From positions 153,291-217,290 of the forward strand of contig NIVC01001971.1 in the NCBI GenBank assembly GCA_002269645.1: a stretch of 64,000 nt of DNA, read 5' to 3'. This document shows, piece after piece, positions 1 through 64,000 of the stretch (its first letter is position 1; each line of letters starts with the position of its first letter). Below the pieces are notes generated by a model. That model saw only the letters and a program-made list of their open reading frames with translations, searched no databases and was not told the origin of the DNA. The position numbers were made by a program, and so were the translations under genes. This DNA comes from Macrostomum lignano. Lineage: Eukaryota.

Positions 1-240
1 GGACAGATCCTAAAAGGACAGATCTCCAGCTTCAGATCCTAAAAGGACAGATCCCCAGCTTCAGATCCTAAAAGGACAGATCCCCAGCTTCAGATCCTAA
101 AAGGACAGATCTCCAGCTTCAGATCCTAAAAGGACAGATCCCCAGCTTCAGATCCTAAAAGGACAGATCCCCAGCTTCAGATCCTAAAAGGACAGATCCC
201 CAGCTTCAGATCCTAAAAGGACAGATCCCCAGCTTCAGAC
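1..240. repeat. 29-bp minisatellite (CAGATCCTAAAAGGACAGATCCCCAGCTT), about 8 copies, truncated by window start; degenerate CAGATCC relics continue to about 480
   Basis: Unit recurs at 4, 33, 62... Confidence 0.95.
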
Positions 241-1283
241 CCGAAAACTCCAGATTCAAAGAAGAGTCTAGATTCTCAAATGAAAGATCCTCAAAATCCC
301 CAAACTTAAAATACTACAAGTTCAGATCCCTAAAGTTCAGATCCTCATCTTCAGGCCCTCTAAGCTCAGATCCCTTAAATTTCAGACCCTAAAGTTTAGA
401 TCATTAACTTCAGATCCTCAAGTTGGAATCCCCAAACTTTAGATCCTTTAAAGACAGATCCCTAAAGTCCAGATCACTAAACTATTTCATTATCTTACCA
501 CTTTAGTAGAGAAACTGAGCCAGTCAAAACAAACACCAACACGTACTCAAAAGATGGTCATAAAAGTAGAAATATTTGAATTTCTTATAAAGCCATAATA
601 AATTCCAGGTAAAACAGATTACCGGGTTGCAGAGATGAGTTCAAGTATTATGAAGGTAGTTTGAAGATAGCTAGCATTACATCATATCCTATTCTATTAG
701 AGTCATAATTTAAGTTTACGACAAAGTAATTCCTGTACTTTATATCCGCGTGGCCATAGACAACTTTTAAAACTTGAGGATACGACGACAGATTACAATT
801 ACAATATGATTATTATACAGATATTGCTATGAAAACCATGTTCTCTAATAAGACTAAATGCCATATTTGGAAGCTTCGAGGATTACGCAAGCTACTATTA
901 ATTCCACAAAAAATGATTTCGCATCGCATTCTAATTGAATGCCGGAAAACATTAAGGTACATTATGTAAAAAAAGATTAGTTTTGCGAGAACCAACTTTT
1001 GAAACTTAAACTTAAGACAAAAACTTTACAGCCAACGATTAAAACAGACAGACAAACAGTTTAAGAGGAAATTAACTTTTCACACCGGAAATCTTATCTA
1101 CTCTTTTTCAGTAGAAAAATTAGCGCTCTCATTTTACTTTATAATAGTAAATAATCTATTTAACTGTACAAGAATTAGCATTTTCCCTGTTTGAAGCTGC
1201 AAAAGAAAAGGGATGGCGCCCCAACCCCCAGCAAGGACGATAAACAGTTGACTTTCCTCTTGCCCGCTTGTGTCTGACTTTGG

Positions 1284-1511
1284 CCTCTCTCCTTACTGCT
1301 CTCTAATTGGCTGAGCTAGATTGGGCCTGCACCCTAGACTTGGTTTCGTCCGTCTGAATTCGACCTCTCTCCTTACTGCTCTCTGATTGGCTGAGCCAGA
1401 TTGGGCCTGTCCTCTAGACTGGGTTTCGTCCGTCTGAATTCGACCTCTCTCCTTACTGCTCTCTGATTGGCTGAGCTAGATTGGACCTGCACCCTAGGCT
1501 GAGTTTCGTCT
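1284..1511. repeat. Three tandem copies of an 80-bp unit containing ATTGG (CCAAT) motifs
   Basis: CCTCTCTCCTTACTGCT starts at 1284, 1364, 1444. Confidence 0.9.
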
Positions 1512-1841
1512 GTGTAGTTTCGAGTGCAGTTCTGTGGCAGGGGCTGTGCAGCTGCAGCGAACGGGGAGTCTCCACTTGATGGATTTGATCTTCAACTTGA
1601 CTGAAAAAGCAATACGCTCGTAAGTTTTCTTTCATACATTGGCTTTAACCTTTTTAAACTTTTTTGTTGGCAATTGAGATACTATTCGATCAAGTCGTCC
1701 TATATGGTCAAGAGAAGCAATAAAACTGCTACCTTGGGTTTAAATTTAACAATTAAAGTAATTATGAATAAAAACCGTTTACCAAAATGTTTGCAAAGGG
1801 TAGCAAAATACGCAAACGTAATCGGCGACTTTAGCATCTCT

Positions 1842-4800
1842 TTACGTGTCAGCCAAATGGAAGTCGCTGGGGTCCATCTCGCCATTTTTGCTAGCCCAAT
1901 GGCCGCGATTACAAGAGGCCAGCTCGTCGAACACGACCCGCTTACACTGGGCATAGTCGGCGCATTTCAATGCTCGCAAGCTGACACTGTTCAAGTCTAA
2001 ATATTCACCATCGGCTAATAATCTGCTTTGGATTCGAGCATTAATACGTTTGGCTACCGTCACCGAGGCTGATTGGTTGGCAATCTCTTCAGCCAGTTTG
2101 ACTATTCGCGACAAAGCGGCTCGCTTCGACAGTCTGGAGACTCCGCCACCGTCTAGACTGTCGGTGTCGGGCAGCTGGCGCTCAGCCGGGGTGACATTCT
2201 GCGATCGGCGAATATTTTTCTTACCCTGCGGCCCGTCAATCACTTCGGCTGTGCCGGCACTGCCGTCTACTGGCCGATACCAATTGATTGACAGCACGGC
2301 GGTGTCGGGATCGGTCGAGCCAAGGCGCAGAGGGTCGCTGGTGCGGCCCAGCCAGGGATCGGCCACGAGCTGGTAGGCTGGGGAGGCCAAGCGATGCCGG
2401 AGACGGGGCAGGCGGCAGAGGAAGCCGCGGGCCATGTTGGCGTGACTGTAGCGACCGGCCACGTCTACGGACTGGGGTCGGGGCGGGTGACAGACGTTTG
2501 TGAATGGACTGTAAAATTGGTGAATCTATTTGTGACCACTTGTGAACAGAATGGATATTTAGATGGTGAACAGAAGGGCTATTTGGTGAACAGAATGACT
2601 AGTTGGTGAACAGAATGGCTGCTTGGTGAACAGAATGGCTGCTTGGTGAACAGAATGGCTGCTTGGTGAACAGAATGGCTGCTTGGTGAACAGAATGGCT
2701 GCTTGGTGAACGGAATGGCTGCTTGGTGAACAGAATGGCTAGTTGGTGAACACAATAGCTACTTGGTGAACATAATAATAGCTAGTTGGTGAACCAATTG
2801 GTGAGTTTGCGAGTTGAAAACCTATGCAACCAACAAGGCAAAAGCAAACAAACTGACCTGCAGAAACACTGGCTCAATGAAATTCGCAAGCAGGCCGCCC
2901 TGCAGGCCAACATAGTTGCATAGCAGCAGCTTGTCGGAGCCGCAGTGCACAGCCAGACTGTTAGGATCTTCAGCCTCCTCTAAGCCGAATGTGCGCACCA
3001 TTGAGCAATCGTATTTTTCGTAGCAGGCCAGCGAACCGTAACGAGACAGGTCCGGCTCCAGGACGCCGCATCTAAGGAGCGAATTATGAGGAGTGTGGTA
3101 CTGTACTGAATAGGGATTTGTAAACAGCGGGATACTGAAATGGGGATTTTTACAGAGTGGGAACTGAAATAAGAATGGAAAACAATTTTTGATTTCAAAG
3201 ATTTGGAGTAAAATTGAGCATAGAAAGACGCCCTACTCACTTATCGCGAAGTAGTTCCTCTTGCGAGTGCCGTCCGAGCGGGTCGCCGCCAATCGCTCCG
3301 GCGGAGTCGCCGCCGCTGTCACCTGCGGAACAGTCGCCATCAGGCGGCGAGCTGAGCAGCAGGTGCAAAGCCAGGCCGGGTTTCAAGCGCAGCCGGTCGT
3401 CGCGATTATTTGGCTCCAACCAGCGGCCCTGGCCGGAGAAGTAGGCCGACACCTCCTGGGCTAAGCGAATGCGAAAGGCCCGCTTGGCGCACACAAAAGC
3501 GGTGCTGTCAATCACGAGCTCGCCGTAGGAGTTGTATATGTGCTCCAGCCAGTGATCGTTGACGCTGGAGCCCGTGCCCAGGGCGACCAGCTGCACTGCT
3601 GAGGATTTTTCAGGGTTTCAGTTCTACTGCACTTTGCTTTTATCTGGGATGTTTAGTCTGCGGATTTGGGATAGCGTGGCCCAGCAACTGAGGATCTGGG
3701 AGGCTGGCCCAGAAACTGAGGATCTGGGAGGTTGGCCCAGCAACTGAGGATCTGGGAGGCTGGCCCAGCAACTGAGGATCTGGGAGGCTGGCCCAGCAAA
3801 TGAGGATCTGGGAGGCTGGCCCAGCAACTGAGGATCTGGGAGGCTGGCCCAGAAACTGTGGATCTGGGAGGCTGGCCCAGCAAATGAGGATCTAGGCTGG
3901 CCCAGCAACTGGGGATCTGGGAGGGTGGCCCAGTAACTGGGGATCTGGAAGGCTGGCCCAGCAACTAAGGATCTGGGAGGCTGGCCCAGCAACTAAGGAT
4001 CTGGGAGGCTGGCCCAGCAACTGAGGATCTGGGAGGCTGGCCAAGCAACTGAGGATCTGGGAGGCTGGCCCAGCAACTGAGGATCTGGGAGGCTGGCCCA
4101 GCAACTAAGGATCTGGGAGGGTGGCCCAGCAACTAAGGATCTGGGAGGCTGGCCAAGCAACTGAGGATCTGGGAGGCTAACCCAGCAACTGTGGATCTGG
4201 GAGGCTGGCCCAGCAACTGAGGATCTGGGAGGCTGGCCCAGCAACTGAGGATCTTGGAGGCTGGCCAAGCAACTGAGGATCTGGGAGGCTAACCCAGCAA
4301 CTGTGGATCTGGGAGGCTGGCCCACAGTGGTGTGATTGGAAAGTTTTCCAAATTTCGCGCCGACTGAAAATTTTCGCGCCATGCCAATAATATTCTACTG
4401 ACAGCCAAATAAGTCAATTGATGACACTTTTGAAGATGCGTCTGGCTACCAATTAGCATGTCTCTTAAGTCACAGCCGTGTCCCCCCTGAACTTCTTGTT
4501 GGCGATGTCTGCAGACAGACGACTGCTCGTGCTGGTGATTGACGACGTTGACAGCAGCTCAGCAGCCTTGCGCTTTAAGACGAGCTCAGCTAGCTTCCCT
4601 GCCTTCTTCTGTTTCTTCTTCTGCACATTCTGCTGCTAACGCCTGAGATTGAACTCAGTTTGTTAGATTAATCTCCTAAGCTATGACATTCTTGTATTTC
4701 ATACTGTCTGACAAGAGAGTAAGTGTAAAAAGCAGAAAATAAGAATGCAATTTTCGCGCCCATGGTTCCACAAAATTTCGCGCCAGACCCCCAGGATTCG

Positions 4801-7800
4801 CGCATTCGCGCCATTTTCGCGCCTGGCGCGAATTCGCGCCTGAATCACACCACTGCTGGCCCAGCAACTGAGGATCTGGGAGGCTGGCCAAGCAACTGAG
4901 GATCTGGGAGGCTAACCCAGCAACTGGGGATCTGAGAGGCAGGCCCAGCAACTGGGGATCTGGGAGGCTGGCCCAGCAACTGAGGATCTGGGAGGCTGGC
5001 CCAGCAACTGAGGATCTGGGAGGCTGGCCCAGCAACTAAGGATCTGGGAGGCTGGCCCAGAAACTGTGGATCTGGGAGGGTGGCCCAGCAACTAAGGATC
5101 TGGGAGGGTGGCCCAGCAACTAAGGATCTGGGAGGCTGGCCAAGCAACTGAGGATCTGGGAGGCTGGCCCAGCAACTGTGGATCTGGGAGGCTGGCCCAG
5201 CAACTGAGGATCTGGGAGGCTGGCCCAGCAACTGAGGATCTGGGAGGCTGGCCCAGAAACTGTGGATCTGGGAGGCTGGCCCAGCAACTGAGGATCTGGG
5301 AGGCTGGCCCAGCAACTAAGGATCTGGGAGGCTGGCCCAGAAACTGTGGATCTGGGAGGGTGGCCCAGCAACTAAGGATCTGGGAGGGTGGCCCAGCAAC
5401 TAAGGATCTGGGAGGCTGGCCAAGCAACTGAGGATCTGGGAGGCTAACCCAGCAACTGTGGATCTGGGAGGCTGGCCCAGCAACTGAGGATCTGGGAGGC
5501 TGGCCCAGCAACTGAGGATCTTGGAGGCTGGCCAAGCAACTGAGGATCTGGGAGGCTAACCCAGCAACTGTGGATCTGGGAGGCTGGCCCAGCAACTGAG
5601 GATCTGGGAGGCTGGCCAAGCAACTGAGGATCTGGGAGGCTAACCCAGCAACTGGGGATCTGAGAGGCAGGCCCAGCAACTGGGGATCTGGGAGGCTGGC
5701 CCAGCAACTGAGGATCTGGGAGGCTGGCAGTGGTGGCCTTGCAAGTAGGAATCTGAGAGGGTTCTAAGAAGGCATCTGGTAAACAGACTCTATAAGCATG
5801 GCAATACCCACGGTAAAAGTGGAACCTTAAACTAAAAAGCGACTCACTAGGCTCCGACTGTGGCAATCGCGAATCGGACAAGAATATCGCGGCCACTTTG
5901 TCGACGCCGCCAATTTTGACATCACGAAGCAGAGCGTCCAGCTGCTTCTTGCACTGATCGGCGTAGCGATCGCCAGGGAGAGCGCCAGAGGCGGCCTGCG
6001 CGGTCATTGAGACCAAGGACGCGGCCGGAGAGGCCGAGCGATCCGCGTAGCCGCCGCCGCCGCCGCCGCCGCCGCTGCCACGGGCGATGACATTCAAAGC
6101 TAGCCTGGCTGCCTCCTCCTTGGCCTTCTGCTTGGACTTGGCCTCGCCCGCTTCGTACTCGCTTGGCACTCCGTCAATTGTTAAAATAGCTAAATAGGCA
6201 AAATTTCCGCCCACCTGAACAGTTGTAGGGTTTGGGTAGGCCAGTGTGAAGGAACGCGGAGAGCTGCGAGATATGCGGGAATTCGGGGAAAGGAATGCGG
6301 GACTTTGGGGGAAAGGAATGCGGGACTTTGGGGGAAAGGAATGCGGGACTTCAGGGAAAAGGAATGCGGGACTTTGGGGGAAAGGAATGCGGGACTTTGG
6401 GGGAAAGGAATGCGGGACTTTGGGGGAAAGGAATGCGGGACTTTGGGGGAAAGGAATGCGGGACTTTGGGGAAAGGAATGCGGGACTTTGGGGGAAAGGA
6501 ATGCGGGACTTTGGGGGAAAGGAATGCGGGACTTTGGGGGAAAGGAATGCGGGACTTTGGGGGAAAGGAATGCGGGACTTTGGGGGAAAGGAATGCGGGA
6601 CTTTGGGGGAAAGGAATGCGGGACTTTGGGGGAAAGGAATGCGGGACTTTGGGGGAAAGGAATGCGGGACTTTGGGGGAAAGGAATGCGGGACTTTGGGG
6701 GAAAGGAATGTGGGACTTCGGGAAAAGGAATGTGGGACTTCGGGGGAAAGGAATGTGGGACTTCGGGAAAAGGAATGCGGGACTTCAGGCTCAGGGAAAG
6801 GAATGTGGAAATCGGAGGAAAGGGATGGGAGACTACAGGGAAAAGGGAATACGGGACTTCAGGCTCGGGAAAAGGAGATCCGGGACTTTGGGGAAAGAGG
6901 GATGTGGAACTTCGGGGAAAAGGAATGCGGGACTTCAGGGAAAAGGAATGCGGGACTTCAGGGAAAAGGAATGCGGGACTTCAGGGAAAAGGAATGCGGG
7001 ACTTCAGGGAAAAGGAATGTAGGACTTCAAGATTGGGGAAAAGGAGATCCTAAACTTTGGGGAAAGGGGGATGCGGAACTTCGGGGAAATGGGGGGGGGC
7101 GGCGTAACTTCGGGAAAAGGGGATTGCGGGACTTCGGGAAAAGGGGATTGCGGGACTTCGGGGAAAACGGGGATGTGGGACTTCAGGGAAAACGAGGATG
7201 TGGAACTTCAGGGAAATGGGAAACGGGCCCAGAATTGGGAATGGGAAGCGCAGCAGAAATACATTAATTAAACAAAGAATTAAAACAGCATACCCTAGGC
7301 GCCGTAGGCCTATACTCAATGCTGCCTCGCATGGCAACCGTATACTCATTAAGAATCTGATGCGGCAATTTCTGCGATCTGCCATTAATAAAGGTGCGCA
7401 GCATCTCCTGAGCAGAATCCGATTTGGCCACATTGGCGTACCGAGGCATGCCGTGGGCCCGGTCGGTGGCATCCAGGCTCGGCATTAGGCGCACATTTCC
7501 TGACCGCTCCGATTGGGTGCGGCGATCGATGTACGGCTCCTGACTAGCGGCAGCAGGGCCAGGAGCAGCGGCAAACCCAGATGGAGCCGGCGCGACCTGA
7601 CTATACTGCACCGGTTGCGGCTGCCTCTGCTGACTAGCCAGTCTGTCTCCAGCCTCGCCGCCAAGCGCAGGAAAATCGCCATCGTCAGCTTGAAACTCTT
7701 GAGCCGGTTGGTTCGGCGCCAATAAGCCGAGACTCTGCATCCGACTGCTCAGCGTCACGTGCGAATTCATTGGCAAGTTGAACACTTTTTTAATATGATT

Positions 7801-7911
7801 TTTTGATCCCAAATGCGCCTCGTACTGCGGCCAGGCCGGTATCTGGCCGGATCGGCATACCTGGCACATGTAGGGCGGACCCTCGGATTGCAGCATGTCC
7901 TGGGTAGGCAT
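1842..7911 (-). CDS. ADAR/ADAD-like protein, about 727 aa: C2H2 (JAZ/U1-type) zinc finger, one dsRBD, catalytically inactive adenosine deaminase domain
   Basis: Exons 7911-7294, 6214-5848, 3595-3241, 3071-2858, 2471-1842; GT-AG introns with matching phases (0,1,2,0), total 2184 nt. Motifs: CQVC..HLGSKNH; dsRBD (HQILNEY...AKSKQKAKEEAARLAL); LVALGTG, IDSTAF, LHLLLSSPPDGD, GSDKLLLCNYVGLQGGLLANFIEPVFL, SINW, SRLSK, YAQCK, HWASK align with ADAR2-type deaminase blocks. Start codon assumed. Confidence 0.9.
2580..2795. repeat. 20-bp minisatellite (TTGGTGAACAGAATGGCTGC) in ADAR-like intron 4
   Basis: Period 20 visible from 2604 onward. Confidence 0.9.
3678..5728. repeat. 28-bp minisatellite (GAGGATCTGGGAGGCTGGCCCAGCAACT) in ADAR-like intron 2, interrupted by a MITE
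   Basis: Period 28 (3691, 3719...); explains the spurious LGQPPRS ORFs. Confidence 0.95.
4325..4855. mobile_element. Non-autonomous hAT-type DNA transposon (MITE), 531 bp
   Basis: 13-bp TIR CAGTGGTGTGATT / AATCACACCACTG; 8-bp TSD CTGGCCCA at 4317-4324 and 4856-4863; subterminal TTCGCGCC repeats at both ends; 8-bp TSD with CAG ends is typical of hAT. Confidence 0.9.
6285..7215. repeat. 23-bp G-rich minisatellite (GGGACTTTGGGGGAAAGGAATGC) in ADAR-like intron 1, degenerating toward 7200
   Basis: 23-aa periodic ORFs equal 3 x 23 nt. Confidence 0.95.
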
Positions 7912-8869
7912 TTCTTTATGCTGGCAATTGATCTGCCGATACAAATACAATAATATTACTGTAAGTAGTGCGATTTCAACCGAAACTGATCAGTGGCATA
8001 AAAATTAAAATTAATTCACTGATGCAAAATTTTAATAGAGAAAATTGATACACGTTATAAGCAAAGCCATTGCAATCACCCTAGAATGGAAAGAAAGCAT
8101 TTTTCATAAATTCAACTTGACAGTTGAAGTGTATGACTAGCTATAAAACTCAGTCTCACCCACAGAGAATAAGGCAACCACTGTTTAAAGCTTATGGTTT
8201 TATAAACTCTAAATTCAAAAAAATGATTAACTAAAAATACAAAAATTATAATAGATAGGAAAATAAGTATGTAAAATTAATATTACCAAAATATAATAAC
8301 CAATTAGAATTTAATATCCTAGACCCTATTTAATAAAGAGTATAAAAAGATACTTATGATTTTCTATTAGCTTTCATTTTTCTTAATTTCCATAATTGAA
8401 ATCAACTTGTAATAATATTCAATGACATTTATCAGCCTGTCATTCACTAAATACAGCTAATAAAATGATACAATTAATGAACATTAAAAGCCTCAAATTT
8501 TTAATAAGTTTTAATATGAGTATTTTCACTTTCATTTCAGGGGGCTAAAGCTCTAAAGTCCCTAGCATTGGGGATTTAAACAACAGAGTTTCAACACCAT
8601 GTGCACATTGGGGTTGGGTGGTGGGGCTAAAGTTAAAATGAATGTTATTGCTTTCAATGTGAAGGGAGCTCTCAAGTCCCTAGAATTGGGAACTCAAGCA
8701 ACAAAGACAGAAATGTTTGACACTACATTTAGAGATTGCTAGATTACAAATGAGGCTTCTTGGAAATCAACTGTTGAGTAGGCTATCAGCCTCAAAGAAG
8801 ATCTTGCATGGTAATAATTGGAGACTTTTTTACTTTAGTTACTTAAACAATGAGAAAATATGTCAGGAG

Positions 8870-9000
8870 AGAGAAGAGAGAAGGAAGAGAGGAGAGGAAG
8901 AAAGAAGACAGAGAAAGAAGAGAGAAAGGGAAAATAAGAGAGGATTAGAGGGGATAGAAGGAAAGAGAGAGAGAAGAGAAAATGAGGCAGAAAAGGAGAA
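8870..9000. repeat. GA-rich low-complexity tract
   Basis: Almost purely purine sequence. Confidence 0.8.
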
Positions 9001-11025
9001 TCTCACCATTAGCCTGTGCAATCTCTGCAGCTTGAGCAGCAGCATTTTGTATAGCAGCTCAGGGTAGAAGGCCTCCAACTCCAGCCAGATGACATAGCTA
9101 ACTAGTCAAAGTTGTCGCCCATACAGTAGGTCAAAGACTGCATCAAGTGTGGCCTTGTATAGAGTCCTACTCTCAAATCTTACATATACATAAAAATTTT
9201 GACCTGAAAATATGCTTGGCATATAATATTTGGCATGCTACAATTGCTGCGCCACACTAAATTTGGGTGCCACTGTGCCAATGTATGGCATAGCCATAGT
9301 TGCAAACAAAAAAATACTTTTTAAAATACACTTCTTGTAATTTTTTTAAAAACTAACCAAAAACAAGAAGCACTATACAATGATTACTTTATTCACTTAC
9401 TATACTATAGGTTTGATATTGGCAATCCTCTACTTATGCACATTTAATTATTTTTGGAATTTTTAACTAATTTTGAACAAAGTTTTAAGTTGAACAAAGT
9501 CAATGTGGTCAAAGTTTGAACAAAGTTGTAGTCTAAAAAGTTTCACAATTTAGGGTTAAGGTTAGGGTTAGGATTAGCAATCTCTTAGAATGCCAGTCCT
9601 TCCTACCTTAGTCCCTTTTTAAAAAATGGAGCAATTGCAGAACATTGTTATTTTTTTTAAAAATAGCCCCCTAATTAAATGTGCAAAACATAGGCATAGG
9701 AATGTTTCAAAAAGCACAAGGCACACACCCCTGTCAAGTTAGATTTTTTATATGGAAAATGCACATTATCATATACCAATTATTTTCAGAATCCTTGTTA
9801 GTACCCATTTTATAAAGTGCCACAAGCACTCATTTTGGCGCTGCAGGCACTTATTTTAGTGCTGCAGGCATTCATTTTGGTGCTGCAGGCGCTACGTTTT
9901 GTTGCCCTAAAGCAAAATACATTTATGCAAAGTAGCAAAAACCAAAAAAGGAAGAAGTCTATATTTTACATTTAAAATATAGAGGGGCCAGCCTTGGCCA
10001 GATACCATTACTGGCCCCCTCATTTTAAAAAGTGAAAGGGCTGTGGCCCCATTGGCCCCCTGTTCCTACACTGGCATTCTTTCATTTTATAATCACCTAG
10101 CACTGACCCTATGGGAGTCGGGACTTTTGTTATACGATCCCAGCCCATAGAGAACAGAAAATTGCTCTTAAAATCAAATTTCAAAATGGGACCACTTTTA
10201 AGCATATCATTTTTAAAACATAAAATCTAGTGTCTTATAGAAGTTAGAAGCTAGTCACTTTCACTTTCGTTATGTACTAGTGCTATGCCTTTATAATAGT
10301 ATACTCGAATGTTCTTTCAATGTAATAACGGTATATTCGAATCTTTCTTAGAAACTGAATCTATGCGAACGCCAAATAATAGTTTGTTTTAATGCGCGAA
10401 ATAAATTGGAGAATTATTTTTTGTTTTAATCGTATGGGGGGGAAATCACTATATATAGGAGCGGTTTTGCGACAAATATACTCCAACTGTCTTTTACCCG
10501 TGAGCAAATAATTGCGAACAGAATAAGCAGTTCAATCTAAACCATTTCAAAGTCTTTGAGCTAAATAGCGACTTATTCATTTGCAAAACCTATGAAACGA
10601 TTCTAAGAAATTTGCTAAGAGAAGGGAATTGGGACTAATTCCTGGAGATATACTAAGAGAGGCGCCGTGACCCTCTAGTCTCGGTGAACGCCCGATTAGG
10701 ACTATTCACTAATACATATATCAGTACTAGACCGCTCAGGCCATAAGCTACCAGAACGCTACCAGAAAGCAGGCCATAAGCTACCAGAACGCTACCAGAA
10801 ACGCTACGCTACCCAGAAATATTTAAATGAAATTCTAAGAAATAGTTAGGGAGTAAAAACAAGTATAATCAGGATAACTGTAGTTGGCAAACAGAAATAT
10901 CCCCTGTTACAACTTGGTGGCAATAGAGGGATAATTTGTAGGGACAGAAGTAAGCCTTGTCACAACTTTGGTTACAGCGGTAGGATTTTGTACCGTACGG
11001 GAATACCCCTATGACAGTTAGGCCT

Positions 11026-11885
11026 ATATGATCATTTAAATGGTAAATTTATATATAGGCCTAGATGATTGCAAGACAAAACTAAAAGAGCTTGTAGGTT
11101 TTGAATTATGATCACACTAGTAGTAGATTTGTATTTGAGAGATTGTAAAACAAAATTGACTGGATTACTGTCCTAAATTGAAATTGTCACTGTAGAGCAC
11201 TGAAATGTAGGCATACCTAGTATATTTATGGAAGGGTGTAGCTTATATTCACTTTCGTCATATGATCATTTAAATGGTGAAATTATAAGTACATGATTGC
11301 AAGATGAAACCAAAAGAGCTTATAGATTTTGACTTACAATCACACAAATAGTAAAATTGTATTAGAGAGATTGTATGACAAAATGGTAGGAAATTGTTGC
11401 TATAATGGATATTTCAATCAAACAATCAATTGTAGCCTCTAATATGTCTGCAAACATTAAATTATAAGATTCATTATAAGATTCGCAAGCATTGCTTTCT
11501 TCCCTTACTTTTGTCATACAATCATCCCTTGGTATAACACATAGGTCCAATGAACTAGGGGGATCGTATAATGAAAGTGAGTGGGGGCTAGGGGCGGCGT
11601 TTGTAAATCTTATAATGAATACAATTTCATTCTTGAACTGCTCCAAAGACTAGCTGTTAAATGTAGACTGGGACTCTATGTCTACAGAATGACGATGATC
11701 ACTTAATATAGCAATTTAGGAAATAGTAATCTATTCACTTTTGTCATATGATCTTTCTAATGCAATTCTACTAATTCAGTGATCATAATTCAAAACCTAC
11801 AAGCTCTTTCAGTTTTGTCTTGTGATCATCTACATATAATTTCACCATTTAAATGATTGTATGACAAAAATGAATATAAGCTACA
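11026..11885. mobile_element. Degenerate foldback/MITE-like element with about 90-100-bp inverted and direct repeats
   Basis: 11026-11113 and 11237-11345 are direct copies; 11781-11885 is their reverse complement; no TSD identified. Confidence 0.55.
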
Positions 11886-14800
11886 TGCTTTCATAACTCT
11901 GCTATGCCTACAATCCTCAAGTTGACTGAAAAGTAAGTTGCAGTAATGAATTAGGTTGACTGTAAAGTGAGTTGCAATGATTTTTTCTTGAAAAATAAAT
12001 GTGAAACATACTTTTTTTTATAAACTAGAGTGTCTTTTCGACTCTTTTATAATGGGGATCATAAGACAAAACTTGACCTGCTCAGGGATTGTAAAATGAA
12101 AGAATGCCCCTACACCTATAGGCTATGGTGCGAAACTAGATTGCCTAAATAAGATATTCTATAAATATAGTAAAACAGTAAGTTGGTCCTACTTTTACTT
12201 GCATACACACTAACAATAATATACATTTTACCAAAGGAACATGCCAGGCCCAGGCCTCCTGGACTTGCAGCTTGCAGCTAATTGTACATCTATATAGGCA
12301 AATGACAATTATGACACATAATGGTTAGGCCTACCAAGATGTGGCCATGGGCAACATTTTAGACATCTTGCTTATTCAATTTTCTGAGTATATGGACACC
12401 AAACTTGGTACCTTGGTTACAAGGCGATGTACTTTACTTAATAAGTTAATATATAGCATAAGTGTGTAGCCTATAAAACGGCTGCCTGTGCTGTGCACAC
12501 AACTAACAAAGTAGGCCTGGGTTGGTACTGGTACTGGTACGTCATTAAACTGTTTAAAATGACAAAAAATGGTGGCATTTGTCGCACCCCAGAAAATAAG
12601 ACTAACACATGAATGTTTGTCAAGGTGCTGGAGCAGGTATACTAGAAAAGTAAAATTTATTTAAGTTCAACAGCTTTTTGCTTGGCTGCAGTGAACTGTG
12701 AGTGGGAGAGTGTGACGTTGAACAGGTTAGAAAGATAGTTAGAGGTCCGGGTTGGAGGGTTAGAGTAGTACTATTTTACAGCACTATTTTACTGTTCGCG
12801 CCGGGTTAGAGCTACGGTGCGAATTCGTCGTCATTGTGCAAATCAAATTGTGAATTACACATAAAAAATAAATCCAATCAGTAATAAAATATAGCTCAAA
12901 AGAATTAATTTTAATGAGTTTTAGACACAATTGAAAATCTTGCGATTAACACACAAAGTACATTTGTTTATTTGTAAATTGTACCGTGAGCATAACTGGC
13001 GGAAGGCTAACTCGCAGTAAAAGAAAAGAATTAGGTCTAATGTGCATATTTATTTACTCAATTCATTTCATTATACTCACCCATTGAATAGAGCACATCG
13101 CATTCCAGCACTTATGTGTCCTTGCTTATTTATCAAACTCGAATTAAAACCATTGTCTTATTGGTCATGCAGCTATATATTTTGCAGCTAGCATTGACTG
13201 ATTTGCAGTGACAAAATTTAACCTCCACCTAATACCCAGCAATGCCAGCAATTTTAGTCTCAGACTAAGGTCGACTTTGAAATCTGCATTTAAGTACTTA
13301 GCCATGTATATATAGTCTTTTATTCCTTAAATTCCTTAAATCAAACAAGGATATATGCAGCTAAGGTGGATATCTCTGATCTCTGATCGATCATGAGCTG
13401 TGACCAATGACCATGCAAAGGCCAGGCCTGCTATGGCGGGGCTCATTTTCTAATAAGCCCCGCAGCTATTAATACTCTCCAATCCACGAGTTATAATAAA
13501 TTGGTACTTTTTACGCATGCATGCAAGAACGGGACACCTGATATTGCATATGAATCGATATATTACGATCCAAATTTGAAACGTGTCATCAGATCAATGT
13601 GCTCGATCATGCATTAAACTCCAAAGGCGCGCGTTTTGTCTTGTAATTAGTGTGTAGTGCTACTAAAAACAAGTGTTTTGGAATACGCGTATCTGTGTTT
13701 GAGCTGACCATTTTCTTACATTTACATGTACATCAATCTCATTAACAAAAAACCAAGGAATATACAGTGGTCCTTAAAAATGGATGTTCACTGTTTTCAG
13801 GCTTAGTATACATCATACTTTTGAATTAAAAATGTTGATAAATTTTACATTAGACGTAGTGCAGCTCAAAAGTTAGCCTTTTATAGTTTAGCCCAGCCAG
13901 CTGTGCGTATGATACATGCACATGTACAGGTAGCTTTACTAACGCAGAAAAAAGCAGACTGGTTCCCTTTGGAAAAATCTATCAAAAAGTCAGCGGACAT
14001 TATACTCGTACACGTACATTTACCTTTGGAATTCATCATTGATTGCTCGATCAATCCTTACTGTAGAAAGTTACATGTATGATGTACCAATAAAATGATT
14101 TACATGTACATGGTTGTTGTGTACATGTATGAAACAGTTCTATATACACGGACAGCGAAATCGACTGAAGCTTCCGGCGTTTGTTTGACGTTTCTGGCAA
14201 ATGGGTACTTTTTACAGTAACGCCGACGTTTCGGCCGACAATGTCGTTTTGCGTCGGTGAACTGTAAAGATACCCTGCACCTGGCATCTGCCACCCGACG
14301 TTGGCGGATGATGAATTTTTCACGGGGATACATGTAAACGCACTTATTTAGGCTTATACAGATACTACTTCAACTCTTCAAGTGGGTGATTGTGAGTAGT
14401 AGTGTTGTATAGTCAGTCTACTAATAAATTTTTATTCTTCAAACTCATGCAATTTAGTATTTAATTAACCATCTATTCGCTTTGCTCAATGTGCGCACTT
14501 ACTGTTTCTTAGTCAAAAATAGCTCAGTTTGAGAGCTGTGCAGCACTTTTTTTAAAACGCTGCATCGAGCCCACCCACACTATGCATTTAAAAAAAGTAA
14601 GCGTGCACACACACAATGAAACTGGGCAAATAACAATGCTCCGTCTTGGATAGTTGGAACAGAAATTAGAAATACGAAAGGCGTAGCTGCTTCCTGTTTC
14701 GAGTGGGGGCGAAAAATAATATAAGAAGTAGAATGGCATGCTATGTATGGCTTGCAGAGGTCCAGATTGAGCCTTACCCTAGCCAACACACGAACAGGCC

Positions 14801-15112
14801 AAAGTATGCGGCTATGCAAATTAATACGCGAATGCAGCTCATAACTATAGAACAATGCAGTTCGCATCGGATGCCTGTGTGAGCCAGCTGCAGGGGTGCA
14901 GCCAGGATTCTTCATCTCTCCGTGCATCTATACTCGTGTTGGACAGGGCCGCGGTAAAGAGTAAATAAAAGTTGTAAAGCCTTAGTTCGGAAAGGGCCGC
15001 GTCGACGTAAAAAAACCCGACTCGATTTGAATTATCAAAGATTAGCAAAATAAAATTATCTTTGGTGCCGATCGTGGCGCACTCACCAATTAAGTTGAGC
15101 ATCTGAGCGGCA

Positions 15113-16552
15113 ATGGAATTTGTAACTAACTTTCGTACTCTTTCGTACGTCAATTACATCGGCGTTGACGATTTCTCCGATCGTCTGAGCTACCAGATTA
15201 GCAGCAGCATCCTGACCGTGCTGGGCATACTGGTGACAGCGCGTACCTACGCTATGATGCCGATCGCCTGCTACATACCGCAGGGATTCGGCTTTGAGAA
15301 AGGCGGCCAGCTGGACTTTGTGGATCAATACTGTCTGACAGAGGGCACTTACGCTGTTGATGTCAGGCATTTCCATCTTCATAGCGAACGAAACGATGGC
15401 GGGCTGAGCGCCTATGCGGAGCATAAAATCTACTACTACCAGTGGGTGCCTCTTGTGCTCGGCTTCCAGGCTGTGCTGTGCTGCCTGCCCCGCCTGGTCT
15501 GGCGCATGGTCAGCTTCGACCGGGCCGGCACTGACGTCGGGCGAATCGTCAAGCTGGCCAAGGACGCCTCGGAGGACTCTAGCGGCGGCCTGACGCGCAG
15601 GCGGATGGTCACGCATATTGCCAGGTTAATCGAGAGGATGATCAAACGACGCCTGCCACCGAAGAAAGAGGAAAGTGGACAGTTAGACGCCCGGGCGCGC
15701 CTAATTGTGGCCTGGCGCACGTTCAGTCGCATGAAGCCATCGCAGCTTAGTGGAAACTACCTGATTATTACCTATCTGCTAATCAAGTTTGCCTACCTGT
15801 TGAACGCCGTAGGCCAGTTGCTTACAATGAAAGAGTTTCTACAATTGAACTCCACGCGCTACACGATGCCTGGAATTGATCTACTCAGAGAGGTGCTGGC
15901 CGACATCGACTGGCAGAACACCATGGTGTTCCCTCGAGTGGGCGCCTGCGCCGTGAAGATGCGCTCCGCCGTTGGAGTGAACTGGCTGTACGCCCAGTGC
16001 GCCCTGCCGGTCAACATGATCAACGAGAAGATTTACGTATTTCTGTGGTTCTGGTTCTTCGTGGTCGCCGTGGTAACAATAGTGAGCGCATTCGGTTGGC
16101 TCTACCGTCTGGCCTGGCGCTTCAGCCTGATCAACTTTGTCAAGGACTACCTGCGTCTAGCGGACAACTATAGCGAACTAAAATCTAAAAAGCATTTGAT
16201 GCACAAGTTTGTTAAGCGGTATTTGAGTCGCGACGGTGCCTTCTTAATGAAAATGATTGCGCTCAACTGCGGTGATATGGTCTGCGCAGACGTGGTCAAC
16301 GCTATGTGGGAGAGCTTTCTGTTGCGCGAGAAACTTGGCGACGCCTCGAATTCAACGGAGTTGCCCGGACTGCTGGCTCTGAACTGCCGCGGGCTGCCCG
16401 CTTCCAACTGCGTGAATAGGCGCAGAAAAATGCTGAGATGGCAGAAGAGCGCACCGGAGTCAAATCAACCACCAGCGGACTTGGACGAGCTGGCTGAGCA
16501 CGCCGCGGAGCTGGAGCAGTGCCGGAAGGAGGGCCGCGAGATCGACCCCTGA
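15113..16552 (+). CDS. inx: Innexin (gap junction/pannexin family), 479 aa, intronless
   Basis: YYQWVP signature, extracellular Cys pairs (IACY...QYCLTEGTY; GAC...AQCALPVNMINEKIY), four hydrophobic segments. Confidence 0.97.
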   Translation: MEFVTNFRTLSYVNYIGVDDFSDRLSYQISSSILTVLGILVTARTYAMMPIACYIPQGFGFEKGGQLDFVDQYCLTEGTYAVDVRHFHLHSERNDGGLSAYAEHKIYYYQWVPLVLGFQAVLCCLPRLVWRMVSFDRAGTDVGRIVKLAKDASEDSSGGLTRRRMVTHIARLIERMIKRRLPPKKEESGQLDARARLIVAWRTFSRMKPSQLSGNYLIITYLLIKFAYLLNAVGQLLTMKEFLQLNSTRYTMPGIDLLREVLADIDWQNTMVFPRVGACAVKMRSAVGVNWLYAQCALPVNMINEKIYVFLWFWFFVVAVVTIVSAFGWLYRLAWRFSLINFVKDYLRLADNYSELKSKKHLMHKFVKRYLSRDGAFLMKMIALNCGDMVCADVVNAMWESFLLREKLGDASNSTELPGLLALNCRGLPASNCVNRRRKMLRWQKSAPESNQPPADLDELAEHAAELEQCRKEGREIDP

Positions 16553-18395
16553 TACCTGGGTCGCTGTTGCCACGCCGAATCCTGTGTGCTTTGATATGAG
16601 TCAGGTTTCAGTTCTATTGACTTTTGACCAAGCAACTTTAAAACTCTTTGTGTCTTTTCGTTGCACATTTAACCGTTTTTCTATGTAATTTTACCATACT
16701 TGGGTTTCACTAATTACCAAGCGCCAAACCAGCACGCAACTGACCCTGTCTGTCTTTCAACTTGACAGCTTAAATTATTATTCTCGTTGTATCCTTGTGA
16801 TCTATTTAGGCATGCATGATCCTCGTTTTTACTTTTATTATGTTTCTCGTATATATTTCAAGTTTTTTTCATTTTTAAACCAGAAATCGCATTCCAATTG
16901 GTAATGACGACAATTATAAAAATAATTGTACCAATCAATACTTTAAATACTATTTACCTAAAATAACGTCCTTTCGAATCGCGGTCATCAAATGAACTTT
17001 AATTTCGTAGAATCACACGATTTTTACATTAATTTCATTCCTTTATACATCAATCGTGTGATTTGATAGCGATGTGAAGACTCTAAACAAACAATGTGAC
17101 CATCGTTTAGGTTGTGCAGTGACCATTGTTTAGGTTGTGACCGTTTTTTTAGTTTGTGACCATTTGTTACGAGCTACAGCCTCCAATACTGCGTTTCTAT
17201 TGTATTACGATTGAAGTTATGAAAGAAATATGAATATATGTTTCAAATATCCTTTGCTAAATAAATGTTATAGTAGCGATTGTACATTCCAATTGCTAGC
17301 CACTATAAAGATTAATATAACACCTATAACAGAAAGTTTAACACAAAATATCTGTTAAACACTGTGGTTCATGCTTACACACCTATATGCACTTTATAAA
17401 ATGGCATAAATTGCTGCGACCCATTTTCTGTGCAAGCCATGTTAATATAGAAAAATTCAGAATCGAAACATTTCCTAGTCAGGTAGATAGTAGCACTTTG
17501 TTCTGTGTTCTAAAAGAATGCTTTAGTGTTCCAATGTTTGCTGTTGGGCTATAGTACGCAGTCGTCCCGGTCGCGTACGATATTGGGTGGCGTTGGAATG
17601 TGCGATGTGCGCGCAACGCATGCAGCAACTGCCAGCTGCAGCATCAACAAAAATCTCATTCGCTGCAGACGTTACGAGCTTATAGACAACCGCCTTGACA
17701 ACCTTGAAAGCGCGCTCGAATCGCTCCCACCCCCTACCCTTCTGGACTAGAGCGTAGATTCCCTCTGGCACACTTTCTTCCCCAGTCGCATCCCATTCCT
17801 GTGTTTCGAATAAGGCCGTTTTGCTAAACCCGATCAATAATTTTGCAGATGGAGCGTATAGGGGCGATGGGGGCCAGAGAAAGGAACGAGCTAAACAGTG
17901 TTTGTCCGTGGTCTGCAGGAGAGGTACCGATTGGCGTGAAGGCTACGCCATTGTCTACTAGTTGGGGGGAAGAATCCCCTTCAGCCTTTGGTCCTGCCTC
18001 CGACTTTCGCCGCTACCCCCCAAGCCATTCTAGGATCGGAAATAAAAGGAGGGGTTTGAGGGGCGAACCGTTCCCTCGGTGGTTGCAGTGCCACTGGTTT
18101 ATCTTTTGTACACGATTTCTGATTCTCGGCTTGAAAACAGGGTGAGTATTAAGTATTGCATATTCGACTAGATAAATAAAAATGTGGGTTACTCTCTAGC
18201 AAATATAAATATAAAAGGGCCACTGTACATGTACATACAAGACTGTGTTAAACGTATTAATCCAGGACTTGCCCTTACACAAATCATTCCTGGATAGTCG
18301 TTTGTCCACGTGACCTACGCTCGTATTATTCTTATAGATTTCTCAGTTTGTCTAATAAAACTTGCACCAATCCAAAATTCCATTGGAGGGAGCAG

Positions 18396-19805
18396 ATGGA
18401 GGACGTGCGGAACGACCAGGGCGGCAATTTCAGCTGCACCAGCTGCAGCAAGGCGCTCACCGGGCAGCGCTACATCCTGCGCGAGGAGAAGCCGCACTGC
18501 ATTCAGTGCTACGAGCAGGTGTTCGCTAACAGCTGCGAACAATGCAAGGAGAAGATTGGCTGCGATTCCAAGGTAAGCTGGATGGTAACATGTAATATTG
18601 ACTTATCAAAAAACAGTAAACGCAAATTGCATGTACCCGTATGAGTAGTTGGAGCGACGTTTTTTTAGTAAAGGTTCTTCTTTAGAAGCTTTTCAAAAGG
18701 ACCGTACTACTTTAGTATAACAGTACGTGAAACTCAGAGATCGTGTAATGTTTTACACCTTCTTTACACCTTTGACACTGGAATGGAGATTAGTAGGCTA
18801 TTGTGTCCGTTAAGTTTCGGCTTAGTTCCCATTGCTAAGTATATAATGGTACAAGCGGATTCCCGTCCTCTCCAGGACCTGTCGTACAAGGACCGGCACT
18901 GGCACGAGCGCTGCTTCAAGTGCTCCTCCTGCCAGGGCAGCCTGGTTGACAAGCCCTTCGCCACTAAAGACGACGCGTTGTTCTGTTCAAATTGTCACGA
19001 CGAAAAATACGCCGCCCGTTGCGACGGCTGCGGCAAGCCGTTCAACGCCGGGATTCGCAAGTACGAATACCACGGCAAGCAGTGGCATGAGGACTGCTTC
19101 CTGTGCAAGGAGTGCCGAGAGCCAATTGGCAGCCGTTCGTTCATCCCGCGCGACCAAGAGGTCTGCTGCGTGCCCTGCTACGAGCAGAAGTACGCGCAGA
19201 AGTGCCGCAAATGCGAGCAGGCTATTAAACGCGGCGGAGTCACGTACAAAGGCGAGCCCTACCACAAGGAGTGCCTGGTGTGCGGCAACTGCAACGGGCA
19301 GCTGGCTGGAGTGAAGTTCACCAGCAAGGAGAACAAGCCCTACTGTGCCGAATGCTACGGCCAACTATTTGCTAAGAAGTGCTGTCGCTGCACCCAGCCA
19401 ATCACGGGTCAGTCAGTGCGCTAACCTGGGGTTACGACCAGTAGTATTATTAGGACATTGAAGCTTGAGAAAGGAAATGACGAGACCAATCTTGCCTTTA
19501 ACTTTTGTTTTCCATAGTAAATTGCATCGAATAAGGTTTTATTATAATACGAAAAGTAAAGGGCAGAGAAGCTCAGCGGAAAAATTTATTCTTTTAAGTT
19601 TGGGGCAGAATTTCTTTTGATAATAAATAGAAAAATTCTCTGAACACATTCAAACCTAGGCTTCGGTGGCTGCAAGTTCATCTCGTTCGAGGACAGGCAC
19701 TGGCACTCGGACTGCTTTGTGTGCTACAAGTGCTCAGTGAACCTGGTCGGCCGCGGCTTCTTAACAGACGGCGATGAAATTCTGTGTCCGGAGTGCGGCC
19801 GCTGA
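18396..19805 (+). CDS. FHL2: Four-and-a-half LIM domain protein (FHL2/Limpet/LIM-9 family), about 284 aa
   Basis: Exons 18396-18572, 18876-19407, 19660-19805 (855 nt, GT-AG, phases 0,1); half-LIM plus 4 LIM domains; DLSYKDRHWH, GGVTYK, FISFEDRHWH motifs. A 5-prime exon may end at the GTGAGT donor near 18142. Confidence 0.95.
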
Positions 19806-21045
19806 GTCTCGTATTTAGGATACGGGGAGGAAGCCAGCAAGCACACGATGGCGAATGTCCTAATTCAACTACTTACTCACAGCTGCAGTAGTATAGCTTG
19901 GTTATTTATGAACGCACAGTCGCCAATAGGCTTCAACAGCAGCAGTAGAATTACACAGAGTTTTTGTTAGAAAATTTCAACTTTGAAACATCAATTGATG
20001 CACAAAAGAAACGAAAAAGACGCAAGATTTTATATGCTACTAATGCATCAATAGTTGGCTTAAACGCATTGATCCATTCGATTGATAATCATTATTTTCT
20101 TTTTTAGCCACTTTCCCTTTATATATAAAATATTTATGCTTAACTTTAACAGCTAAACAAAGCTTATATAGCCTTTATAAAAACCCATCTAATAACTTAA
20201 CAAATACACATAATATATTCTATCGTTATAAATTCGCTCATTGGACAAAACGATAATTTGCGAATCAATTATTTATAAACGCAAACGAAACACTTCAGAC
20301 GCAGTTATTTAACTTTTTTTCATTAAAAGCGATTTATATATTTTTTATAATGAAATAAAATAATATAAGTACAGCGCAAATAATGAACAGAAATAGCCAA
20401 TGTAAAAAACATTATATTTACAATTCAGAAAAGAAATCATAACACAATTATCACTGATATAATAATAATAACAATATTAGTTTTTAATAAAAACAAAATT
20501 AAAATTAATTCAGCCACGCACCAATCCTACTAATAGTAGAGGAAAAGCGTGTAAACAAATCCTATTTATATCTGTTATAAAATAAAAGCAGCCTTATTAA
20601 GATGAGAAGTTTAAATCGAAATCGATTATTTCTACATAACAGACAAAAAAAACAAATTTGGTGCATCGATTTTCATAACTTTTGTTGAGACATCTGGACA
20701 CCAAATTTGGATATAAGGACTGGATAGGAATGGAGCAGCTTACTAGTTTATAAGCCTATTAATTTATCTTATTAGGATTTCTGTTGAAAATATATAATGG
20801 GATTTCAATTCAGATTACATCAACGGGGTTTTAATTCAGAATATTGGGTGGGGATCTCTATAAGGACATTTTCTACGTAATTGTAGGACTATATATATAT
20901 ATATATACTATAATATAATTACTAACTGAAAAACATTACGAGTATACCTTTGGCCTCTGATAAATTAGGCGCGTTACTAATGTACTAAGAAAACAAATGT
21001 ACTTTTATCCTTATAATCAATTTCGTCTTCTCCTTTGTTGACGCA

Positions 21046-23517
21046 CTAAAAGTCGTCCTGGGCTTTCGCATTTTTATAATAGGTCGTTAGTTCCATATTA
21101 AGCGCAGAGCCCTCTTCTCGCATGATGGCGTCAAGATCCCTGTCCAGCCTGGCCTTCTCCTCCGCCGGCTTCTCCTCGATGATGTAATCGGGCATTGCGC
21201 TGGCGGCTCTCGCTGCACCGGCCGGCCGGTTGAAGCCTCTTCCGCCGCGGCCTCGGCGAGATGGGCCGCCTTGCCGAACGCCGCGGCTGACGCCGTAACG
21301 GCGCTGGGGTGAGTAGCCGCCGACGTTGCCAGGATAACCCGCTGGTTGGTTTCTATACTGTCGGTTAAGTCGATTACTGTTGACAAACTCAACTGTGTTT
21401 CTGTAAATCCAATTATTAATTTGAGGCATAAGTAAACTGAATCTAGCTAGTACAAGTACTAGCATCCCATGGCTCTGAGATCCTCACTCACCGATCCCAT
21501 CGCTCTCAGATCCTCACTCACCGATCCCATCTCTCTCAGATCCTCACTCACCGATCCCATTGCTCTGAGATCCTCACTCACCGATCCCATCGCTCTCAGA
21601 TCCTCACTCACCGATCCCATCGCTCTCAGATCCTCACTCACCGATCCCATCGCTCTCAGATCCTCACTCACCGATCCCATTGCTCTGAGATCCTCACTCA
21701 CCGATCCCATCGCTCTCAGATCCTCACTCACCGATCCCATCGCTCTCAGATCCTCACTCACCGATCCCATCGCTCTCAGATCCTCACTCACCGATCCCAT
21801 CGCTCTCAGATCCTCACTCACCGATTCCATGGCTCTGAGATCCTAGCTCACTGATAGATCCCATAACTCTTAGATCCTCACTTCAAGATACCGCAGCTCT
21901 GAGATCCCATATTCCTAGACTCGGCCTGAGATCCCATATTCCCTGACTCGGCCTGAGATCCCATATTCCCACAGTCGGCCTGAGATCCCATATTCCCAGA
22001 CTCGGCCTGAGATCCCATATTCCCTGACTCGGCCTGAGATCCCATATTCCCAGACTCGGCTTGAGATCCCATATTCCCACAGTCGGCCTGAGATCCCATA
22101 TTTCCAGACTCGGCCTGAGATCCCATATTCCCACAGTCGGCCTGAGATCCCATATTCCCAGACTCGACCTGAGATCCCATATTCCAAGACTCGGCCTGAG
22201 ATCCCATTTCCCAGACTCGGCCTGAGATCCCATATTCCCTGACTCGGCCTGAGATCCCATATTCCCACAGTCGGCCTGAGATCCCATATTCCCAGACTCG
22301 GCCTGAGATCCCATATTCCCTGACTCGGCCTGAGATCCCATATTCCCAGACTCGGCTTGAGATCCCATATTCCCACAGTCGGCCTGAGATCCCATATTTC
22401 CAGACTCGGCCTGAGATCCCATATTCCCACAGTCGGCCTGAGATCCCATATTCCCAGACTCGACCTGAGATCCCATATTCCAAGACTCGGCCTGAGATCC
22501 CATTTCCCAGACTCGGCCTGAGATCCCATATTCCCTGACTCGGCCTGAGATCCCATATTCCCACAGTCGGCCTGAGATCCCATATTCCCAGACTCGGCCT
22601 GAGATCCCATATTCCCTGACTCGGCCTGAGATCCCATATTCCCAGACTCGGCTTGAGATCCCATATTCCCACAGTCGGCCTGAGATCCCATATTTCCAGA
22701 CTCGGCCTGAGATCCCATATTCCCACAGTCGGCCTGAGATCCCATATTCCCAGACTCGACCTGAGATCCCATATTCCCTGACTCGGCCTGAGATCCCATA
22801 TTCCCACAGTCGGCCTGAGATCCCATATTCCCAGACTCGGCCTGAGATCCCATATTCCCTGACTCGGCCTGAGATCCCATATTCCCTGACTCGGCCTGAG
22901 ATCCCATATTCCCAGACTCGACCTGAGATCCCATATTCCAAGACTCGGCCTGAGATCCCATATTCCCACAGTCGGCCTGAGATCCCATATTCCCAGACTC
23001 GACCTGAGATCCCATATTCCAAGACTCGGCCTGAGATCCCATTTCCCAGACTCGGCCTGAGATCCCATATTCCCAGACTCGGCCTGAGATCCCATATTCC
23101 CTGACTCGGCCTGAGATCCCATATTCCCAGACTCGACCTGAGATCCCATATTCCAAGACTCGGCCTGAGATCCCATTTCCCAGACTCGGCCTGAGATCCC
23201 ATATTCCCTCAGTCGCTCACCTGCCAACTCGGAATGCATGGCTTCGCCGGTTCGGGCCTCCCCTGCCAACAGCGCCGGCAGGGCTGCTAGCGGGAAACTG
23301 TGCTGCCCGCGCCGAAGGCACGACCACTACCTCTCGCTCTCGAAACGGCCGTTCAATTCGACCCTGAAGGACCCCCCGCAGTCGGTCATTCATCGCACCT
23401 TCGTACCGATTGCCACCGCCACCTCTATTACGGCCGGATGGAGCGCCTCTGCGCATGTCGTAAGGCCGACGTCTGGGCAGATGACCGCCACCTCTCTGGT
23501 ACTGCAGGCCTGTGAAT
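21046..23517 (-). CDS. CHTOP: CHTOP/Friend-of-PRMT1-like RGG-rich mRNA export adaptor
   Basis: Exons 23221 to at least 23456 and 21400-21046 join in phase 2 (AG|GTGAG...TTTACAG|A); Arg/Gly-rich body and C-terminal duplicated LDRDLDAIM...LNMELTTYY resembling the FoP duplication; N-terminus uncertain. Confidence 0.7.
21464..21843. repeat. 30-bp minisatellite (AGATCCTCACTCACCGATCCCATCGCTCTC) in CHTOP-like intron
   Basis: 10-aa periodic ORFs. Confidence 0.95.
21895..23210. repeat. 27-bp minisatellite (GAGATCCCATATTCCCAGACTCGGCCT) with 296-bp higher-order repeat, in CHTOP-like intron
   Basis: 9-aa periodic ORFs; 26-bp variant recurs at 22203 and 22499. Confidence 0.95.
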
Positions 23518-24214
23518 CTGGGCAAACAGCATGACAATTTTTAAATGCTTCTAAGCGCGTGTATTAGGGTATAGTTTTTTCATATTTAGAAAAGCAACAG
23601 ACCCAAATAGACTAACCAATGGAACAGAACGATAGGTTTCGGCGGGAAACGATGCAGCTTTGTATCATCATACTACTACCAGTAGTTTTTCGTAAGTAGA
23701 AATGTTGAAGAACGATAAAAGAAAATGAAATGCTTCGTTAGGAGACATGAAATAGCCCATTTTTTGCTTCTCAAAGCCTAAAATAATTCCCTTTTTATGT
23801 CTCTAAAAGTAGTTATTTGCAAATTATACATGGCACCACTATTAAAATCACCTGTCATTCAGAGTAATTGGCGTTGCATCAAGAATGTGAATTTTCGCTG
23901 GAAGTTTCATATCTTCTTTATAACCTGGAAGAGTGTTGAAAATTTGAACTTGAAGAACTGCTTATAATGAAGCAATATCGAAATAATATAAAAAAATTTT
24001 CTATGAGTCAAGAAAGCAGTGACAATGACATAGCTGAGAAGGTAATGAATGGCTTGAATAGGAATTAGAAGTTGAAAAATTGCAGATAACCATTTAATTG
24101 TATTTTCAGACTTTTAGACAGGGGAACTTCTGATGGATTTTTTGCTGCTGCTCAAAGCCACGTAGACAAAGATTGGCAAGTGAAAAATTGCTTGTTAGTT
24201 AAGCACAGCAGCTT

Positions 24215-24440
24215 GTCAGAATGTCGGATTCTACCATTGTCAAGATTCTGCACCAGCACCTCGGCATGAGGAAGCTGTCCGCTTGTTGGGTTCCCCATCA
24301 GTTCAGTGCTAACCAGATGCGAGCCAGGTTTGACGGAGGCTACTCAAAGTAAGTGGACAAAATCCTCATTGGCAACGAAACCTGGGTCGACTTCTATGGC
24401 CCAGAGACCAAGGAGTCGATCTCAGATCTCAGGATGGGGG
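24215..24440 (+). pseudogene. Degenerate mariner transposase fragment
   Basis: Translates KILHQHLGMRKLSACWVPHQF...*...ILIGNETWVDFYGPETKES, matching mariner WVPHEL and DETW motifs; in-frame stop and catalytic D to N. Confidence 0.8.
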
Positions 24441-27400
24441 GTGCTTTAGCGCATGGTTTTAGCACCTGCAAGAGTGCTTTGATTTGAATTGGAAATTATG
24501 TTGAGAAGTGATATGCACTGCATTTTCTGATTGTAGATTTTGGCACAGATGCAAGTTGCAACCAAAAGATATGAAAATTTCTAGGAACTTAAGTACTACT
24601 CATGGTTATATAGCATATTTTGTATATTTGAAACTAGAGTTCTTAAGAGTACTCAACTTAATATCCAAAAGTAGAATAATCAAACCTATTTTTTAATACT
24701 TAAAATCAATAAAATTTTATCATATTTATTTATATTTAAATAGTTGATTAAAGTCAAATAGTTTATAAGATTAAGTAACTTATTTGATAATAACTAGTAA
24801 ATGTATAAATATGCATTACTATAATCCAAGAAACAAGAATTAAAATGTAATGTTAATATAAATTTAACAAAATGCATTATTTAATCATCAATTTCCATTA
24901 CAATGAGTCCCTAATATACTAAGCACCAGATGTCCCAATACACATCAGATAAGCTCCACATTTATCATTATGACTAGTCTAAGTAATTAGATGAGGGCAA
25001 AGAAAACATTCTTTTTCATCCTTAGCAGCTTTGAATGTAGTGGTGACCCAATATATAGTCACTCTTGGGATTCCTATTAATTTAGCAATAATGGTAAGCA
25101 TGTACCTATTAAAAAGGCATATAATGATTGCAATATAGCACTTTTGTATGATTAAAATTCTAAAAACTGAATGCTTCATTGTGTTTATTAAAATACTACT
25201 CCCTTTATATACAAGTTTTGTGTCACTAGCTTATATTTGAAAGTAGCATTATTCATTTAAATTTTGTCTCAAAATTCTATTGGGACACCCAATATATAAT
25301 TATAATATATACCAAGGTCCTATTTGGATCTTTTTATTGACTCTCACAATAGTTGCCAATATACTAATAAATATTTTATTAATTTGATATTCACTATCTA
25401 TATAGTAATACCCATAAACCATAGTATAAAGAGATGTTTTAGCAATACAATGTGTCCAACAAAAAATAAACTTCAAAATTGACCTAGTATATGACAATGT
25501 ATGATAGAAATAATTATATAGAAATATAATATACTATAATATAGGCCTACTATATAGCTAGTGCAATAATCCTTGGTTTATCAAGTGCAATAATCCTTGG
25601 CTTATTAAGTACAATAATCATTGGTTTATCAAGTAGAATAATCCGTCTTTCTAATTAGTTCAGCAATAAAAGCTTTCAATAAAAAATACATTACTAAGAT
25701 TTGAACCTCGGATTGCGCTAGATTTTTTAGTCAATTATTGCACCAGAATGCACTGGTATACAGGGTGTAATACATATCCAACCCCCTTTTGTGCCAAAAT
25801 TTTCTGTGAAGAAGGCCATCTTCCTGATTATAATATAGGTACATAGACAATAAATAAAAAACCTACTATATTGCAATCTATTTAAGAATCAAAATTCAAC
25901 TAGTCAGTTTTTTCTTTAGCATTTTTACTATGCATTTTTAAGTCAAAAGAGCTACTCGACCCAGGATGGAATTCTTGCACAAAAGTTGTTACATGTTTGT
26001 ATGAGCTTGTCAAATTCATACGCACTTGCACGCTGAAAAGGAGCCTACTTGCATGCTCTTAAAGAAGGTGTGTGTGCGCTCCATCGTATACGCTTGCAAG
26101 GAAGCTGTTTGCAGCAGAATCACAGACAGGATTTGACTTTTACATGCATTCAACATGGTTATGTGCCATGTAGTGTGTGCGCGCTCAAGTTCTCTTACTT
26201 TTCATAGTCCAGAAGGTTGTTTTTATGCTGGAAAATTTTAAACAAAAGTAAAACAAAGAAAAATAGTTTTTAGCAAAAACAGTTACTTTAAAGTTTAGTG
26301 GAACTCTTATAATTTTTAAAGAATATTTTCTTCAAAAATTATAATGTTCAAGCTACTTTAAATTTAAAGTACAACTTTTTCATTTACATTGACATAAGAA
26401 TTGAAAAACTAGAAATTTCATTTTTTAGCACATGGGCCCGCCATGATCTGCATTATGACTTTTTTACAGCTAGCGTGCGCACTGCTCCAAAAATGTGCAC
26501 AGGCATTTTCTTACCCCGGAGCAAGAATTCTATCCTAGTGCTTGGCCTTTAAAAAAAGCATGTTTTTTTAATATTTAATCCATTTAGCATTCAGCAATTT
26601 TTTAGCCATGATGCATAGTACTGTCATGGCAAAATTTCTGATCATATAGTATAAGTACAGTGCAAGTATAGATCATACAATGATCATAATTGATTTAAAA
26701 ATTATATAGTATAATGAATTTAAGAACAATTGAGGTCTATTATGTCTATACAAATTAATATCTAGTCTTACTACTTTTACATAGAATATAATATAGATTA
26801 GGAAAGCAAATGATCCTAGGCTATACTATAAATTAGCTTTAGGTATGATGGGATTATTCTATATTAATCAACTGTTGTCATGCACACCAAGTATGCCAAA
26901 ATTTTAATGACCTTTTTATTATGCATGTCAAATATATACTAGGCCTACTTAGCTACAGGGTGGTCCAAAGATGCAGTGGGGAGACAGGTGTTGCCCAATC
27001 AGCTATATACGAGGCCTAACATTTAGGCATTATTAAACATGCCAAATGAATGCCATGCCGCAATGTAAAGCTGCAATTGCAACTATAAGATGATCCAATT
27101 GGCTTGATTGACATTTTAAATCTTTGTGCTAATGTTAATATATTCTAAGAAAATAAATTTTCAAAAATCATTCAGAATGTTTTACAAAAAATAACAGTTT
27201 TAACTAAACTTTTTACTAGACTATAAGTATAACCATGTGCACAATGACAACCACAACCAAAATATAAAACTTCAAAATTCTAAGTTTTGATGCATGCCAT
27301 CATTCATGCCTATTTTTACCATTGCCTTGAGAATGCCAATTGCGCCATATTTCTAGCATTGCCTTGAGCACGCCAATTGCGCCATATTTTTTATCATTGA

Positions 27401-27499
27401 TTTGAGCACGCCAAAAAAGCAAGCACGCCAAAAAAATCTGGCGAACCATATGCACGCCAGAAAATTCCGGCGTATCTGCCGCCTTCCTGACTATGTGGC

Positions 27500-27764
27500 C
27501 TGTTGTATTGTAGCAGGAAGGATTAAATAATTGTAGAATACTTTTAGGCGAATTCGCTTTTAACTAGCTGCTTTAAATTTAGAAGTAAGATGAAAAATCT
27601 GATCTGTTGCTAACATACTTCCTCTTTTCTTATGAAAAGAATTTCGTTGTTGTCATTCAGTCATTCTGGGGATAGGATGATTCGCCTAAAAGCGAAAGCG
27701 AATTCGCCTAAAAGTATTCTACAACTATTTAATCCTTCCTGCTTTACCTGCTACAATACAACAG
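27500..27764. mobile_element. Short foldback/MITE-like element with about 60-bp terminal inverted repeats
   Basis: 27513-27560 versus 27695-27742 is a 48-bp inverted repeat with one mismatch; outer arms 27500-27517 / 27747-27764 also pair. Confidence 0.7.
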
Positions 27765-28488
27765 CAAACGAAACGATAACGAAAACAATTTTCCTGGAAA
27801 AAGGAAAAGTCAAAATAAAGATTAAAATTATTAAAAGTAAAAAACAAATTTGCGATAAACTGTACTGTTATAAAGTTACAATATTTTTTGAATTCCTTTA
27901 ATTACTTTTAACCATTAATATTTACATGAAATAGTGTTGAAGTCTAGAATTTTTTAAATATAAAGAGTTGTATAAATGATTTGAAGATTATTATTGTAAA
28001 AAAAACTTGAAATCATCAATCGGTTGCTTCTTCGTTGTGTTGACGATGAATTTTCAATGTTTTTTTTCTGGCTTGGTTTCCAAAATTTAAAGTCATATTA
28101 AATTGTTAGTTTGGAATCATTAACATTGTATAATTAATGACGTAAAACAAATTCATTTCCACAAAATTGTCTAATTTATGCGTGCACTTTTGTAGTGTGC
28201 CCTTATATACATTGTACTATGCACTAAAAATGAGGTGTCTTTAGATATATATCTACCTTTCTTTCTCATATACTAATCTTCTGATATCCTAATTGTCCAA
28301 TAGATATAAATAGAATAATGCATGCGTATCGTCAAGTAGTGTGCAGTCTGAATAAGTGCAGTGTGTGGTACATGTATTATTTTAGTGGATTACGGTCATA
28401 ATCAACGTAAATTTGTTTTCGTTGATTACTGGAACTAACATGAAATTACTGTATTTGAAACAGCAGATTAAAAACTAACAACAGGACA

Positions 28489-28618
28489 GGGGTCGCTTTC
28501 AGAAGCTCGAAATTCCACAACGTCGAAGTTTTGAGCTTTAGGGTATTTCGATCTTACGAAGTTTTCGAGGTTTTGAAAGGGAGCTCTGTTGTGAAATATC
28601 GAGCTTATCCCACGCCCC
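28489..28618. mobile_element. Possible small MITE
   Basis: Imperfect 19-bp inverted repeat 28503-28521 / 28588-28606, GGGG...CCCC ends. Confidence 0.35.
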
Positions 28619-29534
28619 GGATCTGCAGGTATAATATACAGTAACACTGTAAACTTGCACGTACATTTTTATACATGCTCATATAGATTTTTACGGATGA
28701 AAATGCGGTCTTATTTATTCCGAGCCTCTAGATCGTGGATGTCCCCGCTGAAACATCAGTGCAGTATGTGTGGTACACTGTACGGGCATTTACAATTACT
28801 GAAATTAACTCAAACTGCATTAGATCTGTTAAACCGAGTTGAACGTAGGGTTAACCTAAAAGCATGTTTAACATTGAAGATCAAGAAAATCCATTCGATA
28901 CAATTATGTCTGTCTCGCAATAAAAAGAAGTACTACTGAGATTGAATTAGTGGGAAGTGTCAGAGTTCAGTGCAGTTTATTATAACTGTATGCCAATATA
29001 AACTGTGCAATACGCGCGCCAACTCAATGTATTTGCTTTTTACATTTCTAACTGCAAATAGCTGCACATTTTGCCTAATAAATAAATCTTAATGCATTAT
29101 CGATTAGAAATATCTGCAATTAATTACTAATAAATAATCAGTGAATAGACTATTATATGTTAACAAGTGCAAGGCCATATAATAGAAAAACTTTTAAGCT
29201 AACCGACAGAGAGTGAGATGAAGGGGTGTTCAGTTTTAAAAGTATCATAATTAATATCGAAATTAAACTATAATGGGCAGCAGAGGTAGTACAGCTGTAG
29301 CTTGCATAGCTCAGACAGTGCAAGCACAATAGAAGATTATGGACCAGAGCTTGTGGGGAATGCAATTTGATTGCTGCTGTACCGTTTAGTGCAAATTTTC
29401 CTAGCTTACTACAATCTACACTGTGAAATGATGACATTGTAAATACGAATGATTCATTTTATAATTCTGCTGCTATAAATTGTTTGAAGACTTGACAAAT
29501 CAAACTACATGTAGTGCCCTTCATACAGCCTAAT

Positions 29535-30005
29535 TGGCGCCCGCTAGCACAGATTTCAGCGCTCCCTGACACCCATTTTGGCGCCCCTGACATCCATTTT
29601 GGCACCCTCTGACCCCATTTTGGCTCCCTGACGATTTTGGCGCCCCTGACACCGATTTTGGCGCCTCGACGATGTTAGCGCTCGCTGACACCGAATTTGG
29701 CGCCCCCTGACACCCCATTTTGGCGCCCTTCGACACCGATTTTGGCGCCCCCCGATACAGACTTTTGGCGTCTCCTGACGCCTCCATTTTGGCGCCCCTG
29801 ACACCGATTTTGGCGCTCCCTGACACCGATTTTGGCGCCCCTGACACCCCATTTTGGCGCCCTCCGACACCGATTTTGGCGCCCCCCCCGACACAGACTT
29901 TTGGCGTCACCTGACGCCTTAATTTTGGCTCCCCTGACAGTCTGACACTGATGTGTGGCGCACCCTGACACCTATTTTGGCGTCCCCGACACAGACTTTG
30001 GCGAC
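29535..30005. repeat. Degenerate 21-22-bp minisatellite (CTGACACCGATTTTGGCGCCCC)
   Basis: Recurring TTTTGGCGCC core. Confidence 0.85.
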
Positions 30006-30207
30006 CCGACGATTTTCGAGCTCTCAGACATCGAATTTGGCGAGGGTTTAGGGATGAGTTTAACTTGTCGAAATTCTGTGTCTATCCAATAAGCTAAAGT
30101 TTCTGCATGCAAAATCAAAACAAAATCATCTAAAGTACATGTGCACCTTTGCTGAGCGAGGATAGAGAGAGGATAAATGCTGCGCCGCTGCAGTCGCACC
30201 TGTCAGC

Positions 30208-30852
30208 TCAGCCTCGCCAATCGTCCCCATCGATGTCGTCCTCATCGTCGCTGCTGACTTCGGCGTCGATGAACTCCAGCACGGCTGCCGGGTCGAATGG
30301 CTTCAACGAGGAGGCGACTCCGTCCGGTCGTTCTTCGCCGCCGACGCTGTAGTCGGTGAGCATAGCAACGGTTGCTAGGGGCTCATCGCCAGGCGCCGGC
30401 TGACGAACGGCGAGTCTCCGGTGACGCAGGCGGGCGCAGCAGAGGTAGCCGAGCACCAGCAGCAGCAGCAGCAGCAGGGCTACAAAAAGGAACACCGATA
30501 CGAATGCCGCAGTGCTGAGGTCGAGAGTCGACGGCAGCAGCGGGATGTCGCAGTTGTAGCCGGTGTAGCCGCTCGGGCACTCGCAGCTCGGCTGGTCCAG
30601 CCGCTCCTCAATCCGGCTGTGCGCCACCGACCATTTCACCGCCACGGTGCAGCGGCCGCCGTTGGCGCAGTAGATCTGCTCGTGCGGCTCGCATGGCACC
30701 TTGCGGAATACAAACGGGCGAAGGTATTCAGCTGGCGGCAGCTGCACCCGGGCTGGCTGGCGGCCGCAGGCGTCCACCACAAGCGGCGTAGGCGCCAGCA
30801 ACAGCGGCAACAGTGATGGAAGCAGCGACTTGGCCGAATAGTAATGTCGCAT
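30208..30852 (-). CDS. Membrane-anchored EGF-like ligand precursor (TGF-alpha/neuregulin-like layout), 214 aa, intronless
   Basis: N-terminal hydrophobic signal, six-Cys EGF module C-x7-C-x5-C-x21-C-x-C-x8-C, a hydrophobic TM followed by RLRHRR, acidic cytoplasmic tail. Confidence 0.85.
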   Translation of the reverse strand: MRHYYSAKSLLPSLLPLLLAPTPLVVDACGRQPARVQLPPAEYLRPFVFRKVPCEPHEQIYCANGGRCTVAVKWSVAHSRIEERLDQPSCECPSGYTGYNCDIPLLPSTLDLSTAAFVSVFLFVALLLLLLLVLGYLCCARLRHRRLAVRQPAPGDEPLATVAMLTDYSVGGEERPDGVASSLKPFDPAAVLEFIDAEVSSDDEDDIDGDDWRG

Positions 30853-30859
30853 GTCGCTC

Positions 30860-30945
30860 TGCCGCTGCTGCTGCCGCTGCCACCGCCGCTGCCACCGCCG
30901 CTGCCGCCGCCGCTGCCGCCGCCGCAGCCGCAGCTGCCGCCGTCA
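30860..30945. repeat. GCN trinucleotide tract immediately upstream of the EGF-like start codon
   Basis: (GCC/GCT/GCA)n-like run. Confidence 0.85.
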
Positions 30946-31789
30946 CGAGAAAGTAGATACCGTGACTACTGCAGCATAACTATACTGATGATTGTGTGAC
31001 GCGGCAAATTTTGCTAGCACTCTATGCTGCCTTAATATTGTAGCAATTTGCTAATTATTGGCATTGGATTTGCTAGAACTTCAAATTCAACTGCTCGGAA
31101 GAGAAACAAAACATATCGGTAGCAGGTATTATACAGCTGATGATGGGAAGGCGAGGGGAATCTATTGAATGCGGGAAAACTGTGGTTTTTTTCTGTTGCA
31201 GACAGCCACGCAGCAGCAGCAGGGCAGCAAGTGTTGGAAATGGGAGGTTGGCTTGGCTTCCCCATATTTTAGGGCCAAAGTTGGCCCCACCTCCACCCAG
31301 GTTGCGCTGGCCCGCTGCAATCTCTCTTCCCTACCCCACCCACCCTATGCAGCCAAGAAGAATAGACGAGAAAGGCCTACTTACTGCCGCGCCAACCCCC
31401 CCCCCCACCGCTGGCATAGGCCGATTGCGTACATGGCCTGAATCGCCCCCACCCAAGCAGCTGGGCTCCGTATGGTACGCACACACACACACACACATAC
31501 ACACACACTGGAGCTCTAACGCCCTTCACATTCACCATTCTGCGGCTTCACACAACGGCTGGGCTGGGGTGGTGGTTGGGGTGGGGAGAGAAGGGATTGA
31601 AGTGGGCGAGATAGAGGGGCAGAGAGGCGATAAAGGGAAGGGATTAATTTAAGAACTAAACGTGGAATAAATGCTTCTTGACGTCGATGTTGCTCATTGG
31701 GTTTGGAGGTTTGGCAGTTGACTACAGCTTGCTGTTTGTGTGTTAGAGTCGGGGATGAATGGAGGAGGGGGAGATGAAGGGAGACTCAT

Positions 31790-31980
31790 GAGAGACACGG
31801 GTGAGATGAAGGGATTACTGAAATGAAGGGAAGAGAGGGAGACTCAAGAGAGACACGGGTGAGATGAAGGGATTACTGAAATGAAGGGAAGAGAGGGAGA
31901 CTCAAGAGAGACACGGGTGAGATGAAGGGATTACTGAAATGAAGGGAAGAGAGGGAGACTCAATTGAGACACCAGTGAGA
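31790..31980. repeat. About 58-bp purine-rich tandem repeat, 3 copies
   Basis: GAGACACGGGTGAGATGAAGGGATTACTG recurs. Confidence 0.8.
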
Positions 31981-32415
31981 TTAAGGGAGACTCAGAAGCA
32001 ACCACAAGATTGAGATGGTAGGAGATTCAGCTGGGGAAGTGAGAAGTGCGAGCCTCAACGAGTTCGCAAGCCCACTTGCCCCGAGAGTCCCGTTATCTAT
32101 ACACAAAGATTCGCCCACGAAGTCCCCCAAACTCCGTGCATAGCTGGCCTTTTCCTGCGCGTTATACTCGCAGCTATTTTTGGGCAAATATTGTTTGTTC
32201 CACAAGTCGCCAAATTAGTAGAACAATATCAGCCTTACGTCCACCACATGCATGCAGGCTTATCACTCAGAGCGTGAAAATGAGCAGACTTTGGACTAAA
32301 TCTTTTACGTGCTCACTGTCTAATACGCCCTCGTATCTGAAACACAGAAATACTAATGCAGCACGATAACTCTATTAATATGACATCACAAAGGCTATTA
32401 TAGTAGATAAATGGG

Positions 32416-35147
<2,732 letters not shown>

Positions 35148-35631
35148 AGGTAGCAGCTGAAAGCAGAACCGCATTCTTCGCAGCGATTTCCCATGAAGCC
35201 AGTGGCCGAGAGTGCGGTCTCTCCAGTCTGCAGTTTCTCGATTAATTATTTTTGCGTGTATCAAACATTTTCTTGTTGCTCGCGTGGCTGCATGCACAGA
35301 CTATACTAGCTGTATTCGCAGCCTGTAAGCAAGGGTTATTGTGTACACTTGCAAGGAACCTATACAGCCTTGTTCGAGTCAAACCGTGCTATGCATGTAA
35401 TAAAGACGCCCAACCGCTGTGTGAATAGCAAGGCCAATTCCAGATCAAGTTGCAATTCAAGGCTTAGAGCCCCTTGTGTAGCGGCATTGAAATGCGAAGG
35501 CGGCTAGCTGTGCGCAATACAGAACAACGTCTTTTTCCATTTTCGGAACCCCCATTTTGCCACCAAGTTTATTTTACATTGTTAGAATGGGGATGCTGAT
35601 TGCTGATGATATTTGTAGCTAGGAGATGTGG

Positions 35632-38600
35632 ATTTAGTGGTGTCTCATCCCCAATATGAGACTGCATGGGATTTCAGTGGTGTCTCATCCCCAATATGAG
35701 ACTGCATGGGATTTCAGTGGTGTCTCATCCCCAATATGAGACAGCATGGGATTTTAGTGGTGTCTCATCCCCAATATATGACTGCATGGGATTTTAGTGG
35801 TGTCTCATCCCCAATATGAGACTGCATGGGATTTCAGTGGTGTCTCATCCCCAATATGAGACAGCATGGGATTTTAGTGGTGTCTCATCCCCAATATGAG
35901 ACTGCATGGGATTTTAGTGGTGTCTCATCCCCAATATGAGACTGCATGGGATTTCAGTGGTGTCTCATCCCCAATATGAGACAGCATGGGATTTTAGTGG
36001 TGTCTCATCCCCAATATGAGACTGCATGGGATTTTAGTGGTGTCTCATCCCCAATATGAGAGTCCATGGGATTTTAGTGGTGTCTCATCCCCAATATGAG
36101 ACTGCATGGGATTTTAGTGGTGTCTCATCCCCAATATGAGACTGCATGGGATTTTAGTGGTGTCTCATCCCCAATATGAGACTGCATGGGATTTCAGTGG
36201 TGTCTCATCCCCAATATGAGACTGCATGGGATTTTAGTGGTGTCTCATCCCCAATATGAGACTGCATGGGATTTTAGTGGTGTCTCATCCCCAATATGAG
36301 ACTGCATGGGATTTTAGTGGTGTCTCATCCCCAATATGAGACAGCATGGGATTTTAGTGGTGTCTCATCCCCAATATGAGACTGCATGGGATTTTAGTGG
36401 TGTCTCATCCCCAATATGAGACTGCATGGGATTTTAGTGGTGTCTCATCCCCAATATGAGACTGCATGGGATTTTAGTGGTGTCTCGATCATCCCCAATA
36501 TGAGACAGCATGGGATTTAGTGGTGTCTCATCCCCAATATGAGACTGCATGGGATTTTAGTGGTGTCTCATCCCCAATATGAGACTGCATGGGATTTTAG
36601 TGGTGTCTCATCCCCAATATGAGACTGCATGGGATTTTAGTGGTGTCTCATCCCCAATATGAGACTGCATGGGATTTTAGTGGTGTCTCATCCCCAATAT
36701 GAGACTGCATGGGATTTTAGTGGTGTCTCATCCCCAATATGAGACTGCATGGGATTTTAGTGGTGTCTCATCCCCAATATGAGACTGCATGGGATTTTAG
36801 TGGTGTCTCATCCCCAATATGAGACTGCATGGGATTTTAGTGGTGTCTCATCCCCAATATGAGACTGCATGGGATTTTAGTGGTGTCTCATCCCTAATAT
36901 GAGACTGCATGGGATTTTAGTGGTGTCTCATCCCCAATATGAGACTGCATGGGATTTTAGTGGTGTCTCATCCCCAATATGAAACTGCATGGGATTTTAG
37001 TGGTGTCTCATCCCCAATATGAGACTGCATGGGATTTTAGTGGTGTCTCATCCCCAATATGAGACTGCATGGGATTTTAGTGGTGTCTCATCCCCAATAT
37101 GAGACTGCATGGGATTTTAGTGGTGTCTCATCCCCAATATGAGACTGCATGGGATTTTAGTGGTGTCTCATCCCCAATATGAGACTGCATGGGATTTTAG
37201 TGGTGTCTCATCCCCAATATGAGACTGCATGGGATTTTAGTGGTGTCTCATCCCCAATATGAGACTGCATGGGATTTTAGTGGTGTCTCATCCCCAATAT
37301 GAGACTGCATGGGATTTTAGTGGTGTCTCATCCCCAATATGAGACTGCATGGGATTTTAGTGGTGTCTCATCCCTAATATGAGACTGCATGGGATTTTAG
37401 TGGTGTCTCATCCCCAATATGAGACTGCATGGGATCTTTGTGGTGTCTCATCCCCAATATGAGACTGCATGGGATTTTAGTGGTGTCTCATCCCCAATAT
37501 GAGACTGCATGGGATTTTAGTGGTGTCTCATCCCCAATATGAGACTGCATGGGATTTTAGTGGTGTCTCATCCCCAATATGAGACTGCATGGGATTTTAG
37601 TGGTGTCTCATCCCCAATATGAGACTGCATGGGATTTTAGTGGTGTCTCATCCCCAATATGAGAGTCCATGGGATTTTAGTGGTGTCTCATCCCTAATAC
37701 GAGACTGCATGGGATTTTAGTGGTGTCTCATCCCCAATATGAGACTGCATGGGATTTTAGTGGTGTCTGATCCCCAGTACGAGACTGCATGGGATTTTAG
37801 TGGTGTCTCATCCCCAACATAATACTGCATGGGATTTTAGTGGTGTCTCATCCCTAATATGGGACTGCATGGGATTTTAGTGGTGTCTCATCCCCAATAT
37901 AAGACTGCATGGGATTTTAGTGGTGTCTCATCCCCAATATGAGACTGCATGGGATTTTGGTGGTGGCTCATCCCCAGTATGAGACTGTATGGGATTTTAG
38001 TGGTGTCTCATCCCCAATATGAGACTGCATGGGATTTTAGTGGTGTCTCATCCCCAATATGAGACTGCATGGGATTTCAGTGGTGTCTCATCCCCAATAT
38101 GAGACTGCATGGGATTTCAGTGGTGTCTCATCCCCAATATGAGACTGCATGGGATTTCAGTGGTGTCTCATCCCCAATATGAGACTGCATGGGATTTCAG
38201 TGGTGTCTCATCCCCAATATGAGACTGCATGGGATTTTAGTGGTGTCTCATCCCCAATATGAGACTGCATGGGATTTCAGTGGTGTCTCATCCCCAATAT
38301 GAGACTGCATGGGATTTTAGTGGTGTCTCATCCCCAATATGAGACTGCATGGGATTTCAGTGGTGTCTCATCCCCAATATGAGACTGCATGGGATTTCAG
38401 TGGTGTCTCATCCCCAATATGAGACTGCATGGGATTTCAGTGGTGTCTCATTCCCAATATGAGACTGCATGGGATTTTAGTGGTGTCTCATCCCCAATAT
38501 GAGACTGCATGGGATTTTAGTGGTGTCTCATCCCCAATATGAGACTGCATGGGATTTTAGTGGTGTCTCATCCCCAATATGAGACTGCATGGGATTTTAG

Positions 38601-39848
38601 TGGTGTCTCATCCCCAATATGAAACTGCATGGGATCTTAGTGGTGTCTCATTCGCAATATGAGACTGCATGGGATCTTTGTGGTGTCTCATCCCCAATAT
38701 GAGACTGCATGGGATCTTAGTGGTGTCTCATTCGCAATATGAGACAGCATGGGATTTTAGTGGTGTCTCATCCGCAATATGAGACTGCATGGGATTTCAG
38801 TGGTGTCTCATCCGCAATATGAGACAGCATGGGATTTCAGTGGTGTCTCATCCCCAATATGAGACTGCATGGGATTTTAGTGGTGTCTCATATGATATGA
38901 GACAGCATGGGATTTTAGTGGTGTCTCATCCCCAATATGAGACTGCATGGGATTTTAGTGGTGTCTCATCCCCAATATGAAACTGCATGGGATTTTAGTG
39001 GTGTCTCGATCATCCCCAATATGAAACTGCATGGGATTTTAGTGGTGTCTCATCCGCAATATGAGACTGCATGGGATTTCAGTGGTGTCTCATCCCCAAT
39101 ATGAGACTGCATGGGATTTTAGTGGTGTCTCATCCCCAATATGAGACTGCATGGGATTTCAGTGGTGTCTCATCCCCAATATGAGACTGCATGGGATTTC
39201 AGTGGTGTCTCATCCCCAATATGAGACTGCATGGGATTTCAGTGGTGTCTCATCCCCAATATGAGACTGCATGGGATTTTAGTGGTGTCTCATCCCCAAT
39301 ATGAGACTGCATGGGATTTTAGTGGTGTCTCATCCCCAATATGAGACTGCATGGGATTTTAGTGGTGTCTCATCCCCAATATGAGACTGCATGGGATTTT
39401 AGTGGTGTCTCATCCCCAATATGAGAGTCCATGGGATTTTAGTGGTGTCTCATCCCTAATACGAGACTGCATGGGATTTTAGTGGTGTCTCATCCCCAAT
39501 ATGAGACTGCATGGGATTTTAGTGGTGTCTGATCCCCAGTACGAGACTGCATGGGATTTTAGTGGTGTCTCATCCCCAACATAATACTGCATGGGATTTT
39601 AGTGGTGTCTCATCCCTAATATGGGACTGCATGGGATTTTAGTGGTGTCTCATCCCCAATATAAGACTGCATGGGATTTTAGTGGTGTCTCATCCCCAAT
39701 ATGAGACTGCATGGGATTTTGGTGGTGGCTCATCCCCAGTATGAGACTGTATGGGATTTTAGTGGTGTCTCATCCCCAACATAATACTGCATGGGATTTT
39801 AGTGGTGTCTCATCCCCAATATGAGACAGCATGGGATTTTAGTGGTGT
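35632..39848 (+). repeat. 40-bp satellite array (CATGGGATTTTAGTGGTGTCTCATCCCCAATATGAGACTG), about 105 copies
   Basis: Period 40; contiguous units without spacers. Confidence 0.98.
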
Positions 39849-40386
39849 TAGTACGAGACTAGGATTTCAGGCGTTTGAATGCCCAGTGCAGTGCAGTTTA
39901 TAAATCAGAAAAGTTCTCTCAAAACATTCGTTTTCCAGTTTTATTGTATTTTTGTCATTGCACGAATCCAGAGCTGCAGCCACACGCATGCGGGTAGCCC
40001 AGAATCTGGACGGGAAATTCAGTTGCACAGGAAGAGAGGAAAACTTGATACAGAGAAATCCAATTCCATGCATTGAGAGAAGTTTCGGTATGCTTGAAAA
40101 TACGAGTAAAAAGCATATACACATATGTATACTTTGTTTAAACATTATTTTGTCCTGGTTGTAGTCCAATATGCAGGAGATACACTTTATAGCTTAAATA
40201 TCACATACCTCAGATAGAGACGGACAACTCACTTTTAGTGTATGGGACTGCGTACCGTAATGCATTAAATGATTTTTAGGGAACTACCGCAGGCTCGAGA
40301 CACTATACATGTAATATAATACCAACCCTGGAGATCCAGGCCCCGCGAATCGAATCGTATGTACGCAACTGGCTGAGCCAAATCAA

Positions 40387-40728
40387 ATGGCACCCCGATA
40401 CCGAATGCTATTAGCGGTTCAAGTTGAAGACTTCATTTTGCTCGGCTTCGTCTGCCAGTTCGTGGAGCCGCCTGCCGCCACCAAGTCGGCTGGCTACTGG
40501 ACTCCGGCTGAGCTCACGAGAACCCGGAGCGACACGTACTACTGCTGCGATGAGCTGCAGCCAGTGGCCTCGCTGCAGGCCTGCCTGGTCAGAGCCTCCC
40601 TGTGTGGCAGCAGGTGCCGCAGCGCTCTGTACAACAGCCGGCTGGCCGCCTGCCGCCTGCTGCAGTTCGCCGACGCTCCGGTCGACCCGGAAATCGAGAG
40701 CAGCCCGAACTGGGTCAAGCTGGTTTAG
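40387..40728 (+). CDS. Small Cys-rich, possibly secreted PAN/apple-like domain protein, 113 aa
   Basis: GC-rich coding-like island between arrays; hydrophobic N-terminus; SLQACLVRASLCGSRCRSALYNSRLAACRLL resembles PAN Cys spacing. Confidence 0.55.
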   Translation: MAPRYRMLLAVQVEDFILLGFVCQFVEPPAATKSAGYWTPAELTRTRSDTYYCCDELQPVASLQACLVRASLCGSRCRSALYNSRLAACRLLQFADAPVDPEIESSPNWVKLV

Positions 40729-41400
40729 GGTCTGAGTGGGTCAAGCTGGTTCAGAGTCTGAGTGGGTCAAGCTGGTTCAGGGTCTGAGTGGGTCAAGCTG
40801 GTTCAGGGGCTGAGTGGGTCAAGCTGGTTTAGGGTCTTGAGTGGGTCAAGCTGGTCAGGGTCTGAGTGGGTCAAGCTGGTTCAGGGTCTGAGTGGGTCAA
40901 GCTGGTTCAGGGGCTGAGTGGGTCAAGCTGGTTTAGGGTCTTGAGTGGGTCAAGCTGGTCAGGGTCTGAGTGGGTCAAGCCGATTCAGGGTCTGAGTGGG
41001 TCAAGCTGGTTCAGGGGCTGAGTGGGTCAAGCTGGTTTAGGGTCTTGAGTGGGTCAAGCTGGTCAGGGTCTGAGTGGGTCAAGCTGGTTCAGGGTCTGAG
41101 TGGGTCAAGCTGGTTCACGGGCTGAGTGGGTCAAGCTGGTTCAGGGGCTGAGTGGGTCAAACTGGTCAGGGTCTGAGTGGGTCAAGCTGGTCAGGGTCTG
41201 AGTGGGTCAAGCTGGTCAGGGTCTGAGTGGGTCAAGCTGGTCGGGGGCTGAGTGGGTCAAGCTGGTCGGGGGCTGAGTGGGTCAAGCTGGTCAGGGGCTG
41301 AGTGGGTCAAGCTGGTCAGGGGCTGAGTGGGTCAAACTGGTCACGGGCTGAGTGGGTCAAACTGGTCACGGGCTGAGTGGGTCAAGCTGGTCGGGGGCAG
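40708..41400. repeat. 25-27-bp G-rich minisatellite (GAGTGGGTCAAGCTGGTTCAGGGTCT)
   Basis: Direct reading. Confidence 0.95.
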
Positions 41401-41946
41401 AGTTTTGTAAGAAAAGCGTTGCTAAAACTTCTGCTTCTCAAGCAATTATGGTTACTGCAGGACTTGAACATTGCACCATGTTTAATATATATTTCTAACG
41501 AATGCGCGAACGGATATAAATTAGTAGTTGTAAGAAAAACTCTTTAATAAGAAATATATTAGCAGAAATGTGGAAGGCATACATACAATACGGCAATCCA
41601 GTTAAGCTTCGTTGATTGGCTGGCTAACTGATTGCGGAGGTGAGGTGGGTGTATGGAGGGTTTCTTTTCTTTCACTCCATACCCCCGGCCCACCTCACCT
41701 TCAAAATCTCTCAACCAGCCAATCACAGGTCGTGAAGCAGAGGGGGAGGGGATTTTTCCTTTTGAATAAAAATTATCGGCACTAAAAATTCTCAGTTAAA
41801 ATACGGTTTGTAATTTCTGGTAAATAATTGTAAACTTAACTGTGTAAAAAATCGCAATAACCTATAAAATATTAATGCATAAAAATTGTTAATCAAAACT
41901 TTTTAATGCTTGAAAAAATTTCTCCATAGGTGGCCGAAAGAAAAAA

Positions 41947-42696
41947 TTACACGAAAAAGTCTTCGAAGACAGGTTCATATTCTTCTTCCTGACAAACTGC
42001 GCAAACTTTGGACCTCGTGACCGGGTCTAGCTGTTTATATGCCTCTAGAGAAGTTATTTTATGCAAGTGGAATGTGAAACTGCAGGCGACAACTTCGCAA
42101 AAAATTAGAAACTCGACTTTATCAATACGCATTTCAATTGCCTGCCTCAAGTAGTGCAGGAGGGACTCCATGTCTTGCTTTAAAGATGGATGCTTGAGAT
42201 CCTGGTGAAAGCGCTGGCACTCGGACCAAATAAATTTCACCGCCTTCGCCAGTGGAGAGACCATCTGGTACTCCTTGAAGAAAGCCATTGCCGGCATAAC
42301 ATTGCTGCTATTAAAAGCAACAGTCTCATTAGAAAACTCCGCAGAGAATGTAGACAGAAATTTAACTACAAAGCGAACTGTGGAAGCCAACTTGCCAGGC
42401 AATTCAATGCGAGCTTCGGCCGCCTCTTTGAAGTTGGAATTCTTGTTGAGCATCGCTCGGAACACCGGAGAGTGTACGCACAGGACATAAGAATTGGTCA
42501 ATATCTCAACTTTAGGACCCGCTGTATCCGGAATGCCATCACCATCAGGCTCATCATCATAATCAACGAGCAGAACAACAGGTCCGCATGTCAGCTTAGC
42601 CATATCCTTGACTCTCTGTTCAGCATCCGAAACAGACTGGGGCGGTTTGTAATAGCGCCACGCCCAATAGGGAAACTCGAACGGTGTTAAAGACAT
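41947..42696 (-). CDS. BTB/POZ domain protein, paralogue 1, 249 aa, intronless
   Basis: NSYVLCVHSPVFRAML...FKEA..ARIELP...VRFVVKFL BTB signature. Confidence 0.88.
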   Translation of the reverse strand: MSLTPFEFPYWAWRYYKPPQSVSDAEQRVKDMAKLTCGPVVLLVDYDDEPDGDGIPDTAGPKVEILTNSYVLCVHSPVFRAMLNKNSNFKEAAEARIELPGKLASTVRFVVKFLSTFSAEFSNETVAFNSSNVMPAMAFFKEYQMVSPLAKAVKFIWSECQRFHQDLKHPSLKQDMESLLHYLRQAIEMRIDKVEFLIFCEVVACSFTFHLHKITSLEAYKQLDPVTRSKVCAVCQEEEYEPVFEDFFV

Positions 42697-42736
42697 CTTT
42701 TAGGTGCTGAGATTAAATACAGCAACAGGAGAGACG

Positions 42737-43935
42737 TAAAATCCTAGTCTTATATTGGGGATGAGACACCGCTAAAATCCTAGTCTTATATTGGGGATGA
42801 GACACCACAAAAATCCTAGTCTTATATTGGGGATGAGACACCACTAAAATCCTAGTCTTATATTGGGGATGAGACACCACAAAAATCCTAGTCTTATATT
42901 GGGGATGAGACACCACTAAAATCCTAGTCTTATATTGGGGATGAGACACCACAAAAATCCTAGTCTTATATTGGGGATGAGACACCACTAAAATCCTAGT
43001 CTTATATTGGGGATGAGACACCACAAAAATCCTAGTCTTATATTGGGGATGAGACACCACAAAAATCCTAGTCTTATATTGGGGATGAGACACCACTAAA
43101 ATCCTAGTCTTATATTGGGGATGAGACACCACTAAAATCCTAGTCTTATATTGGGGATGAGACAACACTAAAATCCTAGTCTTATATTGGGGATGAGACA
43201 CCACAAAAATCCTAGTCTTATATTGGGGATGAGACACCACAAAAATCCTAGTCTTATATTGGGGATGAGACACCACTAAAATCCTAGTCTTATATTGGGG
43301 ATGAGACACCACAAAAATCCTAGTCTTATATTGGGGATGAGACACCACTAAAATCCTAGTCTTATATTGGGGATGAGACACCACTAAAATCCTAGTCTTA
43401 TATTGGGGATGAGACACCGCTAAAATCCTAGTCTTATATTGGGGATGAGACACCACTAAAATCCTAGTCTTATATTGGGGATGAGACACCGCTAAAATCC
43501 TAGTCTTATATTGGGGATGAGACACCACTAAAATCCTAGTCTTATATTGGGGATGAGACACCACTAAAATCCTAGTCTTATATTGGGGATGAGACACCAC
43601 AAAAATCCTAGTCTTATATTGGGGATGAGACACCACAAAAATCCTAGTCTTATATTGGGGATGAGACACCACAAAAATCCTAGTCTTATATTGGGGATGA
43701 GACACCACAAAAATCCTAGTCTTATATTGGGGATGAGACACCACTAAAATCCTAGTCTTATATTGGGGATGAGACACCACTAAAATCCTAGTCTTATATT
43801 GGGGATGAGACACCACTAAAATCCTAGTCTTATATTGGGGATGAGACACTACTAAAATCCTAGTCTTATATTGGGGATGAGACACCACTAAAATCCTAGT
43901 CTTATATTGGGGATGAGACACCACTAAAATCCCTT
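42737..43935 (-). repeat. 36-bp variant of the 40-bp satellite, inverted orientation
   Basis: AAAATCCTAGTCTTATATTGGGGATGAGACACCACT; 12-aa periodic ORF. Confidence 0.97.
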
Positions 43936-43974
43936 TCATAATGAGTTCATAATGAGGATGAGACAGGGGATAGG

Positions 43975-44730
43975 ACAGCTGAGTGGGTCAAGCTGGTCAG
44001 GAGCTGAGTGGGTCAAGCTGGTCAGGGGTCTGAGTGGGTCAAGCTGGTCAGGAGCTGAGTGGGTCAAGCTGGTCAGGAGCTGAGTGGGTCAAGCTGGTCA
44101 GGGTCTGAGTGGGTCAAGCTGGTCAGGGTCTGAGTGGGTCAAGCTGGTCAGGAGCTGAGTGGGTCAAGTTGGTTAGGGTCTGGGTGGGTCGAGCTGGTCA
44201 GGAGCTGAGTGGGTCAAGTTGGTTAGGGTCTGGGTGGGTCGAGCTGGTCAGGAGCTGAGTGGGTCAAGTTGGTTAGGGTCTGGGTGGGTCGAGCTGGTCA
44301 GGAGCTGAGTGGGTCAAGTTGGTTAGGGTCTGGGTGGGTCGAGCTGGTCAGGAGCTGAGTGGGTCAAGTTGGTTAGGGTCTGGGTGGGTCGAGCTGGTCA
44401 GGAGCTGAGTGGGTCAAGTTGGTTAGGGTCTGGGTGGGTCGAGCTGGTCAGGAGCTGAGTGGGTCAAGTTGGTTAGGGTCTGGGTGGGTCGAGCTGGTCA
44501 GGAGCTGAGTGGGTCAAGTTGGTTAGGGTCTGGGTGGGTCGAGCTGGTCAGGAGCTGAGTGGGTCAAGTTGGTTAGGGTCTGGGTGGGTCGAGCTGGTCA
44601 GGAGCTGAGTGGGTCAAGTTGGTTAGGGTCTGGGTGGGTCGAGCTGGTCAGGAGCTGAGTGGGTCAAGTTGGTTAGGGTCTGGGTGGGTCGAGCTGGTCA
44701 GGAGCTGAGTGGGTCAATATAGTCAGGGCA
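43975..44730. repeat. Second array of the 25-26-bp G-rich family, mostly as a 50-bp dimer
   Basis: GGGTCAAGTT at 44161, 44211... Confidence 0.95.
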
Positions 44731-45497
44731 GAGTTTTTGTCACAAAAGAGTTGCTAAAAACTCTGCTTTTGAAGCAATTATGTTCACTGTAAGACTTGAG
44801 CATTACCAAGTTAAATATATTTTTGTACTAACGGATATAAATCTCAGTTGGAAAAAAAACCTTTAGTAAGAAATAAAGAAGCAGAAATATACAATAATCC
44901 AGCTTAAGATAAAAACAGCTTTGCTTCGTCAGTCATCACAATATAAAAATAATACCTAATATGCTTGATCATTGTCCTTGTGTGTTTCTCAAAATGTAAA
45001 GTTGTACATTTTAAAACGTACAGAATACTCGCTAGAATATCTTGAAAAAATTGGCCAAGCGTTACTTTATGCTCCGCCACCTCCCTGATTGGCTGGCTAA
45101 TTGATTGCGGAGGTGAGGTGGATGCAGGAGGGTTTCGTATCTCTCACTCTATACGCCCACCCCACCTCCCAATCAGTCAACCAGCCAATCGCAGGTCATG
45201 AGGCAGATGGGTCAGCTTTCTACTAATTTGAATAAAAATTCTCGGCAATACAAGCCGTAAAAACTCTCAGAACAATGCGAGCACAAAAAAATCAATAAAA
45301 TAGTTCTAAGCTTGTAATATCGGGTTAACTTTATAAATACAGGATAAAGACGGAAAATTTTCGTTAAAAAATCGCACAAAATCAAAGAAAATTTTGAGCA
45401 TAAAATACATAGAAAATGGCAAATTGAAGGTTTTTAATCTTTGAAAAAAATTGTCCATAGTTATAGTCAAAGTTTTCAAGGAAAGGTCATTCATTCT

Positions 45498-46277
45498 CTA
45501 GGGCAAGTTTTTCTGACAAACTGCGCAAACTTTGGACTTCGTGATCGGATCCAGCCGTTTATAAGCTCCTAGCGAAGTTACTTTTTCCACGCTGTTAAGC
45601 ATATTTGAAGAACTGAAGCCAACTCTAATTTCGCAAAGAATCAGACACTCGACTTCATCAATACGCATCTCAGCCGCCTGTCTCAAGTAGTGCAGGAGGG
45701 ACTCCAGGATTGGCGTTACAGACTGATGATTGAGATAGTTATGAAATCGCTGGCACTCGGACCGAATAAATTTAACCGCCTTCGCCAGTGGAGAGACCAT
45801 CTGGTACTCCTTGAAGAAAGCCATTGCCGGCATAACATTGCTGCTATTAAAAGCAACAGTCTCATTAGAAAACTCCGCAGAGAATGTAGACAGAAATTTA
45901 ACTACAAAGCGAACTGTGGAAGCCAACTTGCCAGGCAATTCAATGCGAGCTTCGGCCGCCTCTTTAAAGTTGGCACTCTTGTTGAGCATCGCTCGGAACA
46001 CCGGAGAGTGTACGCACAGGACATAAGAATTGGTTGCTATCTCAGTGTTTTTAGGAATGACTCTATCCGGAATAGGAGTACCATCAGCTATAGCATCATC
46101 ATCATCATCCTCCATAAAATCAGACAAATTATACTCATAATCAACGAGCAGAACAACAGGTCCGCATGTCAGCTTAGCCATCTCCTCCTTGACTCTCTGT
46201 TCAGCATCCGAAACAGACTGGGGCGGTGAGACATTGCGCCACGCCCAATAAGGAAACTCGAACGGTGTTAAAGACAT
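45498..46277 (-). CDS. BTB/POZ domain protein, paralogue 2, 259 aa, intronless
   Basis: Same N-terminus MSLTPFEFPYWAWR and same BTB core as paralogue 1; ATG at 46277 chosen by homology. Confidence 0.88.
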   Translation of the reverse strand: MSLTPFEFPYWAWRNVSPPQSVSDAEQRVKEEMAKLTCGPVVLLVDYEYNLSDFMEDDDDDAIADGTPIPDRVIPKNTEIATNSYVLCVHSPVFRAMLNKSANFKEAAEARIELPGKLASTVRFVVKFLSTFSAEFSNETVAFNSSNVMPAMAFFKEYQMVSPLAKAVKFIRSECQRFHNYLNHQSVTPILESLLHYLRQAAEMRIDEVECLILCEIRVGFSSSNMLNSVEKVTSLGAYKRLDPITKSKVCAVCQKNLP

Positions 46278-46359
46278 CTTTTGCGGCGGCTGCGCGTTCA
46301 GATTAAATCCAGCGACAGAAGAAAAGTATATTTCAGTTTTAGATAATATAGAACACGGG

Positions 46360-47720
46360 GATTGAGACACCACTAAACTCCCATGCAGTCTCATATTAGG
46401 GATGAGACACCACTAAAATCCCATGCAGTCTCATATTAGGGATGAGACACCACTAAAATCCCATGCAGTCTCATATTGGGGATGAGACACCGCTAAAATC
46501 CCAGTTTAATATTGGGGATAAAAAACACCGCTAAAATCCCAGTTTGATATTGGGGATAAAAAACACCGCTAAAATCCCAGTTTGATATTGGGGATAAAAA
46601 ACACCGCTTAAATCCCAGTTTAATATTGGGGATAAAAACACCGCTAAAATCCCAGTTTGATATTGGGGATAAAAAACACCGCTAAAATCCCAGTTTGATA
46701 TTGGGGATAAAAAACACCGCTAAAATCCCAGTTTAATATTGGGGATAAAAAACACCGCTAAAATCCCAGTTTGGTATTAGCGATAAAAAACACCGCTAAA
46801 ATCCCAGTTTGATATTGGGGATAAAAACACCGCTAAAATCCCAGTTTGATATTGGGGATAAAAAACACCGCTAAAATCCCAGTTTAATATTGGGGATAAA
46901 AACACCGCTAAAATCCCAGTTAATTAATATTGGGGATAAAAACACCGCTAAAATCCCAGTTTGATATTGGGGATAAAAACACCTCTAAAATCCCAGTTTG
47001 ATATCGGGGATAAAAACACCGCTAAAATCCCAGTTTGATATTGGGGATAAAAACACCGCTTAAATCCCAGTTTGATATTGGGGATAAAAACACCGCTAAA
47101 ATCCCAGTTTAATATTGGGGATAAAAACACCGCTAAAATCCCAGTTTAATATTGGGGATAAAAACACCGCTAAAATCCCAGTTTGATATTGGGGATAAAA
47201 ACACCGCTAAAATCCCAGTTTAATATTGGGGATAAAAACACCGCTAAAATCCCAGTTTGATATTGGGGATAAAAACACCTCTAAAATCCCAGTTTGATAT
47301 TGGGGATAAAAACACCGCTAAAATCCCAGTTTGATATTGGGGATAAAAACACCGCTTAAATCCCAGTTTGATATTGGGGATAAAAACACCGCTTAAATCC
47401 CAGTTTGATATTGGGGATAAAAACACCGCTAAAATCCCAGTTTGATATTGGGGATAAAAACACCGCTAAAATCCCAGTTTGATATAGGGGATAAAAACAC
47501 CGCTAAAATCCCAGTTTAATATTGGGGATAAAAACACCGCTAAAATCCCAGTTTAATATTGGGGATAAAAACACCGCTAAAATCCCAGTTTGATATTGGG
47601 GATAAAAACACCGCTAAAATCCCAGTTTAATATTGGGGATAAAAACACTGCTAAAATCCCAGTTTGATATTGGGGATAAAAACACTGCTAAAATCCCAGT
47701 TTGATATTGGGGATAAAATC
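46360..47720 (-). repeat. 40-bp satellite (about 3 copies) grading into a 37-38-bp variant array
   Basis: First units are the reverse complement of the 35.6-39.8 kb unit; then AAAATCCCAGTTTGATATTGGGGATAAAAACACCGCT. Confidence 0.95.
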
Positions 47721-47724
47721 CCAA

Positions 47725-47797
47725 TTAATGTGTCCGCGGAATCGAACCAGGGGTCGCGACGCGGGAATCACTTCATTTACTACATACGAGCTATTAG
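47725..47797 (-). mobile_element. Degenerate tRNA-like / SINE-head sequence
   Basis: B-box GGTTCGATTCC at 47748-47738; weak A-box; does not fold as an intact tRNA. Confidence 0.35.
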
Positions 47798-48347
47798 CAT
47801 GCAGTGAGCGATGAAAGCTCCAAAAAAGTAATACTATTTACAAGGTACTTCGTGTCTTCAAATGTGACAGATTTGGTAACGAGGTCACTTGAATTACCAA
47901 ATAGGGGCAGTATATTTGCTATATGGCTATTGCTAGTATCATTCATGCACATATAAAATTACAAGCTATAAACTACACAGCAATAATATTAATAGTATTT
48001 ACAACGGAGCTAAGCTTAGTATAAATATATTTTAGCACCAGTGCAAAGCAAAACAAAGCCACAGGAAAGCTGGCCAAATGCCAAATGCGGTAAAAAAACA
48101 ATAGCTGATAAAATTGAGCATGGTAATGCAGTAAACTAAGCACAATAATTAAAGATAAAAAACTACTATTTAAAAACAGCTGTGGCTCTTGCACGCGAAT
48201 GCAAATGCAAACGTTTAATAAATAATTACCGTTAAAAATACATGATGATCAATGCTTTATCACTAAGTATTTACAATAGTTAGAATAATATTATACATGT
48301 ATCGTACAATGACTGTTCACATTTGAGAAATACTTCGCAAATTGTAG

Positions 48348-48348
48348 G

Positions 48349-48386
<38 letters not shown>

Positions 48387-48465
48387 CTAAGACAGGCAGA
48401 CAGACAGACACTAAGACAGGTAGACAGACAGACAGACAGACACTAAGACAGGCAGACAGACAGGC

Positions 48466-48498
<33 letters not shown>

Positions 48499-48603
48499 CT
48501 AAGACACTAAGACACTAAGACAGGCAGACAGACAGACACTAAGACAGGCAGACAGACAGACAGACAGGTAGACAGACAGACAGACAGACACTAAGACAGG
48601 CAG

Positions 48604-48635
<32 letters not shown>

Positions 48636-48669
48636 GTAGACAGACAGACAGACAGACACTAAGACAGGC

Positions 48670-48726
<57 letters not shown>

Positions 48727-48739
48727 CTAAGACAGGCAG

Positions 48740-48810
<71 letters not shown>

Positions 48811-48845
48811 CTAAGACAGACAGACAGACAGACACTAAGACAGGC

Positions 48846-48890
<45 letters not shown>

Positions 48891-48929
48891 CTAAGACAGG
48901 CAGACAGACAGACAGACAGACAGACACTA

Positions 48930-48994
<65 letters not shown>

Positions 48995-49345
48995 CTAAGA
49001 CAGACAGACAGACAGACACTAAGACAGGCAGACAGACAGACAGACAGACAGACACTAAGACAGGCAGACAGACAGACAGACAGACAGACACTAAGACAGG
49101 CAGACAGACAGACAGACAGACAGACACTAAGACAGGCAGACAGACAGACAGACAGACAGACACTAAGACAGGCAGACAGACAGACAGACAGACAGACACT
49201 AAGACAGGCAGACAGACAGACAGACAGACAGACACTAAGACAGGCAGACAGACAGACAGACAGACAGACACTAAGACAGGCAGACAGACAGACAGACAGA
49301 CAGACACTAAGACAGGCAGACAGACAGACAGACAGACAAACAGGC
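48348..49345. repeat. (GACA)n microsatellite with CTAA/GGCA interruptions forming a 36-bp higher-order unit
   Basis: CTAAGACAGG at 49019, 49055... Confidence 0.97.
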
Positions 49346-49512
49346 AAGATGAAATTGGAAGCTAATTACGCAGCCATGACCCACAGAGACCCAGTCAGCA
49401 GGTCAGTAACAATAATAATATTAATAAAATCGAATAAAAAAATGCGACACAACAATGCAAAACAAGATTTACTAAGCCAGGCAACTATCATAAAAGCCAG
49501 TTAGGCCAGTGA

Positions 49513-52115
49513 CTAGTTGGCTTCCCTCTGCAAGGTTCGTCTCGGCCGCGGCACAGGCCGGTGCAACTGAGGCGGCGGCTCTTCCTTCTCGTCAACGCAG
49601 CCGCAGGCGTCACCAACGCCTTCATCGTGTACTGGAGCCACGGGCGACGCGGATGCAGATGCAGCATAGGATGCTGAGACAAATGCGGCAGCTGAAGCAG
49701 TCGAGTTTGAGTCGGCGCACGAGGCGACTCCCAAACTGAAGTTGTTCTCCTTGTCGCTTGAGTCCACCTGGAGAGAGTTGATGCAGAAGATCATAAGTGT
49801 GCTCAAACTGGATCTGACAGTGTGCTCAAACTGGATCTGACAGTGTGCTCAAACTGGATCTGACAGTGTGCTCAAACTGGATCTGACAGTGTGCTCAAAC
49901 CAAGCTTACAATACTCAAGTCGGTCAGAGGTGCTAGTCCCCGCAGTCGGTCGTTAAGCAGTCTGGCGCGCGCCTCCCGCCTGGCTACCTCGGCCTCGCGC
50001 TTGGCCAGCCGAGCCTCGCGCTCGTCAGCTGCGGCTGCGCGAGCGTCCAGCTCTCGTTCGCGCGACTTCAACAGCCGCCGAAGCCGGCCAAGGCTGTCAG
50101 CCAGCCGGCGCTGCTCGTCAGCCCAGCGGCGCAGGCTGGGCTCCGGCAGCTCATCGGGCGGCAGGCGGTCGCGAATTGAAGGCCGGTCGAGCAGCTGCTC
50201 AACGGAGATGCGTCTGTCCGGGTCCGGCTGCAGCAGGTCGGCGATGATGGAGCGGAGAGGCTGTGAGCGATGGAGGTGATGCGAAAAAGTGTCATGTTGA
50301 TGGAATATCATAGAACACAATGGGATATTTCAGAACAATAGTATAATTCAGGGTACAATGCGATAATTCAGGACACATAGGAATAATTTAGAACACAATG
50401 AGATAATTCAGGGCACAATGGGATAATTCAGGACACAGGGATAATTTAGAACACAATGGGATAATTCAGGGTACAAGGGGATAATTCAGGGTACAATGGG
50501 ATAATTCAGGGTACAAGGGGATAATTCAGGGTACAATGGGATAACTCAGGACACAATGGGGATAATTCAGGAAGCAGCGGGATAATTCAGGACGCAATGG
50601 GATAATTCAAAGTACAATGGATCTGGTCCCAGAATAAACTATAGGATCTTAGAAGACAGCAGGAGCACAGAGAAAACATAGTGGTAGCATTAATAAATTT
50701 AAGTAGTAGACTAAAAATAAAGTGCAGACGGCTCTCACCTCTCCGTAAACATCTGGCAAGGGGCGATAGCTGCCAGATAAAATAGCCGCCACTAACTGGT
50801 CGTGAGTGGACCCATTAAATGGAGGCCTTAAACAGGCCAGCTCGTAAGCGACCACGCCAAGGGCCCACATGTCCGATTTTTCAGTGTAGCCGCACAGTTT
50901 CACCTGCGGGTGAGGCGGCAGGGTGAGTCTGGGTTTATTTTGTTTCTAAAAAGGTATAAAAGAGTAAATAATACGGGAGAAATGTACTTTTATAGCTCAA
51001 ATATAGCGTATATATAAAAATTTGGATACCCACAGGCACAAAGGGACACAAAGAAGAAACGCACTTTTACAGTACGGGAGAACTTATAGGGTACAAGAGT
51101 ACTTTACAGTACATGAGTGCTTTCCAGTGCAAGAGTACTTTTAGGGTACATCAGTACTTTACAGTGCAAGAGTACTTTTAGGGTACATGAGTACTTTACA
51201 GTGCAAGATTACTTTTAGGCTACATGAGTACTTTACAGTGCAAGAGTACTTTTAGGGTACATGAGTACTTTACAGTGATGTTTTTAAAAGCGCAAACTAA
51301 TCTTTGTCGGACAAAAGTACTTCTGATCTTAAGCATAGTTAGTACGAAAATTTCCCCGATTCACACCTGCTCCGGACTCATATAGTAGGGAGTGCCCAGG
51401 TAGGTGCTAGCAAAGCTGGCATCTCCGGCCAGTACTCTGGCGAGGCCGAAGTCGCCAAGTTTGATGCTTCGACCGGCATCTAGGAAACAATTGGCCGGCT
51501 TCAGGTCCCGGTGCAGCACCGCTTTGACACCTTGGCGACAGTGGCAGCAGCGTAGAGCCAGAGCGAGCTGTGAAAGCCAGCGAAGGATGTCATCTTCAGG
51601 GATGTACTTTCTGTGTAGGGAGGAAGGAGGCAAATGTGACACTTGCTAAATGAATTCATTGCCCTGTGTGAGCGCACTTAGAAAATCTAAATCACAGCTC
51701 ACTTGTCTCTCCTATGCTGTTTAATAAGCGCAGCCAGATCGCCATTGGGGCAGTACTCCATGATAATGTAGGCCCGCTTCGCCTCCCGATCAATTATATA
51801 GTTATAGCAGCGCACGATATTGCAGTGCCGCAGCTGGATTATCAGGTTAATCTCGGTCAGCAGCATCTGTTTCCTGACGTCGCACATGTCGCCAAAGTCG
51901 ATCTCTTTCCAAGCAAAGCTGGCGCCGTCTCTTAAGCGGCGGACTTTTTTCACCACACCCGAGCTGCCCCGCCCGATCACTTCGACGACCTCGTAGTCGG
52001 CCAGGGCGCTGCCGTTGCCGCTGCCGACGCCGACGCCGCCGCCGCTGCCTGACGCTGGGCCCTGCGAAGCATTCGAGCCGCGACTGCGTGTCGACGAAGA
52101 GTGTCGGCCCCCCAT
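49513..52115 (-). CDS. NEK2: NIMA-related kinase, NEK2-like, about 475 aa
   Basis: Exons 52115-51703, 51610-51367, 50903-50739, 50260-49910, 49767-49513 (1428 nt, phases consistent); GRGSSG, AWKEI, HRDLKPAN, DFGLAR, GTPYYMSPE, coiled coil, KEN and RxxLxxxxN motifs. Start codon uncertain. Confidence 0.9.
49795..49900. repeat. 23-bp minisatellite (GCTCAAACTGGATCTGACAGTGT) in NEK intron 4
   Basis: About 4.5 copies. Confidence 0.9.
50315..50625. repeat. Degenerate about 20-bp minisatellite (GGGATAATTCAGGGTACAAT) in NEK intron 3
   Basis: Direct reading. Confidence 0.85.
51095..51277. repeat. 37-bp minisatellite (GAGTACTTTTAGGGTACATGAGTACTTTACAGTGCAA) in NEK intron 2
   Basis: Direct reading. Confidence 0.85.
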
Positions 52116-52317
52116 AGCGCCGCCCGAAGCTGAATGACCGCCGGTTGGGGCAGCGGCGGCGGGGGCTGCTGTCGAATCCTCATTGGACTGTTGCTGACGC
52201 TCTTCAGCAGCAGTCGAGATCAACTGAGGTGGCTGCTGCTGCGACTGGAATAGTATAGAAAGTTCCGATTTATCAGATAGAATCTCAGCAATGAGAGCGC
52301 ATGAGTAACTGAGGCGA

Positions 52318-53105
52318 TCAGCAATGTGACCCTCATGTGACTGTGCAATGTGACCCTCATGTGACTGTGCAATGTGACCCTCATGTGACTGTGCAATGTG
52401 ACCCTGATGTGACTGTGCAATGTGACCCTGATGTGACTGTGCAATGTGACCCTCATGTGACTGTGCAATGTGACCCTGATGTGACTGTGCAATGTGACCC
52501 TCATGTGACTGTGAGATGTGACCCTCATGTGACTGTGCAATGTGACCCTCATATGACTGTGCAATGTGACCCTCATGTGACTGTGCAATGTGACCCTCAT
52601 GTGACTGTGCAATGTGACCCTCATGTGACTGTGCAATGTGACCCTGATGTGACTGTGCAATGTGACCCTCATGTGACTGTGCAATGTGACCCTCATGTGA
52701 CTGTGCAATGTGACCCTGATGTGACTGTGCAATGTGACCCTGATGTGACTGTGCAATGTGACCCTCATGTGACTGTGCAATGTGACCCTGATGTGACTGT
52801 GCAATGTGACCCTCATGTGACTGTGAGATGTGACCCTCATGTGACTGTGCAATGTGACCCTCATATGACTGTGCAATGTGACCCTCATGTGACTGTGCAA
52901 TGTGACCCTCATGTGACTGTGCAATGTGACCCTCATGTGACTGTGCAATGTGACCCTGATGTGACTGTGCAATGTGACCCTGATGTGACTGAGATGTGAC
53001 CCTCATGTGACTGAGATGTGACCCTCATGTGACTGTGCAAAGTGACCCTTATGTGGCTGTGCATTGTGCAATGTGACCCTCGTGTGACTGTGCAATGTGA
53101 CCCTC
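52318..53105. repeat. 24-bp minisatellite (AATGTGACCCTCATGTGACTGTGC) between RARS2 and NEK
   Basis: 8-aa periodic ORFs (QSHEGHIA). Confidence 0.95.
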
Positions 53106-53341
53106 ACTTGTTGTAAAAACCGCAATGCAAAACAAAAAGATTGAAGGCATTTTGTTAATAAAAAATACTGATCCACTGAACATATATTTACTATTATTCT
53201 ACTATAATGGAAATGATTTCGGCAAACAATTCAGCTACAAAGACTAAAAATCAACAGACAAACTGGTCAATAGACTACTAATGCCTGTCGAATGAGTAGT
53301 AAAACTAGCACATATAGGCAGAAATATGCAGAATAAAGGCA

Positions 53342-56300
53342 TCAAATGCTAAGCATCGGAGTCAAGCCAAGCAGTCGCATAGCGGAGGCCAGCACCGACC
53401 GGGTCGAGTTAAACAGCGCCAATCGGCCAATCGCGCCGCTATCTTTGGCGCATGTCAGCACGGGTAGGACGCGCAGACAGGCATTTGCGCGCGACACCAA
53501 TCTATTAGTGTAGGCCACTAATACGCATGGCTCGTACGTTAGAAAGGCTTCTAGAGCCGTGTCCGGATAGGCTAGCAATTGCTCGGCCAGTTCGTTAGCC
53601 GCTGTAGCAGCCTTGGGTCCAGCTAAATTCAATGCCAGATCGATACTACTGCCATCGTCTGGGCTGCTGATACCGGCTTTGGCTGCTTTGCTGGCGAGGC
53701 TGCACAGCCTGCAAGGGTTTGGGGCTGGTTGCTTTTTTCTCTCACCAGAGAACTTCAGGGGCTGATCCTACTGCTATCCCCCGGGTCTTCAGGGGCTGAT
53801 GCTACTGCTATCCCCCGGGTCTTCAGGGGCTGATGCTACTGCTATCCCTTGGGTCTTCAGGGCTGATCCTACTGCTATCCCCTGGGTCTTCAGGGGCTGA
53901 TGCTACTGCTATCCCCCGGGTCTTCAGGGCTGATGCTACTGCTATCCCCCGGGTCTTCAGGGGCTGATGCTACTGCTATCCCTTGGGTCTTCAGGGGCTG
54001 ATGCTACTGCTATCCCTTGGGTCTTCAGGTGCTGATGCTACTGCTATCCCCTGGGTCTTCAGGGGCTGATGCTACTGCTATCCCCTGGGTCTTCAGGTGC
54101 TGATGCTACTGCTATCCCCTGGGTCTTCAGGGGCTGATGCTACTGCTATCCCCTGGGTCTTCAGGTGCTGATGCTACTGCTATCCCCTGGGTCTTCAGGG
54201 GCTGATGCTACTGCTATCCCCTGGGTCTTCAGGGGCTGATGCTACTGCTATCCCTTGGGTCTTCAGGGGCTGATGCTACTGCTATCCCTTGGGTCTTCAG
54301 GGGCTGATGCTACTGCTATCCCTTGGGTCTTCAGGGCTGATGCTACTGCTATCCCTTGGGTCTTCAGGGGCTGATGCTACTGCTATCCCTTGGGTCTTCA
54401 GGGGCTGATGCTACTGCTATCCCTTGGGTCTTCAGGGGCTGATGCTACTGCTATCCCTTGGGTCTTCAGGGGCTGATGCTACTGCTATCCCCTGGGTCTT
54501 CAGGGGCTGATGCTACTGCTATCCCTTGGGTCTTCAGGGGCTGATGCTACTGCTATCCCCTGGGTCTTCAGGGGCTGATGCTACTGCTATCCCTTGGGTC
54601 TTCAGGGGCTGATGCTACTGCTATCCCTGGGTCTTCAGGGGCTGATGCTACTGCTATCCCTTGGGTCTTCAGGGGCTGATGCTACTGCTATCCCTTGGGT
54701 CTTCAGGGGCTGATGCTACTGCTATCCAATGGGTGTTCAGGGACCCTGCTACATATCTACCCGGCCCATGACCGTCAGGTAAGCTACTTCTGTTCTCTCA
54801 GTCATTGAATCGCACCTGGCATGGCAGTACTGAGCGCCAACAGCCGAATTATCGCTGTCCAGCTGAACTTAACCGGCTGCAGCCGGCGCACTCGCATCAT
54901 CTCCATGGCAACGACGCTGGCGGCTAGCCTATCAGCAATCGATGAAGCGTCGGACCCGTCGATTCGTCGATTTGGCGACGCTTTCGATCGTTCGAGCATC
55001 CTGGCTTGGCCAACGTCGAGTATGTTGCGGAGCAGTACCACTCCGCCGGAGCCGCTCCGCCTGGTGCTCATGCCTTCCACTCGGCCGAATTCGACGTGCA
55101 TCGGCCAGGGTGACGGATTGGCCAGGTCCGGACGGCCCAGGGCGGTCAGGGCGCGGCCAAGACGGTCAAAGTGCAGCCGCTGGGCCGATTCAACAACGTA
55201 GTGGGCGCGTCCACAGCCTAGATTGTCGGCTCTGCATTGGATAGAAGAGATTTTCTAAGGCTATTGAAACTTTTCTAAGGCTTAGACTTTTCAAAGAATC
55301 GTAGCTATTAAATACGGGCGCTTCTAAATACGCTCGTTTTCTCTTATTCTCTTATTATTTCATCAGAATAGAAAAAGGAGCCGATAAGGTGGGGAGAGGG
55401 GAAGGAGACAGAGAGGAGGGAGAAGAGCTGGGAGGAGAAGAGAGGGGGGAGGGAAGGAGAGGGGGGAGAAGAGAGGGGAGGGGAAGGAGAGGGGGAGAAG
55501 AGAGGGGAGGGGAAGGAGAGGAAGAGAAGAGAGGGGAAGGGAAGGAGAGGGGGAGAAGAGAGGGGAGGGGAAGGAGAGGAAGAGAAGAGAGGGGAAGGGA
55601 AGGAGAGGGGGAGGGAGAAGAGAGGGGAGGGAAGGAGAGGGGGAGAAGAGAGGGGAAGGGAAGGAGAGGGGGAGGGAGAAGAGAGGGGAGAGAAGGAGAG
55701 GGGGAGGGAGAAGAGAGGGGAAGGGAAGGAGAGGGGGAGGGAGAAGAGAGGGGAGAGAAGGAGAGGGGGAGAAGAGGTGAGGGGGAAGGAGAGAGACTGA
55801 AAGAGCTGGAGGCGATAAGGTAGAAGGGAGATGAGAAGAATTTAGCGAGTCTTACTCATGTGCAGCAATAACAATTTACTAGAAAGTTATTACAACACAA
55901 ACAAGCGCACCTATCCAGAGCAGCCAGCAGGTCTCTGCCAAAGTACAGCGAGCTGCCGTCCCGCTTCTGCACCACAGCCTCGTCGTCGGCGCTGTCGGCA
56001 AGCCGGAGCAGTTTGGCTCCGTCCGGCGCCGCAGCTAACAGGCCGCGCCGATCCAGCAGAGCCAGCAGTTTGCCAGTCTGCTTGGCATAATCGGACTCGA
56101 ACTCGAGCCGGTCAAAGCTGACTGACAGGCGCCGATAGCAGGCGTCCAGTTCGGCCAGTGAGTGCCGTTTGGCTAAGCGCCAGAGCCGCATAGCTTGCGG
56201 CTCGCCGGATTCTAAACGGGCGTAGGCGGATTCGACCGCTTCGGCTGGCAGTTCGGTGCCGGCCCTGGCGTACACGGACTGCATGTGCTGCACCGCCAGC

Positions 56301-56960
56301 CGGCTGACCTGCTCTGACACCTGCGCGTGCGGGGCAGGCGACACTATCTGCGACATCAGCTAAGGGCTCCAGTCTCCGCCATCACCTAAGGGTTCCAGTC
56401 TCCGACATCAGCTAAGGGTTCCAGTCTCCGACATCACCTAAGGGTTCCAGTCTCCGAGATCAGCTAAGGGTTCCAGTCTCCGACATCAGCTAAGGGTTCC
56501 AGTCTCCGACATAAATCAGGAATCAGTCTCCAGCATTATTTCAAGAATAATGCTAGTCCATAAGGCCCCAATATCCAGCAGGCTTACCTGTTGATCATCC
56601 TCCGACCCAAGCAGCTCAGGCCGTCCAAAGCTCTCCATCCCAGCCAGCAGCAGGGCGAACTGCCTGCCCCAATCGCCCAGATAATTAATCCCAATAACCC
56701 GATGCCCGAATGCTCTATTAATCTGCACCACAAAATTGCCCAACACCGTGGCTCGAAGATGACCAGCGTGCAAAGGTTTGGCCACATTGACCGAGCTGAA
56801 ATCCACAAACACTGGCGCCGATTGCGGCCCGCGGCTGGGGCAGCTGGCATCGCGCACCGCGCCATTCAACGCTGACAGGCTGGGCCAGGCCGTAGGCGGG
56901 CCCGGCTCGGATTACAGCCGAAACCGCATCGCTGACGCGCTTGGCTACCGGCGCCGACAT
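53342..56960 (-). CDS. RARS2: Arginyl-tRNA synthetase, mitochondrial type; two apparent frameshifts in this sequence
   Basis: Exons 56960-56588, 56320-55911, 55231-54816, 53708-53342; VDFSSVNVAKPLHAGHLR (HIGH), INYLGDWG, KRDGSSLY..RDL, GMSTR, QYCHARLCSL, YEP, MRLLGLTP. Frame breaks near 56830 and 54860. Confidence 0.88.
53750..54745. repeat. 33-34-bp minisatellite (GGGGCTGATGCTACTGCTATCCCCTGGGTCTTCA) in RARS2 intron 3
   Basis: Period 34 (54241, 54275). Confidence 0.95.
55390..55835. repeat. GA-rich purine tract in RARS2 intron 2
   Basis: Direct reading. Confidence 0.9.
56350..56512. repeat. 26-bp minisatellite (CAGCTAAGGGTTCCAGTCTCCGACAT) in RARS2 intron 1
   Basis: Period 26 (56401, 56427). 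Confidence 0.9.
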
Positions 56961-57599
56961 TCAATGTAAAATTGATATTAATTTAGAGCTAATATTCGCT
57001 CAGCTTACAGAAAGTAGAAATAAGGACATTTATGTCGTTCTTAAAGAAAAATAAGAATGAAAATTCAAAAATGGCGGTGCAAGTATTCGAAAGTATGTTA
57101 TTATTTACTAGAGAATTTAGAGATTTAGAGATTTACAGATAAAGAAATTAAAGGATTATAACACACAGCCTAATACGTGAACTTTAGAGAATTTTCCAGT
57201 TGCTTTAATTTATTTTATTGTCTAATGTTTCCGCCCAAAGCACAAACACAGATGTATAAAAGTGCAGAAAAAATAAACAGAAAAAACGGAAAGCACATAT
57301 CGCAAAACAAAAAATAAAAACATAAATTTCTACAATTTGTGCAGGCAAGGTAAAAAAACTATAAAAAACGGTAGGACTAGATTACATCATATAAGATTTT
57401 AAGGCACATAGTTTGGACTTCTATTAAAAATTATATTTAATAATAGAAGATAGAGAGATATGCATGGAAATAAAAATTATTATAGGAGACGACATGCCAG
57501 TGCAAGCTCAGGTCAGCTATCTGCAGTCTGTTAGGTATCACTTAAGGGGGGTTAGATAACGACAATGTCACTAATGGCATAGCAAAAGTTGTTAGAAAT

Positions 57600-57845
57600 C
57601 GTGCCAATATTTGTCAGATATGGTGCCAATATCTTTTAGACATGGTGTCAATATTTGTCAGATATGGTGCCAATATCTTTTAGACATGGTGTCAATATCT
57701 GTCAGATATGGTGCCAATATCTTTTAGACATGGTGTCAATATCTGTCAGATATGGTGCCAATATCTTTTAGACATGGTGTCAATATCTGTCAGATATGGT
57801 GCCAATATCTTTTAGACATGGTGTCAATATCTGTCAGATATAGAG
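57600..57845. repeat. 44-bp minisatellite (dimer of 22-bp units)
   Basis: GATATGGTGCCAATATCTTTTAGACATGGTGTCAATATCTGTCA. Confidence 0.9.
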
Positions 57846-57861
57846 CCAATGTATGCTACAT

Positions 57862-58347
57862 ACAGGGTGCCCAGATCAATTATCAAATCGACAGGGTGCC
57901 CAGATCAATTATCAAATCGACAGGTTCCCAGATCAATAAGACAGGGTGCCCAGATCAATAAGACAGGGTGCCCAGATCAGTTAGACAGGGTACCAGATCA
58001 GTTAGACAGGGTGCCCAGATCAGTTAGACAGGGTGCCCAGATCAGTTAGACAGGGTACCCAGATCAGTTAGACGGGGTGCCCAGATCAATTAGACAGGGT
58101 GCCCAGATCAATTAGACAGGGTGCCCAGATCAGTTAGACAGGGTGCCCAGATCAATTAGACAGGGTGCCCAGATCAATTAGACAGGGTGCCCAGATCAGT
58201 TAGACAGGGTGCCCAGATCAATTAGACAGGGTGCCCAGATCAGTTAGACAGGGTGCCCAGATCAATTAGACAGGGTGCCCAGATCAATTAGACAGGGTGC
58301 CCAGATCAGTTAGACAGGGTGCCCAGATCAATTAGGCAGGGTGCCAA
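57862..58347. repeat. 22-bp minisatellite (AGACAGGGTGCCCAGATCAATT)
   Basis: Direct reading. Confidence 0.93.
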
Positions 58348-58978
58348 TACTTATAGGATTCGAATTTGATGCTGCCAAATATTTGTGCTCGACTACAGCA
58401 AATCGAACTTCTACGATGGACACAATAGAAAGTCATAATAAACTTTCTTTTTAATTCCATACCCAACGTGCATAAAAAGGTCAATAATATAAAATAAAGG
58501 CTCAATAGGCAGACTATGCATACTAATCCATCATGATCAGACAATATATTTAGCGTGAGATTACGTAACAACAGTACAAAGCGTGTGTACTCATGGCGCC
58601 AAAACATAAAACTGAAATCTGAAATCTATCGCATACCTACCTACCTACCCACATACAGACAAACTCATTTTTAGTATATAGGATATATTGTAATACGTGC
58701 GATATTCAATTGCACTTTAAAATTCTTTGTAATAGGTCCTAATTTGAAACGAGCATAGAAAACACGGTTAAACAGCGCACGTCAGGTACGTTCAGGTAGT
58801 CAATAAGACAAAACAAATGCGCAAACCAACTTTTGGCCCGCATTGGAGGAATTTGAATACGGAAATCTATGTCCTTAGCTCGTAATTAATTCCTAACGGG
58901 CATGACCTTTCCCCATGAAACGGTACTCCGGCCAAGAAGCGTCTCGGAGTCACTTGCGTCGCTCCAGTCGTCCAGGTA

Positions 58979-59291
58979 ATAATAATAATAATTGATTACA
59001 CCTGCCATAAATTGATTACACCTCCCCTTCAGATGCGCAGCGATGAGGCAGATGTGCAACCGACTGGGGGGCTGGGTGTGTGTGTGTGAGGGGACTGGGG
59101 GGTCGACACACACACACACCCCTCAATTGCCCCAGCTAATGCTGGCACCCATTTTACAGCTGGGTGAACTGAAGCAATGCAGAGTTAAGCGTCTTCTTGC
59201 TCAATGACACAAATTGTTTCGAGTCGGTCGAGAATCGAACCCCGGACCTTCCAGTCATGAGTCCGACGCTCTAACCACCAGGCTACAACCC
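58979..59291 (-). mobile_element. tRNA-derived SINE with a CORE-like body and (ATT)n tail
   Basis: Minus strand: A-box TAGCCTGGTGG, CTCATGA loop, B-box GGTTCGATTC; body TGTGTCATTGAGCAAG...TTAACTC...CTCAGT-like...CTGTAAAATGGG resembles the CORE domain; 7-bp TSD CCAGGTA at 58972-58978 and 59292-59298. Confidence 0.8.
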
Positions 59292-59699
59292 CCAGGTAGC
59301 ACTGTGCAGGAAACACAGGTAAAATAGGAAAGAAGTGACACTAGACGACTCTAAAACGACAAGATGTCACGGTACAAGTCATCAAAGAGTCGCCAAAAAG
59401 TAAATTTGAGGAGTTTTATTGTCTGCGACTCTGAAAAGACTCTGGGGCCGTAGACTCGTATCTGAGGCGTGCTGGAGTCGCTGCAGAATTGCATCTCGCA
59501 TTTACTACAGCTCTATTTGGTCTACTTGAGTTAGTAGAAAGTTAAGCGCTAACAGTCGCCTCTCCGTCGCATTGCAGTCGTTTGAGTCGTTAAAATCGAC
59601 TTCTGCAGCCTTGATTTACAGCAGTACTCAAATTCATAAATTGCCCCGGAGGCTCAGACATAGTCTCCTCCGCGAGTCCCGGCTATTACAGTCTGAATG

Positions 59700-62600
59700 C
59701 TAACCCGCGGACGCGTCGCTATCCATTGTCATGTAGAGCCGGCCCTCCTCATTGTCGCTATCATTGCCATCTTCATCACTAGAATCCGCCGTATAATTAT
59801 TGTTGTCCTCTTCATCTTCAGCATCATCTACGGATAGTAAGCGAAGATTAACACCGGAGCGCAGCAGTCTGGGTGTCCGCTCGGCCGATTCTAAGTCGCT
59901 GCTCCGCACGCTAGCCGAATCGTCGAGATTTCCGTCATCGTCCTCTTTAGTATCGACTCTGCAGGCAACAGCAACAGCGACAGGAGCCTCTGAGTCGGCT
60001 ACAACGCAGTCGGTGATGGTCTCGCACGATGACGATGTTGAATAATTGCCTACAGACGACCGGTTGTTAAGATCGCCCCTAGCAACTGGCACAGACGGAC
60101 CTGTTGAATTGGACATTGCAGCCGCAATGCACGCGAAATTAACTCGCGGCCTGGGCAAAATATCGTCGAACGGACGCCGGCGACCGGCTTCCTCATCCGG
60201 GAACAGGTAGTAGCAGTAGCCGAACAGGTCCGACAGGGGCCGGTTGGCGGGAGCGGGCGCCGCGCTGGAGCGCCGGTAGCCGCCGCCGGAGCTGCTTAAC
60301 TCAGACAGAGATGAGGAAGCCACCGATGCTAAAGATAAGGATTCGGGCGTTGCTATGGGCGCCTGGCCGTTCGAATACGGCATACTGGACGCTGACGGTG
60401 GCAAGCCGAAATTTCGAAGCACGGAGGCTGGCACAGTGTGCGAATGCGACATCATCGACAGCAGGGCGGAGGCCGAAGCTGCCGCCGGTTCGGCTGTCGA
60501 GCTGATGATCATTTTGTCACCTGCGGCGGCGCCGTTGGAATCGATCGGCGCACCCATAATCGACGAAGAAAGAAGGTCACTATCAATATCCGACTCTACC
60601 GACATTTGAGACGGCGACGAAGCCAAATTGTTTTGCTGAACAATTGAATAACTTCTTTTGTCCTCTGTCTCGCTGCCGGCCCCGCAGTCTGTCTGAATCC
60701 CTAGGCGTCGTTCGATCGAGGTCGCAGCAGCAGCGAAACTTTGCGCCGCGCTGGACGAAGTGTGCCTGGAGAGCCGCGCGGCGACGGCTGCAATCTGTCG
60801 TAGTCGGAGAGGACGGCGGCCAAGGCGAACTGGGCGTAGCCAAGCGAGTGATCGCGCAGCATAGACGGAGAGGCGAGTATCTGTAGAAATGGGTAAACGG
60901 CATGAGCAACTATAAGAGTCTCTTCAGGCTGAAAAGCCTCGTCACCTAATTAGTATTGAATAATTTTAACTTGCCTCGTCAAAATCGGTGCCGTCGGCTT
61001 TCAAAGCGTGAAACACCGGCTTGCCGTCGGTATTTCGAGCACGGACTACGTGCAGTACCCGGCCTGGCAACTGCAGAGCCGGATACGTCCTCGGCGACGC
61101 CGAGTCGGATGACGACATTGCGGCGTTGGTGTCGGCCAACTCGTCTCCAGGCGACGCATTCAGGGTATCCTCTGACTCTTGCAGTTGCTTGTGACGGCTA
61201 TTGCAACAGCAGAGAGACAAACGGCGGCTGGCTGAAATTTATAGGAGAAAACGCCCACTTCACTCCCTGATGACTCGGACACACCCACCTCCCACCCTGG
61301 AGACTCGGACGCACCCACCTCACCCAACGACTCGGACACGCCCACCTCACTCCCTGATGACTCGGACACACCCACCTCCCACCCTGGAGACTCGGACACG
61401 CCCACCTCACTCCCTGATGACTCGGACACGCCCACCTCACTCCCTGATGACTCGGACACGCCCACCTCACTCCCTGATGACTCGGACACGCCCACCTCAC
61501 TCCTGATGACTCGGACACGCCCACCTCACTCCCTGATGACTCGGACACGCCCACCTCCCTCCCTGATGACTCGGACACGCCCACCTCACTCCCTGATGAC
61601 TCGGACACGCCCACCTCACTCCCTGATGACTCGGACACGCCCACCTCCCTCCCTGATGACTCGGACACGCCCACCTCACTCCCTGATGACTCGGACACGC
61701 CCACCTCACTCCCTGATGACTCGGACACGCCCACCTCCCTCCCTGATGACTCGGACACGCCCACCTTCCTCCCTGATGACTCGGACACGCCCAACTCACT
61801 CCCTGATCAGTGAGATCCTTACCAAGCCAATGTCCGCCAATGACGCTCCACCGGTGCGCTCGGCAGCCATTCAGAAGCCGCACCATTCTACGACGCAGCG
61901 TCGCAACCTGCGCCAAACCCAGTCGAGCGACGGCATCCCCGTCCGATGACAACGGCGTAGAGAACCGTCTGGCTAGCGTGGCCGCCTCCCGGCCGAGTAA
62001 ACCACCGGGCGCGCGCCGCAAGCCGTTACGCGCGCGATCGGCTGGCCCAAGCCTCGCGCGCGCGCCACGCCCATCAAAGTGAGTATGACCGCGGCGCCGC
62101 GCCAACGCCATGACCGTGAGCATCACTTCAACGAAGCTCGACTCAACGTTTACATCGCCGCAGCAGCCGCCGCAGTCTCCAGTACGCGATGGCGCGCCAA
62201 TTCGGCCGCCTAGTTGAATAGCGGCGCCAATTGACCCCGCGTGGCCCACCTCGGCGCCGCCATCAACGCCGGCCGGAAGCGGTATCGGCGCAACTCCGCT
62301 CTCCAGCTCGCTCATTGAAGGCATCCTCAGCGTACTACTAGCGCTAGTAGTAGTAGACGAAGCGACAGTAACGCTTGGCGCTACAACTACAAAAATATTC
62401 CGCGTGAAAGCGTCGTAGCCGGCAAAACAATTGCGGCTGGCGTAGGTTAACCGAAAGCGGGCGTCGCTAACGCCTTGTCGATTTAAACTGTGCCGAACTG
62501 CGCCGGTGACGCTACGGTTGCCATGACAACAACAGGCTTCGGCAACCAGTATTAGCTTGGCGCAGTACAAAGCCAATTCAATTTCGATTCTGTCGGTCGG

Positions 62601-63631
62601 ATTGGCCAAGTTGAAGAATCGCGTGGCCGAGTAGATAGGCCGGCCGGACATGTAGTCCAGCACGCGCTTGGAGCCCTCCTAGGTTCGGACGGAGGATTAA
62701 AAGTACAAACAAATTACTCATAATACTTGGCGACAAAGCAATACTAAATTTTTTAGAAAATCTTACTTAGACTTCATTTTCAAGCCTCTTATCCTTGGCG
62801 CAATAAAAGTTTGACGTCTGAGAGCAACTATGAAGGCTATATAAAAACCAAAACTTAGGCCCTACAAAAAGCCACGACAAAGGCCCTATAAAAGCAACAG
62901 AAGGGTCCTAAAAGCTCACGCTAAGCTCCGATCGTTGCGAAGGCGCTGTTGCCTTCGCAGCAGCACCAGGCCGGCGGCCAGGTCGGAGGCCACCAGATTC
63001 AGATCGCGCGAACAGTGGCGTCAGTCGCAGCGCCGCGTCGGTCAGGCCGAACGGCAACGACGACGAAGTCGATCGTGAGGTAAACGGTGGGCAGCACAGC
63101 TGACGACGGCGTATGGACGTCGGCGGGGGCGGTGGAAGCGGTGGCAACTGGCCAGCGCAGCTTCTTGTTGCTGTCGCCAGCTGCAAAATTGCGAGGCGTG
63201 CGCGGCGGACGGCGGGGTGATTGTGAGAACACTGATGACATGGATTGTAGCAACCACTGTTCTATTCTTGTTGTCTGGTCTGTCTGTCTGTCTGTCTGTT
63301 TGTATGTCAGCAGAAGACTTTCTAATCGCACATTTCTCTCAACTCTGCATAGGAAATGACAATAGTTTCTTGAAAATACTAACTTATCCCCGTCGGCGTC
63401 AATCAGGTTGTCATGGTAACAGCTGCGACTATCGATGAGCTTCTTTCCGCGGCGGTCATGTTTTCGCGCGCCCAACGACGCCAGCGGCAAGGGTCGCAGC
63501 CGCAGCCGATGCAGCAGGCAGATCAGAGCGCCGGAAATCAGCAGAGCCACTGTCCAATCGATTGCAGATACGGCTGACAGGAGAGAGAAAAAACAGCGGG
63601 CGGTTGATTCACTTACTTACAGTAGAACCAT
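59700..63631 (-). CDS. DAGLA: Diacylglycerol lipase alpha-like gene with long Ser-rich tail; multiple apparent frameshifts
   Basis: Approximate exons 63631-63621, 63573-63384, 63261-62920, 62678-61823, 61231-60975, 60880-59700. Blocks matching DAGL-alpha: DLNLVASDLAAGLVLLRRQQ, DYMSGRPI..TRFFNL, GHAGSIG, PGGLL, DAVARLGLAQV, LQLPGRVLHVV, DFDE|ILASPSMLRDH. The 5-prime exons are low confidence. Confidence 0.82.
61255..61806. repeat. 30-bp minisatellite (CCCTGATGACTCGGACACGCCCACCTCACT) in DAGL intron
   Basis: 10-aa periodic ORFs. Confidence 0.95.
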
Positions 63632-63714
63632 ACGCGTTTTGAATGATAATTTGTGAGGTCATATCAAATCTTGTCAAAGATATAATATTTCACGATTTTT
63701 TTCAATCTGAACCA

Positions 63715-64000
63715 CCCTCCTCTCATTCTCAATATTACCCTCTTCTCACTCTCAGTGTCTATCTCACCCTCTTCTCACTCTCAGTATCCATCTCACCTTC
63801 TTCTCACTCCTCAATGTCTATCTTACTGTCTTGCTCACTTCTCAGTGTCTATCTCATCCTCTTATGAGTTGTCAATCTCAGCCTCTTCTCACTCTCCATC
63901 TCACCCTCTTCTTCCCTCTCGGTGTCTATCTCACCCTCTTCTCACTCTCAGTATTCAATCTCACCCTCTTCTCACTCTCAGTATTCATTTCACCCTCTTC
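63715..64000. repeat. Degenerate CT-rich about 28-29-bp tandem repeat, runs off window end
   Basis: CTCACCCTCTTCTCACTCTCAGT recurs. Confidence 0.8.

What the first reader, a model, noticed from the sequence alone, without database searches (positions are those of the whole stretch)
1842..7911. Zinc finger + dsRBD + catalytically dead ADAR fold: a candidate editing regulator or dsRNA reader
Seen: the gene has an intact five-exon frame. Aligned to ADAR2, all four catalytic or zinc residues are replaced (CHAE to STAF, PCGD to PDGD, SCSDK to CGSDK). Most IP6-pocket positions remain (D, K/R pair, SDK, YxxxK, WxxK). Known: inactive ADAD1/2 and worm ADR-1 act as editing regulators, and JAZ/ZFR-type C2H2 fingers (e.g. 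Zn72D) bind dsRNA and modulate editing. Inference: fusing such a finger to a dead deaminase is an architecture I do not recognise from ADAR/ADAD families. It may be a lineage-specific pseudoenzyme that scaffolds or competes with active ADARs.
Basis: partly seen in the sequence, partly recalled or inferred. Interest (0 to 1): 0.75.

Follow-up and report, generated by a model that had tools for sequence, protein, structure and literature searches.

The report
Flatworm ADAD-like dead deaminase gene
This is a real, transcribed Macrostomum lignano (flatworm) gene for an RNA-binding protein that keeps the shape of an RNA-editing enzyme but has lost its catalytic centre; that makes it a divergent member of the known ADAD family, and the zinc finger at its front end is only an unproven motif.

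Summary
The gene is real. It has five GT-AG exons on the minus strand (7911-1842) and encodes 728 aa. It is identical, apart from a NAGNAG acceptor choice, to the RNA-seq-guided GenBank model PAA62120.1 of Macrostomum lignano.

Pfam, AlphaFold2 and Foldseek confirm one dsRBD (aa 165-253) and an ADAR-fold deaminase domain (aa ~285-715). The active site is dead: His394→Thr, Glu396→Phe, Cys451→Asp. The third zinc Cys is displaced by one residue. About two thirds of the IP6-pocket positions survive.

Three genomic copies differ with dN/dS ≈ 0.15-0.2, so the gene is not a pseudogene. One copy does carry a nonsense codon.

The closest relatives are spiralian and deuterostome 'ADAD1-like' proteins. 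Gastropod ADAD1-likes share the same DST and PPDGD substitutions. Tree support is weak, however, because this protein sits on a long branch.

The N-terminal C-x2-C-x13-H-x5-H motif is unlikely to be chance (0.2% of shuffles). No zinc-finger motif or Pfam zinc-finger family was found in the 149 listed relatives. Even so, the motif fails every Pfam threshold, AlphaFold2 does not fold it, and no orthologue exists to test its conservation.

Verdict: a new, divergent member of the known ADAD kind with a candidate extra finger. An editing-regulator role is speculative, since mouse ADAD1/2 do not affect editing.

The parts
7294..7911 (-). Exon 1 (aa 1-206): start codon, CCHH motif, low-complexity linker and the N-terminal half of the dsRBD
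   Evidence: First in-frame ATG after the upstream stop at 7990-7992. Donor AGG|GTATGC. No gaps against the two paralogous copies.
7795..7872 (-). Candidate zinc finger, aa 14-39: YMCQVCRSGQIPAWPQYEAHLGSKNH (C-x2-C-x13-H-x5-H)
   Evidence: Pattern confirmed. Seen in 0.19% of shuffles. Pfam zf-met only 10-13.5 bits against a cut-off of 21.2. AF2 pLDDT 30-57 and no Foldseek match.
7432..7779 (-). Pro/Ala/Gln-rich linker, aa 45-160, predicted disordered
   Evidence: AF2 pLDDT about 30-40. No homologue aligns to query aa 1-141. 4 of the 7 replacement differences between copies fall in this linker, and a fifth (G35V) lies in the finger motif.
7294..7419 (-). dsRBD, N-terminal part (aa 165-206)
   Evidence: Pfam dsrm. 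AF2 helices 165-175 and 183-193, strand 196-203, pLDDT about 90 or higher.
6074..6214 (-). dsRBD, C-terminal part (aa 207-253), including KSKQKAK (the KKxAK RNA-contact motif, second Lys changed to Gln)
5848..6214 (-). Exon 2 (aa 207-329, first base of codon 329): end of the dsRBD, a Gly8 run, and the start of the deaminase domain
   Evidence: Acceptor TTCAG|GTG, donor CTA|GTGAGT.
3241..3598 (-). Exon 3: deaminase core with DSTAF (3495-3509; H394 to T, E396 to F), AKRAF (the K/R pair) and PPDGD (3333-3347; C451 to D). NAGNAG acceptor at 3598/3595.
   Evidence: Both acceptor choices occur in public models.
2858..3071 (-). Exon 4: unconserved base-flipping-loop region and HCGSDK (2930-2947; third zinc Cys displaced, IP6 Lys kept)
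   Evidence: AF2 pLDDT below 50 for aa 449-481.
1842..2471 (-). Exon 5: C-terminal half of the deaminase fold with SRLSK, YAQCK and WASK (IP6-pocket positions) and the TAA stop
   Evidence: The acceptor CCCCAG|TCC gives a gap-free match to ADAR2 VEPIYFSSIILG.

Best explanation
The locus is an expressed, selectively maintained Macrostomum lignano gene. It encodes a non-catalytic, ADAD-like member of the ADAR family.

Shown:
- One canonical dsRBD and a complete ADAR deaminase fold.
- The fold cannot bind the catalytic zinc or activate water (His to Thr, Glu to Phe, Cys to Asp, third Cys displaced).
- It still keeps most residues of the buried inositol-hexakisphosphate pocket and 55 of 81 family-conserved positions. 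The domain is therefore kept as a folded module, not as an enzyme.

Inferred mechanism: the protein binds structured or double-stranded RNA through the dsRBD. Helix-1 Glu and two of the three Lys of KKxAK are retained. The dead deaminase domain serves as an RNA- or protein-docking surface. It would thus act as a stoichiometric RNA-binding or RNP-scaffold factor, as vertebrate ADAD1/ADAD2 do in germ cells, independently of A-to-I editing.

The ~160-residue N-terminal extension is mostly disordered. Its single CCHH motif may be a U1/matrin/zf-met-type zinc finger that adds a second RNA or protein contact. I give that roughly even odds.
For: - Gene model and transcript-based public models agree. 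The GenBank annotation is RNA-seq-guided (PMC5730564).
- A_deamin scores 91.9 bits, E 7e-26.
- AF2 is confident for the dsRBD and the deaminase core. Foldseek gives TM 0.74-0.83 to ADAR1, ADAR2 and Hydra ADAR deaminase domains, and matches ADAR1 dsRBD3.
- Catalytic replacements.
- Conserved-column audit: 55 kept, 26 changed.
- Purifying selection among three copies: 15 synonymous versus 7 replacement differences, dN/dS 0.15, P = 2e-5.
- The best named homologues are ADAD1-like proteins of Potamilus, Lingula, Littorina, Acanthaster, Aplysia, Physella and Branchiostoma.
- Aplysia and Physella ADAD1-like proteins share DST/DSS and PPDGD.
- The ADAD-clade HMM scores the domain best, 161.5 bits against 132 or less.
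- ADAD1/2 have editing-independent germline roles (PMC7360552; PMC10437952).
Against: - Orthology to ADAD is not robust. The protein sits on a very long branch: the next-best hit in 1.84 billion representatives has E 2e-21 at 31% identity.
- NJ bootstrap for placement with ADAD-likes is only 11/50.
- With the catalytic motifs masked and clade size matched, the ADAD HMM advantage over an ADAT-like clade disappears.
- No expression pattern, RNA target or partner is known. The gene was not found in the two held supplementary files of one germline/neoblast study.
- One of the three genomic copies has a premature stop at codon 505, so dosage may be relaxing.
- RNA binding by the dsRBD is inferred from motifs only. 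The beta1-beta2 loop lacks the usual GPxH.
Confidence: 0.8

Rival explanations
1. Tripartite dsRNA reader. The N-terminal CCHH motif is a functional zf-met/JAZ/U1-type zinc finger that binds A-form RNA. Together with the dsRBD and the dead deaminase it forms a new ADAD variant.
For: - The ligand pattern with an aromatic residue at -2 and H-x5-H spacing is typical of U1/matrin/JAZ-type fingers (sequence).
- Chance occurrence is 0.19% in shuffles, and 0 of 20,000 for the strict form.
- All weak Pfam hits are to C2H2 families of this class: zf-met, zf-C2H2_2, KIN17, jaz, ZNF451.
- The motif sits just after the first in-frame ATG of the transcript-supported ORF.
- All four ligands are kept in three copies.
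- A single-sequence AF2 run places both His on a predicted helix, 27-43.
Against: - Below every Pfam gathering score, even after artificially removing one spacer residue (best 17.9 against 21.2).
- The x13 spacer is one residue longer than in zf-met.
- AF2 pLDDT is 30-40 in the full-length model and 57 alone, and there is no Foldseek match.
- The three copies are too similar (98-99%) for ligand conservation to mean anything.
- One copy has G35V inside the motif.
- A public 652-aa model (A0A1I8HRL3) starts downstream of the finger.
- No orthologue is available.
Confidence: 0.4
2. Editing regulator. Like C. elegans ADR-1 or vertebrate ADAR3, the protein competes with active ADARs for dsRNA substrates or recruits them, and so changes editing levels.
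For: - A dead deaminase plus a dsRBD is also the make-up of ADR-1.
- Flatworms do have active ADAR1 and ADAR2 homologues with CHAE (planarians, PMC8797187).
- The dimer-forming ADAR fold is retained.
Against: - The closest named relatives are ADAD1-like, and mouse ADAD1/2 loss does not change editing efficiency or site choice (PMC7360552).
- ADR-1 has two dsRBDs (my own knowledge, not tested here); this protein has one.
- There are no data on editing in M. lignano here.
- The base-flipping loop and the R522/W523 equivalents are not conserved.
Confidence: 0.2
3. Independent decay. The gene is not an ADAD orthologue but a lineage-specific duplicate of a flatworm ADAR (or an ADAT1-derived gene that captured a dsRBD). 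It lost catalysis on its own and resembles ADADs by convergence and long-branch attraction.
For: - Weak bootstrap support (11/50).
- Loss of the ADAD HMM advantage after masking the motifs and matching clade size.
- It clusters with other long-branch dead proteins: a tardigrade 'editase B2-like' and a Panagrolaimus protein.
- No flatworm ADAD was found in the literature searched.
Against: - The same rare replacements occur in gastropod ADAD1-like proteins (His to Thr in DST; Cys to Asp in a PPxGD context).
- The unmasked ADAD HMM is best by 29 bits.
- Single-dsRBD architecture.
- Faint similarity of RLMPSL to the ADAD N-terminal YIPGL motif.
Confidence: 0.3
4. Pseudogene or annotation artefact.
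For: One paralogous copy (NIVC01001199.1) has CAG to TAG at codon 505. The catalytic site is destroyed.
Against: - The 2187-nt frame is intact across five canonical introns in two copies.
- dN/dS is 0.15-0.21 with P down to 2e-5.
- Transcript-guided models exist.
- The fold is confidently predicted.
Confidence: 0.03

Closest known systems
ADAD1/ADAD2 (TENR-type adenosine deaminase domain-containing proteins) and the invertebrate 'ADAD1-like' proteins of molluscs, brachiopods, echinoderms and amphioxus
   Same: - One dsRBD followed by an ADAR-fold domain lacking the catalytic His, Glu and Cys.
- These are the best named sequence matches.
- The same DST and PPDGD replacements occur in Aplysia and Physella.
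- IP6-pocket residues are retained.

   Different: - Only about 25% identity, on a very long branch with weak tree support.
- It lacks the second, degenerate dsRBD-like segment that many spiralian ADAD-likes carry, having a Gly run there instead.
- It lacks the clear YIPGL N-terminal motif.
- It has a ~160-aa N-terminal extension with a CCHH motif that none of them has.
- The nearly invariant Trp (ADAR2 W523) is Cys.
C. elegans ADR-1 / vertebrate ADAR3 (inactive ADAR-family editing regulators)
   Same: dsRNA-binding domains plus a catalytically inactive deaminase domain. Action by binding rather than by catalysis.
   Different: ADR-1 and ADAR3 have two dsRBDs and derive from ADAR lineages (my own knowledge). 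There is no sequence affinity to them here beyond the family level. A regulatory effect on editing is untested.
Active ADAR1/ADAR2 deaminase domains (PDB 1zy7, 9b83, 9dp5)
   Same: Same fold (Foldseek TM 0.74-0.83). Same IP6-pocket motifs: SDK, SRLxK, YxxxK, WxxK.
   Different: All zinc and catalytic ligands are lost or displaced. The base-flipping loop is not conserved and is predicted with low confidence.
zf-met / zf-C2H2_jaz / U1-type C2H2 fingers (JAZ/ZNF346, ZFR/Zn72D, matrin, U1C)
   Same: CCHH ligands with a long H-x5-H spacing, an aromatic residue two positions before the first Cys, and a basic tail (HIKK).
   Different: The spacer is x13 instead of x12. Profile scores are below threshold, no fold is predicted, and there is one copy rather than an array. 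The resemblance is a lead, not a membership.

Membership tests
ADAR-family deaminase domain (Pfam A_deamin, PF02137) | Profile match above the gathering score over the whole domain | tested here: met
   91.9 bits against a cut-off of 27, E 7e-26, profile positions 1-327 of 329.
ADAR-family deaminase domain (Pfam A_deamin, PF02137) | ADAR deaminase fold | tested here: met
   AF2 core pLDDT mostly 85-97. Foldseek E 1e-19 to 1e-15 and TM 0.74-0.83 to ADAR1, ADAR2 and Hydra ADAR.
Catalytically active ADAR | Zinc ligands His394, Cys451, Cys516 and the proton-shuttle Glu396 (hADAR2 numbering) | tested here: not met
   Thr361, Asp415 and Phe363 occupy these positions. Gly492 sits at the Cys516 column, with Cys491 one position earlier.
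ADAD (ADAD1/2-like) | Architecture: one dsRBD plus one deaminase domain (Grice & Degnan criterion, PMC4323055) | tested here: met
   One dsrm and one A_deamin, with an additional N-terminal extension.
ADAD (ADAD1/2-like) | Loss of catalytic residues | tested here: met
   The replacements are shared with gastropod ADAD1-like proteins.
ADAD (ADAD1/2-like) | Phylogenetic placement of the deaminase domain inside the ADAD clade | tested here: inconclusive
   The NJ tree places it beside the ADAD-like clade, and the clade HMM is best (161.5 against 132 bits). Bootstrap is 11/50, however, and the advantage vanishes after masking motifs and matching clade size.
ADAD (ADAD1/2-like) | Germ-cell-restricted expression and a fertility phenotype | not testable with these tools
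   No expression data are reachable. The gene ids are absent from the two held supplementary files of PMC5816591.
dsRBD (Pfam dsrm, PF00035) | Profile match and alpha-beta-beta-beta-alpha fold | tested here: met
   23.9 bits on the isolated segment (cut-off 23) and 18.8 in the full-length scan. AF2 pLDDT 90-97. Foldseek matches ADAR1 dsRBD3, PKR, TRBP and Staufen dsRBDs.
zf-met / JAZ / U1-type C2H2 zinc finger | CCHH ligand pattern with long His spacing | tested here: met
   C16-x2-C19-x13-H33-x5-H39. The spacer is one residue longer than the zf-met consensus.
zf-met / JAZ / U1-type C2H2 zinc finger | Profile score at or above the gathering score | tested here: not met
   zf-met scores 10.3-13.5 bits against 21.2, and jaz is not reported for the native sequence. 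The best artificial one-residue-deletion variant scores 17.9 bits.
zf-met / JAZ / U1-type C2H2 zinc finger | Predicted beta-beta-alpha fold | tested here: inconclusive
   pLDDT is 30-40 in the full-length model. Alone it is 56.7, with helices but no hairpin, and there are no Foldseek hits. The alignment for this region is shallow and no zinc is modelled.
zf-met / JAZ / U1-type C2H2 zinc finger | Conservation of the ligands in orthologues; zinc and dsRNA binding | not testable with these tools
   No orthologue was found in any search. Biochemistry is required.

The most novel reading that the evidence does not exclude
The CCHH motif is a working U1/JAZ-type RNA-binding zinc finger, acquired by a flatworm ADAD lineage. 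That would give a three-module reader of structured RNA (finger + dsRBD + dead deaminase) not seen in the 149 listed ADAR/ADAD/ADAT representatives. Such a protein might partner with or antagonise the active flatworm ADARs, or act in germline or neoblast RNP granules.
Probability: 0.3. Interest if true: 0.55.

Novelty: new member of a known kind. Interest (0 to 1): 0.3.

Why it matters
ADAD-type pseudo-deaminases are essential for vertebrate germ-cell development, but their molecular mechanism is unresolved. Their history outside vertebrates is known mainly from architecture surveys that did not include flatworms.

A selectively maintained ADAD-like gene in Macrostomum lignano offers a tractable system. 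This flatworm has transgenesis, RNAi, a visible germline and neoblasts. It could be used to ask what a dead ADAR fold does.

If the N-terminal finger is real, it would also be a natural experiment in adding an RNA-binding module to the family. If it is not, the gene is simply one more divergent ADAD, already present in public databases as an uncharacterised 'DRBM domain-containing protein'.

Tried and rejected
1. Word-indexed protein searches found only the M. lignano cluster itself. I tried the full protein, the deaminase domain alone, and a 21-sequence alignment. Low-complexity words probably swamped the candidate lists. No orthologue at 50-90% identity was recovered, so conservation of the finger could not be tested.

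2. The exhaustive search returned 389 family hits, but none matches query aa 1-141.

I used the identical-bar-NAGNAG public model P0003 instead.

4. AF2 of aa 1-50 alone and the Foldseek search of that model gave nothing usable.

5. Deleting one spacer residue to mimic the x12 spacing raised zf-met only to 17.9 bits. The insertion alone does not explain the weak score.

6. I tried the exon 5 acceptor at TTTTACAG|TCC. It gives the wrong frame, or a stop in the alternative donor frame. The acceptor CCCCAG|TCC is in frame and matches both ADAR2 and the public models.

7. No vertebrate ADAR2 representative was among the 150 listed hits. IP6 numbering therefore rests on the HMMER alignments to PDB chains and on my memory of the Macbeth 2005 ligand list.

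8. No AATAAA or ATTAAA signal lies within 640 nt downstream of the stop.

9. Literature searches found no paper on ADAD or ADAR in Macrostomum, and none on a zinc-finger-ADAD fusion.
Full report
**Source and gene model**

The window is genomic DNA of the flatworm Macrostomum lignano. The spliced product is 99-100% identical to M. lignano proteins A0A1I8H8C9, PAA62120.1 (BOX15_Mlig013792g1) and relatives.

I rebuilt the gene on the minus strand from open frames and splice signals:
- Exons are 7911-7294, 6214-5848, 3598-3241, 3071-2858 and 2471-1842.
- All four introns are GT-AG.
- The CDS is 2187 nt, encoding 728 aa, with TAA at 1844-1842.
- The ATG at 7911 is the first in-frame ATG after a stop at 7990-7992.

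My model differs from PAA62120.1 only by the choice between two tandem acceptors (CAG|CAG; TV versus M at aa 329-330). GenBank models of this assembly were derived from genome-guided RNA-seq transcript assemblies and TransDecoder ORFs (PMC5730564). The five-exon structure therefore has transcript support.

That fear is moot. The CCHH motif (aa 14-39) and the first half of the dsRBD (aa 165-206) lie in the same uninterrupted exon 1.

**Domains**

Pfam finds A_deamin (aa 334-713, 91.9 bits, E 7e-26). It also finds dsrm, at 18.8 bits in the full protein and 23.9 bits on the isolated segment, against a cut-off of 23.

AlphaFold2 was run with a 51-sequence alignment:
- A textbook dsRBD at aa 165-253, with pLDDT 90-97.
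- A confident deaminase core.
- pLDDT of only 30-40 for aa 1-162 and for the Gly-rich linker.

Foldseek matches the model to human ADAR1, human ADAR2, C. elegans ADR-2 and Hydra ADAR deaminase domains (E 1e-19 to 1e-15, TM 0.74-0.83). It matches the dsRBD to ADAR1 dsRBD3 and other dsRBDs.

**Catalytic site and IP6 pocket**

The evidence comes from HMMER alignments to ADAR1 and ADAR2 structures and a MAFFT alignment of 150 family representatives:
- DSTAF aligns with DCHAE: His394 to Thr361, Glu396 to Phe363.
- PPDGD aligns with (A/S)PCGD: Cys451 to Asp415.
- At MSCSDK the flatworm has HCGSDK. Ungapped, Cys516 becomes Gly with a Cys one residue earlier. HMMER instead keeps the Cys and inserts the Gly.

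Either way no zinc site can form, because His and one Cys are gone and the proton-shuttle Glu is Phe.

For the IP6-pocket positions (ligand list from my memory of Macbeth et al. 2005):
- Kept: the Asp392, R400/R401 (K367/R368), K519, K629 (SRLSK), Y668/K672 (YAQCK) and W687/K690 (WASK) equivalents.
- Not kept: R522 (Leu), W523 (Cys, where 47 of 49 relatives have Trp) and S531 (Ala).
- Ambiguous: K662, because of a 6-residue insertion.

Overall, 55 of 81 columns conserved in at least 80% of 49 relatives are retained.

**Is it a live gene?**

Two further genomic copies were fetched (L001 from NIVC01002874.1 and L002 from NIVC01001199.1).
- The window copy and L001 differ by 15 synonymous and 7 replacement changes: dS 0.029, dN 0.0043, ratio 0.15. 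The binomial P is 2e-5 against neutrality.
- The other pairs give ratios of 0.16 and 0.21.
- Five of the seven replacements lie in the N-terminal 162 residues. None lies in the deaminase core (aa 290-650).
- L002 carries CAG to TAG at codon 505, which explains why its GenBank protein is a 526-aa 'partial'.

The gene family is under purifying selection, but one copy may be decaying.

**Relatives**

An exhaustive HMMER scan of 1.84 billion cluster representatives found 389 family members. Only the query's own cluster scored below 1e-30. The next hit is E 2e-21 at 31% identity, and no hit matches query aa 1-141.

Named top hits are 'adenosine deaminase domain-containing protein 1(-like)' from Potamilus, Lingula, Littorina, Acanthaster, Aplysia, Physella and Branchiostoma. 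There are also some ADAR-like proteins from Priapulus and Ptychodera.

Thirty-three of the 149 listed relatives (plus the query itself) lack at least one catalytic residue. The gastropod ADAD1-likes show LDSTCLT/SHPPDGDY (Aplysia) and LDSSCLT/SHPPDGDY (Physella). These are the same His-to-Thr/Ser and Cys-to-Asp replacements, in the same PPxGD context, as the flatworm protein.

Evidence on tree placement is mixed:
- A neighbour-joining tree puts the flatworm protein beside the ADAD-like clade, together with two other long-branch dead proteins.
- An HMM of the ADAD-like clade scores it best: 161.5 bits, against 132 for an ADAT-like clade and 120 or less for ADAR clades.
- Bootstrap support is poor (11/50).
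- After masking the three motifs and matching clade sizes, the ADAD advantage disappears.

I conclude that ADAD affinity is the best reading but is not proven. Independent decay of another paralogue remains possible. By the architecture criterion used in the literature (one dsRBD plus one deaminase domain; PMC4323055) it is ADAD-like. The ADAD surveys I could read did not include flatworms. The planarian study reports only active ADAR1 and ADAR2 homologues.

**The finger**

The motif Y14-M-C16-Q-V-C19-(x13)-H33-L-G-S-K-N-H39 is present in the three fetched genomic copies and their public protein models; a fourth public model, the 652-aa A0A1I8HRL3, starts downstream of it.

In its favour:
- Such a pattern occurs in 0.19% of shuffles of this protein. 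The stricter form with the aromatic residue occurs in none of 20,000 shuffles.
- Among the 149 relatives, C2H2-like patterns occur only by chance inside the deaminase domain, never upstream of it.
- No zinc-finger Pfam family is matched in 51 relatives scanned.
- The weak Pfam hits are all to C2H2 families of the U1/matrin/JAZ kind.

Against it:
- Pfam gives only zf-met at 10.3-13.5 bits (cut-off 21.2), aligned to the second half of the motif.
- Removing one spacer residue in silico lifts this at best to 17.9 bits.
- PDB sequence search gives E of about 1.
- AF2 does not fold the region, and a single-sequence run (pLDDT 56.7) finds no structural neighbour.
- With copies 98-99% identical and no orthologues, conservation is uninformative.

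The finger is thus a reasonable candidate at roughly even odds, not an established domain.

**Function**

What is shown is a folded, non-catalytic ADAR-type domain joined to a dsRBD and maintained by selection.

What is inferred is RNA binding without editing. The dsRBD keeps the helix-1 Glu and K234/K238 of KKxAK.

Mouse Adad1 and Adad2 mutants are sterile with unchanged editing (PMC7360552). Zebrafish Adad1 needs its dead deaminase domain for germ-cell maintenance (PMC10437952). By homology, the most likely role is therefore an editing-independent RNA-binding or RNP-scaffold function, possibly in the germline. An ADR-1-like effect on editing is a minority alternative. No tool here can test either.

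**Verdict**

The protein is a pseudoenzyme and the N-terminal motif is unusual for the family. However, the core architecture is the ordinary, already catalogued ADAD form, the gene is already in public databases as an uncharacterised protein, and the finger is unverified. I file it as a new, very divergent member of a known kind, of modest interest.

Noticed in passing
window 2564-2776, 3677-5728, 6273-7027: Three of the four introns of the gene are largely made of minisatellites: a 20-mer x10.6, a 28-mer x73 and a 23-mer x32.5. Intron lengths differ strongly between the three genomic copies. Intron 2 is 2249 nt here, 1427 nt in L001 and 536 nt in L002. The arrays therefore expand and contract quickly while the exons stay 98-100% identical.
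   Followed up: partly
window 4319-4861: A ~540-bp insertion interrupts the 28-mer array. It is bounded by 19-nt terminal inverted repeats (GGCCCACAGTGGTGTGATT / AATCACACCACTGCTGGCC) and is rich in TTCGCGCC motifs. It looks like a MITE-type non-autonomous transposon.
   Followed up: partly
L002 6261-6474 (NIVC01001199.1), codon 505 of the gene: One of the three genomic copies carries CAG to TAG (Q505*) in exon 4, which truncates the deaminase fold. GenBank lists its product as a 526-aa 'partial' protein. This is either a decaying homeologue or an assembly error.
   Followed up: partly
window 3595-3598: NAGNAG tandem acceptor (CAG|CAG) at exon 3. The UniProt model uses the upstream site (…PTVQL…) and the GenBank model the downstream one (…PMQL…).
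   Followed up: no
window 1272-1510 and 1580-1626: Three 80-bp tandem repeats, each containing GATTGGCTGAG (a CCAAT box on the other strand), lie just beyond the 3' end of the gene. They are followed on the + strand by ATG…CGCTCG|GTAAGT, which could be a short first exon of a convergent or overlapping neighbour. Unexplained.
   Followed up: no
window 4-481: 29-bp satellite (CAGATCCTAAAAGGACAGATCCCCAGCTT x8.4) and degenerate 15/29-bp derivatives at the window edge.
   Followed up: no
window 15113-16552 (+), 18783-19424 (+), 30208-30852 (-), 41947-42696 (-), 45498-46394 (-), 51699-52301 (-), 55856-56356 (-): Neighbouring coding pieces: a single-exon innexin (E 1e-80); an FHL-like multi-LIM exon; an EGF-domain membrane protein; two tandem BTB-domain paralogues; a protein-kinase N-lobe exon directly downstream of an in-frame 'HEGHIAQS' minisatellite; and an arginyl-tRNA synthetase fragment.
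   Followed up: partly
window ~32300-35300: A ~3-kb simple repeat gives artificial ORFs of more than 900 aa on the minus strand (SIYL/CMYV repeats) and an extreme GC skew of 0.65.
   Followed up: no
alignment A1, N-termini of ADAD-like proteins: Spiralian ADAD1-like proteins share a conserved N-terminal 'YIPGL' motif shortly before the dsRBD. The flatworm protein has only a faint counterpart (RLMPSL, aa ~141-146). I do not know of a described function for this motif.
   Followed up: no
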